The notes under the pieces were generated by a model. It worked only from the letters and a program-made list of their open reading frames with translations. It was not told the origin of the DNA and did no database searches. A stretch of 64,000 bases of DNA from an uncultured Alphaproteobacteria bacterium (GTDB lineage Bacteria > Pseudomonadota > Alphaproteobacteria > RF32 > CAG-239), in the NCBI GenBank assembly GCA_944391475.1, contig CALXTR010000002.1, positions 67,814-131,813 on the forward strand, written 5' to 3'. The translations under genes were made by a program, and so were the position numbers. Of this stretch, positions 1-64,000 are shown one piece after another (positions within the stretch are counted from its first letter, which is position 1; each line of letters opens with the position of its first letter).

Positions 1-519
1 CAATTTTGGTGCAATATCATTATCCACGTTGCCGGTGGGTTCATCTGCCAGCAATAGTTCCGGACGATTTATCACGGCACGAGCAATAGCTATGCGTTGT
101 TTTTCACCGCCAGAGAGTGTGGAGGCTTTTGCATACATACTCTTATCCAACTCAACCCAAGCCAGCAATTCAGTGACGCGCTTTTTGACCTCTTTGTCAT
201 TCATTCCGCAGATGCGCAGCGGCAAGGCAACATTATCAAACGCGCTCATGTGTTCCAAAAGTCTGAAATCTTGAAAAACGACCCCAATCTTGCGGCGCAA
301 CAGAGACAAACTGTCTCGGTTAGCAAAGTTGATGTTTTTGCCAAACACTCCCATAACTCCGCGGCTGGGCTTTTGCGCCAAATACATCAGGCTCAAGAGT
401 GAGGTTTTTCCCGCGCCGCTCTTGCCGGTTAAAAAATGAAACGAGCCTTTTTTTAGGCATAACTTAACATCACTTAATATCTCGGGTCCTTGGTCATAGC
501 GGATACCGACATTATGCAT
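1..519 (-). CDS. ftsE: Cell-division ABC transporter ATP-binding protein FtsE (C-terminal end runs off window edge; start codon uncertain, ATG at 519 or upstream non-ATG)
   Basis: Reverse-strand translation gives Walker A GKSGAGKTSLL, signature LSGGEKQRIAIARA, Walker B LLLADEPTGNVD and the FtsE-typical LLRRKIGVVFQDFRLL block. The plus-strand ORFs in the track here are mirror artefacts. Confidence 0.8.
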   Translation of the reverse strand, partial: MHNVGIRYDQGPEILSDVKLCLKKGSFHFLTGKSGAGKTSLLSLMYLAQKPSRGVMGVFGKNINFANRDSLSLLRRKIGVVFQDFRLLEHMSAFDNVALPLRICGMNDKEVKKRVTELLAWVELDKSMYAKASTLSGGEKQRIAIARAVINRPELLLADEPTGNVDNDIAPKL

Positions 520-676
520 CTCAATTATTGGACATATATTATCTTTGGTTTCGCTCAAGATTGTTCTCCATGTGAATCATCTTTGTATAAGTTACAGCAA
601 TAAATCTTTTAATAAAATCTTTTTTTGCTTTGATTAAACAATTTTTGTGCTTATAGTGGTTTCAAAAGGAGCAAAA

Positions 677-1672
677 ATGTTAATTAGTTGTCCGAAATGT
701 CATATTACTTATAATATTGATGCAACGGCTATACCTCAAGGTGGCCGCAAGCTTCATTGTACTAACTGCAATGAGTTGTTTTGGTGCAACCCAGAAGATT
801 TGGAAGAACCTACCCGCTTGCTGACCGAGGAAGAGAAAAATGCTCTAAAAAATCCCAAACATCGCGAGAATCCGGCAATGGAGGTGGCTGAGCTCAATAG
901 CAGCATATTTGCCACTAAAGACTCTGACGAATCGGAGGTTACTGAGGATACTCCTATAGATAAAACTGCTACTGAAACCACCAATGAGCCAACCGATGAT
1001 ACAATCGAGGTTACGCAAACTGAGGAAATATCTGATTTCAAAGATGAAACCTCAAATGCGGAAGATAATGCGGTTGAGCCTAGTGAACCTGAAATAGAGC
1101 TTGATGAAAAACAACAAACCGAACAAGATATTCAGGACATATTCAAACGGTTATCAGAACAAAGTGCTCAAATTGATAAACTTGAACACGAAATGGGCAT
1201 TTTTAAGCGTGGTTGCAAAATAGTCTGTAATACTCTTGGTTTTGATAATACGTTCAGCCGTTTAATGTTTGGACTTTTTCTTATCGTCTTTATTTTACTC
1301 GGGATTTATACCGCACGCTATGAAATTACTCGCAAACTGCCTTGGGCTGAGCAAATTTTTAATGCGGCAGGAATCGAATCTAAAATTGTTGGCGAGGGGT
1401 TGAAATTTAGCAATGTCAGCAGACGCGAGTTCGAAGTTGATGATATCAATCACATGGAAATTCGTGGGTTTATTGACAACGAAACTCAGCGAACACTCAA
1501 AATTCCAACTTTGCATGTGGAAGTGCTTGATGAAAACGGCGAAATCATTCAACAGCAAGATGAAGTATTGTTTATTCGCGAAATTGCTCCCGGTGATAAA
1601 AAGCCGTTCAAAATTGATATCAAAAAGCCGTCCATCTTGGGCAAATACATCTACATCACTTTTGTAAAATAA
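677..1672 (+). CDS. Zinc-ribbon (MJ0042-type CPKC..CTNC) plus DUF3426-like membrane protein with an acidic linker
   Basis: ATG at 677 is preceded by AAAGGAG. N-terminal CxxC-x17-CxxC zinc ribbon, long D/E-rich linker, one TM helix and a C-terminal domain. Confidence 0.6.
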   Translation: MLISCPKCHITYNIDATAIPQGGRKLHCTNCNELFWCNPEDLEEPTRLLTEEEKNALKNPKHRENPAMEVAELNSSIFATKDSDESEVTEDTPIDKTATETTNEPTDDTIEVTQTEEISDFKDETSNAEDNAVEPSEPEIELDEKQQTEQDIQDIFKRLSEQSAQIDKLEHEMGIFKRGCKIVCNTLGFDNTFSRLMFGLFLIVFILLGIYTARYEITRKLPWAEQIFNAAGIESKIVGEGLKFSNVSRREFEVDDINHMEIRGFIDNETQRTLKIPTLHVEVLDENGEIIQQQDEVLFIREIAPGDKKPFKIDIKKPSILGKYIYITFVK

Positions 1673-1708
1673 GTAAAAACTCCCGAAACATTCGGGAGTG
1701 TTTTTTTA
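1672..1708. terminator. Bidirectional intrinsic terminator between the DUF3426 gene and uvrA
   Basis: Stem CTCCCGA / TCGGGAG (1679-1685 / 1691-1697), loop AACAT, flanked by an A-run upstream and a T-run downstream. Confidence 0.8.
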
Positions 1709-1721
1709 ATCATCTATCTTC

Positions 1722-4535
1722 CTACAACTTTTGTCGCAAATACTTGGCTGTATAGCTGCCCTCACATTTAGCAACTTCTTCAGGCGTACCTTTGGCAATT
1801 ATCTTGCCGCCGCCATCACCGCCTTCGGGGCCAATATCAATAATGTAATCTGCCGTTTTTATCACGTCCAGATTATGCTCAATTACCACAACCGAGTTGC
1901 CTTGTTCGACCAATTGATGCAAAACCTTGAGCAACTTATTGATATCCTCAAAGTGCAATCCGGTGGTAGGCTCGTCTAAAATATACAACGTCTTGCCGGT
2001 AGCGCGTTTGGACAACTCTTTGGAAAGCTTAATTCTTTGTGCCTCGCCGCCGGACAAGGTTGTGGCCTGTTGCCCGATTTTGATATAGCCTAGACCTACT
2101 TTACGCAGCAAATCGAGCCGGTTTTTAATTGAGGGAATGGCATCGAAAAACACATATGCCTCGTCTACGGTCATATCCAAGACATCGGCAATTGACTTAT
2201 CCTTATATTTGACCTCCAAAGTTTCGCGGTTGAAGCGCTTACCTTTACAAACGTCGCACTCAACATAGACATCGGGCAAAAAGTGCATTTCAATCTTGGT
2301 GACACCATCGCCTTTACAAGCCTCGCAACGACCGCCAGCCACGTTAAAAGAAAAACGTCCGGCATTATAGCCTCTGGCTTTGGCTTCCGGAAGAGCGGCA
2401 AACCAATCGCGAATATAGGTAAACAATCCGGTATAAGTGGCGGGGTTGGATCTTGGGGTGCGGCCAATCGGGGACTGGTCAATATCAATTATCTTATCAA
2501 TATTCTCCAGACCGATTAGCTCATCATAAACTCCGGTCGGCTCCCTACTCCCGTTGAGCTCTTTATTTAGGCCCTTAAACAGAGTTTCCAAAATCAGCGA
2601 AGATTTTCCGCCGCCAGATACTCCGGTCACGCAAGTTAGTGTTCCAAGCGGAATCTTCAAAGTGACATTTTTGAGGTTATTGGTTCTAGCTCCCTTAACC
2701 CCGATAAACTTGCCATTGCCTTTGCGGCGCTGTTTGGGCACGGCAATTTCTCTTTCGCCGTTCAAATATTGCGCGGTTAAACTTTGCTTATTCTTCAGCA
2801 CTTCTTCTACTGTACCTGAGGCCACTACCTCTCCGCCTTGTTGTCCGGCGCCGGGGCCCATATCGACCAGGAAATCGGCCGAGCGAATGGCATCTTCATC
2901 GTGCTCAACCACAATCACGGTATTGCCGATATCACGCAGGCGGTTCAAAGTATCTAGCAACCTATCGTTATCACGCTGATGCAAACCGATGGAGGGTTCG
3001 TCTAGCACATAGAGCACGCCGGTCAAGCCCGAACCGATTTGCGAGGCCAAGCGAATACGCTGTGCCTCCCCGCCCGACAAAGTGCCGCTTTGGCGCGACA
3101 GCGACAAATAGTCTAGCCCGACATTGTTCAAAAAGCTCAGTCTATCAATAATCTCTTTTAATATCTTATGGGCGATTTCGGCCTTTTTGGGGCTCAACTT
3201 GGCCTCAACCTTAGAAAACCAATCGCGGGCTTTCTTAATTGACATTTCGGAGGCTTCCATAATATCTAAGCCATTGACCTTAACCGCCAAAGCCTCGGGT
3301 TTGAGCCGTTTGCCGTGGCAATATTCGCACGGAGCGGCCGACTGATATTTGGAAAACTCCTCTCTTATCCAAGACGAATCGGTTTCCAAAAATCTGCGTT
3401 CCATATTAGGTATAACACCCTCAAATGGTTTATCTGACACAAAGCGAGAATAATACATCGGCACGCAAACATCTCCCGAGCCATACAAAATCAGATTTTT
3501 GGCTTCTTCGGGCAAATCTTTCCACGGAGTTTGCGCGGAGATATTCAAAAAGTCGCACAAAGAGATTAAGGTTTGATGATAAAAAGCTGATTTACCGACA
3601 TTCCACGGGGCAATTGCTCCTTGGTTTAAGGACAGATTGGGATTTGGAATAATCAAATTGGGGTCCATATACAACTTGGCACCAATACCGTCGCAATGCG
3701 GGCAAGCCCCATAAGGATTGTTAAACGAAAACAGGCGCGGCTCAATCTCCTCAATAGTAAAGCCTGATACCGGACAAGCAAATTTGGAAGAAAAGACCGT
3801 ACGCTCCGTGGTTTGAACATTCTCGGCATAAATCAGTCCGTCGCTGATTTTGAGTCCGGTTTCAATTGACTGAGCTAAGCGTTCTTCCAGTCCTTCTTTA
3901 ATCACCAAACGGTCAACCACTACTTCAATATCGTGCTTTTGGTTCTTGTTTAGGCTAGGAACTTCTTCAATAGCATAAACCGAGCCATCAACTTTAACTC
4001 GCTGGTAACCCTGTTTTTGCAAGGTTTCAAATTCTTTTTTGAACTCGCCTTTTTTGCCACGTGCAATCGGAGCCAAAAGCAAAATCTTGGTGCCGGGGAT
4101 AAACTCCATTATCTTATCGACCATTTGGGAAACGGTTTGCGATTCAATCGGCAATCCGGTAACCGGTGAATATGGTGTGCCGGCGCGAGCCCAAAGAAGA
4201 CGCATATAATCGTAAATTTCGGTTACCGTGCCAACGGTTGAGCGCGGGTTATGTGAAGTAGTCTTTTGCTCAATGGAAATGGCCGGAGACAATCCCTCTA
4301 TCGAATCCACATCGGGTTTTTTCATCAAATCCAAAAACTGGCGGGCATAAGATGACAAGCTTTCCACATAGCGGCGTTGTCCGTCGGCATATATGGTATC
4401 AAATGCCAAGGACGATTTACCCGAGCCTGACAATCCAGTGATTACGGTCAATTTGTTTTTGGGGATATTGATATCCACATTCTTTAGGTTGTGCTCGCGG
4501 GCACCTTTTATTTCTATATAGCTTTCGTTGCTCAT
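1722..4535 (-). CDS. uvrA: Excinuclease ABC subunit A
   Basis: 937 aa with two ABC ATPase modules ([24 protein letters not shown]), zinc-finger CxxC pairs and LSGGEAQRI signatures. Confidence 0.95.
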
Positions 4536-4569
4536 CTCTCATCTCCGGAATCGGAATATAATATTATGC

Positions 4570-4584
4570 GAACAAAATAGCAAC
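4570..4584. promoter_or_regulatory. Putative alphaproteobacterial-type LexA box upstream of uvrA
   Basis: GAAC-AAAATAG-CAAC, reverse complement GTTG-N7-GTTC. One mismatch to the GTTC-N7-GTTC direct-repeat SOS box, about 35 nt upstream of the uvrA start. Confidence 0.4.
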
Positions 4585-4602
4585 AAAAAACTCAACACGC
4601 AT

Positions 4603-4631
4603 AAAAAAACGCCCCTGAAACTTCAAGGGCG
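4603..4631 (-). terminator. Intrinsic terminator downstream of the fadL-family gene
   Basis: 10-bp stem CGCCCCTGAA / TTCAAGGGCG with one mismatch and a 2-nt loop, followed on the minus strand by a 7-nt T-run. Confidence 0.65.
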
Positions 4632-4649
4632 CATAGTTCCTTTATTGGC

Positions 4650-5903
4650 TTAAAAATTATAATTTATGCCAAGGGCTACAATATGAATGTCATTCTCATA
4701 TTTGGCCTGCATTGAACCGCGCAGGGCATCGCCTTCATGAGTGCCATCTAAGTTAACACGCCCTTTTTCGGCTCTAATATAAGTATAACCGAGGTTTAGG
4801 GTGGTATTATCATTTAGGGCATATTCAATACCACCGGCATACCACAAGCGGTCAGCATCGGGAATGCGCGGGGTGCGGTAATATTCTCCCACTGCACCTT
4901 GGTCAACCGCAAAACCGGCTCTGAACTTCCACTTATCATTATAGCGATAGCTGGCACCAATAGCATAGAACGTAGTATCTTTCCATTTTTCTTGGGTGAC
5001 ACTATTAATCCCGTTTTGACCATTAATTCTTAATTCTTCAAACGATGACCAATATGTGCGGCCAAATTCGGCCATGACCGACCACTGATCATTGATGTCA
5101 TGATAGGCACCAATGGTTAAATTGGCCGGAGTGGTTAAACGAGCCGAAATATTCTGGTCCATATCTACGGCCTTGCTGAAATCAATATTGCCTTTAAGCT
5201 TGTGCTTTATCTGGCTGCGGTAGCCGATACCAAAGCGAGTGCTGTCAGAATATTCATATAAGGCACCCAAAGTATAACCAACATCTAGAGCATCGCCGTA
5301 TAGCTTTGTATGGTCTTCTTGCGGCATCATACCGTTCATAGTGATTTGGGCATTGGACAACTTGGCTCGAACATACTGAAACTGTACCCCTGCTCCCAAA
5401 GATAATTTGCAAAATGGACGATACGCCAACATCGGAGTGGCTGTCAAAGTCTTAACATCAGATTTGGTACCATGGAAACGTCCGGCCCAATCATCGTCAT
5501 ATGTTGTTATCATCCCAAAAGGCGTATTTAAAGAAAATCCCGCAGTCCATTTATTGTTTATCTGGTGCGAGACGTAAAAATTTGGAGAGACGGCATCGTG
5601 CACAATGTTTCCGGTATAGCCGGTTTCACTATGGCCTGCAACCGGATTATCCGAACTTGCGGTCTTGGCCTTGGAGCGTGGTCCAATCCAAGTGCCGCCG
5701 ACAGCCATTTTGGTGCCGCTGTGGCGAGTTAATCCCGCCGGATTGAAGTAAGAATAGGTGATATCTTCGGCTCCGGCCGTGGCTCCTGCAAAAGCATTAC
5801 CCTGAGCGGCGGCGGATTGTTCTTTGAGGTTGAAGCCCGAAGCAAACGCCTCTGAGCTGGCAAAAACGGCGCACAAAGCCGTGTAGTACAAAAGTTTCTT
5901 CAT
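4650..5903 (-). CDS. fadL: Outer-membrane long-chain fatty acid / hydrophobic compound transporter (FadL/OmpP1/TodX family)
   Basis: Signal peptide, then the family N-terminus GFNLKEQSAAAQGNAFAGATAGAEDITYSYFNPAGL. C-terminal aromatic residue typical of a beta-barrel. Confidence 0.8.
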   Translation of the reverse strand: MKKLLYYTALCAVFASSEAFASGFNLKEQSAAAQGNAFAGATAGAEDITYSYFNPAGLTRHSGTKMAVGGTWIGPRSKAKTASSDNPVAGHSETGYTGNIVHDAVSPNFYVSHQINNKWTAGFSLNTPFGMITTYDDDWAGRFHGTKSDVKTLTATPMLAYRPFCKLSLGAGVQFQYVRAKLSNAQITMNGMMPQEDHTKLYGDALDVGYTLGALYEYSDSTRFGIGYRSQIKHKLKGNIDFSKAVDMDQNISARLTTPANLTIGAYHDINDQWSVMAEFGRTYWSSFEELRINGQNGINSVTQEKWKDTTFYAIGASYRYNDKWKFRAGFAVDQGAVGEYYRTPRIPDADRLWYAGGIEYALNDNTTLNLGYTYIRAEKGRVNLDGTHEGDALRGSMQAKYENDIHIVALGINYNF

Positions 5904-6163
5904 TAGTTCTGCTTTATCTGTTAACCCGGGGGCAGTAACAAATTGTCCGTCCTAGTTTTATTCTGCCTTGATGAATCTTTAACCGGAATGTGACAAAATG
6001 CAACGAAAAATTATCCACCTATGGACAACCTCAACAAACTTCTGCAAAATCAAAGTATTACATCATTATTATGTCAGATTTTTGACAAACCTTGCTTTTT
6101 GCTTTACATTGGGCGCAGATTTTGCTTTCATATTACAATGAACTAACTATACGGAGAACTACT

Positions 6164-8365
6164 TTGCACGAGTTTGTGAAGTTCTGCCTTAGAACTATAT
6201 TCAAAATCTTCAAGGTTCGCTGCAATATCCAATTTGACCTTGCTGATTTACCCCCTAAAGCTGTTTATGTTTCTAACCATGTGTCTTTCTTAGACCCAAT
6301 CATCTTGTTTGCTTTCTTACCCGGCAATCCGGTATTTGCACTCAACGGGCATTTGTATCGACGCAAGTTTATTCGTTTCTTGATGAAAAAAGCCGATATC
6401 CTCTTGTTTAACCCGATTGAACCAGGAGATATCAAAAATCTGATTGCCAAAGTGGACAGCGGACGCCAAGTAGTAATCTTTGCCGAAGGCCGCATGACCG
6501 AAAACGGCGGGCTGATGAAAATTTACGAAGCTCCGGGATTGGTGGCTGATAAGTCCAAAGCTCCACTCATTCCAATTTGGATTAACGGACCGCAATATGG
6601 CTTTTTTTCCAAAACTAAAGGCAAATTGCCTCATCGGCCTCTCCCCAAAGTAAAAATCACGGTCGGCAAGCCTCGCAGTTTCAAACTCAAAGACGAACTC
6701 CGCAGACAGCGCGACCATATCAGTAACGAAGTATATCAAATCTTACGTGAGATGAGTTTTGAGGTTAACTACAACCCCAACATTTCATTATTTGCTCAAC
6801 TGATGAAAACCGCTAAAGTCCATTCTAAAAAAGGATTAATTCATCGTCCGAAATTTGTAGAAGACATTCAGCGCGTTCCCAACTCTTATAAAGACATTAT
6901 CATCAAATCCTTTGTACTTGGAAAATATTTTAAGCGTCGCACCCTACCCGGTGAACACGTTGCACTGTTGTTACCAAACTCTATTGCCACGGTTTGCACC
7001 TTCTTTGGTTTATCGGCCTATGACCGAGTGCCGGTGATGCTTAATTTCTCGGTTGGGGCTCAGAACATGATGTCAATGTGTCAGACTGCCCAAGTGCGCA
7101 TTGTCATTACATCTCTAACCTTCATCAAAACCGCCAAGCTTGAAAATGCCGTGGAAGTGCTTAAAGCAAACGGATTTAATGTCATCTACTTGGAATCTTT
7201 ACGCAAAGATATTGGCTTATGGGAAAAAATTAATGCTTATTTGCGCTACAAAATTAAGCGCGTGCCTCACAAAGACGGCGGTAATAAAAAAGCCGTTATT
7301 CTCTTTACTTCAGGCTCAGAAGGTGCGCCTAAAGCCGTGGTCTTAAGCCATGCCAACATCATTTCTAACATCAAACAAATGTCATCCATTGAGACCATTA
7401 ACACCACCGACACCGTGTTTAATGCATTGCCGATGTTTCACAGTTTTGGTCTCACGGTGGGAACACTCTTCCCCATGCTGGAAGGAGCCAAACTTTTCCT
7501 CTACCCCTCGCCTTTACATTATCGTATTGTGGCAGAGCTGGTTTATGAAATTGGGGCAACCATTATGTTTGGTACCGATACTTTCTTCCGTGGGTATGGG
7601 CGGATTGCTCACCCGTTTGACTTTCACAATGTGCGGTTTATGTTTGGCGGTGCCGAAGCGGTCAAAGCCGACACGCGCGATATGTGGATGGAGCGTCTTG
7701 GCATTCGGGTAATGGAGGCTTATGGCTCGACCGAATGCTCTCCTGTCGTAACTGCAAACAACCGTATCTTTAACCGTTTTGGCTCTATCGGCAAGCTCTT
7801 GCCAGCGATGGAATATAAAATCCAGCCCGTTGATGGGATTGAAAAAGGTGGCGAGCTGGTAGTGCGTGGTCCTAACGTAATGCTTGGCTATATTATCCCT
7901 TCTCACCCCGGTGTGTTGCAACCGCTTGAAGATGGTTGGTATCATACCGGCGATGTGGTCGAAATTGATGAAATTGGTTTTATCTACATCAAAGACCGCA
8001 TCAAACGCTTTGCCAAAATCGGCGGTGAGATGGTTTCGCTCAATGCCGTTGACAACATGGTACGCAAAGCCTATGAGTGGATGGCGCCCCAAGACAAATC
8101 TGATGACAACGGTGAGATGTTTAGTTACGGGGTGGTTGCAATTCCGCACGAAAGCAAGGGTGAACAGATTGTTTTGGTAACCAACAACCGTATGGTCACG
8201 CAAGATGTCTTACACAGCTACATCAAAAACAACGGAATGTCGGAGCTTTATTTACCACGGATTATATTGTTCCGTGACAAACTACCTGTATTTGCAACCG
8301 GAAAAGCCGACAATGTAACCCTCAAAAGAGAAGTACTTGAAGAACTTTCCGGCAAGGCAGAATAA
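6164..8365 (+). CDS. aas: Bifunctional 2-acylglycerophosphoethanolamine acyltransferase / acyl-ACP synthetase (Aas-like). TTG start at 6164 preferred over the track ATG at 6092
   Basis: N-terminal PlsC-type HX4D motif (NHVSFLDP). C-terminal AMP-binding motif (LFTSGSEGAPKAV) and acyl-ACP synthetase domain. N-terminal length then matches E. coli Aas. GGAGA SD 5 nt before the TTG. Confidence 0.8.
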   Translation: MHEFVKFCLRTIFKIFKVRCNIQFDLADLPPKAVYVSNHVSFLDPIILFAFLPGNPVFALNGHLYRRKFIRFLMKKADILLFNPIEPGDIKNLIAKVDSGRQVVIFAEGRMTENGGLMKIYEAPGLVADKSKAPLIPIWINGPQYGFFSKTKGKLPHRPLPKVKITVGKPRSFKLKDELRRQRDHISNEVYQILREMSFEVNYNPNISLFAQLMKTAKVHSKKGLIHRPKFVEDIQRVPNSYKDIIIKSFVLGKYFKRRTLPGEHVALLLPNSIATVCTFFGLSAYDRVPVMLNFSVGAQNMMSMCQTAQVRIVITSLTFIKTAKLENAVEVLKANGFNVIYLESLRKDIGLWEKINAYLRYKIKRVPHKDGGNKKAVILFTSGSEGAPKAVVLSHANIISNIKQMSSIETINTTDTVFNALPMFHSFGLTVGTLFPMLEGAKLFLYPSPLHYRIVAELVYEIGATIMFGTDTFFRGYGRIAHPFDFHNVRFMFGGAEAVKADTRDMWMERLGIRVMEAYGSTECSPVVTANNRIFNRFGSIGKLLPAMEYKIQPVDGIEKGGELVVRGPNVMLGYIIPSHPGVLQPLEDGWYHTGDVVEIDEIGFIYIKDRIKRFAKIGGEMVSLNAVDNMVRKAYEWMAPQDKSDDNGEMFSYGVVAIPHESKGEQIVLVTNNRMVTQDVLHSYIKNNGMSELYLPRIILFRDKLPVFATGKADNVTLKREVLEELSGKAE

Positions 8366-8381
8366 ACATCTACCCTACAAC

Positions 8382-8419
8382 AAAAAAACTCCCGAGCTCA
8401 AACTCGGGAGTTTTATTTT
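8382..8419. terminator. Bidirectional intrinsic terminator between aas and malQ
   Basis: Stem CTCCCGAG / CTCGGGAG with loop CTCAAA, an A-run before and TTTTATTTT after. Confidence 0.8.
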
Positions 8420-8431
8420 ACTTATTCACCA

Positions 8432-10570
8432 CTATCTTTCACGTTTAATCGCAGCGATGTTGCGCACATAGGCAATATCGGTTTCCATATTCTCCAACCT
8501 AACCGGAATTTTGCGCCGCCAGTTGGGGTGTTTATCCCTATCAATGCCGGGAACATTTTGCATTTTTTCAACGTGCAAGATATCTTCAAACTGACTTAAA
8601 AATACCTCTGATGGTGTACGCGAAACAAAACGCTCTACTGCCTCTTCTATACCTTCGGGATATCCTTCTCCATACAGATAATCACCCTTGCGTGGTTTGT
8701 CTTCAGGCCAAACGGCATTGCTGTCTAAAGCAAAGAGCAATTTTTTGCGCTCTAACTCACGTTCGTGATAACACCAATGCATTTGCTCTTCGGTATAAAT
8801 TCCCAACTTTTGTTTTTCGGCAATTTCATAACCAAACCACCACATTTTGAGCGGAGGCATATCGTGTGTGCCAACTGAGGCAAATGCTTTTCTCGGATAC
8901 TCATGAGGGGATTTGAAATCGCTGGTGCCAACCGGACGTTCTACCCACAGCACACTCAGCGAGCTGATATTTTTCTCAGCTAATTTTTCAATAAACCCTT
9001 CGGGAACAATTCCGATGCTCTCACCTACTATCACGCAACGATTGAGCCAGCTCTCAATGGCTAGAATATTGAGCATGTCGGCAAAATTATACAGCACATA
9101 GCTGCCGCATTCTTCTTTATTGAGAATAATAAACAAGCGCATAATTCCCATTGCGTGGTCAATGCGTAACGCTCCGGCATTGCGCATATTGGCACGCAGC
9201 ACTTTGATATAAGGTGCATAAGCACGTTCCTTTAATATCTCAGGGTGAAACGCACCCAAGCCCCAATTTTGACCATTGCAGAAAAGCTCATCTGGTGGTG
9301 CTCCGGCGCCGGCATCTTTGATAAACACATCATAATCTCCCCACAGCTCGGCACTGTTTTGAGAAACTCCGACCGGCAAATCGCGGTAGAGACCAATTTT
9401 TAGGCCCACTTCATCAATATGCTTTTTAACGGCATCAAACTGGCGCTCAGCCTCAAACTGCAGATATTTGAAGAAACCCACCCTTTCTTGGTTGGTTTTG
9501 GCATATTCTGCCACTGCTTTGGAGTTGGAATTGCGGTAGTCCTCTTCCCAGGCTTTCCATCCTCCCCATACGCTATGAGCACGCTCTTCCGACAAAGCTT
9601 GGAACAATGCCAGTTTTTCCAAGTCTGCTCCTTTATCGCGGCAATAATTTTGATATGCCTGATAATATTCAGAATGTTTGTTTTGGAGCATTTTGTGATA
9701 CAATTTATTAAGCATACGAATCTTTAACTCATAGACCGGAGTATATTCAATCAACTCACTATTGCGCAGGCGCTCGATTTCTTCTTGATAAGGTGCGGCG
9801 TCTTTTGCCTCATAGCCATCGACTTTCTCAACATCAATATAAATCGGGTTCAAGAACAAGCGGCTGATGGAGCCATATGGGCTGGCTTCTTCGGGATAGT
9901 CATGCGACAACACACTAAGAGGATTTAAGCCTATGATATCCGCTCCCGAACGATGACATATATCAACCAGATTATGCAAATCCGTAAAGTCTCCGATACC
10001 CCAATTGCGATTGCTGGTTAAGGAATATAACTGCACGGCAAAACCCCATAAACGCTCTCTTTCTAAAGCCTCATTAACATAGCATTTTTCCGGAGCAACT
10101 GCTAAAATTGACTGATATTTTTTACCGGCAGCGACTAGCTCAATATTATAGTAGCCAACTTCTAAGCGACCATTTATTTTAATAACGATTTTTTTATATG
10201 TGGTGTGGCCGATGGTATATCTGCTCCCTTCGTCAAAAACTCCATAATCGGGAACAAAACTACTCTGATTGTTTTGGTATGATAACTTGAACTCAAGTGA
10301 AGATGTATCTTGAGTTTCCGGCAAAATGATATCAAACCAGATATCTTTTTGTTCTACCACATAGATACTTTCCAAGGTTTTTTGCCAGCGTTTTTTCTGG
10401 TGCTTTTCAATGGAGCGTGCAATCTCTTCGTCTGAGCCTGCTTTATAGCCTAACTTTTCAGCTAAGAGCCTTATGACTGGTTCATCAATTGTATACTCTC
10501 GATTATGCTCACCGACATAAGATGTTAAAATACCTATGGTATCGGCAAGTTTTTGAACAGAAGGGGTCAT
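8432..10570 (-). CDS. malQ: 4-alpha-glucanotransferase (amylomaltase, GH77)
   Basis: 712-aa product resembling GH77 MalQ, last gene of the glgB-glgX-malQ operon. Confidence 0.75.
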   Translation of the reverse strand: MTPSVQKLADTIGILTSYVGEHNREYTIDEPVIRLLAEKLGYKAGSDEEIARSIEKHQKKRWQKTLESIYVVEQKDIWFDIILPETQDTSSLEFKLSYQNNQSSFVPDYGVFDEGSRYTIGHTTYKKIVIKINGRLEVGYYNIELVAAGKKYQSILAVAPEKCYVNEALERERLWGFAVQLYSLTSNRNWGIGDFTDLHNLVDICHRSGADIIGLNPLSVLSHDYPEEASPYGSISRLFLNPIYIDVEKVDGYEAKDAAPYQEEIERLRNSELIEYTPVYELKIRMLNKLYHKMLQNKHSEYYQAYQNYCRDKGADLEKLALFQALSEERAHSVWGGWKAWEEDYRNSNSKAVAEYAKTNQERVGFFKYLQFEAERQFDAVKKHIDEVGLKIGLYRDLPVGVSQNSAELWGDYDVFIKDAGAGAPPDELFCNGQNWGLGAFHPEILKERAYAPYIKVLRANMRNAGALRIDHAMGIMRLFIILNKEECGSYVLYNFADMLNILAIESWLNRCVIVGESIGIVPEGFIEKLAEKNISSLSVLWVERPVGTSDFKSPHEYPRKAFASVGTHDMPPLKMWWFGYEIAEKQKLGIYTEEQMHWCYHERELERKKLLFALDSNAVWPEDKPRKGDYLYGEGYPEGIEEAVERFVSRTPSEVFLSQFEDILHVEKMQNVPGIDRDKHPNWRRKIPVRLENMETDIAYVRNIAAIKRER

Positions 10571-10581
10571 CTTGTTTCTCC

Positions 10582-12657
10582 TTATTTCTTGAGTTCAAAT
10601 AACAACACACTCCAAGCCGGAACTTTAATAATTTGCTCAGAGCTAAGCTCTTTTATAGGCTTGAACTCTTCTGAGCTGTCTAACAGCAAATTCCAGCTCG
10701 ACATGCCTTCAACAACCGGCAAACGCCATTTGAGCATATTGTTATTGGCATTGAAAATGCAATAAATGTATCCGCGTTCATTGTGCACCAAATATGAAAT
10801 GCTGCGGCGGTCACCGTTCTTCCAATCTGATATGGTAAACTCGGTTCCATTTTCAGTGTACCAAGTTAGGTCTTTAATCTTCTTTCTTCCGCTCGGTTGA
10901 CCGGTAAAAAACTTACGCCGCTTAAAACAAGCCAATTTGCGACGAATTCTTATCAAACGGCGGACAAATCGTGCCATACCGATACCAAGTGTATTGATAC
11001 CTTCCCAATTTATCCACGTGATGGCATTGTCCTGATTGTAGGGATTATTATTGCCCATTTGAGTATTGAAAAATTCATCGCCGGCAACCATCATCGGGGT
11101 TCCAAAAGACAGCAGTAATGTGCTAAGCATGGCGCGAGCGCGGCGCAAACGATTTTCCCGAATCTCGATATCTTTACTTTCACCTTCCCAACCGGAATTC
11201 CAACTCCAGTTGCTATTGGTGCCATCACGATTGTCTTCGCCGTTGGCTAAATTGTGTTTCTGATTGTAGCTTACTAAATCGCGCAGGCAAAAACCATCAT
11301 GTGCGGTAATAAAGTTGACACTACTCCAGATATCGCGATTGTCATAGTCAAACACATCGCTTGATCCGCTGATGCGGCTGGCAAAATCACCAACTTGGAA
11401 GTTGTCCCCTTTCCAAAAACGACGTACAGTATCGCGGTATTTATCATTCCATTCCGCCCAGCCCGGCGGGAAAGCGCCTACCTGGTAGCCACCGATACCG
11501 ACATCCCATGGTTCGGCGATGAGTTTTACGTTTCTTAAGACCGGATCTTGACTGATTGCGTATAAGAAACCGCATTTCTGGCTTACAACCGTTTTTTGGC
11601 GGCACAACGTGGTAGCTAAATCAAAACGGAAACCATCAACATGCATTTCCTCCACCCAATAGCGCAATGAATCCATGACCAAGGTCAATACGTTGGGGTG
11701 TTGAATATTAAATGATGCGCCACAACCGGTACTATCGTAATAATAGCGCCGATTGCCTGCCAAAGTATAGTAGGAGGCATTGTCAATTCCGCGGTAGCAC
11801 AATGTCGGCCCCATTTCATTGCCTTCGCCGGTATGGTTATACACCACATCTAAAATAACTTCCAATCCGTGTTGGTGCATATTTTTGATGAGCTCTTTAA
11901 CCTCATCAATATTACCACTGGCAAGATATCTCGGCTCTGGGGCAAAAAAATTAAAACTCTCATAGCCCCAATAATTGTCCTTAATGTATCCTTTTTTCTT
12001 TCGGCTGCTGAAAAAGGCGTGAATCGGTAAAAACTCTACCGAAGTAACTCCAAGCCATTTTAAATAACTCAACACGCTTTTATTATTAAATCCGGCAAAA
12101 GTCCCCCGTTTGCAGTTAGGCATTTGAGGGTGAAGCTTGGTATAACCTTTTAAGTGGGTTTCATAGATAATGCTATCTTCAATTTTATAGCGAGGAGATT
12201 TATCATCTCCCCAATCAAAGTCATTGGCCGTTACTACTGACTTTGGCACATAGGGAGCACTGTCTAACGTACTAAAAGACAAATCTTTTTGCGGACTATC
12301 CCAGTCATATCCAAACAAGGCCTTATGCCAAATCAAACGACCGGTTAACTTCTTGGCATAGGGGTCAAGAAGTAACTTATTTGGATTGAAACGGTGTCCT
12401 TCTTCGGGCTTATAAGGACCATAGACCCGATAACCATATACCTGTCCGGGTTTGATTCCGGGCAGGTATATGTGCCAAATATTGTTGTCATTTTCGGTGA
12501 TGGCATAGCGGGCAATCTCTTTCACGCCGGCATCATCAAACAAGCAGACCTCAACCTTTTCAGCATTGGCTGAAAATAATGCAAAATTTACTCCCTCACC
12601 GTCCCAGTTGGCACCCAAAGGCCAAGATTTGCCATCTGAGGGTTTGAGTTTTTGCAT
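10582..12657 (-). CDS. glgX: Glycogen debranching enzyme GlgX (GH13)
   Basis: N-terminal LGANWDGEGVNFALFSANAEKVEVCLFD is GlgX-type. GH13 catalytic regions FRFDLA, EPWD and ITAHDGF. Confidence 0.85.
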   Translation of the reverse strand: MQKLKPSDGKSWPLGANWDGEGVNFALFSANAEKVEVCLFDDAGVKEIARYAITENDNNIWHIYLPGIKPGQVYGYRVYGPYKPEEGHRFNPNKLLLDPYAKKLTGRLIWHKALFGYDWDSPQKDLSFSTLDSAPYVPKSVVTANDFDWGDDKSPRYKIEDSIIYETHLKGYTKLHPQMPNCKRGTFAGFNNKSVLSYLKWLGVTSVEFLPIHAFFSSRKKKGYIKDNYWGYESFNFFAPEPRYLASGNIDEVKELIKNMHQHGLEVILDVVYNHTGEGNEMGPTLCYRGIDNASYYTLAGNRRYYYDSTGCGASFNIQHPNVLTLVMDSLRYWVEEMHVDGFRFDLATTLCRQKTVVSQKCGFLYAISQDPVLRNVKLIAEPWDVGIGGYQVGAFPPGWAEWNDKYRDTVRRFWKGDNFQVGDFASRISGSSDVFDYDNRDIWSSVNFITAHDGFCLRDLVSYNQKHNLANGEDNRDGTNSNWSWNSGWEGESKDIEIRENRLRRARAMLSTLLLSFGTPMMVAGDEFFNTQMGNNNPYNQDNAITWINWEGINTLGIGMARFVRRLIRIRRKLACFKRRKFFTGQPSGRKKIKDLTWYTENGTEFTISDWKNGDRRSISYLVHNERGYIYCIFNANNNMLKWRLPVVEGMSSWNLLLDSSEEFKPIKELSSEQIIKVPAWSVLLFELKK

Positions 12658-12668
12658 TATTTTCTCCT

Positions 12669-14861
12669 TTATCTAATCGGCTTTATCACTATGGTTGAAA
12701 GCGGAGGCAAAATAACCTTAATCGAATTAGGTTTATCATTGCAGGGAACATTTTCTGCCTGCATGAGCCCTTCGTTTTTAACCCCACTTCCCCAGTAGTT
12801 TACATCATCACTGTTAAAAATTTCTTGATAACGACAATTTTCATATACACCTATTCGATAATCGTTACGGGGTACCGGAGTAAAGTTACAAATTACAATC
12901 AGATAATCGCCGGGGGTTTCGCCTTTACGCATATAAGAAATAACACTATCATCAGCATTGCTGTGGTCGATCCACTCAAAGCCGCGATAGTCAAAATCTA
13001 TCTGATGCAAAGGCGCATTACCTTTATACATCAGGTTCAAATCACGAACACAGTTTTGCATACCTTTATACATCGGGTGGTCAAGCAAGAACCAACGGAG
13101 CCCTTCTTCCGAATTCCACTCCCAATCGTGCCCAAACTCGCAACCCATGAATAACAGTTTTTTACCGGGGTGAGTATACATAAAGCCATAATATGCTCTT
13201 AAGTTAGCAAATTTTTGCCACTCATCTCCGGGCATTTTGGAAAGCATGGAGCCTTTGCCATGCACAACCTCATCGTGTGATATAGGCAAAATAAAGTTCT
13301 CATTAAAAGCATAGAGCAGACCAAAAGTGAGTTTGCCGTGCTCATATTTGCGGTAAACTGGATCTTTACTGATGTATTTTAAGGTATCATTCATCCAGCC
13401 CATATTCCACTTGTAGCCAAAACCTAACCCGCCCATAGTGGTGGGACGAGAAACCATCGGCCAAGCGGTCGACTCTTCAGCACAGGTGAAAGCACCTTTG
13501 CACTGACCATAGACTAACTCATTCATCTTACGTAAGAAAGAGATGGCTTCCAGATTTTCGTTACCGCCATATTGGTTGGGAATCCACTCACCGCTTTTGC
13601 GGGAATAATCCAAATAGAGCATGGAGGCAACTGCATCAACACGCAGACCATCGATGTGAAATTCTTTGAGCCAATATAGCGCGCTTGCACACAAGAAATT
13701 GCATACCTCGTTGCGGCCATAGTTATAAATCTTTGTACCCCAGTCGCGGTGTTCGCCTTTTCTGGGATCGGCATGCTCATACAAATGTGTACCATCAAAT
13801 TCATTGAGACCGTGACCGTCTTTGGGGAAGTGAGCCGGAACCCAATCCATAATAACCCCAATACCTGCCTCGTGGAATTTCTCAATCAAATATCTTAAAT
13901 CATCTGGCTTACCAAAGCGGCTGGTCGGAGCAAACATTCCCACAACCTGATAGCCCCATGAACTATCCAACGGGTGTTCGCACAATGGCAAAAACTCAAC
14001 GTGGGTGAAGCCCATATTAACCACATAGGGTACTAAAGTATCTGCCAACTCACGATAAGTCATAAATTCATTATTTTCTTTGCGACGCCATGAACCTAAA
14101 TGAACCTCATAGATAGACATTGGTTTATCAAAACTATTTGCGGTTTCGCGATATTTCATCCATTCGTCATCGCTCCATGTATAGCGATTGATATCATATA
14201 CGATAGATGCTGTGCTTGGTCTTTTTTCGGCGTAGAATCCAACCGGATCGGATTTTACTAAAATGTAGTTTTCTTGAGTTTTTACTTCAAACTTGTAGAA
14301 CTCACCCTCACCTATACCCGGAATAAAAATATCCCACACACCACAACTTGGGTGTTTGCGCATAACATGAGCACGACCGTCCCAATTGTTGAATGCACCA
14401 ACAACGCTAACGCGTTTTGCGTTTGGTGCCCATACGGCAAAACCAACACCTTTTACACCATTCATTTCCATGAGGTGGGCGCCGAGTTTTTTATACATTT
14501 CCAGGTGATTGCCTTCAGCTAACAAATAGACATCAATGTCCCCTAAAACTGAAGGAAAACGATACTCATCTTCTTTGATATATTTATGCCCCATATCATT
14601 TTCTATGCGGAATCGATATGGGAAGTTTTCGATTGCACCAAGATTAATTTGGAAGAATCCTCTATCATCTAATTTGGTCATAAAACCTACGGACGAATCA
14701 TCATAACGCAGAACCTCAATACTCACTGCGTGCGGTTGGTAGGCGCGAATAAATACTTCCTTACTACCTTTATCTTTGTGGATGCCGAGCACAGCAAATA
14801 CATTACTGTGATCGCCGTTTATTACAGCTTCCATTTCTGCTGGTGATAATAAATTTTCCAT
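12669..14861 (-). CDS. glgB: 1,4-alpha-glucan branching enzyme
   Basis: 730 aa with GH13_9 motifs (GFRVDAVASM, HDEVVHGKGS) and an N-terminal CBM48-like region. 12-nt spacing to glgX. Confidence 0.9.
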   Translation of the reverse strand: MENLLSPAEMEAVINGDHSNVFAVLGIHKDKGSKEVFIRAYQPHAVSIEVLRYDDSSVGFMTKLDDRGFFQINLGAIENFPYRFRIENDMGHKYIKEDEYRFPSVLGDIDVYLLAEGNHLEMYKKLGAHLMEMNGVKGVGFAVWAPNAKRVSVVGAFNNWDGRAHVMRKHPSCGVWDIFIPGIGEGEFYKFEVKTQENYILVKSDPVGFYAEKRPSTASIVYDINRYTWSDDEWMKYRETANSFDKPMSIYEVHLGSWRRKENNEFMTYRELADTLVPYVVNMGFTHVEFLPLCEHPLDSSWGYQVVGMFAPTSRFGKPDDLRYLIEKFHEAGIGVIMDWVPAHFPKDGHGLNEFDGTHLYEHADPRKGEHRDWGTKIYNYGRNEVCNFLCASALYWLKEFHIDGLRVDAVASMLYLDYSRKSGEWIPNQYGGNENLEAISFLRKMNELVYGQCKGAFTCAEESTAWPMVSRPTTMGGLGFGYKWNMGWMNDTLKYISKDPVYRKYEHGKLTFGLLYAFNENFILPISHDEVVHGKGSMLSKMPGDEWQKFANLRAYYGFMYTHPGKKLLFMGCEFGHDWEWNSEEGLRWFLLDHPMYKGMQNCVRDLNLMYKGNAPLHQIDFDYRGFEWIDHSNADDSVISYMRKGETPGDYLIVICNFTPVPRNDYRIGVYENCRYQEIFNSDDVNYWGSGVKNEGLMQAENVPCNDKPNSIKVILPPLSTIVIKPIR

Positions 14862-15004
14862 AAATATACCCCGTATCTAAGACTCTAAAATTAAGGTTAA
14901 AAATACTTCAAGATTCATCTATAAAACATATATTATTATTTGCAACAAAATATCTCACTTTTACAAATTTTTTTGCAAAATTAGCGAATTAAATCTTTTT
15001 AGTA

Positions 15005-15033
15005 TTGACGTATTATTTTTTGATTATATATTA
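15005..15033 (+). promoter_or_regulatory. Sigma-70-like promoter for the DUF2934 gene
   Basis: TTGACG (15005-15010), 16-17-nt spacer, TATATT/ATATTA at 15027-15033. AGGAG SD 6 nt before the ATG at 15076. Confidence 0.5.
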
Positions 15034-15075
15034 AAAAGTGATTAGTAAAATTTTTCATTTTTTCAGGAGTTGATT

Positions 15076-15294
15076 ATGGCTACTAAACTTAACGAAAATG
15101 CAATCAGAGAAGCTGCTTATTACATCTGGCAAAATGCCGGTTGTCCGAGTGGTCAAGAAGCTCAACACTGGGCTATGGCTATTGAGCAATTGTCTGGTTC
15201 TTGCAGCAAAAAATGCTCTTCTTCATCTTCTAAGAAAAGCTCTTCTAGCTGCGCTAGCAAAAGTTCTTCTTCCAAAAAAAGCTCTAAAAAATAG
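15076..15294 (+). CDS. Small DUF2934-family protein with a Ser/Lys-rich low-complexity tail
   Basis: Conserved YYIWQ..G.P.G....W..A motif of DUF2934. C-terminal SSSSSKKSSSS tail. Own promoter and terminator. Confidence 0.6.
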   Translation: MATKLNENAIREAAYYIWQNAGCPSGQEAQHWAMAIEQLSGSCSKKCSSSSSKKSSSSCASKSSSSKKSSKK

Positions 15295-15319
15295 TTTGTT
15301 TTTTGGGAATGATGAGTTA

Positions 15320-15350
15320 AAAAACCTCTGCAAATGCAGAGGTTTTTTTT
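15320..15350. terminator. Intrinsic terminator, bidirectional, between the DUF2934 gene and the TPR-methyltransferase gene
   Basis: Stem CCTCTGCA / TGCAGAGG followed by T8. A5 on the other side. Confidence 0.8.
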
Positions 15351-15386
15351 GACGCAAATTTAATGCAAAACATTAGAGAATTTATC

Positions 15387-16700
15387 TTATTTACGAGCGG
15401 AAATTATGTAGCCCATAACCGATTTTCCCGCCTCGGTTCTTAGCTGCTGCAAGCTTTGTTTTTCAAGAACAAATCCTACATCATTTAGCAGCTTTTTTAG
15501 ATATTCAATTTGATGTGAAAATCTGCCTGATAAATGTAAATTCCAATCCGAATCTGTTTTCTTATTTTGGGTAATACTAAAAATTATCCGACCATGTTTT
15601 TTTAGTGCTGAAAATGAACTAACAAACACCGGTTTTAAGTCGCCAAAATAGGTCAACACATCTGCAGCAGTGATTAAATCATACGCATTTTTTTGCTCAC
15701 TTAAAAAACTGCACAATTCCTGACAATAAAGCCGATGATATATCTTTTTTTTGGCGGCTTCTTCAAGCATTTTTGAAGATAAATCTACACCATCTAAACC
15801 ATTAAATGAGGCATATTTTTTTAAGAACAATCCACATAATCCGGTACCGCATCCGGCATCTAAAATACGAATCTTTTTTAGCCAACGATGCGGATACAAT
15901 TCATGCATAAACTCCGCAATATACTGAGGAGCCTTATAATCAAGCCCTGACAAAACTTGTTCAAAAGCCGATGCAAAATTATCAAATATTGTACTGACAT
16001 ACTTAGGATTGGCAACAGTGATATCCGTATTATTTTTTAGCGCATCAATGGCAAATCTTACTTGCGAATCTTGACCATATTTTTCTTCCCAAATTGCAAC
16101 CTCTGCTGCAATTGAATCTGCACCTTTTTCTAAAGCGGTTTCATAGAGCAAATAACTTAAATTTAATTGCTGAGAAGAATCGCCATCACTTTTTTCGATG
16201 GCTTGCAAACCATAGATAAATGCTTTGTGAAAGTCCCCTTTTTTTTGCCATGCTTGGCTCAAAGAATTGTCCACCCAAAAATCATGCGGCGAGAGCTCGG
16301 AAAGTTTTTCTAAAACATTTATTGCCTCGGAATAGTTTTCGCTTTCCAAATATGCATTACCAAGTAATGAAAGTGCTGTCTGATTATTGCTTTCTTGTTT
16401 GAGTGCGGCTCTGACATAGTTGATACATTCTTTATATAATTTGAGTTCGAAACAAGCATTAGCCAAATTAATCTGATTTGCCATGTTATCTGGTTGTAGC
16501 TTTTCTATTTGCCGATAAACTCCGAGGGCATCTTCATAAGCTTCATCTAAAAAATATGCGTTACCTAACAGTGTAAGTGCGGTGATATTTTTAGAATCTA
16601 GCCGGATAACTTTTCGACACAGCGACATGGTTTTGGAGATATTCTCTTCCTGATAGGCTGTCTTCGCCTCAAAAAGCAATGTTTCTACAGTTTTTTTCAT
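15387..16700 (-). CDS. TPR-repeat protein fused to a class I SAM-dependent methyltransferase
   Basis: N-terminal tetratricopeptide repeats (LLGNAY.. periodicity). C-terminal motif I ILDAGCGTGL. Confidence 0.7.
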   Translation of the reverse strand: MKKTVETLLFEAKTAYQEENISKTMSLCRKVIRLDSKNITALTLLGNAYFLDEAYEDALGVYRQIEKLQPDNMANQINLANACFELKLYKECINYVRAALKQESNNQTALSLLGNAYLESENYSEAINVLEKLSELSPHDFWVDNSLSQAWQKKGDFHKAFIYGLQAIEKSDGDSSQQLNLSYLLYETALEKGADSIAAEVAIWEEKYGQDSQVRFAIDALKNNTDITVANPKYVSTIFDNFASAFEQVLSGLDYKAPQYIAEFMHELYPHRWLKKIRILDAGCGTGLCGLFLKKYASFNGLDGVDLSSKMLEEAAKKKIYHRLYCQELCSFLSEQKNAYDLITAADVLTYFGDLKPVFVSSFSALKKHGRIIFSITQNKKTDSDWNLHLSGRFSHQIEYLKKLLNDVGFVLEKQSLQQLRTEAGKSVMGYIISARK

Positions 16701-16795
16701 CTATCTCTCATGGTTAAATTTGCTTTAGTATAACCGGCGTAATTTAATTTTTGATAAAGGGAAATAAAAAAAATTAAAATTTTTGAAAAAAACTA

Positions 16796-16824
16796 TTGAC
16801 GTGAGCTTAGAAATATATTATCAA
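16796..16824 (+). promoter_or_regulatory. Possible promoter of tRNA-Leu
   Basis: TTGACG (16796-16801), 17-nt spacer, TATCAA (16819-16824). Confidence 0.3.
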
Positions 16825-16838
16825 TGCCGATATCTGAT

Positions 16839-16924
16839 GGGGGTATGGCGGAACTGGTAGACGCGCTAGACTCAAAATCTTGTGGGTTCATCCCGTGTCA
16901 GTTCGAGTCTGACTACCCCTACCA
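16839..16924 (+). tRNA. tRNA-Leu (anticodon CAA), class II with long variable arm
   Basis: Cloverleaf with D-loop AACTGGTAGA, anticodon loop CUCAAAA, variable arm GGG/CCC hairpin, T-arm GTCAG-TTCGAGT-CTGAC and 3' CCA encoded. One U.U mismatch in the anticodon stem and G1.U72 in the acceptor stem. Confidence 0.8.
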
Positions 16925-16930
16925 ATCATG

Positions 16931-16958
16931 AAAGCCTTGGTAATCCAAGGCTTTTTTT
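16931..16958 (+). terminator. Intrinsic terminator after tRNA-Leu
   Basis: Stem AAAGCCTTGG / CCAAGGCTTT, loop TAAT, T7 run. Confidence 0.8.
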
Positions 16959-17026
16959 GTTGCTTACGTTTAATTTTTATTTTCTACGCATATATATATT
17001 TCCTAAACTTGGAAGGGAAAGTTAAG

Positions 17027-17506
17027 ATGTGGGAAAAATTCACAACCTTATTTCAACGCGAAAAATCTTTTTTTGATAACTGGTTTATGATTGATGAGAG
17101 AATCCGTTTTGTTATGGTCGGATTTGGCAACACACTTATTCGATATGCAATATTTGTAATTCTAGGCGTCATCACCTCTATTTCCCATTACCAAATTATC
17201 TTACTTGCATCATGGCTTTTATCATCTGTAACAGCCTTTTTTGCTTATAAGATTTTGGTGTTTGAAACGAGCGGAAACCATTGGAAAGAATATGGACGCT
17301 CTTTAATAGTATGGACGCTAAGCTATTTTATCAATGCTTTATTCTTGGAAATATTGATAAAAAATCTGATGCTAAATCCATATCTGGCACAAGCAATTGC
17401 CATTTTGTTTATCATGGTCATTAACTACCTATTATTCAAGCATTTTGCATTCAAAATCGAACGAAAAAACTTCATTGAAAAACTATTTGGCTTTTTTGAA
17501 AACTAA
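17027..17506 (+). CDS. GtrA-family membrane protein (polysaccharide synthesis/flippase-associated). Start at ATG 17027 rather than the track start
   Basis: VGFGNTLIRYAIFVIL motif with four TM helices, about 159 aa. SD GGAAGGG upstream. Confidence 0.6.
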   Translation: MWEKFTTLFQREKSFFDNWFMIDERIRFVMVGFGNTLIRYAIFVILGVITSISHYQIILLASWLLSSVTAFFAYKILVFETSGNHWKEYGRSLIVWTLSYFINALFLEILIKNLMLNPYLAQAIAILFIMVINYLLFKHFAFKIERKNFIEKLFGFFEN

Positions 17507-17562
17507 TCTTGCATCACGGCGGTTTTTGAGCTAGCATACCGTAGAACTATTCAAGGAGAAAC

Positions 17563-18540
17563 ATGATGCATATTTTAGTTATCGGGGGAGCCGGATATAT
17601 CGGAAGCCACGTTGTAAAAGCCATAATGAATGCCAATCATAAAGTTAGCGTATTTGACAATCTTTCGAGCGGATTAGAATCTAACCTGTTTTCGCAAAAC
17701 AAATTTTTCAAAGCTGATATTCTGGATTATGATGCACTCAAAAATGCTCTCCTTGAAAAGGTTGATGCCGTAGTACATTTGGCTGCGAAAAAGGCCGTAG
17801 GCGAATCTATGCAAAAACCCGAAATTTATGCTCTTAACAATATCTCGGGTACAATCAACATATTAAACGCAATGGCTGAAACAGGCGTCAAAAATTTGGT
17901 CTTTTCTTCATCGGCTGCCGTATATGGTAATCCCCAATATGTACCAATTGATGAAAACCATCCGCTCAATCCTCTCAGTTTTTATGGCTTTACCAAGCAA
18001 GACATTGAAAACTATATGCGCTGGTATGAACAACTCAAAGGCTTGCGTTTTATCTCTTTGCGCTATTTTAATGCGGTTGGATATGATGAAGAAGGAATCG
18101 TGCATGGGTTGGAAAACAATCCGCAAAATCTGCTCCCAATCATTATGGAAGCCATTCTCGGTAAACGCTCAAAATTGCAAATTTTTGGGCATGATTATGA
18201 TACCAAAGACGGCACTTGCATTCGAGATTATATTCATGTTAGCGACTTGGCTTCGGCTCACGTCAAAGCGCTGGAATTTTTACACCAAGGTGGTGAAAGC
18301 CAAATTTTAAACCTTGGCACTGAAAAAGGATTTAGCGTATTGGAAATGGTACAAGCAACTCAAAAAGTTACCGGACGCAGTGTACCTTACGAATTTGCGG
18401 ACCGTCGTCCGGGCGATCCGGCAATTATTTTGGCATCAGCTAAAAAAGCGCGCCAAATTCTCAACTGGGAACCAACCCATAGTCAGCTGGATAACATCAT
18501 CAGCTCGACTTGGAATGCCTACCAAAAATCATCCTTATAG
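17563..18540 (+). CDS. galE: UDP-glucose 4-epimerase
   Basis: GGAGYIGSH Rossmann motif, YxxxK and a catalytic Ser region. 325 aa. Confidence 0.9.
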   Translation: MMHILVIGGAGYIGSHVVKAIMNANHKVSVFDNLSSGLESNLFSQNKFFKADILDYDALKNALLEKVDAVVHLAAKKAVGESMQKPEIYALNNISGTINILNAMAETGVKNLVFSSSAAVYGNPQYVPIDENHPLNPLSFYGFTKQDIENYMRWYEQLKGLRFISLRYFNAVGYDEEGIVHGLENNPQNLLPIIMEAILGKRSKLQIFGHDYDTKDGTCIRDYIHVSDLASAHVKALEFLHQGGESQILNLGTEKGFSVLEMVQATQKVTGRSVPYEFADRRPGDPAIILASAKKARQILNWEPTHSQLDNIISSTWNAYQKSSL

Positions 18541-18622
18541 CAATTCTATCTAATTGTCTTTTGCCTAACCTTTTGTTAATATACTTAAGTAGTTCATGAA
18601 TAGCATTTAGGGGATAAAAATT

Positions 18623-18787
18623 ATGGCTAAAGTAAATATTGCGAACTATATCATTGAAGAAATGGCTTCGGAAAAAGCTTCGCGGCTGGACATGGAGGAG
18701 CGAATCTCTTTGGTGGATAATCTGATTGATAAGTGGTCACGCAAAGAATATTTTCAGCCGGATATATCAGACAAAGAACTTCCGTAA
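18623..18787 (+). CDS. Unannotated 54-aa ORF (MAKVNIANYIIEEMASEKASRLDMEERISLVDNLIDKWSRKEYFQPDISDKELP), below the 60-aa track cutoff
   Basis: ATG with AGGGGA SD. Ends 21 nt before the MBL-hydrolase start on the same strand. No recognised family. Confidence 0.35.
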   Translation: MAKVNIANYIIEEMASEKASRLDMEERISLVDNLIDKWSRKEYFQPDISDKELP

Positions 18788-18808
18788 CAACTAGCTTTTG
18801 AGGCAAGA

Positions 18809-19510
18809 ATGACCCAAATTATTGACTATGGTAACTTGAAAATTTTTTATCTCGGACACAGCGGATTTGTTATTCAGCGTGGGGCGCACAAAATTGTGAT
18901 TGATCCGTTTTTAACTAATGCTCCGATGGCGCGCCTTAAGCCAAATCAAATCTCGACAACTGACATTCTTATCACTCATGGGCACGCAGATCACATTGGA
19001 GACGCGGTCGAAATTAGTAAAAATAATCAAGCCAAAATTACCGCTGTGTGGGAAGTGGCACAATGGTGCAAAGAACAAGGGGCAGAAACCCTGCCTGTTC
19101 CCATCGGTGTGACCCAGCTTTTTGACTGGGGCAAAGCTATCTTTCGTCCGGCGGTGCATAGCGGGTTCTTGCCGAACGGTAAAAGTTTTGGCCCGGCTGC
19201 GGGTATTATTTTAGATTTCGGCGACATTAAAATCTATCATCTTGGCGATACTGCTATTAACTCCGACCTCAAATTTGTGGGCGAATTTTATCGACCAGAT
19301 GTGGCTCTTATTCCTATCGGCGGGCGGGTTAATCTCGACATTGACCAAGCCGTTACCGTAGCTAAGTGGCTCAAGGTTAAAACCGTGGTGCCAACGCATT
19401 ATGACCTCTTTACCCAAGGTGATGTAAATCCACTTAACTTCAAGCAAAAAATTGAGCAAGAAACCGATATTAAATGTGAAATTATGGAGCCTATCTCAAC
19501 ATCTCTATAA
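18809..19510 (+). CDS. Metal-dependent hydrolase, metallo-beta-lactamase fold (UPF0173-like)
   Basis: ITHGHADH (HxHxDH) motif, 233 aa. Confidence 0.75.
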   Translation: MTQIIDYGNLKIFYLGHSGFVIQRGAHKIVIDPFLTNAPMARLKPNQISTTDILITHGHADHIGDAVEISKNNQAKITAVWEVAQWCKEQGAETLPVPIGVTQLFDWGKAIFRPAVHSGFLPNGKSFGPAAGIILDFGDIKIYHLGDTAINSDLKFVGEFYRPDVALIPIGGRVNLDIDQAVTVAKWLKVKTVVPTHYDLFTQGDVNPLNFKQKIEQETDIKCEIMEPISTSL

Positions 19511-19512
19511 TG

Positions 19513-20178
19513 CTACTTGGGGCTCTCGTTTTCCAAACGCAGCTCATTGGCCTTTTCAGCCGAAACTGCCATATTTTCCAGGTCTTCCAAAAACCACTCG
19601 ATATCGCCGTCATCGTTGGCAAACAACTCATAAAAGCGTGAACGGTAGGATAATATCAGGCTACTTTCGGCAAATTTCAAATCGATAATTTTATATCCGC
19701 CTTCAACCTCAACCAAGCGAAAAACCACCAAGAATGTCTGTGGTTGCTGGTTATCTTTTTTTTCTTCCAAGACTATACTTGTTGTGACATCGGTATAATC
19801 TTTTTCTGATTGCACCGAGTTAACCTCAAAATTTATTTTTTGCTCAAAGCTCAGCGGAAACCCCTTATACACTCCTAAAGCATAGCGCTTAAAAATTTCC
19901 TGATAGCGTTTTTGTTGATCGGGGCTCATTTGCCGCCAATACTTACCGACCACAAATTTGGAAATGTAATCTAAGTCCACATATTCCACAAACAACTTAT
20001 CCAAACGGCGATATTTTTCTGCGAGGTTGGGTTCATTAAATGTATCTAAAAGCTCCCTACCCTTATCATTTACCCAAGCTTTGGCATCGACCTTACTTAC
20101 AGAAGCACCACATATTTTGGCTCCTAAAAAAAGCACAAAACAAAAGATAATAAGTTGCAAAAAAAGGTTACGTTTCAT
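19513..20178 (-). CDS. mlaC: Phospholipid-binding periplasmic protein MlaC (Ttg2D toluene-tolerance family)
   Basis: Signal peptide and the MlaC-typical regions (FV.YVDLDYISKFVVGKYWRQ, YKII D). Confidence 0.75.
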   Translation of the reverse strand: MKRNLFLQLIIFCFVLFLGAKICGASVSKVDAKAWVNDKGRELLDTFNEPNLAEKYRRLDKLFVEYVDLDYISKFVVGKYWRQMSPDQQKRYQEIFKRYALGVYKGFPLSFEQKINFEVNSVQSEKDYTDVTTSIVLEEKKDNQQPQTFLVVFRLVEVEGGYKIIDLKFAESSLILSYRSRFYELFANDDGDIEWFLEDLENMAVSAEKANELRLENESPK

Positions 20179-20224
20179 GAAAAATTGCCTTATAGTTATT
20201 CTATCTTGGTAATATTATAACATA

Positions 20225-21253
20225 ATGGTAAAAAAAATGATACTGAAACAGTTATTATTTGCAGGTGCATTGCTATTGGCTATGCCTGCAGCCGCAGCTC
20301 CTGCTGAAGGGCTCCGTTTTATCAAGTCAGACGGGGTTATTCGTTGCGGAACCGATCTCACCACAAATACTTACAGTAAAAAAACTGAAGATGGTCACTG
20401 GGAAGGAATTGATCCGACACTGTGCAGTATTTTTGCTACGGCAATTTTTGGCAACCCCAATAATTTTGAGATGGTTAATGTTCCTGCCGGACAAGCTGAT
20501 TCGTATTTGGCAACACAAAAAATTGATGTGATGCTTGGAAACTCTTACAGTACTGCCAGCGCAGAGCTCACCGGCAACGCTCTTCCGGCGGCAACGATTT
20601 ATCATGACCGTTTGGTCTTTTTAGCAAAAGCTAGCGAGAAACCAAGCTCTATGGAAGATTTTCAAAACCAAAATGTTTGTATGACCACTCGCTCTCCGGA
20701 TATGGAAAACTTTGAACAATATATGCGTGACTATGGTCTAAAATTCCAAATTTTAAAGTTTGCTAATTTTGCCAGCGCAAAAGCATCTTTTCTGCTAAAT
20801 CGTTGTCAGCTTTTGGTGGGACAGGAAACTATATTGGCCGATTTGAAAAACCAGTATCCACACCGAAATGATATTATGCTATTACCTGAAGAAATTGATG
20901 TACAGCCGGTATATGTACTGGTTGCCAAGCAGAATCCTAATCTGCAAGCAATTATCAAGTGGATTGTAAATGCCCTCATTTTGGCGGAGGAAGCAGACAT
21001 AAACTCTAAGAATGCGGCCATTTTAACCGGCGATAATAATCTTTCTTTGCGCAATTTACTTGGCTCAAATCCTGATATTTGGAAAAAGCTAGATTTGCAA
21101 CCAGACTGGGTCAAAAAAGCAATCAAACTCTATGGCAACTATGGTGAAATTTTTGAAAAAAATCTGGGAAGTTCTTCTGAGCTCAAACTACAGCGTGGCC
21201 GCAGTCGATTAATCAAAGACGGCGGAATGCTTAAATCGCAATCTTTTTTATAG
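20225..21253 (+). CDS. Amino-acid ABC transporter substrate-binding protein (family 3, AapJ-like), orphan
   Basis: Signal peptide. C-terminal LYGNYGEIFEKNLGSSSELKLQRG closely resembles the general L-amino-acid binding protein AapJ. No permease or ATPase genes adjacent. Confidence 0.7.
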   Translation: MVKKMILKQLLFAGALLLAMPAAAAPAEGLRFIKSDGVIRCGTDLTTNTYSKKTEDGHWEGIDPTLCSIFATAIFGNPNNFEMVNVPAGQADSYLATQKIDVMLGNSYSTASAELTGNALPAATIYHDRLVFLAKASEKPSSMEDFQNQNVCMTTRSPDMENFEQYMRDYGLKFQILKFANFASAKASFLLNRCQLLVGQETILADLKNQYPHRNDIMLLPEEIDVQPVYVLVAKQNPNLQAIIKWIVNALILAEEADINSKNAAILTGDNNLSLRNLLGSNPDIWKKLDLQPDWVKKAIKLYGNYGEIFEKNLGSSSELKLQRGRSRLIKDGGMLKSQSFL

Positions 21254-21935
21254 TTTTATGATTGATAAATGAGGCGGCCTGAACCAGTCCATCTTCCGTT
21301 ACTCGGTGTTGGCCTCCGGGAACAACATATGTCTGGACGTTGCAACCAATGGTTTGCAAATGGCGCATGGTGAACATCTGCGACTCGGGGCGAACTAAAT
21401 TGTCTTCATCACCATGAACCAATAAAACATCTGGTTTGCTTTTGGCATGTTTTAAGAGATAGCTGTGCGGGGTAATAATTCCGCTAAAACTTACGCAACC
21501 GCCGATTTGCTCTTCTTGCATCAGCGAGGTATAAATGGCGACCATGGCACCTTGCGAAAAACCGCACAGATACAAATCCTGATAGCCAAGACCGTAGTCT
21601 GAAAGACGTTCTTCCAAATAAGGATTCAAATAAGAAAAAGCTTCGGCTAAGCCCAAACCCATGCGATTGTATATAGAAGCACATTCCTCCATGGTCGGAA
21701 CATATTTGCGGGCATCATCAGGGTCAAAGCGGTGCATTGAATACCACTGGCGCTTGTTTTCCAAGATTTCGCATACTTCTGGAGCTTGGGGAATATGGAT
21801 TGCCGAATCGTCGAGATTGTCCAACAGAGGCTGTAAGCGCCGATCCAAGGCTGGGGCGCTGTCAATATACCCATGCAGAAAAACCACTAGTTTCTGTGGG
21901 TGGCCGTTAACATGAACTATTTCTTCGCTAATCAT
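21231..21935 (-). CDS. Phospholipase/carboxylesterase-family alpha/beta hydrolase
   Basis: GFSQGA (GxSxG) nucleophile elbow with a downstream HG..D. 234 aa. Confidence 0.7.
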   Translation of the reverse strand: MISEEIVHVNGHPQKLVVFLHGYIDSAPALDRRLQPLLDNLDDSAIHIPQAPEVCEILENKRQWYSMHRFDPDDARKYVPTMEECASIYNRMGLGLAEAFSYLNPYLEERLSDYGLGYQDLYLCGFSQGAMVAIYTSLMQEEQIGGCVSFSGIITPHSYLLKHAKSKPDVLLVHGDEDNLVRPESQMFTMRHLQTIGCNVQTYVVPGGQHRVTEDGLVQAASFINHKTIKKIAI

Positions 21936-22055
21936 CGAAAAGTTCCTTACAATTGGACGGCATTAATATAATCGGCATTTATTAATGATAGCTTAATTTT
22001 AAAAATTTTAATTATCTCCATGGGGGAGGTTTCCCTCCCCTGTGGAATTACACAA

Positions 22056-22250
22056 TTATACTTCTGGATATTTGGCTTTGATATCTTGCCATTTTTCAAT
22101 AACATCTATCAGCTCGTAAGGCAAATCTCCACCGCTTTGCAAAACCATATCAAATGCTTTCAATATGGCATCTAACTGGTCACCAATCGGCAATTTTTGG
22201 GCATAAGCTCGTGCTCGTTTTTCTTGGTAAGTCATTTTTCTGCGTGGCAT
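22056..22250 (-). CDS. Hypothetical protein (phage module, distal end)
   Basis: 64-aa ORF terminating the leftward operon. A GGGGAGG/CCTCCCC hairpin (22024-22040) lies just downstream. Confidence 0.35.
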   Translation of the reverse strand: MPRRKMTYQEKRARAYAQKLPIGDQLDAILKAFDMVLQSGGDLPYELIDVIEKWQDIKAKYPEV

Positions 22251-22260
22251 TTTCTTCTCC

Positions 22261-22629
22261 TTATTTGATTACTTTGCTTGGATCGGACAAGATGTCAAAG
22301 CCTTGCAAATACATTTTGGAGCGATAGTCCCTATCAATCTGCTTGACCTTACTTTTATATTTTTCGGTTTCAAATCGAATATCATCGTAGGCCTCATCAA
22401 TATCACGCCCCTGAACGGCTAAAGCCGAGCCACTGGATGCAATGCCGGAGGCTCCAAGTTTGGCTCGGCGACTGGCCAACTGCTTTTCCAGCAAGTTCTT
22501 GCGGTTTTGTGTGGTTTGAGCATAGTTTTGATACAAATTATGCTTTTGTTGTTTGACATTGCGGCGCTCATCTAGCAAGTTAATGGTTTTACTGCCAATA
22601 CTACTCACCGCACTGGTTATATCTCCCAT
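22261..22629 (-). CDS. Hypothetical phage protein (possible virion/internal protein)
   Basis: 122-aa ORF tightly packed after the tail tubular B gene. Confidence 0.4.
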   Translation of the reverse strand: MGDITSAVSSIGSKTINLLDERRNVKQQKHNLYQNYAQTTQNRKNLLEKQLASRRAKLGASGIASSGSALAVQGRDIDEAYDDIRFETEKYKSKVKQIDRDYRSKMYLQGFDILSDPSKVIK

Positions 22630-22639
22630 ATTATTCTCC

Positions 22640-24541
22640 TTATGATTTGACTTTTACTTCCAAAACTGCAGATAGCAGTGTGAATGGTACCGGAACGGAA
22701 CTTTTGATACTCCATATCGGGCGCTCCATATCTTTGACCCAACCTACAGAACGCAACTCAACATCACCGTTATAGGTATTGGCCGGGGCATCTAGAATTT
22801 GGTCGCGATACATTTTTTTGAGCGGAACTTCAAAATAGCCACCACCAATATTAATCTGAAATGAGCGGCTACGAATAATCCGAAATAATCCCTGAATAAC
22901 CCGCAGAGCTTTGGGCGGCCATGGTCGCGCACTCTCTTGCATAAAGGGCAATGGTTCAATGATATGTTCGTAAGGAAAGCCAATGATAATTTCTGAAGCG
23001 GCCTCTTCCAAATTGAGTTCCGAATTTTCAATCGGGAACAGACCTATGGTGAAATCGTCTGCAACGACCGAGACTTCTTTACCATTAAAAATCTCTAATC
23101 CTTCCCAATGTTTTTGCGGTGTTTCGGCGGTTAGTTTAAGGCTGCAATCAACCCACCAATTGTCCTCCATCTTTTCAATGAACCAACCATTATCCCGCTC
23201 TACACAAAAATATATATCATCTCCAATAGCGGCAACTGAACGAAAGTTTCCGTCCGTTTTAAGTTTGCTCCAGGCGGTTACCTGCTCAGTGCGGTAAGTG
23301 GTCAGGCATGAAACACTTCCGTCTTCTAAAACCACATACAACACGTTATCGTCGGGGTGAAAAGTACAATCCCTTGGATTTTTGATAATTTCGCTCGCTA
23401 ACAAAGTTAAATCTTTGGCCTGATATGCCTGCTCGACATCGGCAAACAAAAACTCTCTTATCTGCCGACCGCTTGATGATACAAACAAAGTTGCACCATC
23501 CACATTTTGGGGCGGAACATTGCAACCTGTATACATACCAACTTTGGTTTGTCTTGTGAGTTGAATGCTTTCCGGTGTCAATGGTTGTCCTGTCACCATC
23601 CATTCAGCGCCGGTTGTAAACACCAGCAAGTGTCGGGCTGAAACAACCGATTTAATCGCATTGACCTGGTCGGACAAAATGGCAAACTCTATTGACTCGT
23701 CATCTAATCCTTCCCCTAAGTCAAAGTTAAACAAGTCAGAAGATTTTGACAGCCACAAGCGATTGGGCAAACTCCTAGAGCCGCCAATCACCATGCGGTC
23801 TTGGTGAAACGTGACAGAATTGGGCCAACCTCGACGCACCGAAAATGAACTCTCCTCCCAGTCAGTCGTAATATTAGCATTACTCAAATTTTTGCTGACT
23901 TTAGCTTTTAATTCTCTTTGGCTAACAAAACTCGTAACCTCAACCTCGCCTTCATTTATCCGAATCCTACTCCCCACATATTCGGCCGAAAAAATATCAT
24001 TATCTGCAGTTAAGCTTATCTCTCCGCTGGTGCCGCTTGGTTTTAGGTTTTCCTTATGCTGGAAGAAATTGTAATATGGGCAATAAACTTTTCCTTCCTC
24101 TCTATAATACTCCCAATCTTCCACCTTCCAGACGTCGCCGTCATAGCGGCTGATTTGTTTAGGGGCAACATCAGGATGCACCACCAACAATGTATCAGCA
24201 CTTTGCGTCCAATTGATTGTATCTAATTGCGCCAAACTCCATGGCGTATCTAACTCGGATATAAACTGATTATCTCGATATATCCTTAGTTTCTTATTTA
24301 AAAAGCACAGCAGATAAGTTTGCTCGGTATTGAACTCAAAAGGCAATAATCTAGCCGCGCCGCTTAGCTTATCTATATATCTTAAACCACGGCGGCGGGA
24401 GATACCACCGGTGGGGTGAATAATCACATTTTCGAGCGTGCGAGCGCCATTTTCAAAAATGCCCAAATCACCCCGCCCATAAATCAGCGGTGAAACCTGT
24501 CCGGCGGTGAAGTTGGTTTTAACAGAAACATTATTACTCAT
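22640..24541 (-). CDS. Tail tubular protein B-like (T7 gp12-like nozzle protein)
   Basis: Position directly after the gp11-like gene with an ATGA overlap. N-terminus VKTNFTAGQVSPL...GGISRRRGLRY parallels the T7 gp12 N-terminus (IKNLKGGISQQPD...). 633 aa. Confidence 0.5.
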   Translation of the reverse strand: MSNNVSVKTNFTAGQVSPLIYGRGDLGIFENGARTLENVIIHPTGGISRRRGLRYIDKLSGAARLLPFEFNTEQTYLLCFLNKKLRIYRDNQFISELDTPWSLAQLDTINWTQSADTLLVVHPDVAPKQISRYDGDVWKVEDWEYYREEGKVYCPYYNFFQHKENLKPSGTSGEISLTADNDIFSAEYVGSRIRINEGEVEVTSFVSQRELKAKVSKNLSNANITTDWEESSFSVRRGWPNSVTFHQDRMVIGGSRSLPNRLWLSKSSDLFNFDLGEGLDDESIEFAILSDQVNAIKSVVSARHLLVFTTGAEWMVTGQPLTPESIQLTRQTKVGMYTGCNVPPQNVDGATLFVSSSGRQIREFLFADVEQAYQAKDLTLLASEIIKNPRDCTFHPDDNVLYVVLEDGSVSCLTTYRTEQVTAWSKLKTDGNFRSVAAIGDDIYFCVERDNGWFIEKMEDNWWVDCSLKLTAETPQKHWEGLEIFNGKEVSVVADDFTIGLFPIENSELNLEEAASEIIIGFPYEHIIEPLPFMQESARPWPPKALRVIQGLFRIIRSRSFQINIGGGYFEVPLKKMYRDQILDAPANTYNGDVELRSVGWVKDMERPIWSIKSSVPVPFTLLSAVLEVKVKS

Positions 24542-25107
24542 TGGCGGGCCTCAATTAAGCTAAAATCTTCAAACTTGAGCGGAGTACCCTGCTGGGCATC
24601 GATAAGTCGGGCTTGTTTTAATATATCTTCGGCTTTCTTTTGCAAAAACTCAGCGCGTGATGTGCTCTCAGTTAATGGCAGGCAAAATTCGGCGGCCAAA
24701 GCTGCCACCAGCGCCTCACTAAAAAAGGTCGGGAAGATACTTTCGTTTACCCGATAGATATAAGTAATAATCAGCTCCTCGCTATCGGTATAAATTTTAT
24801 TTTCATATACCCTATACTCAGCCCCTCGCCCTTTGCTACCACTACCAGCAGAAATTATCCGCAAAAAATCAGAGGGAAGCTGAAATGCATACTTGAAATC
24901 GGCCACCGGTGTTAAGTCTAATCTGCCTAGTCGCTTTTGGGCGATGGCAAAGCTCCAAGGATATGATGAAAGCAGACTATCCTTCACCAAGGGATATAAA
25001 TTGGCCGAGACTTCCGATTCAGCAGTGCCGTCCTCAAATGAGGTGATGGTTTGTGCCCCGATTTTTAACAAAGCCTTGGAGCATAGGCTTACATCGGTAT
25101 AACTCAT
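24538..25107 (-). CDS. Tail tubular protein A-like (T7 gp11-like adaptor)
   Basis: 189 aa, close to the 196 aa of T7 gp11. N-terminal pattern CSKALLKIGAQTITSFEDGTAESEVSANLY parallels gp11 ([23 protein letters not shown]..). Synteny between the capsid and gp12-like genes. Confidence 0.5.
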   Translation of the reverse strand: MSYTDVSLCSKALLKIGAQTITSFEDGTAESEVSANLYPLVKDSLLSSYPWSFAIAQKRLGRLDLTPVADFKYAFQLPSDFLRIISAGSGSKGRGAEYRVYENKIYTDSEELIITYIYRVNESIFPTFFSEALVAALAAEFCLPLTESTSRAEFLQKKAEDILKQARLIDAQQGTPLKFEDFSLIEARQ

Positions 25108-25211
25108 TTTTTTCTCCTTACTTAAAAATAACCGGGAAGTTTTTTTACAAACTTCCCGGCGTCACATGGCTTAAAGTGTTTTTATTTTAAATTTATCAGG
25201 ATATTTGTTGC

Positions 25212-25469
25212 TTAGGCCGCAGATGAGCCAACCTCACCAACGCTTACGACGCCATCGGCAATGTTGCTTACATACAAAATTGCCGCACCAATGGTGCCGG
25301 AAGTTTCGGTTGTGGCCATAATCATATCACCTTTGCGGATAAAGGGAGCGGCTTCGTCAAAGTAGTTGCTCCCTTTAATGGTGCTCAATGTATCTGCGGT
25401 TTGGTAGTTCCAGATGGTAAAGCCGTTAGCATAGGCCATTACACTGAAATTTTTGCTATCGTATGCCAT
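25212..25469 (-). CDS. Hypothetical small phage protein (capsid-associated?)
   Basis: 85-aa ORF immediately downstream of the capsid gene, followed by a strong hairpin. Confidence 0.4.
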   Translation of the reverse strand: MAYDSKNFSVMAYANGFTIWNYQTADTLSTIKGSNYFDEAAPFIRKGDMIMATTETSGTIGAAILYVSNIADGVVSVGEVGSSAA

Positions 25470-25489
25470 TTGTTTATCCTTTCATTTGC

Positions 25490-26338
25490 TTACTTAGTTA
25501 CAGAAGATGCTTCTTTGCACTTGATGCGAACAATGCCGCTATCATCAATCAAACAAGCGCCTTGGCTCATCATATTGTTGACAAAGTGTGCGGCATGGTC
25601 ACCGTGCCAGCTGATGTCGCATTTGACATCTTGGCCGGAGGCATGTCCAATGGCGGTTTTGTGGAAAATAAAGCAATTGCGCTCATCGTTTGAGCTACCA
25701 CCCAAAGGCAAACCTGTATGCATAATCCAGTTAATGCCCAACCATTTGCGGCTTTCAGTACCTTTTAAGAACGGCAGATTATCGCCGGCATAGTCCGAAT
25801 TGGAAAACTCGGCAATGTTCAACAAAGCATTCCATTGATGCGGACCGACCAAGCCAAAGCGTTGTCCGTCATCGGGCACATCGTTCTCATTTAATTTGGC
25901 AAAAGCATCCAAAATATCTTTTCTGCTGAGCGGTGTGCTATAATCGCCAACATCATTAGTTGAGGAGGCCTGATTCAAGGCATTGATAATCAGCTCATCG
26001 GTTTTGCGGCCCAAAGCATATGCTCCGGCATTGGCAATCACGCGGCGTTCGTCAATGCTCAATTTGAGTTCGTCTAAAGCATCGACCCAATCGCCGGCAT
26101 AATAATCGCGCAATTCGCATTCGACCGGGCTATGGTCAAGGCTCATTACCGGAACCAAGCCATGGCGAGCTTTAACCGAAGCACTGCCCTTGCCGACTTT
26201 TTGGAACACGGTGCTCGAACCTTTGACATTGTTCTTATAGCGAACGGTATTTTTGAGTTTGGAACCATTTTGTTGGTAGGCCAAGTGAACATCAGCTTCA
26301 AACTGTTTGATAAAAGCTTCACTTACTTGTGTAGACAT
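25490..26338 (-). CDS. Major capsid protein (T7 gp10-like)
   Basis: 282 aa. Position after the scaffold-like gene. Sequence resembles podovirus capsid organisation (F.QK.G..V N-terminal region). Confidence 0.6.
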   Translation of the reverse strand: MSTQVSEAFIKQFEADVHLAYQQNGSKLKNTVRYKNNVKGSSTVFQKVGKGSASVKARHGLVPVMSLDHSPVECELRDYYAGDWVDALDELKLSIDERRVIANAGAYALGRKTDELIINALNQASSTNDVGDYSTPLSRKDILDAFAKLNENDVPDDGQRFGLVGPHQWNALLNIAEFSNSDYAGDNLPFLKGTESRKWLGINWIMHTGLPLGGSSNDERNCFIFHKTAIGHASGQDVKCDISWHGDHAAHFVNNMMSQGACLIDDSGIVRIKCKEASSVTK

Positions 26339-26384
26339 TAGTTTTTCTCCATTGTTAAAATTGAATTTTTACAAAAAAAGAAGC

Positions 26385-27071
26385 TTATTTTTCAGGATAA
26401 AGCTTCTCAAATCCTTTGGTGATTTTGGCCACGTATGTCGGGTCTTTATCACGCCAATAGCGCGGGTCTTCCATCATCTTGCGCAGCGAGGCATCGCTTA
26501 GCTCCTCGGTCATCCTTCCTTCCCTACTCATCATCGGCTCGTTGCTTGACATCAACTGATACAAAGCAATCACGCCTTCAGCCGTGGTAGCCAAAGCGTC
26601 ATAAACATTTTTGTTTAGGTTCTGGCTGGCCCAAGTGGAAATTTGGCGCGAAATCTCATTAAACCGCTCGGCACTGCCAAAATGACGGATAAGCTTTTCA
26701 ATTTGTCTCTGTGCCTCAAAGTTAACGGTTAATTCGCTTAAGACCGGAATGACGCGCTCATTAGCCAAGTCATACACCAATTGCGCTTGGTCGTTGGTGA
26801 AGTGTTTATCATACATACGGCGCAAGACTTCATCGTCGCGTTCCAAATACGGGCTCGGAATTTTCAAGTCATACTTATCGTAACTTTCGGGAACTCCACG
26901 CAAATTGGTTTCGACCAAGTTGTCATCGCGGGCGGCCATATTATTAAAGTCGGCAATCAGGCTTTCCAATCTGACTTCGCCGCGTTTTTCGTCCCAATAT
27001 TTATCGGGAAGTCCTTGCGGTTTGCCACGAGAATCGGAAGTGGCTGATTGTGTTAACAAGTTTTCACTCAT
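26385..27071 (-). CDS. Putative scaffolding protein
   Basis: 228-aa acidic, helix-rich protein between portal and capsid, as gp9 is in T7. Confidence 0.35.
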   Translation of the reverse strand: MSENLLTQSATSDSRGKPQGLPDKYWDEKRGEVRLESLIADFNNMAARDDNLVETNLRGVPESYDKYDLKIPSPYLERDDEVLRRMYDKHFTNDQAQLVYDLANERVIPVLSELTVNFEAQRQIEKLIRHFGSAERFNEISRQISTWASQNLNKNVYDALATTAEGVIALYQLMSSNEPMMSREGRMTEELSDASLRKMMEDPRYWRDKDPTYVAKITKGFEKLYPEK

Positions 27072-27133
27072 ATTTATATCCTTTCAGATTATTAATTATA
27101 AATAAAACCGTGGTAAAATCTTACCACGGCGCA

Positions 27134-27358
27134 TTAGGAAACATCTGCAAGCGATTTGATATAACATACCAAATGCCGTTGTCCTTCCAAGTGGCGTAGC
27201 TGCTCGGAAGTGCTTTCCGGCCCCAAATATCGCTCGAGTGTTATCCTTTCTAAAAAAGAGAGAACAATTTGTCCTTCTCTGGTTAAAAAACACTTGGCAA
27301 AGGCCTGCCTGATTTCGGCATCGTCCATGTGCGAAGTGTTAGGCTTGCTTGATAACAT
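27134..27358 (-). CDS. Hypothetical small phage protein
   Basis: 74-aa ORF overlapping the portal gene end by 20 nt. Followed by a hairpin terminator. Confidence 0.3.
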   Translation of the reverse strand: MLSSKPNTSHMDDAEIRQAFAKCFLTREGQIVLSFLERITLERYLGPESTSEQLRHLEGQRHLVCYIKSLADVS

Positions 27359-28874
27359 CTTCTGGTGTCACCTCCTCTGTCGGAGCCAATGGCAGATTTA
27401 TCTCCTGCATCAGATTGGCTGGCACGTTTAAGGTATTACCAAGCCACAAGGCAGCTTCTCTTGCATTTACAACACTCAATGCATCACCCCCAAGAGATGC
27501 TACCAAGCCGACCCATTCGGTCACAGTGCTCACATCTTTGCGAGCCTGAACCAAGGCTAAGGGGGATTTGTACTGCAAATCTACCACCTTGCCGTCTAGG
27601 TCAAAATTCATAATATCGCCGCGGCGGCGCAAAATGTAAAATGCACGTTTTAACAGCGGGGTTAAAAGCTCCGATTGTAATCTTCCAAAACTTGCTCCCA
27701 AGATACGCGCCATTTGTGAAGCTCGTTCCAAGACTTCGGTTGCAGTCATATTCGGAGTGCTGATTTGGGCCAAACTATCAGCCAACAGGGCATGATTAAT
27801 GCGGCTGCGCAAATCTTCCAGCACCAACTGCGAAATATCAAACTTACCTGGAGCTTCCAGCGGTGTTAGTCCTTTTGATCCCACCGCTTTGGGAATGATG
27901 GCACCCGGAACCAGCTTAATATTGGCGGGGTTTAAGATACCGTCATCATCGGCTTGCCAAATGCCGGTTACCGAAATGGAGGCATTTTTCAATATCAATT
28001 CCACCACCTTATTGGCGGTTTTGATATCGGGCAATGCTTTCATAACCGGAGAGCGGCCATAAACCTCTCCCGGAGCTTTGAGCCAACGAAAATTGATAAA
28101 CGGTGAAGTATCAAAAACACCATCTTTCAGCACAAAAGCATTTTCTGCTCCTTCGCCGGCGTCAAAAACAAAGGCAGTATATTCATACCCCAAAGCGCCA
28201 TACTTGCCGCTCCTTGGCAACACCGCCTCAATTAATTCCATTTTATAGCCCTTATCTTCTCGCGCCCGATTATAATAATTGTCGGGAATCTCGGCATTTG
28301 GGAAGCGGTGTCTAATCCCCTCAATTGAGATTTGCGAGCATCTAAAGGTGGTATCGAGCCGGCCATCGGCACTTTCTTCTAGGGCGATTTCTCTTAGCGG
28401 AACGGCATAAAACCGAAAGGCCGTGCTTTCGCCAATCGGGGCTTCTTCAAACATCAAACAAGCCGTACCGGCGGTGACCAAGTCCAGATAACACTGGTGA
28501 ATCTCGACTGCAAAATTGGAATGTTCAAAATTTTGCAGCAGCACATCGGTACTCTTTTCTAAAATCGGGCCCACCTGACTGCGTTCTTGCGCGCTCAACT
28601 CCGGCCCTGGTCTCAAACCAAACCATTTGGCCCAAGGCGGGGTCAACTCCGAAAGCAATGAGGATGCCAGCTGGTCAACCGCATCGGGAGCGGTGCCATC
28701 AAACAAATGCAAATTCTGCTTGCCGCCATAGTTATCATAATACTGCTGGGTACTGACGTTTTCGCGCTGAGGAAAAGCATAGTTATAGCACTCTTGCCAA
28801 TGCGGTTCCCAATTTTGGCGGCGTTCCACCGCTTTTTGCCAGCGGGTTACCAGTTCGCGGATTTTATCTGACAT
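27339..28874 (-). CDS. Portal (head-to-tail connector) protein, podovirus type
   Basis: 511 aa, close to the T7 gp8 size. Located between terminase and scaffold/capsid. Acidic, helical C-terminus. Confidence 0.7.
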   Translation of the reverse strand: MSDKIRELVTRWQKAVERRQNWEPHWQECYNYAFPQRENVSTQQYYDNYGGKQNLHLFDGTAPDAVDQLASSLLSELTPPWAKWFGLRPGPELSAQERSQVGPILEKSTDVLLQNFEHSNFAVEIHQCYLDLVTAGTACLMFEEAPIGESTAFRFYAVPLREIALEESADGRLDTTFRCSQISIEGIRHRFPNAEIPDNYYNRAREDKGYKMELIEAVLPRSGKYGALGYEYTAFVFDAGEGAENAFVLKDGVFDTSPFINFRWLKAPGEVYGRSPVMKALPDIKTANKVVELILKNASISVTGIWQADDDGILNPANIKLVPGAIIPKAVGSKGLTPLEAPGKFDISQLVLEDLRSRINHALLADSLAQISTPNMTATEVLERASQMARILGASFGRLQSELLTPLLKRAFYILRRRGDIMNFDLDGKVVDLQYKSPLALVQARKDVSTVTEWVGLVASLGGDALSVVNAREAALWLGNTLNVPANLMQEINLPLAPTEEVTPEDVIKQA

Positions 28875-28876
28875 AC

Positions 28877-29074
28877 CTACTCTCCCAAAAGTTTTTTGCG
28901 GTTGAGGTCTTTAGTATCCAAAAGCCCGTTGTATGAGGTCTTAATGGTGCTCTCAACCCCACGGCGCTGTCTTTCCAAAGCCTTCTGACGTTCTTCTTCG
29001 GCTAGCTTTTCGGAATTATCATTCTCAACTACTGCCGGAGCTGAAGTTTTGGGTGCTGAAAATACTCCTCCCAT
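28877..29074 (-). CDS. Hypothetical small protein
   Basis: 65-aa ORF 3 nt after the preceding gene. Gly/Ala-rich N-terminus. Confidence 0.3.
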   Translation of the reverse strand: MGGVFSAPKTSAPAVVENDNSEKLAEEERQKALERQRRGVESTIKTSYNGLLDTKDLNRKKLLGE

Positions 29075-29085
29075 ATTTGTTCTCC

Positions 29086-29619
29086 TTATAATTTATTTGT
29101 ATTGACCAATTTGTTTAAAATTCCGCCCTTGGTGGCTGAGGTTTTGACCTCGCCGGTGCGGACAACCGAAATTCCCAATACGCCCAAGGCAATGCCCCAA
29201 AGCGAAGTGGTTTCGACTAATGCCATAATAATTTCGGGTGCTCGCGGATTGTCGCTCACAATCACATAGCAGAGCGTGAACATACACAACAGCCACGACA
29301 CAGCGACCGAATAGCCAAAGGCCGGACGCCAAAACCGAACAAAGCGGTCTTGCGAGTTGAGCTCGTTTCTCATGGTATCGTGGATTAGTTTTAAGGTGGA
29401 AGAATCTAAACTATTTTCCAGTTCTTGCGATTTTTCCAAATGCCGGTTGGCCTCTTTGAGTTCTTCTAGCGAAATTTGCTCCTTACTGATGGCATTATCG
29501 ACATCGCTTAATGCTGAAACGGCTTTTTTGGCAAAGTCGTTATTGATACTCCCTAAAGACGAACTCACAAATTTGACCAATATCGGCAGACCGATTTTTC
29601 CTAAAATTCGGGTTAACAT
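29086..29619 (-). CDS. Lysis-associated membrane protein (holin or spanin-like)
   Basis: 177 aa with an N-terminal coiled-coil-like region and two C-terminal TM helices. Adjacent to the endolysin. Confidence 0.35.
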   Translation of the reverse strand: MLTRILGKIGLPILVKFVSSSLGSINNDFAKKAVSALSDVDNAISKEQISLEELKEANRHLEKSQELENSLDSSTLKLIHDTMRNELNSQDRFVRFWRPAFGYSVAVSWLLCMFTLCYVIVSDNPRAPEIIMALVETTSLWGIALGVLGISVVRTGEVKTSATKGGILNKLVNTNKL

Positions 29620-29628
29620 TTTTTCTCC

Positions 29629-30048
29629 TTATTTCTCAATGTCATTATAAAAAACATGGCTGCCAAGCTCGGTGCAGGGAATTTTTCCAATCGACCAAGC
29701 CGGACGTAGCTGTTTGGTATGATAGTGGGTGGCGCCGCAAGTATTGTCTTCTAGTAAACCGGCGCGCGCTCTTAGTGCTATCCGTTTACAAATGGCAAAA
29801 TTTAAATCATGTTCCAAATTTTGCTCCAAAAGCTTGCGGTTGGGATCGTTTTCGTTCCAACAAGAAAACTGCCATGGTTTGTGGCAAACCTCATACACGC
29901 TGTTACCCCACCAATACCTTCCGCGCCGTTTGGAAAAAGCGACCCGATTTAAGATGACTGAGGCAACCGCTTCTTGTCCGGATAAACTTTCGCCTCTGGC
30001 CTCGCCAAAAATGGTACGTGCCATGGCTTCTACGTCTTCATCATTCAT
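29629..30048 (-). CDS. Endolysin, cell-wall hydrolase SleB family (Hydrolase_2)
   Basis: ARTIFGEARGE ... QFSCWNENDPN motifs are diagnostic of the SleB-type hydrolase domain. 139 aa. Confidence 0.85.
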   Translation of the reverse strand: MNDEDVEAMARTIFGEARGESLSGQEAVASVILNRVAFSKRRGRYWWGNSVYEVCHKPWQFSCWNENDPNRKLLEQNLEHDLNFAICKRIALRARAGLLEDNTCGATHYHTKQLRPAWSIGKIPCTELGSHVFYNDIEK

Positions 30049-30050
30049 CT

Positions 30051-30335
30051 TTACCTCCCGGTCCGATCATCAATTTTCTTTTCTATCCGCAACAGGTGTT
30101 CGGTCAGGCGGTTTTCGACATCTTTAAGATAATTGGTGGACACATAATTGCGGGCAACATGAATTTTGAATTCGCTCAAGGCCTCGCGACAGCCGGATAA
30201 TTTTTGCTCCTGCACGCCTTTTATATCATTGATACTATCTTCAAAGTGTGCGCGGTTCTTGCTTATCATCCGAAACAGGCCTAAAAAAAGGGGCACCTCT
30301 ATCATGGTGACCCAGCTAAACAATTCTCCCGTCAT
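30051..30335 (-). CDS. Putative holin (small membrane protein)
   Basis: 94 aa. N-terminal TM helix (FSWVTMIEVPLFLGLF) followed by a charged C-terminus. Immediately upstream of the endolysin with a 2-nt gap. Confidence 0.4.
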   Translation of the reverse strand: MTGELFSWVTMIEVPLFLGLFRMISKNRAHFEDSINDIKGVQEQKLSGCREALSEFKIHVARNYVSTNYLKDVENRLTEHLLRIEKKIDDRTGR

Positions 30336-30373
30336 AAATCTCTCCTTTCCTTTGATTGGTTTATTTTTCCTTT

Positions 30374-31873
30374 CTACACCTCAAAACCTACATGAGCCTG
30401 AAACTGTCCTCCACCGCCCTGCCAACTGCTGCTCTTGAAATTTTTATAATTCCAACCACTTCCGGATAAACGCACCGGCTCGGAACGCAGGCAACCGGCA
30501 ACGGCGTCAAGTGCATCATCATGCAAGCTCCCTTCAAAACTCCACTCACGCATTTCCTCAATGAAACCACCGGCATAAACCCTTCGATGCACATTTAAGG
30601 CTCGAGCCGCTAACACCACTTCAAAAGCTTCCAAAATTCGCTTTTGCTTGTTTTCGGTAGAGTACATCTCCAAAACCGCTGCATTTAACTGCCTTGTTCT
30701 TAATTCCTTACGCAAGATTCCGGGCAGAAATTTGCCAAGTCCGTTTATCTCCACCCTTACTGAGGGCAAGTGGTTGCGTTCCAAAAAATCGACCACGCTT
30801 CGACACTGCGCCTCGGCGGCATTTTGTTCCTCTCCTTTTTGTAATCTGATATACTCCAAATCGTGCAGGTAATAGTTCCCCGCCTCATCTGAAAACACGC
30901 AGGCAATCACGCTGTTATCGCCCCCATTGCCAAAGGACGGGTCCCACCAGCAAGAAGCTGAAAGCAACTTCCTTTCCCCAAGTTTTAAGAACTCGCGTTC
31001 GTTGGCGCTGATGAGCTCCAACTCCTCGCAATAAGGCTTTAACAAATCCGGATTTAAGACGCACTCTTGCACATTGACCGGTTTGAGCATCATCTGCGAG
31101 AGAAATTTGCTCTCGCCCGAACGTGCCCGAATGGAGGCGATTTTTTCATCAGAAAATCGCTCCGGCCAGGCGCTCTTGCCGTGCTTATCCAAAATGGGCA
31201 ATTCCAACTTCTTAAACCCCAGCAAAAACGGCTCAACTTCTGCTTTACTCGCCTCATACTCAGTTTGATATATGGTATAGTAAGTATGCGGAGTGCCGAT
31301 ATATAACTGCACTCCAGATGGCGTGAGAATATAATCGAGCTCGCTTAGTTTTTCTCTCATATCGGCTCGCTTTAAGGCCGTATCACAATTTTTGGGAACT
31401 TCCACATCATCGCAAATGATGATATCGGCACGAAGACCGGTAATGTTTGCTCCCAAACCCTTGGCCAGCATAGATGGATCTCGCAACTCGGCGTCGCGGT
31501 TAATGGTAAACTGGTCAGATGACCACTGATCCAAGCGATCCGGTTTGAGCCCTAAAGTCAGCGGGTGCTGCTCAATAATCCGCTTAACGTTTCTAACCAT
31601 TTTTTTTGCCAAAGCATGATCAGCGGCAATTACCAAAATGCGGCTTGCTGGTTTGGTATACAATATCCAAGCGCAAAACAAGCCGACAATGGTGGATTTG
31701 CCCGAATTGCGAAAGGCCATCAGCAAACCTTGACGCCGCTCTTTTTCGTTCCACAAAGAAGAAAGCCAACGAGCAATCTTTCTTTGGTGTTTGGGCACAC
31801 CCAATCCTTGGAGCCGAAACCAGACATATACAAACTCGAAAAAATCAATCTTCATCTTCTTGTCCGTCGTCAA
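30374..31873 (-). CDS. Terminase large subunit (T7 gp19-like)
   Basis: Walker A AFRNSGKST. ATPase plus nuclease domain architecture. 499 aa. Confidence 0.8.
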   Translation of the reverse strand: MTTDKKMKIDFFEFVYVWFRLQGLGVPKHQRKIARWLSSLWNEKERRQGLLMAFRNSGKSTIVGLFCAWILYTKPASRILVIAADHALAKKMVRNVKRIIEQHPLTLGLKPDRLDQWSSDQFTINRDAELRDPSMLAKGLGANITGLRADIIICDDVEVPKNCDTALKRADMREKLSELDYILTPSGVQLYIGTPHTYYTIYQTEYEASKAEVEPFLLGFKKLELPILDKHGKSAWPERFSDEKIASIRARSGESKFLSQMMLKPVNVQECVLNPDLLKPYCEELELISANEREFLKLGERKLLSASCWWDPSFGNGGDNSVIACVFSDEAGNYYLHDLEYIRLQKGEEQNAAEAQCRSVVDFLERNHLPSVRVEINGLGKFLPGILRKELRTRQLNAAVLEMYSTENKQKRILEAFEVVLAARALNVHRRVYAGGFIEEMREWSFEGSLHDDALDAVAGCLRSEPVRLSGSGWNYKNFKSSSWQGGGGQFQAHVGFEV

Positions 31874-32159
31874 ACTCGTTTTTGGCCTCTATCAGCAATT
31901 TTTCTATGTCAGTGGTTGTTCCGCTCATAGGTTGCGGGTTTTCGTCTTCGGTCCAGCGCGCCAATTTGAGCAAAGTTTCGGCGTGCACCACTGCCGATTT
32001 GCAGGCACTGTGGTGAGCACTAAAGCCTTTGGCATCATCAGGCACGGGTTGTTCCGAAAAATTTTCGTAGCTTGCCATCACTTCAGAAATTTTTTCAGGA
32101 AGTGTTTTTTTGAGGCGTTTTTTTAAGGCAGAAAGTGTTTTTATTTTTTTGGTTACCAT
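31845..32159 (-). CDS. Putative terminase small subunit
   Basis: 104 aa with a basic N-terminus and acidic C-terminus. 29-nt overlap with the terL start. Confidence 0.3.
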   Translation of the reverse strand: MVTKKIKTLSALKKRLKKTLPEKISEVMASYENFSEQPVPDDAKGFSAHHSACKSAVVHAETLLKLARWTEDENPQPMSGTTTDIEKLLIEAKNEFDDGQEDED

Positions 32160-32267
32160 TTTTTTACCTCAATAAAAAAAATTCGCAAAACAGCAACCTG
32201 TTTTACGAACCAATTTATTTTTGACACACTTCAAGCAAGTGACATTTAGGGTTGTATCAAAAATTTT

Positions 32268-32687
32268 TCAAAAAGTCAAGATATTTTTCCTACTATTTTT
32301 AATTTTTTTATACAATTTATATGGAGTAATAATAGAAATATCTCGAATCCCTAAAACTCTTTTAACAAACTCAACACAGGTAAAAACCATAAACGGTGCG
32401 GGTTTGAAGATGGTTTGTTCCATGTGAACTCGGCATAGTGTGACCCCTTCTTTTCTTGCAAACTCAATCATTAATTTTTTGGTATCGCAGCTTGTGTATA
32501 ACTCAACATCAATCCGATTGGAGCGTGGATTTAACAACACAACTGCCTGCTTTTCTGCCGCAACCAAAATTACATAACAATGTCTAAACCCTGGTTTCAA
32601 AAACCTTAACCACCACAAACAATTAGTATCTTCAAAAGCAACATATACCTCACTAAAGCCTTGTAAAGTCTCCCAGCCTACTTGCAT
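32268..32687 (-). CDS. Hypothetical phage protein
   Basis: 139-aa ORF, second gene of the leftward operon. Confidence 0.4.
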   Translation of the reverse strand: MQVGWETLQGFSEVYVAFEDTNCLWWLRFLKPGFRHCYVILVAAEKQAVVLLNPRSNRIDVELYTSCDTKKLMIEFARKEGVTLCRVHMEQTIFKPAPFMVFTCVEFVKRVLGIRDISIITPYKLYKKIKNSRKNILTF

Positions 32688-32702
32688 ATTATCCCCCTAT
32701 TA

Positions 32703-33032
32703 TTACAAGATTTTATGTTCTCTTAAGCGTGCATCAAAACAACGAATCGCTTCCTCCCAGAGCCTTATCTCGCTCCTCTTGGCGCGCTTATCGTAATATG
32801 GCGGTATTTGATATTTTCCCCAGCGGCTTAACACTCTCAGATGACGATTACTCACGTGGTCCTTAAAATGCATTTGCTTTAATATCATATAAATATCCCC
32901 AATTTCACAAGGACGCATTTTGCCCGGAAAATCTGTTCGAGAGCGCAACCCGCCGGCCGAACATTCGATGATATTGCAAAACCAAAACCAGACTTCTTCG
33001 GCATTATCAAATGGCTCGTACTTCTCTAACAT
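32703..33032 (-). CDS. Hypothetical phage protein (first gene of the late operon)
   Basis: 109-aa ORF. ATG preceded by GGGGAAAA. Confidence 0.4.
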   Translation of the reverse strand: MLEKYEPFDNAEEVWFWFCNIIECSAGGLRSRTDFPGKMRPCEIGDIYMILKQMHFKDHVSNRHLRVLSRWGKYQIPPYYDKRAKRSEIRLWEEAIRCFDARLREHKIL

Positions 33033-33084
33033 GCAATTTTCCCCTTTTAAGTTACTACTTTAACCAATTGTTAACTGCGGTAAT

Positions 33085-33112
33085 GTTATACATTAAGTTG
33101 TAGGATTTTCAA
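33085..33112 (-). promoter_or_regulatory. Sigma-70-like promoter of the leftward structural/lysis operon
   Basis: On the minus strand: TTGAAA (plus 33107-33112), 16-nt spacer, TATAAC (plus 33085-33090). Confidence 0.5.
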
Positions 33113-33117
33113 CTTAA
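33093..33117. promoter_or_regulatory. Perfect inverted-repeat operator candidate overlapping the late promoter
   Basis: TTAAGTTG-N9-CAACTTAA (8-bp arms). A second dyad, TTGTAGG (33098-33105) / CCTACAA (33131-33138), lies nearby. The arms sit in the spacer and the -35 of the leftward promoter. Confidence 0.5.
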
Positions 33118-33124
33118 AAAAGAT

Positions 33125-33153
33125 TTGATTCCTACAAGTATTTGTGTTATATT
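33125..33153 (+). promoter_or_regulatory. Sigma-70-like promoter of the repressor gene
   Basis: TTGATT (33125-33130), 17-nt spacer containing the CCTACAA half-site, TATATT (33148-33153). Confidence 0.45.
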
Positions 33154-33194
33154 ACTATCTATAGTCGAAAAACCCGCAGGGAAAGTGAGGAATT

Positions 33195-33818
33195 ATGAAG
33201 TACGAAACCGTCTGGAGTGCTGTTGATAACTTGGCTAAATCTATGGGACTATCTCCTTCGGGGCTGGCCAAAAAATCCGGACTCGATGCTACTACTTTTA
33301 ACAAAAGTAAACGTAAACGGCCTGATGGAAAAAATCGTTGGCCTTCATTGGATAGTCTAAATAAGGTTTTGGAATTTTGTAATCTTACTTTTGATGAATT
33401 TTATAAATTTGGTGATGCAGACAATGCAAATGAAAAGCTTAATGCTATTCCTTATCTGAAAATTTCCGCTATTGCTCAATCTGATTGTTGCAAAGATAAC
33501 TCTCTTGATACATCTGGTTGGGGTATGTTTTGTTTTCCTGATGGCAACAACAGCCTATATGCTCTGGAAATTGACACTTCTGATTATGCCCCGCTTTATA
33601 AATTTGGCACTCTACTTATTCTAACCAAAAATTCGGAAATTCGTCGCAATGACAGAGTGGCTATCTTCAAAAATGATGGTACAATTACCTTATGTGAGTT
33701 TATTCACCGGAAACCCAAAACGGTCGAACTAGCTTCGCTTAACCAACCAGAAGTTATTATTTCTATTGATATTGAGGAAATTAAGTTTCTACACCGAATC
33801 GTATGGGCCAGCCAATAA
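33195..33818 (+). CDS. Phage repressor, XRE-type HTH plus S24 (LexA/cI-like) C-terminal domain
   Basis: N-terminal HTH (LAKSMGLSPSGLAKKSGL). C-terminal beta-rich domain with a cI/LexA-like layout (..DTSDY..GTLLIL......NDRVAIFKNDGTITLCEF). Divergent from the structural operon. Confidence 0.6.
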   Translation: MKYETVWSAVDNLAKSMGLSPSGLAKKSGLDATTFNKSKRKRPDGKNRWPSLDSLNKVLEFCNLTFDEFYKFGDADNANEKLNAIPYLKISAIAQSDCCKDNSLDTSGWGMFCFPDGNNSLYALEIDTSDYAPLYKFGTLLILTKNSEIRRNDRVAIFKNDGTITLCEFIHRKPKTVELASLNQPEVIISIDIEEIKFLHRIVWASQ

Positions 33819-34025
33819 ATGGAGCCAAACATGAAACATAATTTTGAAGAAGAATTTTATGATACTTTGCCTCTAAATAGGCCGGACCCAAATTGTGGGC
33901 TAAATCTTATGTGTCGCAAAACTACCAAAAGAATCGCTCATTTGCATCAGCAAAGAAAAACTTCGACCGCTCTGGAAGATATTTTACGCCAATATCGCGA
34001 TTATGCTTTGAAGAATCAGCGCTGA
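33819..34025 (+). CDS. Hypothetical small protein, translationally coupled to the repressor (TAAATGG overlap)
   Basis: 68-aa ORF. Its stop overlaps the convergent HAD-like gene by 10 nt. Confidence 0.3.
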   Translation: MEPNMKHNFEEEFYDTLPLNRPDPNCGLNLMCRKTTKRIAHLHQQRKTSTALEDILRQYRDYALKNQR

Positions 34026-34513
34026 GAGCGAATTATATTCTCAATCTCGTCTAGCGCCTCTATTGCATGGCCGGAAAAATCTATCTTCTGGTTATCTTTG
34101 ACATAGCATTCCTGCTCTTTGCCCTTATACAAACAGTATGGCGTGATAAACCACTTGGCATAAGCCTTGCTATCGTCAATATGAAAATCTATCCCGTTCT
34201 CAGCACAATATTTGGCCTTGGCTGTATTCCACAAAGCATCGGCAACCTTAAACTCGCCATTGGAAAAATGTTTAACTTCTCCCAAATGCTCATAAAAATC
34301 TAATATCGCAAAAATTGTCGTATAGGCAATATTCCAGTCATCAAGCAGACATCTTACCACATCTCCGGGGCCGCCGGTCAAAATATGAATCTCATATTCG
34401 CGACGAATCGCCTCCCCCGTAAAAGCACTGAAAAAATCCGGATTGGCGGTTATAACACCATGAAAATCCAGTCCAATTTTAATCCTTTTACCATTATTCA
34501 TCGCTTTTTCCAA
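34016..34513 (-). CDS. HAD-like hydrolase / 5'(3')-deoxyribonucleotidase-like protein (tentative)
   Basis: N-terminal IGLDFHGVIT resembles HAD motif I with His in place of the second Asp. 165 aa. Overlaps the end of the asmA-like gene by 20 nt. Confidence 0.3.
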   Translation of the reverse strand: MEKAMNNGKRIKIGLDFHGVITANPDFFSAFTGEAIRREYEIHILTGGPGDVVRCLLDDWNIAYTTIFAILDFYEHLGEVKHFSNGEFKVADALWNTAKAKYCAENGIDFHIDDSKAYAKWFITPYCLYKGKEQECYVKDNQKIDFSGHAIEALDEIENIIRSQR

Positions 34514-37500
34514 AAACCGAAGAGAACATTTCCTTTAATGAATTGGGGCTCAATGCCGAAAGCGGATTGTAGCTGATTTGCGGATTGTCAATATTGCCTT
34601 TAATCTCATAATTAGCTGCAAAAACCGTGCCGTCTTTACCCGAAAGTAAATTGCCAACCAAAGGTATTTTGCCTAAGAAAGTGTTGAGGCTATATGCCGG
34701 TGCAAACAAACCTTTGACCTTTAGTTCGGACGTATTGCGGTCATAACTTCCGCTCGCCGATATACCCATTACATTTCCAAAGGCACGTCCGTCTGTCACG
34801 CTCAAGACCTTATTCTCATAGGTGAAGGGAGCATCAAAGTGCGAGAAATTTAACCCCTCGCCGGTTATCATATTCACGATACCGCTAAAGGAGGCTAAAG
34901 TCAGCAACTTGGCCAATATGGGCGTATTATGTACACTAAAATTGCGAATCTTAGCATGGCCGACTATCTTCTTATCAGCTTGCCGCACAGCCTGAATATT
35001 TAATCTACCACCGCGCATATTCTCATATATATGCAACACCTTTAAGGTACTACCGGCATCATTACTATCAATATTTAACATATATTCTTTGTTTAATCTC
35101 GGTTCATATTCCAATTTGAGATAAGATTTAGGAGAATTACCATAATTACCAATTATCCGCATCTCCTCTATCCCTACTCCATGCCGCAATTTGGCACTAC
35201 CGGCAAAATTGCGCACCGAAACACTTGGGTTGGTCCACAACCGATTAACCGCTATATTGATATCAGTATCGGTCACATTTTCTAAATCATCCTTATCATC
35301 TTGGGGATTATCTTTATTAACCTTGCTGGGCGCTGATAAGTTAGAGGTGAAAAAGGCCGACAAATCGTAACTCAAACCTGAAACATTAATCTTGACTTTT
35401 GGGGTGGCATTAGCAAACTCTATCTTGGCTCGCGCCGAAGTCTTGGGTGCTTTGATACTGGTAATATCAACCGTTTTTACCTGTCCTTTACTATCGACAT
35501 CAATTTTACCGTTCAAATCAAAGTCGGTTTTGGTAAATGTAAGCGATGGGATTGCGCTCAATTTTCCGTCTTCTAAAACCAGCTTGGCTGTTAACTTAGA
35601 CTTTTCGCCCCAATTTTTAACCAAGCCTAAAAATCCAAAGTTTAACTCTGTATCTACCATATTGGCAGTAACATCAATCTCATAGCGATTATTGGGATAG
35701 GAAGTAATATTTGCCATAACATCGGCGTTTCCGATTATGTAGGGATCATTTAATACGCTATATTGATCCAGACCAAATTTTTGTTTGAAGGCCTTATCAT
35801 ATTTGAACTCTAGCCTATATTTGCTCTTATAATTTTTGGCTCCAAAATTTTCATCCCAGACCAGGCGCATCGGGATATCATCAAAAACGGCCTTGCCCTC
35901 AATATGCATTCCCTGATTGTTTACGCCCAACGCCAACTCTTGAGCAGATACCGTCTTGCCTTGAACAATGTTGGGGATTTTGACATTTTTCAGCACCGAT
36001 TTGACATCCACATGGACTTCTTCGGGCTCTAAATCGGCTTTGAGTTCAAATTTCAAGCCCAAATCGGTAACCGCACTGCCCTCAAAATCATCAGGATTAA
36101 GCCCTAACTCCTTAGCGTATCCTAGGGGCGGATTATCAATCAGCTTTAAGGCATCGGTAATCGTGCTTTCGGCCTCAATCTTGATATCGGCAAAATTGTC
36201 TTCTTTATCCAAATCGGTCAACAGTACATATCCACCGGTCATGATGACCCCGTTGGAGACACCTTTATCAATATCGACCTTCAAATCACGGGGAGAAAAA
36301 GTGACGTGGCCATAAATATTTTTGATATCGGGCATACCTCTGAGGTAGTTCAAATTTGAATCTATAACATCAACTCCGCCGGTCAAGTTCTCAAAAACAA
36401 TGGATTTTTGCTTGGCATCATAGCCAAAGTCAAACACAAAATCGGCATTGGCAGCCTCGCCGCCATAGATACTATCTTCGCACCAAACCCAAGCCTTTTC
36501 GGCAATATAACGCGGCCACAAATTATACAAGTCATCAAACTTGAGCTTATCAATGTGGGCACTAAATTGAAGCTTAATATCTTCGGGATTGTTATCTAAA
36601 AAATATTTTTCAAGTCCAGAAACATCAAAACTTAACTTTGTTTTCTGCCCGCCTAAATCAAAATCGGCATCTTTAATGGTCAAGTTCTCAAATCCGGCTT
36701 TAAGCTCTCCACTCAGCGCAAATGAATTGACCGGATAAATATACTCTTTCTTATCGGCAAAAGCGATATTGCCGCTACCGCCTTCCAAAGAAAAGACGAT
36801 TTTTTCAAAAATACTATCAACCGCACTAACTACATAATCACGATTTTTCAGGACTTCGTTAAAATCAACCAAAGCTTCAACTTGTCCGCTTAAGGGTAAG
36901 TTAATCTGATAAAAATCAAGTTTCTTTTCCGGCTCAATTAAATTCTCGACCACTTCTCCGGGGTTCAAATCTGCAAAATATGTACGAAGGGCCAATTTGT
37001 TTTTGGAAGGACGATACACGGCCTCAAGTCCAATGGTGGAACTTGCCTTATCCCCTAGTTTCAACAAAGCGCTAAAACCGGTTTCAATACTCGTAAAATT
37101 GCGCTCAAAATTGTAGTTCAAATCCGATAAAATCCATTTGCGGCCAAGCTCGACTTCGTGCAGTTCAACCTCGGCATTGTTAATGGCAATATCGTTAATA
37201 TAACTCTCCGAATAAGAATTATCTTCCGAGTTGAACCGCTCTAAAAAATCCTCTAAGCCTTCAAAATAATATTCCAACTTCTTGCGGTTGATATCATTGC
37301 CACCGCTTCCCACGCCATAGCTTGAAAAAATATACACTGTCGGGCGGTTGACCTCAATACTGCTTGGGGCAATCACACCATGTAATAATGCGCTGATACT
37401 AAAAGAAACCGATGTTTTGGGCGCACTGACCACAAAGGTATTGTCATTTTTGCGGTAACTCACGTTATTGGCAATAATCTTTATCGGCTGGATGGAACGC

Positions 37501-37709
37501 ACCAGCTCAATGTTAACCGAATCTAGTGTGACTTGATAGTTGGCATCATCATGATTGAGCGCCTTAATGATATATGGTTTCAAAAACGGAACGGCTATCG
37601 GGCCGCGATAAAGCTGCCACAAAAATATCAAAAACATAGCCAGAAAAGCAGCTCCGGTATAGTCAATGACTTTTTTGAAGATATATCTGCGGTTACTTAT
37701 CTTTTTCAT
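34494..37709 (-). CDS. AsmA-family (AsmA/TamB/YhdP-like) large envelope protein
   Basis: 1071 aa with an N-terminal TM anchor then a long beta-rich periplasmic region. AsmA-like C-terminal region (NTPILAKLLTLASFSGIVNMITGEGLNFSHFDAPF). Confidence 0.6.
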   Translation of the reverse strand: MKKISNRRYIFKKVIDYTGAAFLAMFLIFLWQLYRGPIAVPFLKPYIIKALNHDDANYQVTLDSVNIELVRSIQPIKIIANNVSYRKNDNTFVVSAPKTSVSFSISALLHGVIAPSSIEVNRPTVYIFSSYGVGSGGNDINRKKLEYYFEGLEDFLERFNSEDNSYSESYINDIAINNAEVELHEVELGRKWILSDLNYNFERNFTSIETGFSALLKLGDKASSTIGLEAVYRPSKNKLALRTYFADLNPGEVVENLIEPEKKLDFYQINLPLSGQVEALVDFNEVLKNRDYVVSAVDSIFEKIVFSLEGGSGNIAFADKKEYIYPVNSFALSGELKAGFENLTIKDADFDLGGQKTKLSFDVSGLEKYFLDNNPEDIKLQFSAHIDKLKFDDLYNLWPRYIAEKAWVWCEDSIYGGEAANADFVFDFGYDAKQKSIVFENLTGGVDVIDSNLNYLRGMPDIKNIYGHVTFSPRDLKVDIDKGVSNGVIMTGGYVLLTDLDKEDNFADIKIEAESTITDALKLIDNPPLGYAKELGLNPDDFEGSAVTDLGLKFELKADLEPEEVHVDVKSVLKNVKIPNIVQGKTVSAQELALGVNNQGMHIEGKAVFDDIPMRLVWDENFGAKNYKSKYRLEFKYDKAFKQKFGLDQYSVLNDPYIIGNADVMANITSYPNNRYEIDVTANMVDTELNFGFLGLVKNWGEKSKLTAKLVLEDGKLSAIPSLTFTKTDFDLNGKIDVDSKGQVKTVDITSIKAPKTSARAKIEFANATPKVKINVSGLSYDLSAFFTSNLSAPSKVNKDNPQDDKDDLENVTDTDINIAVNRLWTNPSVSVRNFAGSAKLRHGVGIEEMRIIGNYGNSPKSYLKLEYEPRLNKEYMLNIDSNDAGSTLKVLHIYENMRGGRLNIQAVRQADKKIVGHAKIRNFSVHNTPILAKLLTLASFSGIVNMITGEGLNFSHFDAPFTYENKVLSVTDGRAFGNVMGISASGSYDRNTSELKVKGLFAPAYSLNTFLGKIPLVGNLLSGKDGTVFAANYEIKGNIDNPQISYNPLSALSPNSLKEMFSSVFGKSDE

Positions 37710-38541
37710 GCTTACCTAACCAAGTTAAAATATCTTTATAATTGCCAAAGTCATATAAATTACTATGCATCGCCCCAGGGTAAGAAATAAACTCCTTTTG
37801 AGTTTGAGCTCTCTCAAACAAATCTTTACCAAGATTTGGCTCTATTACTTCATCATCGCTCCCAGACATCACCAACAATGGGGCTTTAACCTCAGCAATT
37901 TTAGCCTTGCTGTCGTATTTATCACGCATTATCAACTCTAAGGGCAACGGCACCCAGACGTGCTCCTTTGCCACTTCAACCAAATCATTAAACGGAGCTT
38001 CCAATATCAATCCGCCAAAAGCCTCCATATCCCCCATTTCCGCGGCCACTCGGGTAGCCATATGAGTTCCCATGGAAAAGCCATAAATAACAATATCGCG
38101 ATTCTTATAACCCTCTTGGTACAAATAATTAACGGCGCTTTTGGCATCGGCAACCAGATTTTGCTCAGTTATCCGCCCTTTGATACCTCCAAAGCCCCGA
38201 TACTCCGCGATAAATGTGCCATATCCGGCTTGTTGTAAAGGTTGCATTTTGTTAGAAAACTTTTCGATATTATACGAGTTTCCATGCATAAATACGATTA
38301 CCTTTTTACCGTTTTGTGGCTTGCTATACCAAGCATACAACATGGTCCCATCAGCGGCCGGATACTCGACCTCTTTACCCTTATATCCCTTTTTTTGTGC
38401 TCTTTCGAGGCTGGCGCGCTCGTTTGAGGGGTGAAAAAAGAACCACTCCTGACGAAAGACAACTACCCCGCAGAAAATAAGGTAGCCAATTGCTGCCCCA
38501 AGCACAAAACGTAATATAAGCCGAATTTTAGGCATTTGCAC
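37693..38541 (-). CDS. Membrane-anchored alpha/beta hydrolase
   Basis: N-terminal TM helix. GFSMGT nucleophile elbow with downstream D and H. 282 aa. 17-nt overlap with the asmA-like gene. Confidence 0.65.
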
Positions 38542-39635
38542 CTACCTTATGGGCTAGAGCTGCACTCAAGAACAAATCAATATCCCCGTCCAAAACCCCT
38601 TTGCAATCGGAGGTCTCTACTTCAGTGCGCAAATCCTTAATCATCTTATAGGGTTGGAGCACATAAGAGCGAATCTGATGTCCCCAGCCGATATCGGTCA
38701 TAGAATCGCGCATATCTTGGGCTGCAGCCTCCCGCTTTTGGAGCTCACGCTCATACAACCGTGCTTTGAGCATTTTCCAAGCGGCCTCGCGGTTTTGGAA
38801 CTGCGAACGCTGGTTTTGGCACTGCACGACAATTCCGGTCGGAATATGGGTAATACGCACCGCAGAATCGGTCTTATTAATATGCTGACCGCCGGCACCG
38901 GAGGCGCGATAAGTATCGACCCGACAATCGGACTCATTTATCTCAATTTCGATTTCATCGTCTATCACCGGATAGACCCCAACTGAGGCAAAGCTGGTAT
39001 GGCGGCGGGCAGCACTATCAAAGGGAGAAATGCGCACCAAGCGATGAACACCGCTTTCGGATTTTAGCCAGCCATAAGCATTGTGCCCGCTAATCTTAAT
39101 TGTGGCAGATTTTAAGCCGGCAACCTCGCCTTCGGTTTCTTCCAGATACTCGACTTTATAGTGATGAGCCTCGGCCCAGCGGCTATACATACGCAATAAC
39201 ATCTCGGCCCAGTCTTGAGCCTCGGTGCCGCCGCTGCCGGCATGAACTTCCAAAAAGGCATCGTTGGCATCGACCTCGCCATTGAGCAGAGCCTCTAATT
39301 CGCCTCTTTTGGCCTCGTTTTGCAACTCTTTTAAATGCGTTTCCAGCTCGCTTAACGAGGTTTCATCATTTTCAGCCTCGGCAATTTCGGCAAGCTCGGT
39401 ATAATCCGCCAAATTTTGCTCCATAGTCTGATAGCTCGTCAAAGCTTCTTCAAGCGCAGTTTTCTCACTCATCAAACGGCGTGCGTTTTGAGCATCATTC
39501 CACAAAGAACTGTCTGCACTTAGGGCATTTAACTCGCTTAAGCGATCAAGAGCATTTTCATAGTCAAAGAGACCTCCTTAGCAGCTCCAATGACTGCTTG
39601 ATTGCTTGAACCAACTCATAAATCTCGGCACGCAT
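38528..39635 (-). CDS. prfB: Peptide chain release factor 2, expressed via +1 programmed ribosomal frameshift (ORF0 39635-39567, ORF1 39565-38528)
   Basis: Minus-strand sequence ATG CGT GCC GAG ... GCT AAG GAG GTC TCT TTG AC TAT GAA. Internal SD-like AGGAGG, then CTT TGA C. The downstream frame gives DYENALDRL...[11 protein letters not shown]..., the GGQ domain ([23 protein letters not shown]) and SPF. Confidence 0.85.
39564..39583 (-). other. prfB autoregulatory +1 frameshift site (AGGAGG-N2-CTT TGA C)
   Basis: Plus strand GTCAAAGAGACCTCCTTAGC is the reverse complement GCTAAGGAGGTCTCTTTGAC. In-frame UGA after a Leu CUU codon with an upstream SD-like element. Confidence 0.8.
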
Positions 39636-39654
39636 ACTTTATTCTCCTAACATT

Positions 39655-42138
39655 CTAATATTCGGTTCCAAGCTGAAAACCACTGTCTTCTGAGGTTTCA
39701 AAAACCGTACTTTGGCTATTGATACCATTTTCGCCAGCACTGCTCGCATTATTATCCGTATTTTCACCGATTATTTTTTGTTTATGACGATTAAAGTCAA
39801 AATCGGGTTTTAAGGCCTCGACTATCACCGATTTATCATTCGGAGTGGCCGGAAGTCCGGTTTGATAATTAATCCGAACCAACTTAATTCCCCGCGGAGT
39901 GCGGAACGGAGTATCGGGAGTGCCGACCAGAGCTTTAGCGGCAAAATCATAAAATATCGGCAAAGCGGCACTGGCACCGGTTTCGCGACGACCCAAAGTT
40001 CTTGGCTCATCAAAACCAAGGTAAGTGGCAACAACCAAGTCCGGCGTGAAACCGACAAACCACGCTTCCTTATTTTCATTGGTAGTTCCGGTTTTGCCGC
40101 CTAAGTGGCGTTTGAGACTACGTAACCGGGCGGCGGTTCCACGGGTGGCCACACCTTCTAAGATGCTGGTCATTTGGTAAGCACTTAATGGATCAACAAT
40201 TTGTTCTCTGACATCGTATAACTCGGGAATATCTTGCTGCTGCCAATTGTCTATATTGCAGTCAGGGCAAGCACGGTTATCATGACGGAAAACTGCCTTA
40301 CCATTGCGGTCTTGTATCATCTCAATGAAATATGGGCTGATTTTCTTACCACCATTTACAATCATGGAGTAGCCGGTGGCCATATCAATCAATCTGGTTT
40401 CGCCAGCGCCAAGCGACATGGAGAGTAATTTTGGCAAGTTAGGATTAATACCAAACTTGGCGGCATATTCCGAAACCTTATCCATGCCCACATCTTGTGC
40501 TAAGCGCACGGTCATTAAGTTACGCGATTTTTCAATCCCTTGGCGCAGCGTGGTTAAGCCATAAAAAGTGGTAGAGTAGTTTTTAGGTTTCCATTTTGGC
40601 AGCCCCTCGCCTTGGTCAAGCACGAACGGCGCATCCAAAATCAAATCGGTTGGGGAATAGCCATTATCTAAAGCGGCCATATACACAAAAGGTTTGAAAG
40701 CCGAACCGGTTTGACGTCTCGCCTGAGTAGCGCGATTAAATTGTGATTTAGCAAAATCATATCCTCCGACCAAAGCCAAGACTTTACCAGTATGGGGATC
40801 CATAACAATCAAGCCGCCTTCAACATCGGGAACCTGACGAAGTTCATAGCTATCTTGAGCTAACTTTTTGCTCTTAATGGTTTTCTCAGCAGCTTTTTCA
40901 ACATAAATAACATCACCTGATTTGAGCACTTCTGTAACTGATTTGGGAGCGCCACCAATACCCTGATTTTTTAATACCTTACGAGCCCAATCTAACAATA
41001 CCAGCGGGATTTGACCTTTTTCATTGCTCTCGGTAGTGATATCGGCTTTATCTTTGCTAACAGCAGTTACCACTGCTTTTTCCCAGCCTTCTCGTTTGCC
41101 TTTGGGGAGTTCGGCTTCCTTGAGTGCGCTCATATAATCGCCATCAAGGCTGATACTGCGAGTAGTTCCGCGCCAGCCATGGCGGCGGTCATATTGCAAA
41201 GCCTGATTTTGAAACACATCGGTCGCAATTTCTTGGAGTTTGGGGTCAACCGTGGTACGAATAATCATACCGCCTTCATACAAGGCATCTTCGCCAAAAC
41301 GTCTGGTCACGCGGCGGCGAACTTCTTCGCTGAAATATTGTGCATCTTTAACAAACTCGTTGTTGCGGTCAATGGTAACTAGTGGTTTGTCCTTGGCTAC
41401 TGCCGCTTCATCTGCTGTAATATAACCATCTTCTTGCATGCGGTCTAAAACCCAGTTACGACGCTCAATTGCCCGCTCCATATACTTTTTGGGATTATAG
41501 TTATTGGGACCTTTGGGGAGTGCGGCCAAATAAGCCAGTTCTTCTAGTTCCAATTTATCGAGCGGTTTACCAAAGTAATTAAGTGCGGCAGAAGCAACAC
41601 CATAAGAGCGGTTGCCTAAATATATCTCGTTTAAGTATAATTCCAAAATGTGGTCTTTAGTAAAGGCATCTTCCATGCGGAAAGCGAGCAAGGCCTCTTT
41701 TATTTTACGCTTATAGCTAACTTCTGGCGTAAGCAAAAAGTTTTTGGCAACCTGCTGAGTGATGGTAGAGGCGCCAGATGGACGGCGACCGGAAAACATT
41801 CCGGCCACGTTACCCAAAGCGGCACGGACAATACCCTTATAGTCCAAACCTGAGTGGGTATAGAAGTTTTTATCTTCGGCAGCGATAAAAGCCTGCTTGA
41901 CTTTTTCGGGGATTTTATCAATCGGCACAAAAAAGCGTTTTTCGCTGGCATATTCCATCAGCAATCGACCATCACCTGCATATAATCTGGTGGTGACCTT
42001 CGGCTCATATTTAGCCAATTGTCGATAGTCGGGAAGCATGGCGGAATATTCAAACAAAGTGGTGATAATAACCACAATGATTATTACCGCAAAGAACATT
42101 AATGTGCTCAAAAGCGAAGATAGTGTTTTTAGCATCAA
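39655..42138 (-). CDS. mrcA: Penicillin-binding protein 1A (bifunctional transglycosylase/transpeptidase)
   Basis: N-terminal TM. GT51 motifs (EDKNFYTHSG, RKIKEA) and transpeptidase SxxK (GSAFKP), SxN, KTG. 827 aa. Confidence 0.9.
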   Translation of the reverse strand: MMLKTLSSLLSTLMFFAVIIIVVIITTLFEYSAMLPDYRQLAKYEPKVTTRLYAGDGRLLMEYASEKRFFVPIDKIPEKVKQAFIAAEDKNFYTHSGLDYKGIVRAALGNVAGMFSGRRPSGASTITQQVAKNFLLTPEVSYKRKIKEALLAFRMEDAFTKDHILELYLNEIYLGNRSYGVASAALNYFGKPLDKLELEELAYLAALPKGPNNYNPKKYMERAIERRNWVLDRMQEDGYITADEAAVAKDKPLVTIDRNNEFVKDAQYFSEEVRRRVTRRFGEDALYEGGMIIRTTVDPKLQEIATDVFQNQALQYDRRHGWRGTTRSISLDGDYMSALKEAELPKGKREGWEKAVVTAVSKDKADITTESNEKGQIPLVLLDWARKVLKNQGIGGAPKSVTEVLKSGDVIYVEKAAEKTIKSKKLAQDSYELRQVPDVEGGLIVMDPHTGKVLALVGGYDFAKSQFNRATQARRQTGSAFKPFVYMAALDNGYSPTDLILDAPFVLDQGEGLPKWKPKNYSTTFYGLTTLRQGIEKSRNLMTVRLAQDVGMDKVSEYAAKFGINPNLPKLLSMSLGAGETRLIDMATGYSMIVNGGKKISPYFIEMIQDRNGKAVFRHDNRACPDCNIDNWQQQDIPELYDVREQIVDPLSAYQMTSILEGVATRGTAARLRSLKRHLGGKTGTTNENKEAWFVGFTPDLVVATYLGFDEPRTLGRRETGASAALPIFYDFAAKALVGTPDTPFRTPRGIKLVRINYQTGLPATPNDKSVIVEALKPDFDFNRHKQKIIGENTDNNASSAGENGINSQSTVFETSEDSGFQLGTEY

Positions 42139-42269
42139 AGGTAATCCAAAAAATTAAAATATTGCAATATCTTTGCAAGTTACAATAAATTTATTCTTTT
42201 TTAAAGCACGATTTTATTTATCCCCTCGCGGAGGAGCCCAAAAATTCATCAAAAAAAATTGCAAAATGT

Positions 42270-43505
42270 TTAGAACAGGCTGGCGTGTTGCATATTTTCA
42301 AAATAGCGGTCAATGGCGGCGCTGGCAGATTTAGCCAGTTTGCGACGATAACTTGCCTGACGCAACAATTTTTCTTCAGTACGATTAGAAAGGTATCCCA
42401 TTTCCAACAAGACTGCGGGAACATCGGGCGCTTTTAACACCGCAAAACCGGCAAAACGGTGGGTATTATCCAACAACTTAACTGATTTGCGCATTTCTTG
42501 GACCATAAAATTGGCAAATTCAGAAGAACGGTTCATGGTTTCGCGCTGGGCTAAGTTAATCAGAATATCGGACACTTCTTTGGAATGTTCGGCAAAGTTA
42601 AGACCGGCAATTACATCGGCCTTATTTTCTCTTTCGGCCAAGGCCGCGGCCTCTTTGTCGGAAGCGGTTTCAGACAAAGTATAAACAGACAAACCTTTTG
42701 CATTCTTATTTAAGGCGCTATCAGCATGGATAGACAAGAACAAATCGGCCTTATAGCGGCGAGCAATTTTCACTCTCTCGCGCAAGGGGATAAAGACATC
42801 GCGGTTGCGAGTGAGATACACCTTATAATCACCATCTTTTTCCAAAATCTTTTTTAATTCTTTGGCCATGGCTAAAGTGATGTTTTTCTCATACACGCCA
42901 CTTACACCAATTGCTCCGGGATCTTGACCACCATGACCGGGGTCAAGCACGATTATTCTCTTAGAATTACTCTTTGAAACTGCAGAACTCTTAGAGGCGG
43001 TTTTGGTAGATTTTTTGCCCGAATCTTGAATAAAAGCGTGTTGGTTACCAATATGCGCAGCAAACTCTCTTTCGGAAGAAACCTCCATATCAATCACAAA
43101 GCGCCAACCAAAACTGCTTTGCGGAGGAAGCATAAATACTTTTTTGACAATAGCGGGTTGTTTCAAATCAAAAGCAATTCTGGCATCACCATCTGGGGTT
43201 TTGCCGACCCGAATATTGGACAACACATTATTTTTATCTACATTTCTTTCAATTTGAGAACGAACATTCGAATCCTTAACATCAACAACCAAGCGCTTGG
43301 GGTTGCTCAACAAAAACACATTATAGTCAAACTTCGAATCGGCATCAAAAACCAAGCGGACGCTTCCAACTCCTTGACCAATACGCAAGGCACTGATATT
43401 GCCAGCAAAGGCATTGGCGCTAAAAAACAAGCCACAACAAACCATCAGCAGTGCCAAAAAGCACAACCGCAGAGACCGCCATATGTTTACCAATGTCCTT
43501 CTCAT
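42270..43505 (-). CDS. amiC: N-acetylmuramoyl-L-alanine amidase (AMIN domain plus Amidase_3), AmiC-like
   Basis: Signal peptide. N-terminal AMIN-like beta domain. C-terminal VLDPGHGGQDPGA ... amidase_3 motifs. Confidence 0.8.
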   Translation of the reverse strand: MRRTLVNIWRSLRLCFLALLMVCCGLFFSANAFAGNISALRIGQGVGSVRLVFDADSKFDYNVFLLSNPKRLVVDVKDSNVRSQIERNVDKNNVLSNIRVGKTPDGDARIAFDLKQPAIVKKVFMLPPQSSFGWRFVIDMEVSSEREFAAHIGNQHAFIQDSGKKSTKTASKSSAVSKSNSKRIIVLDPGHGGQDPGAIGVSGVYEKNITLAMAKELKKILEKDGDYKVYLTRNRDVFIPLRERVKIARRYKADLFLSIHADSALNKNAKGLSVYTLSETASDKEAAALAERENKADVIAGLNFAEHSKEVSDILINLAQRETMNRSSEFANFMVQEMRKSVKLLDNTHRFAGFAVLKAPDVPAVLLEMGYLSNRTEEKLLRQASYRRKLAKSASAAIDRYFENMQHASLF

Positions 43506-43995
43506 CGTCTCTTTATTTGTATTTTTGCTATTTTTTTTAGTATAACCGCTTTATATTACCAATCAGTTAAAAACACCAGCAAAAAACTTAGCTGATTGTT
43601 AATTTTTGTTGTTGTGTTTCTAAAACAAATCGTATATCTTGTTTTTTGGTGAGATGTGTTTTTACCGAACTTGGGTCTTTTTACAGATTAATTGATACTT
43701 TTGCAAGACCTATTTTTTGGTACCGCCGTTTTATCATTACGAAAAGCGTGCTCCATCTGACCAGAGAAAAAAGTTTTGTCGGGTTTAGACGCAGTGTCAA
43801 CCGAAGCGGAGCATTAAAATAAGACTTCATCGGCTGAAAGCTGCGGAAAAGAGATTTTATTTGGCCGAGATGAGTTCTCGGTATGTCGTTAGTCTTTTGC
43901 GGCTTATCGGCGCTTTTCTATATTTAATCTTGTAATTTAGCCCGGCGTAGTGTTTTTTGCTGCAAGTATTTTGCAGCTGCTGGGAGTTTATATTT
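43506..43995 (+). promoter_or_regulatory. Long structured 5' leader of rne (putative autoregulatory RNase E leader)
   Basis: About 490 nt non-coding with several hairpins (CCGAGATGAGTTCTCGG, GCTGCAAGTATTTTGCAGC). Extended rne leaders are used for autoregulation in many proteobacteria. Confidence 0.4.
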
Positions 43996-46533
43996 ATGAC
44001 TAAAAGAATGTTAATTGATGACACCCACAGCGAAGAAACTCGTGTGGTGGTCCTAAACGGCAATAAGCTTGAAGATGTGGAATTTGAAACTTGCAGCCGT
44101 CGCCAAATTAAAGGCAATATCTATCTTGGAAAAGTTATGCGGGTTGAACCTTCTTTGCAGGCCTGCTTTGTGGATTATGGCGGGAACAAACACGGCTTTC
44201 TGGCTTTTGGCGAAATTCATCCCGACTATTATAATGTCAGTGCCGAAGAAATTGCTGCCGTTGACAAAGAAGTTGATGAAATTATCGAAGCTAAAAAGCA
44301 AGCTATTAAAGAACGTGAGGCCGAAAGAGAAAGAATCCGAGCTGAGCGTGCTTTAGCACGAGCTGAAGCAGAGCGTCAAAAAGCCGAAGCTGCTGTTTTG
44401 GCTGCTCAACAGGCTGAGAGCCAAGTTACTGAACAAACAACCAAATCTCAAGAAGATAACGAAGCTGAAACAACCTCAAGTCAAGAGCAAGATGTCGAAA
44501 CCGTAGCCCAAGACATTAAGACTGAAGAGGTCGAATCGGCAGTGCAAGAACAAACTACCGTGGCTGAAGAAACAGCTCCTGCTCCACTTGAAGAAGAAAA
44601 AATCAGCGATGCCGAATTGGAAGAAGCTGCTGAAGCTGCTCACACCAAAAAACGCATTTTGAAAAAACGTATCCGCAAGCAAAAAGAAAAATCTGTAGCC
44701 GAAAAATTAACCGTTATGAAAGAAGCTGCCGGAACTGAAGATGAATGCATTTCCGAAGAAGTGGCGCAAGCTCCTATTTCGGTTAATGGTGAAGATGAAA
44801 TTGACAGCGATGACGATGATGATGATCAGGAATATGATTTTGAATTGCAACGCAAGTTGCTTAAAGCTCGTAAGCTCTATCATCGCAGCCGTATTCAAGA
44901 TGTAATTAAAGAAGGACAAATCCTGCTTATTCAAATTGTCAAAGAAGAAAGAGGCAACAAAGGTGCCGCTCTCACAACTTATCTTTCTTTGGCAGGGCGT
45001 TACTGCGTGCTTATGCCTAACCGCATCAAAAGCGGCGGTGTTTCTCGCAAGATTACCAATGCATCTGACCGCAAACGTCTGAAAGGAATCGTTCGCGAGC
45101 TGCCGCTTACTTCGGATATGTCCATCATTGTTCGAACCGCCGGTGAAGAAAAAACTAAATCCGACATTGTTCGCGACTACAACTATCTTATCCGTAGCTG
45201 GAACCAAATTCGTTTGGCAGCACTCAGCAACAAAGCTCCTACCCTCATTCACGAAGAAGGCAATCTGATTAAACGAGCTTTGCGCGATATCTACACCAAA
45301 GAAGTATCTGAGATTTTGGTTGATGGAGAAAATGCTTACAAAATGGCTCGCGACTTTTTCAAAATCTTGTCGCCACACAGCCTCAAAAAAATCAAGCTCT
45401 ACAAAAACAAAGATATGCCTTTGTTCCAGCGCTTCCAAGTGGAGAGCCAACTTGACAAGCTCCATGAGGCTAACGCTCAGCTTGATTCCGGGGGATATCT
45501 GGTGATTAACCCAACCGAAGCTCTGGTTGCAATTGATGTTAACTCCGGACGCGCCACCAAAGAAAAAGATTTGGAAGAAACCGCGCTTAAAACCAATTTG
45601 GAAGCTTGCGATGAGATTGCTCGCCAGTTGAGAATGCGCAACCTCGCAGGCCTTGTGGTTATTGACTTTATTGACATGGACGAACCGGCTAACAACCACG
45701 CTGTGGAACGCCGCATGAAAGAAGCTCTCAAACGTGATCGTTCACGCGTACAAGTCGGCAAAATGAGCTGCTTTGGCTTGCTCGAAATTTCTCGCCAAAG
45801 AATGCACTCCTCCTTTATGGAGAGCAACTATGTGGTTTGCCCGCACTGTCATGGTCAAGGTGTGGTTCGAACCGTAGAATCGGGTGCTGTTCTGGTTTTG
45901 CGTGGAATTGAAGAAGAAGGTATTAAAAATCGCTCTTCGCAACTCAATGTCTTCGTGCCAACCGATGTGGCCATTTATCTGTTGAACCAAAAACGTCAAA
46001 ACATGGTTGAGCTCGAACAAAAATATAAAATGAGCGTAATTGTGTCAGCCGATGATTCAATTCAAAACATTAATGATTATCGGATTGAGCGCATTAAAGC
46101 TCCTAAAGTTCAACCTCAAGAAAAGAAAGCGGCCGACGAAGCATTCTGTGAGCAACCATCTGAGCCTGAAACACAGGATAAGATGGTTGTAGCCGATGAA
46201 GAAATTTGTGCAACCGAAGCTGACATCACTCCGACTACCGAAGAAAGCGATGAAAACAATAATAACGGTCGTCGTAATCGTCGTGACCGCAATATGCGGG
46301 GTCGTCGTGACCGCGGACGCAGAGGACGCTCTCGTAATAGACGTGAGGCTGTAAGCGGTGAGGACATATCCCCTACTACAGATAATGCACCTGTAAAAAA
46401 AGAGAAACAAGAGCCAGTTATTTTGTATAACAGCCATGGTAACACTGCTCCTAATCCGCAAGAAACTCCGGCGGCTCAAGAGCAGGCTCCAAAGGAGAAA
46501 TCGACTTGGTGGAAAAAACTCATCAAAGGATAG
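43996..46533 (+). CDS. rne: Ribonuclease E
   Basis: MTKRMLIDD... S1 domain, DNase I-like catalytic region (GGYLVINPTEALVAIDVNSG), Zn-link CPxCxGxG, acidic and Arg-rich C-terminal tail (RRNRRDRNMRGRRDRGRRGRSRNRR). Confidence 0.9.
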   Translation: MTKRMLIDDTHSEETRVVVLNGNKLEDVEFETCSRRQIKGNIYLGKVMRVEPSLQACFVDYGGNKHGFLAFGEIHPDYYNVSAEEIAAVDKEVDEIIEAKKQAIKEREAERERIRAERALARAEAERQKAEAAVLAAQQAESQVTEQTTKSQEDNEAETTSSQEQDVETVAQDIKTEEVESAVQEQTTVAEETAPAPLEEEKISDAELEEAAEAAHTKKRILKKRIRKQKEKSVAEKLTVMKEAAGTEDECISEEVAQAPISVNGEDEIDSDDDDDDQEYDFELQRKLLKARKLYHRSRIQDVIKEGQILLIQIVKEERGNKGAALTTYLSLAGRYCVLMPNRIKSGGVSRKITNASDRKRLKGIVRELPLTSDMSIIVRTAGEEKTKSDIVRDYNYLIRSWNQIRLAALSNKAPTLIHEEGNLIKRALRDIYTKEVSEILVDGENAYKMARDFFKILSPHSLKKIKLYKNKDMPLFQRFQVESQLDKLHEANAQLDSGGYLVINPTEALVAIDVNSGRATKEKDLEETALKTNLEACDEIARQLRMRNLAGLVVIDFIDMDEPANNHAVERRMKEALKRDRSRVQVGKMSCFGLLEISRQRMHSSFMESNYVVCPHCHGQGVVRTVESGAVLVLRGIEEEGIKNRSSQLNVFVPTDVAIYLLNQKRQNMVELEQKYKMSVIVSADDSIQNINDYRIERIKAPKVQPQEKKAADEAFCEQPSEPETQDKMVVADEEICATEADITPTTEESDENNNNGRRNRRDRNMRGRRDRGRRGRSRNRREAVSGEDISPTTDNAPVKKEKQEPVILYNSHGNTAPNPQETPAAQEQAPKEKSTWWKKLIKG

Positions 46534-46577
46534 GTCTTATCCTCCGACAAAAATTAAAGAGGCTGGTGAGCAGTGTA

Positions 46578-47888
46578 ATGCTGCTCTCAGCCTTTTTGGC
46601 TTTTAGCCCACAAGCCGCCCAAGCCATAACCCTAATTTCAGATGAAGAAACTGAACAATTACTTTATAATATTGCGCTACCATTTTATAAAAACGCTAAT
46701 ATTCCGCTTAAGCCTAACAGTATTTATATTGTTCAGGACAACACGCTTAATGCCTTTGTGGCTGATGGCAATAACCTATTTATCCATACCGGCACTATTG
46801 TTTCGGCCTCAAGCAGCAATGAGCTCGCCGGAGTGATTGCCCATGAAATCGGACATATTGCCGGTGGTCATATCTTGCGAGGCAAGCTACAAGCCGAAGA
46901 ACTCCAACAAGTCGGGTTAGCCTCGCTGATTTTGGCCAGTGCGGCAGCGGTTACCAGTGGTCGTGGTGATGCGGCGATGGCCATTGCTTTAGGCGGACAA
47001 TCAACCATGTTGCATGGCTTTACATCTTTTCGGACCGATCAAGAGCGCAGTGCCGATGAGGCGGCAGTTAAATATTTGCAAGAAACTAACCAATCTCCAC
47101 GCGGTATGCTCAATTTTATGAAAAAAATTCAGACTTCCAACCGCTTGAGTGGAATTGAGGAATCGCCTTATTTTCGGACTCATCCGGTTACTCGCGAGCG
47201 CATCTCTTTTTTGGAGCAAGCCGCACGCGAAAGCAAAGTCCCTACCCCTTCTTCTAACGATGAAGCTTTTAAGCGGGTTCGTGCCAAGTTAATCGGCTTC
47301 TTAAATGAGCCGGACGACACTTATCGCCAATTTCCGAGTAGTGATACTTCCATAGCGGCACGTTATGCCAGAGCAATTGCTGATTTTAAGGCTCTTAATC
47401 TGCCCAAAGCCCTCAAAGGGATTAGCTCCTTAATCGACAGCGAACCTGACAATCCATATTTTCGGGAGCTAAAAGCGCAAATGTATATGGAAACCGGAAA
47501 AACCCAAGCCGCTGAGCAAGAATATGCCAAAGCGCTGCAGCTACGCCCAAAATCGGCCTTATTCCAAATCAGCTGGGCACAAGCGGCGATGGAAAATAAT
47601 CCCAACTCAGCCAAACTACAAAACATTATCAATCGGCTCAACCAAGCGGTTATCCATTATCCTGACCCGTTAGCATGGCTACTACTTTCGCGGGCTTATG
47701 ACGCCAAAGGCGAGCGCGCCTACTCAGATTATGCGGCGGCGGAATATAGTCTTGGTATTGGGGCAGTAAAAATTGCTCAACAGCAAATTCTTCGCGCGCA
47801 AAAAGCGCCCAATCTTTCCCCTCAACTAAAGCTAAAGATTGATGATTTGCACAAACGAATCAGCACTATCTTAAAGAAAAACAGCTAG
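46578..47888 (+). CDS. M48-family zinc metalloprotease with C-terminal TPR region (BepA/YfgC-like). Start uncertain (TTG 46506, GTG 46572 or ATG 46578)
   Basis: HEIGHIAGGH (HExxH) motif with a downstream E. Signal peptide ...SPQAAQA. TPR-like C-terminus. Confidence 0.75.
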   Translation: MLLSAFLAFSPQAAQAITLISDEETEQLLYNIALPFYKNANIPLKPNSIYIVQDNTLNAFVADGNNLFIHTGTIVSASSSNELAGVIAHEIGHIAGGHILRGKLQAEELQQVGLASLILASAAAVTSGRGDAAMAIALGGQSTMLHGFTSFRTDQERSADEAAVKYLQETNQSPRGMLNFMKKIQTSNRLSGIEESPYFRTHPVTRERISFLEQAARESKVPTPSSNDEAFKRVRAKLIGFLNEPDDTYRQFPSSDTSIAARYARAIADFKALNLPKALKGISSLIDSEPDNPYFRELKAQMYMETGKTQAAEQEYAKALQLRPKSALFQISWAQAAMENNPNSAKLQNIINRLNQAVIHYPDPLAWLLLSRAYDAKGERAYSDYAAAEYSLGIGAVKIAQQQILRAQKAPNLSPQLKLKIDDLHKRISTILKKNS

Positions 47889-47913
47889 CCCTTTTTCTAA
47901 CCTTTTAATAAAT

Positions 47914-48318
47914 CTAATTATCCTTCACCGGTAAGGGCAAATTTTGCAGGGCATCGCGTATTGGAATATCGGCCGGAGAAAACTCATATTGCCCCAGCTC
48001 ATTTGGTGTTACCCAAGCTAAGCGATCGTGGTCGCTATGAAAACTAATATCCTCACTCTTGCAATAGGCATAGTAAGCGTGCAGGCATACGGCGCCTTGG
48101 GCATATTCATAAGTGCTTTGCATGAAAAAGCTGCCAACCTCAATATCTAAGTGCAGTTCCTCGGCAATTTCGCGGCGGAGGCATTCGGGCATGGTTTCAC
48201 CGGGTTCTTGCTTGCCGCCGGGGAACTCCCACAGCTCGGCATTGGACTTATTATGATTGCGGCGCGCTATCAGAATTTTATTATTGCAGATAATTATTCC
48301 GGCAGAAACTTGTTTCAT
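47914..48318 (-). CDS. Nudix hydrolase (MutT/8-oxo-dGTP diphosphatase-like)
   Basis: Nudix box GGKQEPGETMPECLRREIAEELHL. 134 aa. Confidence 0.8.
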   Translation of the reverse strand: MKQVSAGIIICNNKILIARRNHNKSNAELWEFPGGKQEPGETMPECLRREIAEELHLDIEVGSFFMQSTYEYAQGAVCLHAYYAYCKSEDISFHSDHDRLAWVTPNELGQYEFSPADIPIRDALQNLPLPVKDN

Positions 48319-48394
48319 TTAACCTCTCCTTAACTTAATAATGGCAGAGTAGGCTATTATATGACCCAAAGCAAGTGTTTTTCGGGATATTGAG

Positions 48395-49714
48395 ATGTCT
48401 AACTTAATAAATTTCTTAAATATACTTAAAAATGTGATTTCGCCGCTAACCGCGTTTTTTGCCGGAACGGCTTTGGCTTGTTGTGCTTATGCGCTACTGA
48501 CCTCGACTTTGGGTTTGCGAATGGCTGAAAACGGAGTTTCGACCTTTGCGGCAGGTATTGTGCTCTCGCTTTATTATGCCGGTTATATCATTGCCTCCAA
48601 AACCTCGAATCACATCATTAATCGAGTAGGTCATATTCGCTCATTTTCGGCATATATTTCCATTTTCTCGGCTTTAGTATTGCTGCATTATTTCTCGGTT
48701 AACCCGATTTACTGGGGCGTGTTGCGCTTGCTCGAGGGATATTGCATGGGCTCGAGTTTTATGTGTTTGGAAAGTTGGCTCAACACTCGTGCCAATAACA
48801 AAAATCGCGGCCTATTAATGTCATTATACATGATTACTTCTTATCTCGGTGCCAGTAGCGGTCAGTTGCTCCTCAATATTCCCGATCCAAACGGAATTGT
48901 GATTTATATTGTGGTATCGGTGATTTTTTCCTTGGCTCTAGTCCCGATTTCGCTCACCGCGCTCCCCTCGCCTAATATTTTGGCACACAAAAGCATGTCG
49001 CTGTTTAAGCTATATAAAATTTCTCCGGTGGGAGTGGTTGGCTGTCTTTGCAGCGGAATTTTTGTAGGTGCGTTCTACTCTCTGGGCGCGATTTATGCTC
49101 ACCTTATCGGGTTTGATATTGAAATGACCTCGTTGTTTATGTTCTTTGGGGTTTTGGGCGGCTTACTTATCCAATTTCCTATCGGTAAACTTTCAGATTT
49201 GTGCGACCGCCGCTATGTGATGATGTGGATTGCCGGAGTTTTGTTTTTTATTGCGCCGTGGGTACATTTTTTGGTCGACAATGGCGTTTGGCAACTGGCA
49301 ATCGGCGCACTACTCCTGGGCTCGGGAACTTTTATTCTTTATCCGATTTCGGTTTCGCACGTTAATGATTTGATTGAAGATGACGACAGGGTCAATGCCG
49401 CAGGAATGATGATTATGCTCCAAAGTATCGGAATGATTTTGGGCCCGGTGGCAATTTCTTATTTGATGCAAATCGGCGGGGCAATCTGCTTTGTGTTGGC
49501 TTACTCCATTGTGACGGCTTTCTTTGTAATCTTTACACTCAAGCACATTACCTTTAAGCCAGATATCAACTATCTAAACGTTACCCCAACTAACCCAATG
49601 CCGATTGATACGACCCATGCTTTTCATCAGCTGTCTCAAGATGATGAACTTTCTACTTACTCAAAAATCAGGAAAGCAATTTTGCAACGCCTTAAGCGCT
49701 CAGCAAAACCTTAG
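48395..49714 (+). CDS. MFS transporter
   Basis: 12 predicted TM helices, 439 aa. Motif-A-like region between TM2 and TM3. Confidence 0.7.
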   Translation: MSNLINFLNILKNVISPLTAFFAGTALACCAYALLTSTLGLRMAENGVSTFAAGIVLSLYYAGYIIASKTSNHIINRVGHIRSFSAYISIFSALVLLHYFSVNPIYWGVLRLLEGYCMGSSFMCLESWLNTRANNKNRGLLMSLYMITSYLGASSGQLLLNIPDPNGIVIYIVVSVIFSLALVPISLTALPSPNILAHKSMSLFKLYKISPVGVVGCLCSGIFVGAFYSLGAIYAHLIGFDIEMTSLFMFFGVLGGLLIQFPIGKLSDLCDRRYVMMWIAGVLFFIAPWVHFLVDNGVWQLAIGALLLGSGTFILYPISVSHVNDLIEDDDRVNAAGMMIMLQSIGMILGPVAISYLMQIGGAICFVLAYSIVTAFFVIFTLKHITFKPDINYLNVTPTNPMPIDTTHAFHQLSQDDELSTYSKIRKAILQRLKRSAKP

Positions 49715-51356
49715 CGGCGGCTCTGGCCTCATCAGAAATAACTTCGCCAGCCAGCATACGGGCAATTTCTTCGCATTTTTCGGTGTTATCAAGTTCACGT
49801 ACGCAAGTGGTGGTCACATTGTCTTGGGTGGATTTTTCAACCTTGAAATGGTGGTTACCTTGTGCGGCAACTTGCGGAGAATGGGTAACAACCAAGACCT
49901 GTACACCTTGGGCTAATCTGGCTAATCGCTCCCCTACTGCCTGAGCCGTGGCGCCACCGATACCGGCATCGACCTCATCAAAAATCATGGTCTTGACACT
50001 TGAGGTTTGCGCCAGATTGACTTTCAGAGCCAGCATAAATCTTGAAAGTTCACCACCGGAGGCGATTTTATTTAAGGGGCCTTGCGGCGAATTGGGGTTA
50101 GTAGAAACTGTGAAGCAAACACTATCAAAACCATTTTCGCTCCAAGAACTTTCGGAGAGCTTTTCAACCACAGTAACAAAGCGCGCCCTCTCCATTTTGA
50201 GCGGCGGGAGCTCGGCCATAACCGCGGCATCTAACCGCATGGCGGCTTGTTTGCGCTCGGAACTTAGCTCATTTGCGGCTTTAAGATAAGCAAGTTTGGC
50301 TTGCTCTTCGGCTTGGCGGAGGCGATGTATACCCTCCTCGCCAAACTCAATATTGCTTAGTTTTTGTTTGAAATCGGCTAACACATCGGGCAAATCATCT
50401 ACCCCAACCTGATGTTTGCGCGCCAGACCTCGCAGGCTAAACAAGCGGCTCTCAATTTCTTCTAACTCGTTGGTATTCATACTCACATTTTCTGAGGCAT
50501 TCTCAATGGCGCTTAGAGCCTCGGAAGTTTCAATCATGGCTTGTTCGAGGTCATCAATAATCTCGGAATATTTGCCGCCGACCATATCATTTATCTTATA
50601 CATAGCAGATTGAGCCTGACGCAGAGAGGATTGGACATCGTTGCCTTGGGTGAGCAAGCCATACGCATGGTTTAGCCCCTCAATGATTTTTTCGGCATTC
50701 ATCAGTTCCAAACGGCGGGTGGTCAGAGTATCTTCTTCGCCTTTTTCGGGATTGATTTTTTCAAGCTCGCCAACCCAATGGCGCAGATTGTCTTCTTCGG
50801 TTTTGGCTCGTTCAATATCGGCTTCGGCGGCAATCCGTTGGCGGCGTGCTTCTTTATAAGCGCCATAAGTTTGTTTGGTGGCGGCAAGCAAATCGGCATA
50901 ATTGCCATAAGCATCCAGCACACCTAAATGCGAAGCCGGATTGAGCAAGCCTTGGTTATCAAACTGTCCGTGGACCTCAACCAAATTTTTGCCGATTTCA
51001 CGCAGAAGTTTGGCACTTATCGGCTGGTCGTTTACAAAGATTTTTCCTTTGCCTTCAGTGGTGAGACTACGCTTAATTATCAATTCGTCTTCGCACTCAA
51101 TGTCATTTTCGGCTAAGAGCTCAGCCAAAGCCTCGCCTGATTGCGGCGCGCTAAAAGATGCGGTCACGCTCAGCTTATCGGCTCCGTGGCGAATGAGTGA
51201 AGTTTCGGCCCGATTGCCTAAAACCAGCCCCAGCGAATCTAGCAAGATAGATTTTCCGGCGCCGGTTTCTCCGGTCAAAACGCTCAAGCCGGATTGAAAA
51301 TCCAAATCCAGCTTGTCAATCAGTACAACATTGCGAATCGATAGACTTTGGAGCAT
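49692..51356 (-). CDS. recN: DNA repair protein RecN
   Basis: SMC-like: Walker A GETGAGKS, coiled-coil middle, signature LSGGELSRFMLALK, Walker B MIFDEVDAG. Confidence 0.9.
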   Translation of the reverse strand: MLQSLSIRNVVLIDKLDLDFQSGLSVLTGETGAGKSILLDSLGLVLGNRAETSLIRHGADKLSVTASFSAPQSGEALAELLAENDIECEDELIIKRSLTTEGKGKIFVNDQPISAKLLREIGKNLVEVHGQFDNQGLLNPASHLGVLDAYGNYADLLAATKQTYGAYKEARRQRIAAEADIERAKTEEDNLRHWVGELEKINPEKGEEDTLTTRRLELMNAEKIIEGLNHAYGLLTQGNDVQSSLRQAQSAMYKINDMVGGKYSEIIDDLEQAMIETSEALSAIENASENVSMNTNELEEIESRLFSLRGLARKHQVGVDDLPDVLADFKQKLSNIEFGEEGIHRLRQAEEQAKLAYLKAANELSSERKQAAMRLDAAVMAELPPLKMERARFVTVVEKLSESSWSENGFDSVCFTVSTNPNSPQGPLNKIASGGELSRFMLALKVNLAQTSSVKTMIFDEVDAGIGGATAQAVGERLARLAQGVQVLVVTHSPQVAAQGNHHFKVEKSTQDNVTTTCVRELDNTEKCEEIARMLAGEVISDEARAAAKVLLSA

Positions 51357-52153
51357 TAGTTCTTTGTTTCACCCTTCAATAAACTCTTCGCCTTGGCATA
51401 CCATTTGCTCTTGGGGTAATTGTGTCCCAAAACTTGAGCGGCAGTATCGGCCTCTTGTGTCATGCCCAAAATGGTATAAAGCTCAACTTGGCGATACAAG
51501 GCTTCTTCAATGTGACTGGTGGTTTGATAGTCGTTAACCACGGTCGAAAAACGGTTTAAGGCTGAGAGGTAATTGTTTTGCGACAAATAATAACGCCCGA
51601 TTTCCATTTCTTTGCCGGCCAAGTGGTCGCGGGTTAAATCGAGTTTCAATCTGGCGTCTTGGGCATAATCGGTGTTGGGAAAACGGAAAATAACCTGCTG
51701 TAGAGCTTTATAAGCTTCTTCAGTATTGCCCTGGTCTTTTTCAACTGTGGTTATTTGGTCATAATAGCACAGCGCCTTAAGGTAATAGGCATAGGCAATA
51801 TCCTTGTTACCGGGGTGAAATTTGATAAAGCGGTCAAGGCTGATGATGGCGTCATCATATTTATTGTCTTTATAATAAGCATATGCGCCCATTAATTTGG
51901 CCTTGGTGGCCCATTTGGAATAAGGGTGTTCAAGCTCGACTTTTTCAAAGGTTTCGGCCGATTTTTGATATTGATCTTTGTTGAGCAATTTGTATCCTTT
52001 GACATACAGTTCTTCGGCGGATTTATCATCATCATTATCTGGGGTTGATGAACAAGCCGTAACCAAACTCAGTCCCAAAAACAAACTTAATATCAGCGCA
52101 AATTTTTTCATGCTTAATCCTTTATATGATTTCATAATTGTTTTCATCGGCAA
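51356..52153 (-). CDS. bamD: Outer membrane protein assembly factor BamD (ComL-like TPR lipoprotein)
   Basis: Lipobox LVTAC. TPR-like repeats. Conserved position between lpxC and recN. 1-nt stop/start overlap with recN. Confidence 0.85.
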   Translation of the reverse strand: MPMKTIMKSYKGLSMKKFALILSLFLGLSLVTACSSTPDNDDDKSAEELYVKGYKLLNKDQYQKSAETFEKVELEHPYSKWATKAKLMGAYAYYKDNKYDDAIISLDRFIKFHPGNKDIAYAYYLKALCYYDQITTVEKDQGNTEEAYKALQQVIFRFPNTDYAQDARLKLDLTRDHLAGKEMEIGRYYLSQNNYLSALNRFSTVVNDYQTTSHIEEALYRQVELYTILGMTQEADTAAQVLGHNYPKSKWYAKAKSLLKGETKN

Positions 52154-52994
52154 ACAAAAGCTTTAGTAGCTCGTTGGTGTGGTGATGTCCGGTACGAACC
52201 GCCTCCAGCTCGCCTAAGATATAGTATCCGGAAGTATACAAATCACCCACTGCATCTAAAACTTTGTGATTGACGCATTCGTGCTCACAACGAAAACCCT
52301 CGGGGTTCAAAATTTTATCACCATCTAATACTACCGCATTTTCTAAGCTTCCACCCTTGATTAGGCCAATTGATTGCAGATAGTCGACCTGATATTTTTC
52401 ACAAAAAGTGCGGCAAGGAGCGATTTCGTCCTCAAACAGCTGCGGGGTAATTTCACCTGCAAATTCTTGATGACCGACGATTGGAGACGGGAAATCAATT
52501 GCAAAATTAATCACCTGCCCTTTAGCAGAGGGGCTGAGTTTAATATGCTTATCTCCATCGGTCAGCTCGATAGTTTTCTTGACTTTAAGGTAATGTTTGG
52601 GAGCATTTTGCTCGACCAAAACGCCCGGAGCCATAAATGAACGGAAAAACACTAAGGCACTACTATCCATAATTGGGAGTTCCGGACCATTGACCTCAAT
52701 TAAGGTATTATCCAATCCGGCAACAGAAAGAGCAGCCATAAGGTGCTCAACAGTCGATACAACATTGCCGTGATTATCACCAAGGCAAGTGCAGTTTCTG
52801 GTATCTACCACATGAGAATAGAGCGCTGGAAACTTAGGCCTATCGGGCAAATCGGTGCGGCAAAAGACTACCCCATGGTTTATCGGCGCAGGGTTTATGA
52901 CCAAGCGAGATTGACAGCCGGAATGAAGTCCGTGACCTTCAATTACAATGGGGTGAGATAAGGTTTTTTGCATACTAAAAACTCCAGATTGCAC
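52122..52994 (-). CDS. lpxC: UDP-3-O-acyl-N-acetylglucosamine deacetylase (true start possibly the ATG at 52973)
   Basis: Conserved LpxC blocks (TVEHLMAALSVAGLDN, EVNGPELPIMDSSA, HHTNELL). Overlaps bamD by 32 nt. Confidence 0.9.
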   Translation of the reverse strand: MQSGVFSMQKTLSHPIVIEGHGLHSGCQSRLVINPAPINHGVVFCRTDLPDRPKFPALYSHVVDTRNCTCLGDNHGNVVSTVEHLMAALSVAGLDNTLIEVNGPELPIMDSSALVFFRSFMAPGVLVEQNAPKHYLKVKKTIELTDGDKHIKLSPSAKGQVINFAIDFPSPIVGHQEFAGEITPQLFEDEIAPCRTFCEKYQVDYLQSIGLIKGGSLENAVVLDGDKILNPEGFRCEHECVNHKVLDAVGDLYTSGYYILGELEAVRTGHHHTNELLKLLFADENNYEII

Positions 52995-53236
52995 AAGTTA
53001 ATTATTTTTACACCTGATTGGGGGAATTTGCAATTACAAAATCTAATCTTCCAAGGCTATTTAGTTTATATTCACAAATTGGACAAATATCCTTAGGGTA
53101 AGCTAATAAATTATTGCAAATTTCGTAAAAATATATTATGATATTACTTATATATAGAATCGCTAATGGGAGAATCTAAGGGTTTTAAGGTAATTTAAGC
53201 TTTTGTCTAGTTTTTAGCAAGGAAAGGACTACCACC

Positions 53237-56200
53237 ATGCAGGAGAAGAAAAAATCCGGCCCGGTTTGTTGCGGCCAAAATTTAAGAAAATTGCGCTTTT
53301 ATCGAGGCGTGAGTTATGTGGTTTTATGCTTGGTAATAGTTATTACTCTTGGTTGGATGGGGTTAGGAAATAATGCATATGCAGCAATTTGTTTCTTGCC
53401 TGACTGCATGGATAAAATGGTCGAGTTTAAAGGAGATGCCAATACTTCTACAAAGTTTTGTACAGACAACGGATATACTTATTATGAATTAGGACAATGC
53501 CCTCAATATTCTATTGCTGAGGTTTGCCCTTCTGATAGCCATTATCTTAAATGTGATTCTACAAAATGGTGTACTGATAATAACTATACCACAACAGCTG
53601 ATGATTGTAAGGCGCCTAAATATGCCGATGAACAGTGCCCCAATGGGCTTAAACTTTATAAACAATGTAAAGAAGATTTTACAAGAGCTTGCAGCGAAGA
53701 AAATCATGAGTATGTAAGTGAATGTTTAGAAGGCTGGCAACTTGATGAAGAAAATCTTTGTAGCTACTCGCCACTATATGGAATATGTTGCAATAAATGT
53801 AGCGACTATCCCTACGAAGCAGATGAAATTCCTAATGGATACCAAAAAGCAGAAAGCTGCCTTGCCTGCGGTGATGTGACCAGATACAAAAAAGAACCCT
53901 ATAATTGTGCTAACGACGGATTTAAGAAATGTAGTAATGGACCTAAAACAGGTAGTGCAACTTGTTTAAGCGGAACAGAAGTTTGGTATCGCGAATGCTG
54001 TATTCCATGTGATGATTTTCCTTATTTTGAAAATACCATCCCCACTGGCTACCTCAAAGGGGATAGTTGTGATTCTTGCGATGGAATGAAATTTAAAACT
54101 AAAATTGGAGACTGTGCAGAAGGATACAAGTGGGAGAATGGATTTTGCGTCCCAGAATGTGATAATGTTTGTGAACCTGGTAGTGTTTTCTATTCTGATC
54201 TTTCTTGTTGTTCACAGAAATCATCTAGCAAAACTCCAATTGGTGTAGTTGCTTATGTAAATGGTATTAAAAAATATATTATTAATTTGAATGGATATAC
54301 CCAACAAATTGGGGAATATGATACCAAAAACATCAGTAATATATCTAGCGTTGATAGTGCAAAATTGGATTTTGCCGGAAAAGTTAAAACATATAGCAGC
54401 ATTCAAGAACGCGGCAGCAATACAAATCATGCTGCCGGATATTGTTATAATTTCATAACTGAGGGCACAAATAAAGGTGACTGGTATTTACCCGCTGCCG
54501 GTGAATTATATTCGTCTTTAAGCGAGAACAAATTAGCTATAGGCGTTGGTATGAAAAATAGTGCTGGAGAGAATCTCGAATCTTGGCATGCGTCTTCTTC
54601 CGATGCTCTAAACGGCACAATCTGGAATGTGAATGCCAGTACTGGTGAAGTGGAATCTTTTGATGGGGTTAATGATGCTAATATACGTTGTATGCTTTCT
54701 CTAGAATGGAACGAAGATGATAACAATGCACAAGTATGCGATTCTCGGTATAGTTTTGCTTGTAGAAACTATAATGATCTTAGCGGATATGGAACAGCTT
54801 GTGGTGGACTTTACACCAAATGCAATTGTAGATACCCAGCGAATTGGCAAGTAAATGCATGTAAATGCCCGAGCCAATATAGATTTTCATGTTATGGATA
54901 TAATGAAGCTGGAGGAAATGGGCAATCTTGTGATGGTAAATATGCAAGTTGTCGTTGTCGCTCTGGATATGTTTGGAGCGGAAGCAGCTGTGTATTCCAA
55001 AGTTGTGACAGCAGCTATCGCTACACATGTGTCGGCTCAGGAATAACCGGTGGCTCAGGCACTCCATGTGGTGGTAAATATAAGAGTTGCACTTGCAAAG
55101 CATTTTACGCATGGAATTCTTCTGGATATTGTGTATTTCAAGGTTGCCCCACCGCGTATAAATATACCTGTAGCGGTGAAGGCTACGAAGGAGGATCCGG
55201 TGTTGATTGTCAAGGCAAATATTCAATGTGCACTTGTGCCGATGGATATGAGTGGAAAGATGGTCAATGCGGTTTAGTCGGATGCAGTACTGCTTATAAA
55301 TATACTTGTGAAACAACAGATAAAATCACAGGTGGGTTTGGTACTGCTTGTGGAGGTAAATATACAAAATGTTCATGCAAATCCGGATATACATGGCTTG
55401 GTGAAGATTGTGGATGTTCTACCTCATATCGTTACACGTGTAGCGGTCCTGAATATCAGAGAGGCGAAGGACTGCCATGTGATGGTAAATATGCAAAATG
55501 CGTGTGTCATCAGGATTACGTTTGGGATGGTAGTAAATGTGATTGTGGACCAAATTTTCAATATACATGTGCCCCTAATAGTGCTGCTCATATAACCGGA
55601 CCGCTTGGCGGGAGCTGTAATGGCAAGTATAAAAATTGCCAATGCGAAGATGGATATTATTGGGGTAGTGGTACATGTGTTTGTAATCCAGATTATAAAT
55701 ATACATGCTCTATGCCTCATGCTACAGGTTCTGGAACTGCCTGTGGAGGTAAATATAAATCTTGCACTTGTGAATCCCCATATTTCTGGGATATGAGTAA
55801 AGATATATGCGCTTGTGATACATCATACAAATATACGTGCTCTAATGAAGGAGAAAAACCTGAAGGTACAGCTTGTAACGGAAAATATCAAAGCTGCGGT
55901 TGTAAAAGTGGGTATTATAAGAAAAACGGAGTTTGTGTCAAAAAGACATCCTGCGATGTTGGTGATATTCTCAATTCTGATATGACTTGTACCATTACAA
56001 AAGAAAGTGGCAAGACGCCGATTGGGGTGGTATCGTATGTTGATGGCAACACTGCAATTGCAATTGAATTAGAAGCACATGAGTCCAGAGGACCAACTGT
56101 TGAGAATTGTCCAATTTTACCAGATTTGAACGATTACGATGCATCGTTTGACTATAATGGGAAAGCAAACACTCGGATAAGAGTTGAATATTTTCCTGAT

Positions 56201-57223
56201 GCTTCAATAGCAGATTCTGGAACACACATATGTTATAACAATACCACAGCCGGAACTTCAAAAGGAGATTGGTATTTGCCAGCAGCAGCTGAACTGTCTA
56301 AATCTATTGTATTCAATATCGATGAAGTTAATAAAGGATTGCAGAATGCCGGTGGAGATGAGATTATATATGGTGAAGATTACTGGTCTTCTACTGAAGC
56401 CGAAAAAGAAGGTGTTGGAGATTATCCATATGCTTGGATGGTGCTTGGCGGACGATATAAGAAATCAGATATGGGTGGTAACTGGCATCAACAAAGATGC
56501 GTAATTGCCTTTAATGACAACAAAGACGGATCTGCAACCATATGTAACAAGGATTATGTATTCAGATGTTCTGGTACCGGCTATACCGGTGGCAATGGCG
56601 AAAGCTGTGGGGGAATGTACAAATCTTGTAGCTGTGCGAGTGGGTATGAGTGGAAGAATGGGGTGTGCGAGCAGGCGGTAGTTTGTGAGGTCGGAAATAT
56701 CCTCAACTCGGATATGACTTGCTCGGCCTCAAAGGTAAGCGGTAAAACGCCGATTGGGGTCATCTCTTATATGAACGGTAGTACGCGATTGGCGATAAAT
56801 TTGGTAAATATGAAAATGCCTTGGGGTGGCGATGGTACAGATATATCGGGATTGACGAATTATAGTTCATCGCCACATACAACAGACTTTAGTGGTAAGA
56901 GTAATACATCTAAGATAGTAAGTGTATTAGGAAGTAGCTCCACAAGTTATGCGGCAGGATATTGCTATAATTTTACGACCGCAGGGACATCTAAGGGAGA
57001 TTGGTATCTCCCTGCACAAGGAGAGCTATATGCCTCGATAGTGACTAACTATTCAGCAGTAAACAGTGGATTGAGTGCGGCCGGAGGTACATCTGTAAGT
57101 AGATATCATTGGTCGTCGTCCGAGTATAGCTACCTTACCGCGTGGAATGTGGATGCCAGTGGCGGTGTGGCCGGCGGCCTTAAGGGTCTCTCCTTTTACG
57201 TCAGGTGTGTCCTAGCTTTTTAG
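53237..57223 (+). CDS. Giant secreted cysteine-rich repeat protein with three DUF1566/Fib_succ_major-like domains
   Basis: N-terminal signal/anchor. Three about 180-aa modules, each opening C.(V/P)G.(I/V)(L/F).SD(M/L).C....SGKTPIGVV.Y and containing YCYNFTT.GT.KGDWYLPA.GEL (nt 54171-54719, 55951-56543, 56685-57220). Between them lie about 10 repeats of C...Y(K/R)YTC......G.G..C.GKY..C.C..GY.W. Confidence 0.8.
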   Translation: MQEKKKSGPVCCGQNLRKLRFYRGVSYVVLCLVIVITLGWMGLGNNAYAAICFLPDCMDKMVEFKGDANTSTKFCTDNGYTYYELGQCPQYSIAEVCPSDSHYLKCDSTKWCTDNNYTTTADDCKAPKYADEQCPNGLKLYKQCKEDFTRACSEENHEYVSECLEGWQLDEENLCSYSPLYGICCNKCSDYPYEADEIPNGYQKAESCLACGDVTRYKKEPYNCANDGFKKCSNGPKTGSATCLSGTEVWYRECCIPCDDFPYFENTIPTGYLKGDSCDSCDGMKFKTKIGDCAEGYKWENGFCVPECDNVCEPGSVFYSDLSCCSQKSSSKTPIGVVAYVNGIKKYIINLNGYTQQIGEYDTKNISNISSVDSAKLDFAGKVKTYSSIQERGSNTNHAAGYCYNFITEGTNKGDWYLPAAGELYSSLSENKLAIGVGMKNSAGENLESWHASSSDALNGTIWNVNASTGEVESFDGVNDANIRCMLSLEWNEDDNNAQVCDSRYSFACRNYNDLSGYGTACGGLYTKCNCRYPANWQVNACKCPSQYRFSCYGYNEAGGNGQSCDGKYASCRCRSGYVWSGSSCVFQSCDSSYRYTCVGSGITGGSGTPCGGKYKSCTCKAFYAWNSSGYCVFQGCPTAYKYTCSGEGYEGGSGVDCQGKYSMCTCADGYEWKDGQCGLVGCSTAYKYTCETTDKITGGFGTACGGKYTKCSCKSGYTWLGEDCGCSTSYRYTCSGPEYQRGEGLPCDGKYAKCVCHQDYVWDGSKCDCGPNFQYTCAPNSAAHITGPLGGSCNGKYKNCQCEDGYYWGSGTCVCNPDYKYTCSMPHATGSGTACGGKYKSCTCESPYFWDMSKDICACDTSYKYTCSNEGEKPEGTACNGKYQSCGCKSGYYKKNGVCVKKTSCDVGDILNSDMTCTITKESGKTPIGVVSYVDGNTAIAIELEAHESRGPTVENCPILPDLNDYDASFDYNGKANTRIRVEYFPDASIADSGTHICYNNTTAGTSKGDWYLPAAAELSKSIVFNIDEVNKGLQNAGGDEIIYGEDYWSSTEAEKEGVGDYPYAWMVLGGRYKKSDMGGNWHQQRCVIAFNDNKDGSATICNKDYVFRCSGTGYTGGNGESCGGMYKSCSCASGYEWKNGVCEQAVVCEVGNILNSDMTCSASKVSGKTPIGVISYMNGSTRLAINLVNMKMPWGGDGTDISGLTNYSSSPHTTDFSGKSNTSKIVSVLGSSSTSYAAGYCYNFTTAGTSKGDWYLPAQGELYASIVTNYSAVNSGLSAAGGTSVSRYHWSSSEYSYLTAWNVDASGGVAGGLKGLSFYVRCVLAF
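54730..55940 (+). repeat. Tandem array of nine 99-105-nt (33-35-aa) six-cysteine coding repeats inside the giant gene (a tenth copy at 56544-56672)
   Basis: Recurring nucleotide motifs (tataaatatacctg, tgtggaggtaaatat, tggatat) in register with the protein repeats. Confidence 0.7.
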
Positions 57224-57496
57224 TTAACTAACCGAGTTTGGGTAAAAAATATTATTATGTTTTTTCTTTCTCCGATGCTCCGGCAGTGGCTTTTGCGCTG
57301 TCGGAGTTCTATATTTATAAGCTGTTGTAAACTTATGATTATATACATCAATTCATTGGGCGCAAAAGGCAGCTCATTATGTAACGGTCGCTTGAAACAT
57401 ATTGTTTCTTCGCCACCTAACAACTTCGCGACGTTGGAAACCTAAATGCGCTGCGGCTTTTGTCAAAGCCTCGCTTATTGATGTTTCCTGACCCTA

Positions 57497-57526
57497 CGGT
57501 GAAAAAACTTTCACCGGAAGTTTTTT
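57497..57526 (+). terminator. Possible plus-strand intrinsic terminator about 270 nt downstream of the giant gene (3'UTR end or small RNA end)
   Basis: Stem CGGTGAAA / TTTCACCG with loop AAAC, then GAAG and T6. Confidence 0.35.
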
Positions 57527-57582
57527 CATCCTCGGCGATTGTGCTTTGCGGAGTGCTTTTTTATATTATTCTCTCTAAGCAC

Positions 57583-57608
57583 AAAAAAACGGGGAGAAAA
57601 TCTCCCCG
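57583..57608 (-). terminator. Intrinsic terminator of the clpB–orf144 transcript
   Basis: Stem CGGGGAGA / TCTCCCCG with loop AAA, followed on the minus strand by T7. 20 nt after the orf144 stop. Confidence 0.8.
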
Positions 57609-57630
57609 CATACTAAAGCATCTAGCCCTA

Positions 57631-58065
57631 CTAATCTTCAAAATACTCCTTAGCAAAGCGGAACTTGTCCCAGCCGTTAATGCTCTTTACATCCTCATTG
57701 CGCAAAATCGCCGGCAACTCTGTGCTCCGAAAAACACTGCGCGGGTCGGCATCTTTTACAAATGCCACCACGTCTCCCTTAGCCTCGCTTATCATGCGCG
57801 CTGAGGCAATCTTCCACACTGCGGCTATCTCCTCAGGACTCAAGCCAGACTTATCTCCGTCTAAGCCCAATCTTATCAGCTCTTTTCCGCACTCGGTCTG
57901 GTCTATCATCATTGCTTCGGGGTGCGTGTCCAAATAGGCAAAAGCTTTTTCCTTATTTTCCTTACTCGGCAAAAAGCTTACACTATACAGCACTACCCCG
58001 TCTTTAGGCGTGGACACAGACATAGTCTGTGCCACCCTAACCGCTTGTTCATACAAATCAGACAT
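57631..58065 (-). CDS. Hypothetical protein translationally coupled to clpB (8-nt overlap)
   Basis: 144-aa ORF with no recognisable motif. ATG lies inside the clpB 3' end. Own terminator downstream. Confidence 0.5.
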
Positions 58066-60661
58066 TTTTACGTTTGTCCTTTACTATCTCCAATTCGCCG
58101 TTGCTAACGATGATATTAGCCGTGTCGTTATCAGAAATTTCACCGTCCAATATCTTTAAGGCCAGTTTATTCTCAATTTGGTTCTTGAGCAACCGTCTTA
58201 ACGGACGTGCGCCATACACCGCATCGTAGCCGTTGTTGACAATCCACATAAACGCAGCCTCGTTAACATTGAGGTGAATATTCTTCTCAGCCAAGCGTTT
58301 CTCAATATTCTTAATCTGAATCTCGGCAATGTCCTTAATGTTACTCTTATCAAGCTTATGAAAGACTATAATCTCATCAATACGGTTGATAAACTCGGGA
58401 CGGAACGAGGCTTTGACAATGTCCATAACCTGAGCACGAACTTTCTTGCCGTCATCAGCCGAAGTGGCGCGAGTTAAAATATCAGAACCCAAGTTAGAAG
58501 TCATAATGATGATTGTATTTTTGAAATCTACCGTGCGGCCTTTACCATCAGTCAAACGACCATCGTCTAATACCTGCAATAAGATATTAAACACATCGGG
58601 GTGGGCTTTCTCGATTTCATCAAACAAAATGACCTGATAAGGACGACGACGAACCGCCTCGGTTAAAACCCCGCCTTCCTCATAGCCGACATATCCTGGA
58701 GGAGAACCAATCAGACGAGCCACCGAGTGCTTTTCCATATACTCGGACATATCCACTCTCAGCATGGCACTCTCATCGTTAAACAAGAACTCAGCCAAGG
58801 CTTTGCTCAATTCGGTTTTACCTACACCGGTCGGACCTAAGAACAAGAACGAACCTATCGGCTGTCTGCTTTCGCTGATACCGGCACGAGAACGACGCAC
58901 CGCATTAGACACCGCCACAATCGCCTCTTTTTGACCAACAACGCGTTTGGCCAAAAAGTCTTCCATGTGCAAGAGTTTTTCTCTTTCGCCTTCGAGCATT
59001 TTATCAACCGGAATGCCGGTCCACTTAGAGACTACGCTCGCGATGTTTTCTTCGGTTACCGTCTCACTTATTCCGCTCTTCTTATTCTTGGAGTTTTCCT
59101 CGGCTGCTTTAATTTTTTGTTCCAATTCCGGAATTAGGCCATATTGCAATTCGCCGGCGCGCTCATACTCGCCGTTTCGTTTGGCAATTTCGACCTCAAT
59201 TCTGGCCTTGTCTAACTTATCTTTCAAGCCAGTTAAATCCGACAAGCCTTGTTTCTCGCTCTTCCACTTGTCTTCCAAAGCCTTAGCCTTAGACTCCAAG
59301 CCGGTGATTTCATAGCCTATCAACTCCAAACGCTGTTTGGACTTGTCATCGGTTTCTTTCTTGAGAGCCTCACGTTCGATTTTTAACTGCAAAATCTTGC
59401 GGTCTAACTCATCTAACTCTTCCGGTTTGGAATCTATAGCCATACGCAGGGAGCTTGCGGCCTCGTCCATCAAGTCTATGGCCTTATCTGGCAAGAAACG
59501 ATCCGTGATATAGCGGTTAGACAAAGTGGCAGCTGCCAATAATGCGGCATCAGAAATTCGCACTCCGTGGTGGAGCTCAAACTTCTCTTTAATACCACGC
59601 AAAATCGAAATGGTTTCTTCAACCGTCGGCTCGCTAATATACACCGGTTGGAAACGGCGTGCCAGGGCAGCATCTTTTTCAATATACTTCTTATACTCAT
59701 TCAAAGTGGTGGCACCAAGGCAGTGCAATTCGCCACGAGCCAAAGCCGGTTTGAGCAAGTTTGAGGCATCCATTGAGCCTTCGCTGGCACCCGCGCCGAC
59801 AATGGTATGCATTTCATCAATAAACAAGATGATATTGCCATTAGCGGCCTCGATATCATTTAAGACGGCTTTCAATCTTTCTTCAAACTCACCACGGAAT
59901 TTGGCACCGGCAATCAACGCACCCAAGTCCAACGACAACAGCCGTTTGTGGCGCAGGCTTTCGGGCACGTCATCGTTGACAATACGCATAGCCAAGCCCT
60001 CGACAATCGCGGTTTTACCAACGCCCGGCTCACCTATCAAGACCGGGTTGTTTTTGGTACGACGCGACAAAACCTGAATGGTTCTTCTAATCTCGTGCTC
60101 ACGGCCGACCACCGGATCTAGTTTTCCTTCTTTGGCCTTAGCGGTTATATCCACCGCATATTTCTTTAGTGCCTCAAAGTTATCTTCGGCGCTTTCGCTA
60201 TCGGCGGTTCGACCTTGGCGATAGTCATTAATCACCTGGTTGAGCTTTTTGGCATCGACCCCGCTGTCTTTCAAAATGCGATAAGCCGGAGTGCCGTCCG
60301 TTAGCGCCAGAGCCTGCAAAATTCTTTCCAAAGTGACATATTTATCATTCGCTTTATCGGCCAATTTTTCAGCCTCAAGCATCACTCTCGTAAAGTCTTG
60401 CGACATTAGGCTTTGAGTGCCCTCGCCCATGACTTGCGGAACTTTACTCAACTGTTCGCTCAGCTGATTGCGGATTTGAATCAGGCTGCCGCCAGACTTG
60501 TTGATTAAGTCGGCAATCAGCCCGCTTTTATCATCAATGAGGGCTTGCAGCAAATGCTCAGGAGAGATGTACTGGTGCTTTTGGCTAGCCGCCAGTTTGA
60601 CTACATCTTGAATTAAATCTTTGGAACGATTGGTTAGTTTTTCATAATCCATATTATTCAC
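58058..60661 (-). CDS. clpB: Chaperone protein ClpB (AAA+ disaggregase)
   Basis: N domain, NBD1 Walker A GEPGVGKT, long middle coiled coil, NBD2 GPTGVGKT. 867 aa. Confidence 0.95.
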
Positions 60662-60680
60662 CTTCCTTTTCTTTATTATA

Positions 60681-60710
60681 ATATAGGAAGCTGACTAACC
60701 AAAAATCAAC
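60681..60710 (-). promoter_or_regulatory. Sigma-32 (RpoH)-type heat-shock promoter upstream of clpB
   Basis: Minus strand gTTGAT-N17-CCTATAT, matching the alphaproteobacterial sigma-32 consensus CTTG-N17-CCTATNT. About 20 nt upstream of the ATG region. Confidence 0.45.
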
Positions 60711-60722
60711 ACTCTAAAAAAA

Positions 60723-61868
60723 TTATTTCTTACTTGGCTGCAAGATTATTTCGGTAATTTCAGATGGTGCAAACAACCTTAACGGCGGCCCCCAATAGCC
60801 GGTACCGCGAGAAACATATAAGTCGTGATTATCAACCCGATATGCTCCGGCCAAATACTTATTGGCTTTCCATGATAAATAGTGGAAGGGGAAAATCTGT
60901 CCGCCGTGAGTATGACCAGAAAGTTGCAAGTCATAATCAGCCGGTCCGTATTTTTCTAAATCGGGATAATGCGAGAGCAAAATTTTATAATCGTTTTTTC
61001 GACTTCCCTTAAAAGTTTTTGCAAAATCAAGCTTAAAAAACGGGCTCATTGCCGTATTCAAATCAGGCACACCACCAACATATAACTTGGTACCATTGAG
61101 ATGTTGCCCCTGATTTATCAAAACATTCCACCCCATACGGCGGAAATTTCTTAACCACAAATCCAAACCGCTATACAGCTCGTGATTTCCGGTCACAATG
61201 TATACGCCTAAGGGTGCCGAAAGTTTACGCAAAACTTGCATTTGAGGCTCTAAGCTTTTGGTCTTGTCATCAACTATATCACCGACCAAAAAAATTGCCT
61301 CAGGCTTGAGCGCGTTGGTTCTAGCCACAATATCATCAAGCCTACTTAAAGAACTGGTGCGATTGATATGCAAGTCGCTTAACATCACCAAGCGATACTC
61401 GCGGTCGAGCTTTTCGGAACTAAAGCTCACGGTCTTGACGTCCGGTATTTTAACCGCTTCCCATACGGCCCAACCGCAAAAAACCATACTCAATACCACA
61501 AACAACAAATTTGCTCTAACAATCAGCCGCGGATTATACGGATCTAAAAACTGACTATCACTCCAGAGGCGGCTCAACTTCCAACCACCAACCCAGATAA
61601 AATCGCGCACCAAAATTAATATCAGCAGAATAAATGCCAGCCCAAACAGCAAGTATAAAAAATTATAAATATAGGGATAAGCCACACCCAAAAATTCATA
61701 ACCGCGGCGTAAAAAATGGGTTAGTATCGGAGCTAACCAGCCCACAACTACTAACCCAGCAACACTAAATTTGAGCCACAAGCTCAATTGATTATAACCA
61801 ACCAAAGTTTTGATTGTTACCATAGAACCGGCGATAGCTACAATTAATGAGGCAACAACAAAAAACAA
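60723..61868 (-). CDS. Membrane-anchored calcineurin-like metallophosphoesterase
   Basis: Several N-terminal TM helices. Motifs LSDLH, GDIVDD, GNHE, GHTHGGQ. 381 aa. Start codon uncertain. Confidence 0.7.
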   Translation of the reverse strand: MFFVVASLIVAIAGSMVTIKTLVGYNQLSLWLKFSVAGLVVVGWLAPILTHFLRRGYEFLGVAYPYIYNFLYLLFGLAFILLILILVRDFIWVGGWKLSRLWSDSQFLDPYNPRLIVRANLLFVVLSMVFCGWAVWEAVKIPDVKTVSFSSEKLDREYRLVMLSDLHINRTSSLSRLDDIVARTNALKPEAIFLVGDIVDDKTKSLEPQMQVLRKLSAPLGVYIVTGNHELYSGLDLWLRNFRRMGWNVLINQGQHLNGTKLYVGGVPDLNTAMSPFFKLDFAKTFKGSRKNDYKILLSHYPDLEKYGPADYDLQLSGHTHGGQIFPFHYLSWKANKYLAGAYRVDNHDLYVSRGTGYWGPPLRLFAPSEITEIILQPSKK

Positions 61869-61887
61869 GCTTGTTCTCCTTTATGTT

Positions 61888-62502
61888 TTATACAGCCAAG
61901 GCTTTCTCGGTCTTTTTACGGACATATTTGCGAGTACGTGGTTTTTGCTCGTCTTTCGCCGCAATAATGTCAGACTTGGCACTTTCAGGTTTTATCTCAA
62001 TGACAGTAAAACTCTTTTTTTCTGGTTGAGGGGCAACCGAAACTTCTGGCTCAGGCTCAGAAAGATGAACGCCATCAATCGAAAAATCCGATGGTTCTGC
62101 AGTTAATTCGGCATTAATATCAATAACCGGAGCTTTGACTTGTTCCAAAACAACATCTTCTTCAACGTCATGTTGATCATCATTAGAGAAATCTGGTGTT
62201 TCAATCACAGTTAAAGTAGCATCTTCTGCACGAGATTGCTGATTGCGCAGAGCCATATTCTGCATTTTCTTTTCATTAATATCGGTAACAATTTTACGAT
62301 AGTGTTCGGCATATTGGCGGAAAACTTCGGCATTTACATGATCGCCGTTGCTTTGAGCCTCTTTGGCTAATTCGTTATATTTTTTGATTAAATCTAACGC
62401 AGTACCGCTAATTTTACCGGCAATGCTACAACTGTCAAATTTATAATTCAAAGAATAGACGTTGGAATAATTATTACGATATTTATTGTTATTTTTTTTC
62501 AT
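61888..62502 (-). CDS. DUF4167-family protein
   Basis: Basic N-terminus with NNYRNNYS. Conserved block LIKKYNELAKEAQSNGDHVNAEVFRQYAEHYRKI. Position between prmC and clpB as in many alphaproteobacteria. Confidence 0.6.
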   Translation of the reverse strand: MKKNNNKYRNNYSNVYSLNYKFDSCSIAGKISGTALDLIKKYNELAKEAQSNGDHVNAEVFRQYAEHYRKIVTDINEKKMQNMALRNQQSRAEDATLTVIETPDFSNDDQHDVEEDVVLEQVKAPVIDINAELTAEPSDFSIDGVHLSEPEPEVSVAPQPEKKSFTVIEIKPESAKSDIIAAKDEQKPRTRKYVRKKTEKALAV

Positions 62503-62662
62503 ACACTTTTACCACAATATTAGGTTCATAATTTCACAATGAAATTACTAAATTAAAAACATTAAAAGACGTTTAATTTTGAAAAAAAGAAACTCCAGAT
62601 GCCAAACAAACTTTTCCAAGCATCTTCGGCATCATAATAACCAAAAAAAATTTATTTGCAAA

Positions 62663-63508
62663 TTATTTTTTCAAAATTACACATCGATTGATTCCAGATA
62701 AGTCTTTAGCGATTTCGCATAGACTTAATCCCTTTTCTTGAAAGATTTGCGCCACATCCTCTGCCTGATTGATGCCTACTTCTAAGAGCACATATCCGCC
62801 ATCTTTAAGCCAACTAGGAATCCTCTCGGCTAGTTTTTTATAGTCACGGTAGCCATCGGCACCACCATCAAGAGCCAGCATGGGGTCATAGTCTTTGACC
62901 TCGGGCTCCAACTTGTTTATGTCTTCACTTTTAATATAAGGCGGATTGGAAACGATTAAATCAAACTTATCACCTAAGCTTAAATTATCATCAAACCAAC
63001 TAGCTCTCATCAATTCAACGCGAGATACTACGCCAAGCATTTCGGCATTAGTTTGCGCAATTTCTAAGGCCTTGTCTGAAATATCTATTCCTACCCCTTT
63101 AGCATTTGGCAAATCTGCTAACACAGAAAGCAAAATGCAACCACTGCCGGTGCCTAAATCGAGTACTCGGGTGAGCTTATTTTCCTGCCCCAGATGAATG
63201 GCGGCCTCAACCAAAATCTCAGTATCAGGACGCGGTGATAACACATTGCAATCCACGCGAAAGTCATATTTATAAAAAGCCTTTTTTCCGACAATTTTGC
63301 AGATTGGTTTATGCTTTAATCTATCCTGAAGCGATTGCATTAATTTTTCGGTTTGGGCATCATCTAGCTTTACCACAAATGGGTTTAACTCATTTGTATC
63401 TACACCTAAAGTATTGGCTATCAGCAATCTGGCCTCAAGCCGCGGAGAAGGAATTTGGCCTTCGGCCAAGCGTCTAACTACATCTTCAAATAAGTTTGAA
63501 TTTTGCAT
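62663..63508 (-). CDS. prmC: Release factor glutamine N5-methyltransferase PrmC (HemK)
   Basis: SPRLEARLLIANTLG N-terminus, motif I LDLGTGSGCI and the NPPY catalytic motif (IVSNPPYIKS). Confidence 0.9.
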   Translation of the reverse strand: MQNSNLFEDVVRRLAEGQIPSPRLEARLLIANTLGVDTNELNPFVVKLDDAQTEKLMQSLQDRLKHKPICKIVGKKAFYKYDFRVDCNVLSPRPDTEILVEAAIHLGQENKLTRVLDLGTGSGCILLSVLADLPNAKGVGIDISDKALEIAQTNAEMLGVVSRVELMRASWFDDNLSLGDKFDLIVSNPPYIKSEDINKLEPEVKDYDPMLALDGGADGYRDYKKLAERIPSWLKDGGYVLLEVGINQAEDVAQIFQEKGLSLCEIAKDLSGINRCVILKK

Positions 63509-63532
63509 CTTTTTGTCATTCTTGATGTTTAT

Positions 63533-63560
63533 AAAAAAAACGCCTTGCCGGCGTTTTTAA
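63533..63560. terminator. Bidirectional intrinsic terminator between orf62 and prmC
   Basis: Stem AACGCC / GGCGTT with loop TTGCC, flanked by A8 and T5. Confidence 0.6.
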
Positions 63561-63570
63561 CGATTGTGAA

Positions 63571-63759
63571 TTAATCTTGCCTGCCGCCAGAAAGTAATGA
63601 TGTGCTAATTTTATCATTTTCATCTGGCTGACGACGCAAAGTACGTACTTTTGCCAATCGTTCATCCATGTGAGCTTCCATCTCCGCAAATCCTGGCTCT
63701 AAAGAAATTGCGGTGTTATATCGGCCGTTTTCCGGCAAACTAGTTTCGGCTCTATTCAT
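63571..63759 (-). CDS. Hypothetical 62-aa protein upstream of prmC
   Basis: ORF with AAGGTGG SD. Preceded by a TTCCCTA/TAGGGAA hairpin after the rpoH stop. Confidence 0.3.
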   Translation of the reverse strand: MNRAETSLPENGRYNTAISLEPGFAEMEAHMDERLAKVRTLRRQPDENDKISTSLLSGGRQD

Positions 63760-63806
63760 GATAAAATCCCCACCTTAGTTCCCTATTTTTAGGGAATATT
63801 ATTATA

Positions 63807-64000
63807 TCATAGATTATCTTGTAGTGCAAGCTTTACGAGGCCTGAGAGCTTATCAAAAGCTTTCTTTTCAATCTGACGGACACGCTCACGGCTAATACCA
63901 AATTTAACACCTAATTCTTCCAAAGTCAGGGGTGTTTCAGTGAGCAAACGGCTACGAATAATTTCTTGTTCACGGCTATCTAATTTGGCAATGCATTGGC
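63807..64000 (-). CDS. rpoH: RNA polymerase sigma-32 factor RpoH, C-terminal fragment (gene continues beyond the window end)
   Basis: Translation ...LDSREQEIIRSRLLTETPLTLEELGVKFGISRERVRQIEKKAFDKLSGLVKLALQDNL*. Sigma-70 region 4 with the RpoH-typical ISRERVRQIE. Confidence 0.7.
   Translation of the reverse strand, partial: QCIAKLDSREQEIIRSRLLTETPLTLEELGVKFGISRERVRQIEKKAFDKLSGLVKLALQDNL

Follow-up and report, generated by a model that had tools for sequence, protein, structure and literature searches.

What does a 12-kb remnant of a T7-like phage do in the chromosome of a gut alphaproteobacterium? The original prediction for this locus left the choice between a decayed prophage and a domesticated unit. 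In the window, by which we mean the whole 64-kb stretch of DNA that was analyzed, positions 22056-33818 are occupied by one leftward operon and a divergent HTH/S24-like repressor facing it, and the remainder consists of housekeeping genes. Pfam and PHROGs profile matches, on which the gene assignments are based, bear out the proposed leftward operon of particle and lysis genes. Two small ORFs at 21947-22105 and 33819-34025, included in that prediction, are unconserved and probably not genes, and the 165-aa neighbor that had been called a host-like HAD protein gave no Pfam match. As argued below from sequence comparisons, we suggest that a temperate podovirus became fixed in the chromosome here and was domesticated into a producer of particles like those of gene transfer agents (GTAs), a reading to which we assign a probability of about 0.55.

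The genes, promoters, and terminators of the operon all lie on the minus strand. Packaging and lysis genes come first in its late part. The large terminase TerL (30374-31873; phrog_38, 2e-82) is of the T7 gp19 type with a T7 RNaseH-like domain (PF22530) and contains the Walker A sequence AFRNSGKST; the related loci that we call group A show no variation in its Walker A, Walker B, and coupling motifs or in the three acidic motifs of its nuclease. The gene in front of it, e104 (31845-32159), overlaps the TerL start and remains a candidate small terminase by position, as had been proposed, while showing no similarity to T7 gp18. It matches a family of unknown function (phrog_31793, 4e-42), is conserved in group A, and also precedes TerL in two further loci, L087 and L135. 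TerL is followed by e94 (30051-30335; phrog_29007, 3e-31), which has a hydrophobic N-terminal segment and a coiled coil, is always located between TerL and the endolysin, and is a candidate spanin, holin, or antiholin. The endolysin itself (29629-30048) is a SleB/CwlJ-type cell wall hydrolase (PF07486 Hydrolase_2, SleB family, 2e-19; phrog_938), and the holin (29086-29619; PF11351, 1.4e-9; phrog_3427 holin) belongs to the GTA_holin_3TM family and has two strong hydrophobic segments. Together with e94, they form a complete cassette placed early in the late operon.

The head and tail genes begin with e65 (28877-29074; phrog_831), a small conserved protein upstream of the portal whose homolog in L087 is the first late gene after the terminator T1 described below. 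The portal (27339-28874) is of the T7 gp8 type (PF12236, 1e-137), with identities of 68-75% across group A, and is followed by a Bbp19-like small protein (27134-27358; PF25181, 1.7e-12), a scaffolding protein of the T7 gp9 type (26385-27071; PF05396, 1.4e-16), and the major capsid protein (25490-26338; PF19821, 2e-76; phrog_3437), which is 73-88% identical across group A. A small beta-rich protein, e85 (25212-25469; phrog_18004, 4.5e-22), is encoded after the capsid gene, is kept in 77 of 80 related loci, and is a candidate head accessory protein. The tail is represented by a gp11-like tail tubular protein A or adaptor (24538-25107; phrog_394, 3.5e-51; phrog_9239, "tail tubular protein") and a gp12-like tail tubular protein B or nozzle (22640-24541; PF25675, 9e-11; phrog_376, 8e-144). 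After the nozzle comes e122 (22261-22629), a small coiled-coil protein conserved in group A. It aligns with the 114-aa post-nozzle protein of Enterousia-type loci (hhalign probability 94%), which itself weakly matches phrog_418, "internal virion protein," and these profile comparisons make e122 a weak candidate for such a protein. The last conserved gene of the operon is e64 (22056-22250; 66-81% identity in 16 group A loci).

The T7-like virion module and T7-type terminase suggest descent from a T7-like podovirus, and the nearest isolated relatives appear to be pelagiphages of the Hodr/HTVC010P type. Pelagibacter phage EXVC031P Hodr has homologs in the same relative order of the portal (35% identity), capsid (43%), scaffold, Bbp19-like protein, adaptor, nozzle, and endolysin (47%), while its TerL has no detectable similarity to that of the element. 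In Hodr the nozzle gene is followed by core and fiber genes of 159, 783, 1247, and 349 aa, which are absent from the element. More generally, these pelagiphages and T7 have genomes of 34-40 kb with replication genes and with large core proteins and the fiber directly after the nozzle, all of which the element lacks. The list of missing functions given earlier was correct. The cluster contains no polymerase, primase, helicase, or integrase domain; neither the T7-type fiber N-terminal domain nor podoviral core proteins have a homolog (E<1) in the 64-kb window or any syntenic relative; no tRNA adjoins the element, the only one in the window being tRNA-Leu at 16839-16924; and no direct or att repeats were found to flank it. 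The sequences are thus best read as those of a podovirus that has probably lost its integration, replication, ejectosome, and fiber genes. Its switch and its packaging, head, tail tube, and lysis genes are complete, as they would be in a fully functional, very small temperate phage. We give that explanation almost no credence, considering the lack of integrase, replication, fiber, and ejectosome genes, the constant locus and host-congruent phylogeny described next, and the absence of any megablast match among 50,697 phage records.

A domesticated module had been expected to keep its locus in related genomes under low dN/dS, and this is what was found. Twenty species-level metagenome-assembled genomes of gut alphaproteobacteria carry all 18 genes intact and in unchanged order, and the element is also intact in further metagenome contigs and one IMG/VR contig. 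In 14-15 of the 20 genomes it occupies the same chromosomal site, between YhdP-HAD and ABH2-f342-MlaC, although the flank proteins are only 41-65% identical. The distances of the element correlate closely with those of the host flanks (Mantel r = 0.96, p = 1e-4; 9 of 12 neighbor-joining splits in common), and every element gene has a dN/dS of 0.01-0.2 in five species pairs. The element proteins diverge less than the flank proteins (mean p-distance of 0.29 versus 0.43). The dS of the head genes is also 2-5 times below that of the flanks, which could reflect exchange of the head block between species instead of strictly vertical descent.

The element is nevertheless not universally fixed. Since an exact empty site exists in one lineage nested among carriers (L193 and L198) and a strain (L186) has a clean 7.5-kb deletion, it must be dispensable. 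The deletion removes exactly all the structural genes and spares the repressor, early genes, TerL, and lysis genes. Such a pattern, together with the retained phage-type repressor and switch, would fit a grounded defective prophage that has no particle-level function and is either kept for a few useful genes (repressor immunity, lysis cassette) or being slowly deleted, with the structural genes hitch-hiking. We consider this unlikely, because hitch-hiking cannot keep 12 kb of ORFs open where the flank dS is >1. Moreover, all genes, including the structural genes and small ORFs, are intact and under low dN/dS, the structural proteins are more conserved than the adjoining housekeeping proteins, and the catalytic residues of TerL are invariant. 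Intactness in 20 species, codivergence with the host, low dN/dS, and the TerL motifs therefore speak against debris. Of the two options first proposed, domestication is favored by this evidence and by the fixed locus, and decay is not. The parts needed for a DNA-filled head, a short tail tube, and cell lysis appear to have been kept under purifying selection.

The control region is also conserved. Every group A locus encodes the repressor (33195-33818, plus strand), as do the Azospirillum-type relatives. It has a highly conserved N-terminal HTH (weak matches to HTH families) and a C-terminal S24-like domain (PF00717, 2e-6); the S24 domain is degenerate, and the positions equivalent to LexA Ser119 and Lys156, the catalytic Ser/Lys dyad, vary between species. 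Classical RecA-mediated SOS autocleavage is therefore unlikely. A palindrome, TTGTAGGATTTTCAA...TTGATTCCTACAA (33098-33137, not assigned to a strand), spans the -35 boxes of both divergent promoters (33125-33130 for P_rep and 33112-33107 for P_early) and probably acts as the operator. Its consensus, TAGGAATCAAtTC-T6-AtGTTGAAAtTCCTACAAC, is kept in 19/19 group A loci at a flanking-gene dS of >1, and in the group A alignment of the divergent region both promoters are conserved along with it. The alignment also reveals a conserved GTTAAcAATTnGTTAA motif (33060-33075, minus strand) just downstream of the P_early -10 box, a candidate second operator or loading site. Rearranged relatives in the chromosomes of Azospirillum and other Rhodospirillales are likewise headed by this control cassette.

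It had been proposed that the whole operon is controlled from this single divergent switch, but the early genes are separated from the late ones by a terminator and a second conserved promoter. There are two early genes, first e109 (32703-33032) and then e139b (32268-32687), the latter encoding a permuted papain-like (NlpC/P60, YiiX, or LRAT-like) cysteine hydrolase. The late promoter (32251-32293), within and just past the 3' end of e139b, comprises GTAGGAA (32293-32287), a -35 box TTGACT (32279-32274), a 17-nt spacer, and a -10 box TACAAC (32256-32251), and is followed by a conserved leader, CACTTGC..AGTGTGTC. The motif occurs once in the window. Promoter and leader DNA are kept in 19/19 loci, whichever reading frame the e139b C terminus uses, and the promoter cassette is also found in L087. 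T1 (32172-32211), an intrinsic terminator with a 14-bp stem and T8, follows, some 20 nt ahead of the first late gene; a hairpin with a T run of ≥7 occupies its position in 19/19 group A loci (12/19 by strict criteria), with stems unrelated in sequence. A second intrinsic terminator, T2 (25131-25160), lies after capsid-e85, where at least 13/19 group A loci have a strong hairpin. Its position after the capsid gene is analogous to that of T-phi after T7 gene 10.

This arrangement would suit a processive antiterminator. The fold match of e109 to Q-type proteins is modest, AlpA, which antiterminates a programmed-lysis operon, comes second among its structural matches, Foldseek gave no confirmation, and no sequence similarity to lambdoid Q, Q21, or AlpA was found. 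From fold and context, we infer that e109 may be a Q-like antiterminator; the GTAGGAA motif and AGTGTATC leader are only candidates for its binding site or a pause element. In the sequence of events that we propose, the HTH repressor would bind the palindrome over both -35 boxes and repress itself and the early genes until some signal, probably not through RecA-mediated autocleavage, inactivates it. The early transcript would then yield e109 and the cysteine hydrolase. The strong late promoter would normally give an RNA of only ~70 nt ending at T1, and e109, like phage Q, would render RNA polymerase resistant to T1, T2, and other internal terminators, turning on the putative small terminase, TerL, lysis cassette, portal, scaffold, capsid, adaptor, and nozzle genes. 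Having no means of excision or replication, the element would leave TerL only chromosomal DNA to package, in place. Holin and endolysin would finally lyse the sacrificed cell and release the particles, a life style like that of a GTA.

Whether such particles could adsorb and deliver DNA is doubtful, because the cluster encodes no fiber or receptor-binding protein and no ejectosome; these genes may be located elsewhere in the genome. This gap would also fit a programmed-lysis or killing device, in which a Q-like regulator triggers lysis in part of the population, much as AlpA acts on alpBCDE in Pseudomonas. The particles would then be by-products, or would act as bacteriocin-like agents or as decoys against related phages. 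The AlpA match of e109, the full lysis cassette early in the late operon, and the retention of control and lysis genes in the L186 deletion variant are all consistent with this idea. However, lysis alone would not account for how strictly the portal, the scaffold, and the ATPase and nuclease motifs of TerL are conserved, a short T7-like tail tube lacks contractile or membrane-depolarizing machinery, and no podovirus-type tailocin is known. We regard this idea as improbable.

The absence of precisely the host-range and ejection parts could also point to a helper-dependent, partly selfish element like the capsid-forming PICIs, which would make its own heads and tail tubes and depend on unlinked loci or a co-infecting T7-like phage for fibers, core proteins, and perhaps replication. 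Among the rearranged relatives, which are found in Azospirillum and "Ca. Enterousia," the Azospirillum type keeps a tailspike that bears the T7 fiber N-terminal domain, and a 5-kb portal-to-capsid fragment with 74-80% identity has been deposited as "Bacteriophage sp." from human feces. Like cf-PICIs and other phage satellites, the element measures ~12-15 kb, has its own terminase, portal, and capsid, and lacks some virion parts. Satellites, however, carry an integrase, att sites, and a replication module and move between strains, whereas the element has no integrase, excisionase, replication initiator, or att repeats. It stays at one locus and has codiverged deeply with its host, as would not be expected of a mobile satellite. 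It was also not found at high identity on phage-like contigs with replication genes. Helper dependence therefore seems to us quite improbable.

Returning to the GTA-like reading, RcGTA, of Rhodobacter capsulatus and relatives, is likewise an alphaproteobacterial, vertically inherited head, packaging, and tail cluster of 12-15 kb under purifying selection without replication or integration genes, and its holin shares the family PF11351 (GTA_holin_3TM) with that of the element. RcGTA has its accessory parts encoded away from the cluster, at unlinked loci, and by analogy this could explain the missing fiber here. RcGTA is siphovirus-like, with a prohead protease, tape measure, and long tail, whereas the element is podovirus-like, with a scaffold and no protease; RcGTA lysis genes are unlinked, whereas those of the element lie inside the operon; and RcGTA is controlled by the host regulators CtrA and GafA and by quorum sensing, whereas the element has a phage repressor and apparently Q-like control. 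Known GTAs are run by host regulators, and the retained phage-type repressor counts against a GTA-like reading.

BaGTA, the Bartonella gene transfer agent (bgtA-K, controlled by BrrG), is also a domesticated phage-derived capsid, packaging, and lysis operon in an alphaproteobacterium. In its late operon a terminator attenuates transcription and a Q21-like antiterminator protein releases it (bioRxiv 10.1101/2024.11.20.624540), a control layout that e109, the late promoter, and T1 suggest for the element. By description, BaGTA has tail-collar, baseplate, and endosialidase genes (PMC5496983), and the run-off replication origin to which it is coupled comes from a second phage, whereas the element has a T7-like virion module, no replication module, and a divergent repressor in control of a unit that includes both the late genes and the putative antiterminator. 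Transfer by BaGTA has been shown experimentally, whereas for the element it is a prediction.

In the gut commensal Faecalibacterium prausnitzii, the GTA-like element FpGTA is, by its authors' inference, podovirus-like; its two operons of 5.5-10.5 kb include terminase, structural, and lysis genes, and long-read sequencing has shown that its particles package random host DNA (PMC12946183). The likeness to our element is by description, and FpGTA is found in Firmicutes and has baseplate, fiber, and receptor-binding genes in its second operon. Because a podovirus-like element of GTA type has already been published (PMC12946183), the earlier claim of a new kind of element is weakened in general, but it stands for Alphaproteobacteria and for T7-like ancestry. 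Within these bounds, the sequence comparisons strongly recommend the locus as a candidate gene transfer agent of a new kind. If its capsid is still T=7 (~35-40 kb), the particle could hold the whole 12-kb element, unlike those of classical GTAs, which would count against this reading.

The podovirus-derived element, a module for particle formation and lysis, is a tightly packed string of genes on the minus strand (window 22056-33032) headed by a divergent gene on the plus strand (33195-33818). Comparison of its ORFs with Pfam and PHROGs agrees with the original prediction, which had proposed an operon with terL, endolysin, portal, scaffold, capsid, and gp11- and gp12-like genes. The T7-like virion and packaging set comprises, all on the minus strand, a gp19-type large terminase (TerL; 30374-31873; PF22530, PHROGs), a gp8-type portal (27339-28874; PF12236, 1e-137), a gp9-type scaffold (26385-27071; PF05396), a capsid protein (25490-26338; Pfam, PHROGs), the tail tubular protein A or adaptor, gp11 (24538-25107; phrog_394), and the nozzle, gp12 (22640-24541; PF25675, phrog_376). 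The same strand encodes an SleB/CwlJ-type endolysin (29629-30048; Pfam, PHROGs), a holin of the GTA_holin_3TM family (29086-29619; Pfam, PHROGs), and a Bbp19-like protein (Pfam), and the small ORFs e104, e94, e85, and e65, named by their length in amino acids, fall into PHROG families of unknown function. A small terminase had also been proposed, an assignment that stands by position only: e104 occupies the TerS position and shows no similarity to T7 gp18 (hhalign probability of 0.3%). Small terminases diverge fast, and the lack of likeness to gp18 therefore does not exclude a TerS role for e104. Two further ORFs that had been counted with the operon, 21947-22105 and 33819-34025, lack conservation and are unlikely to be genes.

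The functions reported as missing are indeed missing. No polymerase, primase, helicase, integrase, core protein, or fibre was found in the cluster with Pfam and PHROGs, and neither the cluster nor the window contains a domain of the single-subunit RNA polymerase or the DNA replication genes of T7 type. Searches by tblastn with the core proteins of Pelagibacter phage EXVC031P Hodr and of a probable complete prophage (L035) found no gp14-gp16 internal core or ejectosome in the window or in the corresponding loci of its relatives (group A, described below), and a fibre with the gp17 N-terminal domain was likewise absent from the window and all group A loci when Azospirillum-type, L035, and Hodr queries were included. 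Downstream of the nozzle gene there are only ORFs of 122 and 64 amino acids, followed by a host hydrolase gene, whereas the nozzle gene of Hodr precedes genes for proteins of 159, 783, 1247, and 349 amino acids, which are the core proteins and the fibre. The 122-residue product, e122, has a weak and indirect tie to a PHROG of "internal virion protein". The only tRNA of the window lies 5 kb from the cluster, and a direct-repeat search around the cluster for att sites gave only short RBS-like repeats, in line with the earlier statement that att repeats and an adjacent tRNA are lacking. Of the hallmarks of a satellite, namely an integrase, a replication initiator, att sites, and mobility, none was found for the element. 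What Pfam and PHROGs describe over all ORFs is a phage-like structural, packaging, and lysis set lying in a chromosome without replication or integration genes, as in a GTA, and this gene content together with the missing functions confirms the original observation.

The rest of the 64-kb window, which is part of a 242-kb metagenome contig, carries housekeeping genes (glycogen genes, UvrA, PBP1A, RNase E, RecN, LpxC, and ClpB). One ORF of 1328 amino acids (53237-57223, plus strand) stands in DNA of low GC content (0.37-0.41) and strongly positive GC skew (~+0.2); its sole Pfam match is an Lcl C-terminal domain. It is unrelated to the element and may encode a surface or adhesin-like protein.

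Relatives were scanned with one genome per species. At least 580 genomes have a related capsid, and the best 80 were taken for synteny. Among these 80, 20 species-level gut alphaproteobacterial MAGs (group A), one of them Ca. Scatocola faecipullorum, share a collinear set of 18 genes, with every ORF intact. In 14-15 of the 20, the element also has the same neighbors, with YhdP-HAD at one end and ABH2-f342-MlaC at the other, and the junctions of the element are reproduced by independent assemblies. The flanking host proteins in these genomes are only 41-65% identical to those of the window, and the element is conserved as well as or better than they are (capsid, 73-88%; portal, 68-75%; TerL, 57-70%). 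Pairwise protein distances of element and flanks are closely correlated (Mantel r = 0.96, p = 1e-4), and their neighbor-joining trees have 9 of 12 splits in common. Every element gene has a dN/dS of 0.01-0.2 in five closer species pairs, and the Walker A, Walker B, coupling, and nuclease motifs of TerL are invariant in group A. The original prediction had suggested looking for the same module at the same locus with a low dN/dS in related genomes, and this is what was observed; the decayed prophage that it offered as one reading does not agree with 18 intact, collinear genes under such constraint in 20 species. Judged from these comparisons, the pattern fits long vertical inheritance under purifying selection, and fits neither a horizontally spreading active phage nor a decaying remnant. 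Conservation of the capsid by itself was rejected as a sign of domestication, because L035, which lies in a Rhodospirillaceae chromosome and has large ORFs and a fibre after the nozzle gene, has a capsid just as similar (64% identity).

The conservation of every structural and packaging gene also argues against three other explanations. The element might serve as a programmed-lysis or killing device, which we regard as unlikely given that the genes for the particle and for DNA packaging are all kept. A prophage remnant retained for immunity or lysis appears slightly less probable again, and an element that depends on a helper is the most doubtful of the three.

Vertical inheritance has to be read together with one empty site, one deletion variant, and a low dS of the head genes. 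The exact empty site occurs in two contigs, L193 and L198, in which prfB-ABH-YhdP-HAD directly adjoins ABH2-f342-MlaC. This lineage sits inside the carriers in a tree of three host proteins, and a secondary loss is therefore the parsimonious reading. The deletion was found in L186, a strain of the same species as the carrier L213 (98-99.7% identity): a clean 7.5-kb stretch from e65 to e64 has been removed with all structural genes, while the repressor, the early genes, TerL, and the lysis cassette are kept. Two other contigs, which come from carrier species (L217 and L211), were considered as cases of strain-level absence and rejected; other core genes abut the end of the element in them, and such rearrangements or misassemblies do not show absence. 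In the closer species pairs, head and packaging genes have a dS of 0.2-0.8, clearly below the 1.0-1.9 of the flanks, the nozzle, e122, and the repressor; in L013/L014, L005/L010, and L007/L025, with window 22640-32159 set against its flanks, the difference is 2-5-fold. Candidate explanations are codon constraint and an exchange of the central block between species.

With regard to ancestry, no DNA match was obtained when the 12 kb was compared by megablast with 50,697 phage records. By protein, the nearest isolated phage is Hodr (capsid, 43% identity; portal, 35%; endolysin, 47%), followed by HTVC010P-type pelagiphages, and TerL is at most 30% identical to the maturases of the T7 group. A BaGTA origin was first suspected from the low GC and then dropped, because the relatives are gut MAGs and Rhodospirillales and BaGTA, set apart here by its description only, has been described with different parts.

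Rearranged relatives extend beyond the gut organisms. According to IMG/VR and cluster look-ups, many Azospirillum species (among them A. brasilense and A. argentinense), as well as Rhodovibrio and Caenispirillum, carry on the main chromosome a version of ~17 kb, in which the divergent repressor is followed by e109, e139b, portal ... nozzle, a 246-aa gene, a tailspike, TerL, e94, and the endolysin. The tailspike has a T7 fibre N-terminal domain (PF03906, phrog_1640). It is 700 amino acids long, follows the nozzle, and has a pectate-lyase-like domain as well; a GGDEF-EAL-PAS-HAMP signaling gene is inserted in the gap between scaffold and capsid (in a chromosome of the Azospirillum sp. TSH58 type, L125, signaling gene insert and tailspike lie at 6056-8410 and 13605-15707). 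The capsid of this type is at least 90% identical over many Azospirillum species. Compact versions of 11-12 kb with the Azospirillum-type order and without the inserts also exist (L087 and L135). In Ca. Enterousia and its relatives (~55 loci), the gene set is scrambled among host genes and its pieces are still conserved: lipB sits between an 82-aa HTH-only repressor and the endolysin, and TerL is split into an ATPase ORF (residues 4-204) and a nuclease ORF (residues 215-483), for example in L026 and in L031 (13754-18567). The halves are parted by three genes on the opposite strand, which encode the DnaB helicase, a double-HTH protein, and a 217-aa protein, and both halves stay conserved, together with the other phage-derived genes, in these reduced genomes. 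Large core proteins were found in none of the Azospirillum-type, compact, or Enterousia-type versions.

A comparative study of Azospirillum genomes from 2012 noted nothing beyond a "phage-related lysozyme" in the core genome (PMC3899980), and no paper describing the element family was found in the literature searched. An unannotated 5084-bp "Bacteriophage sp." scaffold from Mexican human fecal samples (MT838907.1) matches the portal-to-capsid part of the element with 74-80% protein identity; an origin from a particle-enriched virome would be a hint of encapsidation of such DNA.

Control from a single divergent switch with an XRE/S24 repressor had been predicted, and both parts of this proposal need to be modified. 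The 162-bp divergent region is strongly conserved in group A and contains a palindrome, TTGTAGGAATCAA / TTGAAATTCCTACAA (window 33098-33137), which holds the -35 hexamers of the repressor and early promoters, with a motif GTTAA-N6-GTTAA downstream of the early -10. In the window, the half-site of this putative operator is no commoner outside the switch than expected by chance. The repressor has a highly conserved N-terminal HTH, with weak HTH_26 and Xre-like matches, and a C-terminal S24 fold (PF00717 at 2e-6). The residues aligned with Ser119 and Lys156 of LexA vary (the Lys position includes C, K, A, F, and G); as the catalytic dyad is not conserved, RecA-type autocleavage is unlikely, and SOS induction by this route was rejected accordingly.

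The late genes have a separate conserved promoter and a terminator of their own. The late promoter lies inside and just 3' of the end of the early gene e139b and reads GTAGGAAAAA-N3-CTTGAC, followed after 17 nt by a -10 of TAnAnn; it is kept as DNA even where the C terminus of e139b uses another frame, and no further copy of the motif occurs in the window. It is followed by a conserved leader, CACTTGC..AGTGTATC, and by an intrinsic terminator (T1), the first late gene starting ~20 nt further on. A hairpin with a T-run is present at the T1 position in all 19 aligned loci (12 of 19 under strict criteria), with unrelated stem sequences. This arrangement directly 5' of the late genes, with its strong promoter, its short and conserved leader, and its intrinsic terminator, is what a Q-type antitermination module would have. 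A second recurrent terminator (T2) follows capsid-e85, the position of T-phi in T7. A strong terminator-like hairpin in the gap between the Bbp19-like and scaffold genes (27107-27130, minus strand) was seen in the species of the window only; in 7 of the 19 species a hairpin follows the scaffold gene instead.

The early genes e109 and e139b gave no family matches, and profile searches of PDB sequences returned nothing below E = 0.5. A model of e109 had no significant Foldseek match in the PDB; the context of late promoter, leader, and terminator supports a Q-like reading, in which e109 is the candidate antiterminator. The model of e139b (pLDDT of 81) resembles permuted papain-like or NlpC-P60 hydrolases such as TseH and YiiX, and His36 and Cys104 are invariant. 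Its sequence (32268-32687, minus strand) has the His...Cys (TCVEF) layout of permuted NlpC/P60 or LRAT-like hydrolases, and it is conserved in 349 database proteins, almost all unannotated. This family, for which there is no Pfam model, is tied to this type of element. The cassette of repressor, e109, e139b, late promoter, and terminator also heads rearranged relatives such as L087. The circuit parallels the control of BaGTA, in which an attenuated capsid operon is released by a Q21-like antiterminator (bioRxiv 10.1101/2024.11.20.624540), although the element's side of this comparison is predicted from its genes.

The best reading of the gene content and its conservation is a GTA-like element, a domesticated podovirus-derived module that would still make DNA-filled, short-tailed particles and lyse its producer. 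Because the element cannot excise or replicate, its terminase could only act on the chromosome in place, and the producing cell would be lysed. The missing fibre may be encoded at another locus, and accessory parts of RcGTA are encoded elsewhere than in its main cluster. For DNA entry, the particle might depend on the recipient. As the genomes of the homologous phages measure ~34-40 kb, one property looked for in a GTA, a head too small for the whole locus, might fail here. We further propose, with a probability of roughly one in three (0.35), that the element belongs to an ancient, unrecognized T7-like GTA lineage across the Alphaproteobacteria, found in Ca. Scatocola and related gut bacteria, in Ca. 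Enterousia, where dnaB splits TerL, and in cultured Azospirillum, Rhodovibrio, and Caenispirillum. This lineage would be independent of RcGTA and BaGTA and would be controlled by a self-contained circuit of repressor and Q-like antiterminator. Its DNA delivery would do without a phage ejectosome, perhaps by way of the periplasm, from where the recipient would take up the DNA.

To our knowledge, no more than a handful of GTAs have been described, and each of them goes back to its own phage domestication. The suggestion of a new kind of GTA has to be narrowed, since a podovirus-like GTA-like element has already been reported in Faecalibacterium (PMC12946183). In the literature searched, a T7-like, Q-controlled GTA-like element of Alphaproteobacteria with relatives in several orders appears to be undescribed. 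The circuit of repressor, Q-like protein, late promoter, and terminator is compact and testable, and because culturable Azospirillum species carry rearranged relatives in their chromosomes, bench tests of the hypothesis need no culture of the gut organism. It also raises the mechanistic question of how a short-tailed particle delivers DNA without an ejectosome and a fibre. If true, a T7-like GTA would be a new structural class in the phylum in which GTAs are best studied, and would be present in abundant uncultured gut bacteria, among them lineages that have retained the element in spite of a reduced genome.

Follow-up and report, generated by a model that had tools for sequence, protein, structure and literature searches.

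A cysteine-rich, putatively exported protein with three DUF1566/Lcl_C modules in a multi-copy gene family of gut Alphaproteobacteria

Which kind of protein does the long cysteine-rich reading frame between lpxC and clpB encode, and how did it come to lie there? The gene is located in a 64-kb stretch of DNA (the window, as analysed in full) from a gut alphaproteobacterium. The gut Alphaproteobacteria of its kind have so far escaped cultivation and have hardly been studied. The exact protein is present in NCBI and ENA with no name attached. Among 5.8 billion proteins, 28 homologues were found, all unnamed except for one with a JGI 'hypothetical protein' label. A sequence-only reading had proposed a secreted protein that combines three DUF1566/Fib_succ_major-like modules with a novel six-Cys repeat and is inserted where ftsZ would be expected. 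The locus comprises the following features:

49692 to 52973, minus strand: recN, bamD and lpxC (left flank; context, outside the unit)
53077 to 53236, plus strand: conserved 5' element of about 155 nt, promoter/leader and RBS, common to paralogs
53237 to 57223, plus strand: coding sequence, 1328 aa, 106 Cys (8%)
53237 to 53386, plus strand: predicted signal peptide, aa 1-50, with a basic n-region of 24 aa, a hydrophobic core (aa 25-43) and AYA↓A
53387 to 54145, plus strand: N-terminal Cys-rich domain, aa 51-303, about 250 aa, 27 Cys, pI 4.5
54146 to 54715, plus strand: DUF1566/Lcl_C module 1, aa 304-493 (Pfam stretch, DNA repeat family D2)
54737 to 55936, plus strand: tandem array of nine six-Cys repeats, aa 501-900, 54 Cys, pI 8.0 (DNA repeat family D1)
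55952 to 56521, plus strand: DUF1566/Lcl_C module 2, aa 906-1095 (Pfam stretch, DNA repeat family D2)
56543 to 56668, plus strand: six-Cys repeat number 10, aa 1103-1144
56684 to 57223, plus strand: DUF1566/Lcl_C module 3, aa 1150-1328 and stop codon (best Pfam stretch aa 1237-1325)
57237 to 57320, plus strand: conserved 3' element of about 85 nt, with a terminator-like hairpin (57277-57307) and a T-rich tail
57631 to 60661, minus strand: 144-aa ORF (orf144, without a family match), then clpB (right flank)

Organization of the encoded protein

The single 1328-aa ORF postulated before was confirmed, with 106 Cys instead of the more than 120 counted then. An N-terminal signal or anchor had also been expected, and the basic stretch, the hydrophobic segment and AYA↓A are present. 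The signal peptide was found by a hydropathy scan, which detected no further hydrophobic segment in the 1328-aa protein, and its cleavage site was placed by the -3/-1 rule only. The AxA↓(A/V)CFLPDC junction is conserved across paralogs. Judged from the Sec-type signal and the Cys content, the protein is predicted to be Sec-exported and disulfide-rich. For this reason, the earlier label 'adhesin or lectin' would be reasonable. An outer-membrane anchor, a lipobox or an autotransporter barrel was not detected in the gene product, nor was a dedicated secretion partner; that the protein gets past the periplasm is hence an assumption, and it may be surface-exposed.

The N-terminal Cys-rich domain contains two CC.xC.D[YF]PY...IP.GY...SC..C units. 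It is the part of the protein that is conserved among paralogs, with 44-70% aa identity across their loci. A comparison with PDB sequences yielded no match at E<=10, and Pfam returned nothing significant. The domain could enter the databases as an undescribed module. It had not been singled out as a separate unit before.

The three modules comprise 180-190 aa each and share the opening ...GKTPIGV... and the core GYCYN...GDWYLPA.GEL, in agreement with the three modules of about 180 aa described previously. DNA repeat family D2 flags their starts at 54170, 55952 and 56684. Identity of module 1 to the other two modules is 34-43%. Each module has four conserved Cys; modules 1 and 2 are acidic (pI 4.7 and 4.4), and module 3 has a pI of 7.8. 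Their assignment to DUF1566/Lcl_C is supported by Pfam PF07603, which matches in three stretches (E=3.7e-13, 50.2 bits vs. a gathering threshold of 34.9), and by the predicted fold. In a Foldseek search with an AlphaFold model that spans repeat 10 and module 3 (pLDDT 94.2), the top PDB match was 4EPS (E=7.6e-7, TM 0.58 on the query). Next came the C-terminal domain of Lcl, 8Q4E (E=2.2e-4, 17% identity), and then weak C-type lectin-like domains. 4EPS was also the best sequence-profile match of the module (E=6.7e-6). According to these matches, the DUF1566/Lcl_C heads have a C-type-lectin fold. By contrast, the Fib_succ_major/TIGR02145 match claimed before was not recovered: the only hit at E<=1 in NCBIfam release 20 was FimD_tip_adhes. 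This alignment was restricted to the C-terminal 84 model positions and scored 15.2 bits, far below the cutoff of 170, so that a full-length type V pilus tip adhesin (FimD) was rejected. Likewise, a phage tail fibre or receptor-binding protein was discarded: the PHROGs search found no phage family at E<=0.01, and podovirus-like genes in the window are more than 21 kb distant.

The six-Cys repeats start at aa 501, 544, 590, 637, 683, 727, 770, 816, 860 and 1103. Their number, ten, accords with the earlier estimate of about ten copies, but they are longer than the 33-35 aa given there (core 41-45 aa, period 43-47 aa). Nor do modules and repeats simply alternate, as had been stated: nine repeats in tandem separate module 1 from module 2, and a single one separates module 2 from module 3. 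All six Cys are invariant, with the spacing C-7-C-11..15-C-6-C-1-C-10..12-C, and pairwise identity between repeats averages 46%. The presumed novelty holds, since no family in Pfam, NCBIfam or the PDB covers the repeat significantly by sequence or fold. It could also be entered into domain databases as an undescribed module. It is present in 313 protein clusters (E<=1e-3). The members sampled are unannotated, Cys-rich and almost all from the same superfamily as this protein; most carry DUF1566-type modules, as judged by sequence or by similarity to MAG loci.

Flanking elements and chromosomal context

In closely related genomes, the 5' element recurs with 87-96% identity at loci that are not linked (L001, L010, L012, L014), and in other gut MAGs with 76-79% identity (L002, L015, L016, L018, L009). 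A promoter scan predicted a sigma70-like promoter, TTGCAA-N17-TATGAT, at 53114-53142, followed by a leader of about 95 nt. The element is flanked by an 8-nt inverted repeat, TTGGACAAA at 53078-86 and TTTTGTCTA at 53201-09, and homology between the window and L001 begins exactly at 53077. It has no match in Rfam, and its consensus RNA fold is weak (-5 kcal/mol). The 3' element, 77-97% identical among paralogs, was positive in a terminator scan and has an RNA fold z-score of -3.6. At this element, 14 nt past the stop codon, homology to the syntenic locus L017 picks up again. Both elements are common to copies of the Cys-rich subfamily. Paralogs do not have the same neighbouring genes. With the shared promoter/leader, the coding sequence and the shared terminator, the gene is self-contained as an expression unit.

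As the sequence-only reading had stated, recN, bamD and lpxC are located directly upstream on the minus strand. It had also postulated an insertion where ftsZ is expected. The absence of ftsZ beside lpxC was confirmed, but a recent insertion of the gene was not. A sister MAG, BRZ_DM__bin47 (L017), has the same order, MFS-recN-bamD-lpxC, family gene, orf144-clpB. Its ftsZ is carried by a separate contig, where three small ORFs and then a distinct paralog (L012) come next. A relative at greater distance (L036) has a family member adjoining orf144-clpB in the absence of lpxC. Since the order is common to the sister MAG and in view of the L012 and L036 contexts, this looks like an older paralog-associated rearrangement rather than a recent insertion into the division cluster. 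Genes for glycogen metabolism are present elsewhere in the window without linkage to the gene.

Paralogy and allele variation

The DUF1566-type module is heavily paralogous in MAGs of gut Alphaproteobacteria. In GTDB representative genomes, it had 149 matches, from which 78 loci were kept, 75 of them in gut alphaproteobacterial or unclassified proteobacterial MAGs. BRZ_MQ__bin8 (18 loci) and BRZ_CI__bin98 (16 loci) carry the most. MAGs with paralogs originate from the guts of human, roe deer and rabbit.

The gene appears hypervariable. L005 matches the window with 100% identity between 50341 and about 53200 on the recN-lpxC side and drops to about 65% from the start codon onwards. In the syntenic L017, the flanks share about 92-95% of nt with the window and the N-terminal region 65-75%, and the gene body is unalignable. 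Compared with L001, the gene is a mosaic of blocks with 100%, 74-98% and about 50% identity. Module 3 is replaced in this otherwise 96%-identical copy by an unalignable module (about 50% nt identity across 56674-57187). L003, which possibly derives from the same sample as the window, differs from it at 5 positions in 15,194 nt, all in the RBS region, where L003 has essentially the L001-type version. Between lpxC and orf144-clpB, the window bears allele A and L017 allele B. Mosaic alleles thus occur in a family with shared flanks and multiple paralogs, and recombination presumably generated the mosaicism.

All related sequences are metagenome assemblies or MAGs, in which repeated flanks can yield chimeric joins. 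Assemblers might have used the 5' and 3' elements to connect the lpxC flank to wrong paralogs, so that a single stable allele only appears hypervariable. In keeping with this, the elements are present in at least 4-6 copies per genome with 87-96% identity, and contigs break exactly within them (L004 and L007 at 53122, L003 at 57315). Such an artefact is nevertheless improbable. Alleles A and B are both bridged on two sides, in the window and in L017, respectively, and two studies yielded three independent assemblies (L005, L006, L017) in which allele B adjoins lpxC. Moreover, copies of the elements are less than 100% identical, so that assemblers are less likely to mis-join them systematically, and one wrong join could not produce the mosaic within the coding sequence. 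A different source of variation would be mutagenic retrohoming, by which a reverse transcriptase (RT) encoded elsewhere in the genome varies the DUF1566 modules. Among the target domains of diversity-generating retroelements (DGRs) reported for human microbiomes, DUF1566 is the most frequent (PMC4159848), and single-module relatives that end with ...YVRPVLAF before the stop codon are bona fide targets. In L035 and L043, the cassette comprises an Lcl_C target gene, bAvd, template repeat (TR) and RT; 14 of 14 mismatches fall on TR adenines, and the C-terminal target stretch is homologous to the C-terminus of the modules. The gene also ends with the same 15 nt, GTCCTAGCTTTTTAG, as the L035 variable repeat (VR). 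For the gene itself, this explanation is very unlikely. A 3' VR with cognate TR, RT and Avd, found in both relatives, was not detected in the window: its 64 kb lack any adenine-biased TR/VR-type repeat, and those of its ORFs that were scanned include no reverse transcriptase. Furthermore, alleles differ by whole-module replacement and mosaic blocks, not by adenine-directed substitutions confined to a VR. At the position of Pro in the DGR targets, the module ends retain Cys (...VRCVLAF).

Proposed function and comparison with known systems

On balance, it is rather probable that the gene encodes a Sec-exported, disulfide-stabilised, modular adhesin-like ligand-binding protein from a recombining multi-copy family. 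Binding would be accomplished by the three C-type-lectin-fold DUF1566/Lcl_C heads. Their variable C-terminal loops, the stretch mutated by DGRs in single-module relatives, are probably the ligand-binding surface. By analogy with the collagen stalk of Legionella Lcl, the nine-unit six-Cys beta-hairpin array might form a rigid, protease-resistant stalk, and the conserved Cys-rich N-terminal domain would provide the common base of the family. The conserved flanks and N-terminus could supply homology for recombination among copies. This may exchange whole coding regions or single modules and thereby diversify binding or antigenic specificity.

Alternatively, the heads might serve nutrient capture by binding dietary or microbial polysaccharides or other bacteria instead of the host, similar to the large paralogous Fib_succ_major family of Fibrobacter, and the family would have expanded with substrate diversity rather than under pressure from immunity or phages. 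The massive paralogy in gut MAGs from the three hosts is compatible with this, as are the acidic modules 1 and 2, which are unlike Lcl, the relationship between DUF1566 and Fib_succ_major reported by HHsearch (PMC4159848) and the glycogen-metabolism genes, albeit unlinked. However, the Fib_succ_major model itself had no match, and no glycoside hydrolase or transporter was found beside any paralog examined. In addition, allele turnover on a 100%-identical background and DGRs in relatives are more typical of arms-race surfaces. Nutrient capture is therefore considered unlikely.

The adhesin-like reading can be extended to recombination-based surface variation in a gut commensal, though only tentatively. 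The units would carry portable promoter/leader and terminator 'handles' and undergo gene conversion between loci. Against a background that is clonal in other respects, lectin or stalk modules or whole coding regions would be swapped, while DGRs mutate single-module relatives in the same lineage. Such recombination may also drive chromosome rearrangements, for instance the parting of ftsZ from lpxC. With up to 18 loci in an apparently small genome, the family is probably the main variable surface repertoire of these Alphaproteobacteria. By analogy only, it could be regarded as a bacterial counterpart of the cysteine-rich variant surface proteins of gut protozoa. If surface exposure and switching are true, they bear on IgA and phage evasion and on the niche choice of low-abundance commensals. 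The family would be a tractable case with one binding fold, one lineage and two routes of diversification, paralog recombination and DGR mutagenesis.

A close parallel is Lcl of Legionella pneumophila (8Q4E, PF07603), a glycosaminoglycan adhesin, secreted or at the surface, whose stalk carries a DUF1566 head (PMC11162425). Both proteins share the DUF1566 domain by HMM and fold, and both would present it on a repetitive, length-variable stalk of an exported protein. This ties DUF1566 heads to a disulfide stalk architecture in parallel to Lcl. The Lcl stalk is collagen GXY, whereas here an array of six-Cys modules is found; the sequence contains no collagen GXY tract, and Pfam reports no collagen family. 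Lcl forms a trimer of single heads with a basic glycosaminoglycan-binding face, whereas here one chain has three heads, and the pI values of the modules speak against a basic face. The C-terminal domain of Lcl lacks disulfides (PMC11162425), in contrast to the four conserved Cys per module.

The fimbrial protein BACOVA_04982 of Bacteroides ovatus (4EPS) is from the surface of a gut bacterium, too, and its C-terminus forms a DUF1566-like head. In contrast to it and to the FimD family of type V pilus tip adhesins, the present protein has no pilin domains, and phylum and presumed export route differ. DGR variable proteins such as TvpA, Mtd and the DUF1566 targets of human microbiomes (PMC4159848) have the same, highly variation-tolerant ligand-binding fold, but they rely on a TR/VR pair instead of module and cassette replacement. 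The major paralogous domain of Fibrobacter succinogenes (TIGR02145/PF09603) resembles the present family as a lectin-fold domain expanded to dozens of paralogs within one gut bacterium. It belongs to a different lineage, is not matched by HMM here and lacks Cys-rich repeats.

The six-Cys repeat recalls EGF-like, TNFR cysteine-rich and furin-like modules with six Cys in about 42 aa and beta-hairpins, and its weak sequence and fold matches, none of them significant, all belong to this class. An EGF-like or knottin-like fold had been suggested for testing with AlphaFold. The two-repeat model (pLDDT 84.6) consists entirely of beta-hairpins, but neither an EGF-family HMM nor a solved EGF structure matched the repeat significantly. 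Seven of the ten repeats fit the EGF-type tail C-x-C-x2-[GP]-[FYW]-x4-8-C, the pattern of PROSITE EGF_2. Compared with classical EGF, the C2-C3 loop is much longer (11-15 residues) and the C3-C4 loop shorter (6 residues). The repeat is apparently confined to bacteria.

Domain architecture and fold of the Cys-rich protein

The open reading frame at 53237-57223 (+) is real and encodes 1328 aa, as the sequence-only reading had it. The protein contains 106 Cys (8%) and not the more than 120 claimed there. It is a Cys-rich, predicted exported protein that combines three DUF1566 heads with a novel six-Cys array, the proposed stalk. According to a hydropathy scan, the N-terminus comprises a 24-aa basic region followed by the only hydrophobic segment of the protein (aa 25-43) and the sequence AYA-A. 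The junction AxA-(A/V)CFLPDC is kept in paralogs. This N-terminus, noted before as a signal or anchor, can be read heuristically as a predicted Sec signal peptide.

Domains of the protein encoded at 53237-57223 (+)
aa 51-303: N-terminal Cys-rich domain of 250 aa, directly after the signal
aa 304-493: DUF1566/Lcl_C module 1
aa 501-900: nine six-Cys repeats in tandem
aa 906-1095: DUF1566/Lcl_C module 2
aa 1103-1144: six-Cys repeat no. 10
aa 1150-1328: DUF1566/Lcl_C module 3

Pfam PF07603 (Lcl_C/DUF1566) matches the protein in three stretches with 50.2 bits (gathering threshold 34.9). The fold agrees, and the proposed DUF1566 identity of the three modules was thus borne out. The Fibrobacter paralogous domain (TIGR02145) suggested alongside was absent from the NCBIfam scan, which returned nothing informative. 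A structure model of six-Cys repeat 10 plus module 3, built from an alignment of 33 paralogous segments, reached a pLDDT of 94.2. Its top PDB match is 4EPS, a Bacteroides ovatus fimbrial protein (E=7.6e-7), which was also recovered by the module sequence profile (E=6.7e-6). The second is 8Q4E, the C-terminal domain of Legionella Lcl (E=2.2e-4), and below these two only weak C-type lectin-like domains were matched. Lcl is a stalk-plus-head adhesin that binds glycosaminoglycans, and the same fold relationship has been reported for it (PMC11162425). In contrast to Lcl, the modules of the window gene have four conserved Cys, two of the three are acidic, and all three reside in a single chain. The window protein resembles Lcl-type adhesins, pilus-tip DUF1566 adhesins and variable proteins of diversity-generating retroelements (DGRs) in its presumed mode of working; actual membership is limited to the DUF1566 domain family. 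Its N-terminal domain (aa 51-303) had no match among PDB sequences, the protein had none in PHROGs, and a literature search on RF32 adhesins found nothing relevant.

The six-Cys repeat has the consensus CxxxYKYxCxGxxxxGGxGxxCGGxYxSCxCxxGYxWxxGxC with all six Cys invariant and the spacing C-7-C-11..15-C-6-C-1-C-10..12-C. Its period is 43-47 aa, longer than the 33-35 aa first assumed. The estimate of about ten copies was right: nine are in tandem, and one lies between modules 2 and 3. Scanned repeat by repeat, Pfam yielded only sub-threshold matches (ADGRF3_N in 30 of 48 repeats), the best with E-values of 0.005-0.02 to the EB module, ADGRF3_N, cEGF and EGF_3. The repeat profile matched no PDB sequence significantly. 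A two-repeat model (pLDDT 84.6) consists entirely of beta-hairpins; Foldseek found no confident match for the repeat model (best E-value 0.85), and its weak hits were Eph, TNFR, furin-like and EGF modules. Because the model is all-hairpin and the weak Pfam and Foldseek matches are of that kind, the repeat is placed, at the level of the model, in the broad class of small, disulfide-linked beta-hairpin modules. The searches do not establish that it is a member of the EGF family. When 1.84 billion representatives were searched exhaustively with its profile, the repeat was detected in 313 proteins at E<=1e-3 and in 122 at E<=1e-10. Sampled proteins are unannotated and Cys-rich, and most carry DUF1566-type modules, judged by sequence or by likeness to loci of alphaproteobacterial metagenome-assembled genomes (MAGs); Lcl_C was matched in two of ten scanned with Pfam. 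The six-Cys repeat, whose novelty had been asserted before, lacks a significant Pfam or PDB match and recurs in 313 proteins; it represents a genuine, lineage-rich, undescribed domain.

Within the protein, the modules are 34-47% identical to each other, and the repeats share a mean pairwise identity of 46% (60-74% at the DNA level). Modules and repeats are old, diverged copies rather than recent duplications.

A paralog family with common expression signals

Full-length homologues are rare: 28 were found in 5.8 billion proteins, all unnamed save for one JGI label 'hypothetical protein'. GTDB representative genomes were scanned for paralogs with an alignment-based method, which yielded 149 module matches; patterns from peptides of a single protein gave none. 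Of 78 module loci kept, 75 belong to gut MAGs labelled Alphaproteobacteria or plain proteobacterium (human UMGS241, UMGS1426 and MGYG-HGUT-04400, BRZ bins, roe deer cecum, rabbit), and the three weakest to Bacteroidales or Prolixibacteraceae MAGs. Among the best 80 loci, BRZ_MQ__bin8 has 18 and BRZ_CI__bin98 has 16. No second paralog is located inside the 64-kb window, where the neighbours lpxC-bamD-recN, clpB and DUF4167 are consistent with an alphaproteobacterial chromosome. The window gene is one of a large family of paralogs, presumably recombining fast, in uncultured gut Alphaproteobacteria.

The paralogs have common flanks. About 155 nt preceding the start codon (53077-53236) are conserved at unlinked loci, with 87-96% identity where the genomes are closely related and 76-79% in further MAGs, also between paralogs whose proteins are only 44-58% identical. 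In a promoter scan, a TTGACA-like box stands at the head of this 5' element, and TTGCAA-N17-TATGAT lies within it. Past the stop codon, a 3' element of about 85 nt (57237-57320), which includes a terminator-like hairpin, is also common to paralogs. The genes neighbouring different paralogs are not conserved. The window gene can be regarded as a self-contained, repeated expression unit. Rfam had no match on 52800-58200, and a structured RNA in the common leader was discarded, as its consensus fold, at -5 kcal/mol, is weak and shows little covariation. In each of the 11 paralog copies aligned, a conserved 8-nt inverted repeat (53078-53086, TTGGACAAA; 53201-53209, TTTTGTCTA) flanks the promoter and its leader. 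An invertible promoter was rejected in view of the short arms and the single orientation of all 11 copies; the repeat could be a regulator site.

Allelic variation and proposed routes of diversification

Contig L005 matches the window at 100% identity between 50341 and about 53200 (recN, bamD, lpxC, 5' element) and at about 65% from the start codon on; L006, from another study, has the same second allele. Of the ONAT22-1 samples, SAMEA6814636 carries the window allele and SAMEA6814638 the second one. Locus L017 (BRZ_DM__bin47) shows full synteny with flanking proteins 95-99.5% identical. Its gene, unalignable to the window across 54126-57237, encodes 1222 aa with four modules, two clear six-Cys repeats and a possible degenerate third (aa 507-551). 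On L001, a copy with 96% identity to the window allele adjoins a LysR gene, and homology begins exactly at 53077. Compared with this copy, the window gene is a mosaic. A 1.4-kb stretch and the 3' flank are 100% identical; identity is 84% for the signal-peptide core, 90-98% for the stalk and 74-91% for module 2, and it drops to about 50% for module 3. About 220 nt of this flank (57320-57540) are common to window and L001 and missing from the syntenic L017, and therefore the replaced tract of the window runs past the conserved terminator element. No donor of module 3 was found among the fetched loci at >=80% nucleotide identity. Contig L003 differs from the window at five of 15,194 nt, all at 53219-53233 (15 nt, ribosome-binding region), where it carries essentially the version of the LysR-linked copy, with one further difference at 53234. 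This cluster resembles a tract of micro-conversion. The allele patterns are those expected of gene conversion between paralogs, seen here in sequences that are all metagenome assemblies with some contigs broken in shared elements.

Of the DGR target domains reported in human microbiomes, DUF1566 is the most frequent (PMC4159848). Two fetched loci contain classical pairs of template repeat (TR) and variable repeat (VR). In L035 (BRZ_MQ__bin8), TR 7253-7368 and VR 6426-6541 have 14 mismatches, all 14 at TR adenines, within a complete cassette (5596-9033) of an Lcl_C target gene (end ...YVRPVLAF*), bAvd, TR and reverse transcriptase. The pair at L043:6460-7384 (MGYG-HGUT-04400) has 23 mismatches, 83% at TR adenines. 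The VR spans a C-terminal stretch whose counterpart in the window modules is their most variable part. The 64-kb window contains no TR/VR pair, and no reverse transcriptase was found among its scanned ORFs. Because relatives carry a DGR cassette and TR/VR pairs and none was found in the window, we infer that the same putative binding surface is diversified in two ways in this lineage, in the window gene by a presumed recombinational route.

Separation of ftsZ and lpxC and other features of the window

In Proteobacteria, ftsZ is commonly adjacent to lpxC(-bamD-recN). The sequence-only reading had suggested an insertion at this boundary. ftsZ is indeed missing beside lpxC, yet a recent insertion is unlikely, since L017 shows the same gene order. 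In the MAG of L017, ftsZ lies on a separate contig (L012); after it come three small ORFs and then a paralog of 971 aa with the same 5' element. In a roe-deer MAG (L020), a paralog is convergent with ftsZ. In a more distant relative (L036), a family member adjoins orf144-clpB, with MatE instead of lpxC on its other side. Taken together, these arrangements favour a paralog-associated rearrangement of older date over a recent insertion of the window gene. A single inversion between inverted paralog copies would explain the separation. The 144-aa orf144 (57631-58065, -) overlaps the clpB start, is conserved beside clpB in L017 (95% aa identity) and L036 (54%) and had no Pfam or PHROGs match.

Another paralog is located beside division genes on the UMGS241-like contig L009 (6983-11117). 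A separate 331-aa ORF corresponding to the family N-terminal domain directly precedes protein P0024, which has a different, shorter N-terminus of the PDCESLGY type, and both are upstream of mraY-ftsW-murG-murB-ftsQ-ftsA. The pair may have arisen by splitting or recombination of a gene.

Elsewhere in the window, podovirus-like genes at 19500-32100 encode a nozzle protein at 22640-24541, a T7-type head-to-tail connector at 27339-28874 and a T7-like terminase at 30374-31873. This region is probably a prophage or remnant, and GC content is low on either side of it, in stretches at 14-18 kb and at 32-34 kb. Three adjacent glycogen/alpha-glucan genes at 8432-14861 (-) encode a GH77 4-alpha-glucanotransferase, an isoamylase-like CBM48/alpha-amylase-family enzyme and the branching enzyme GlgB.
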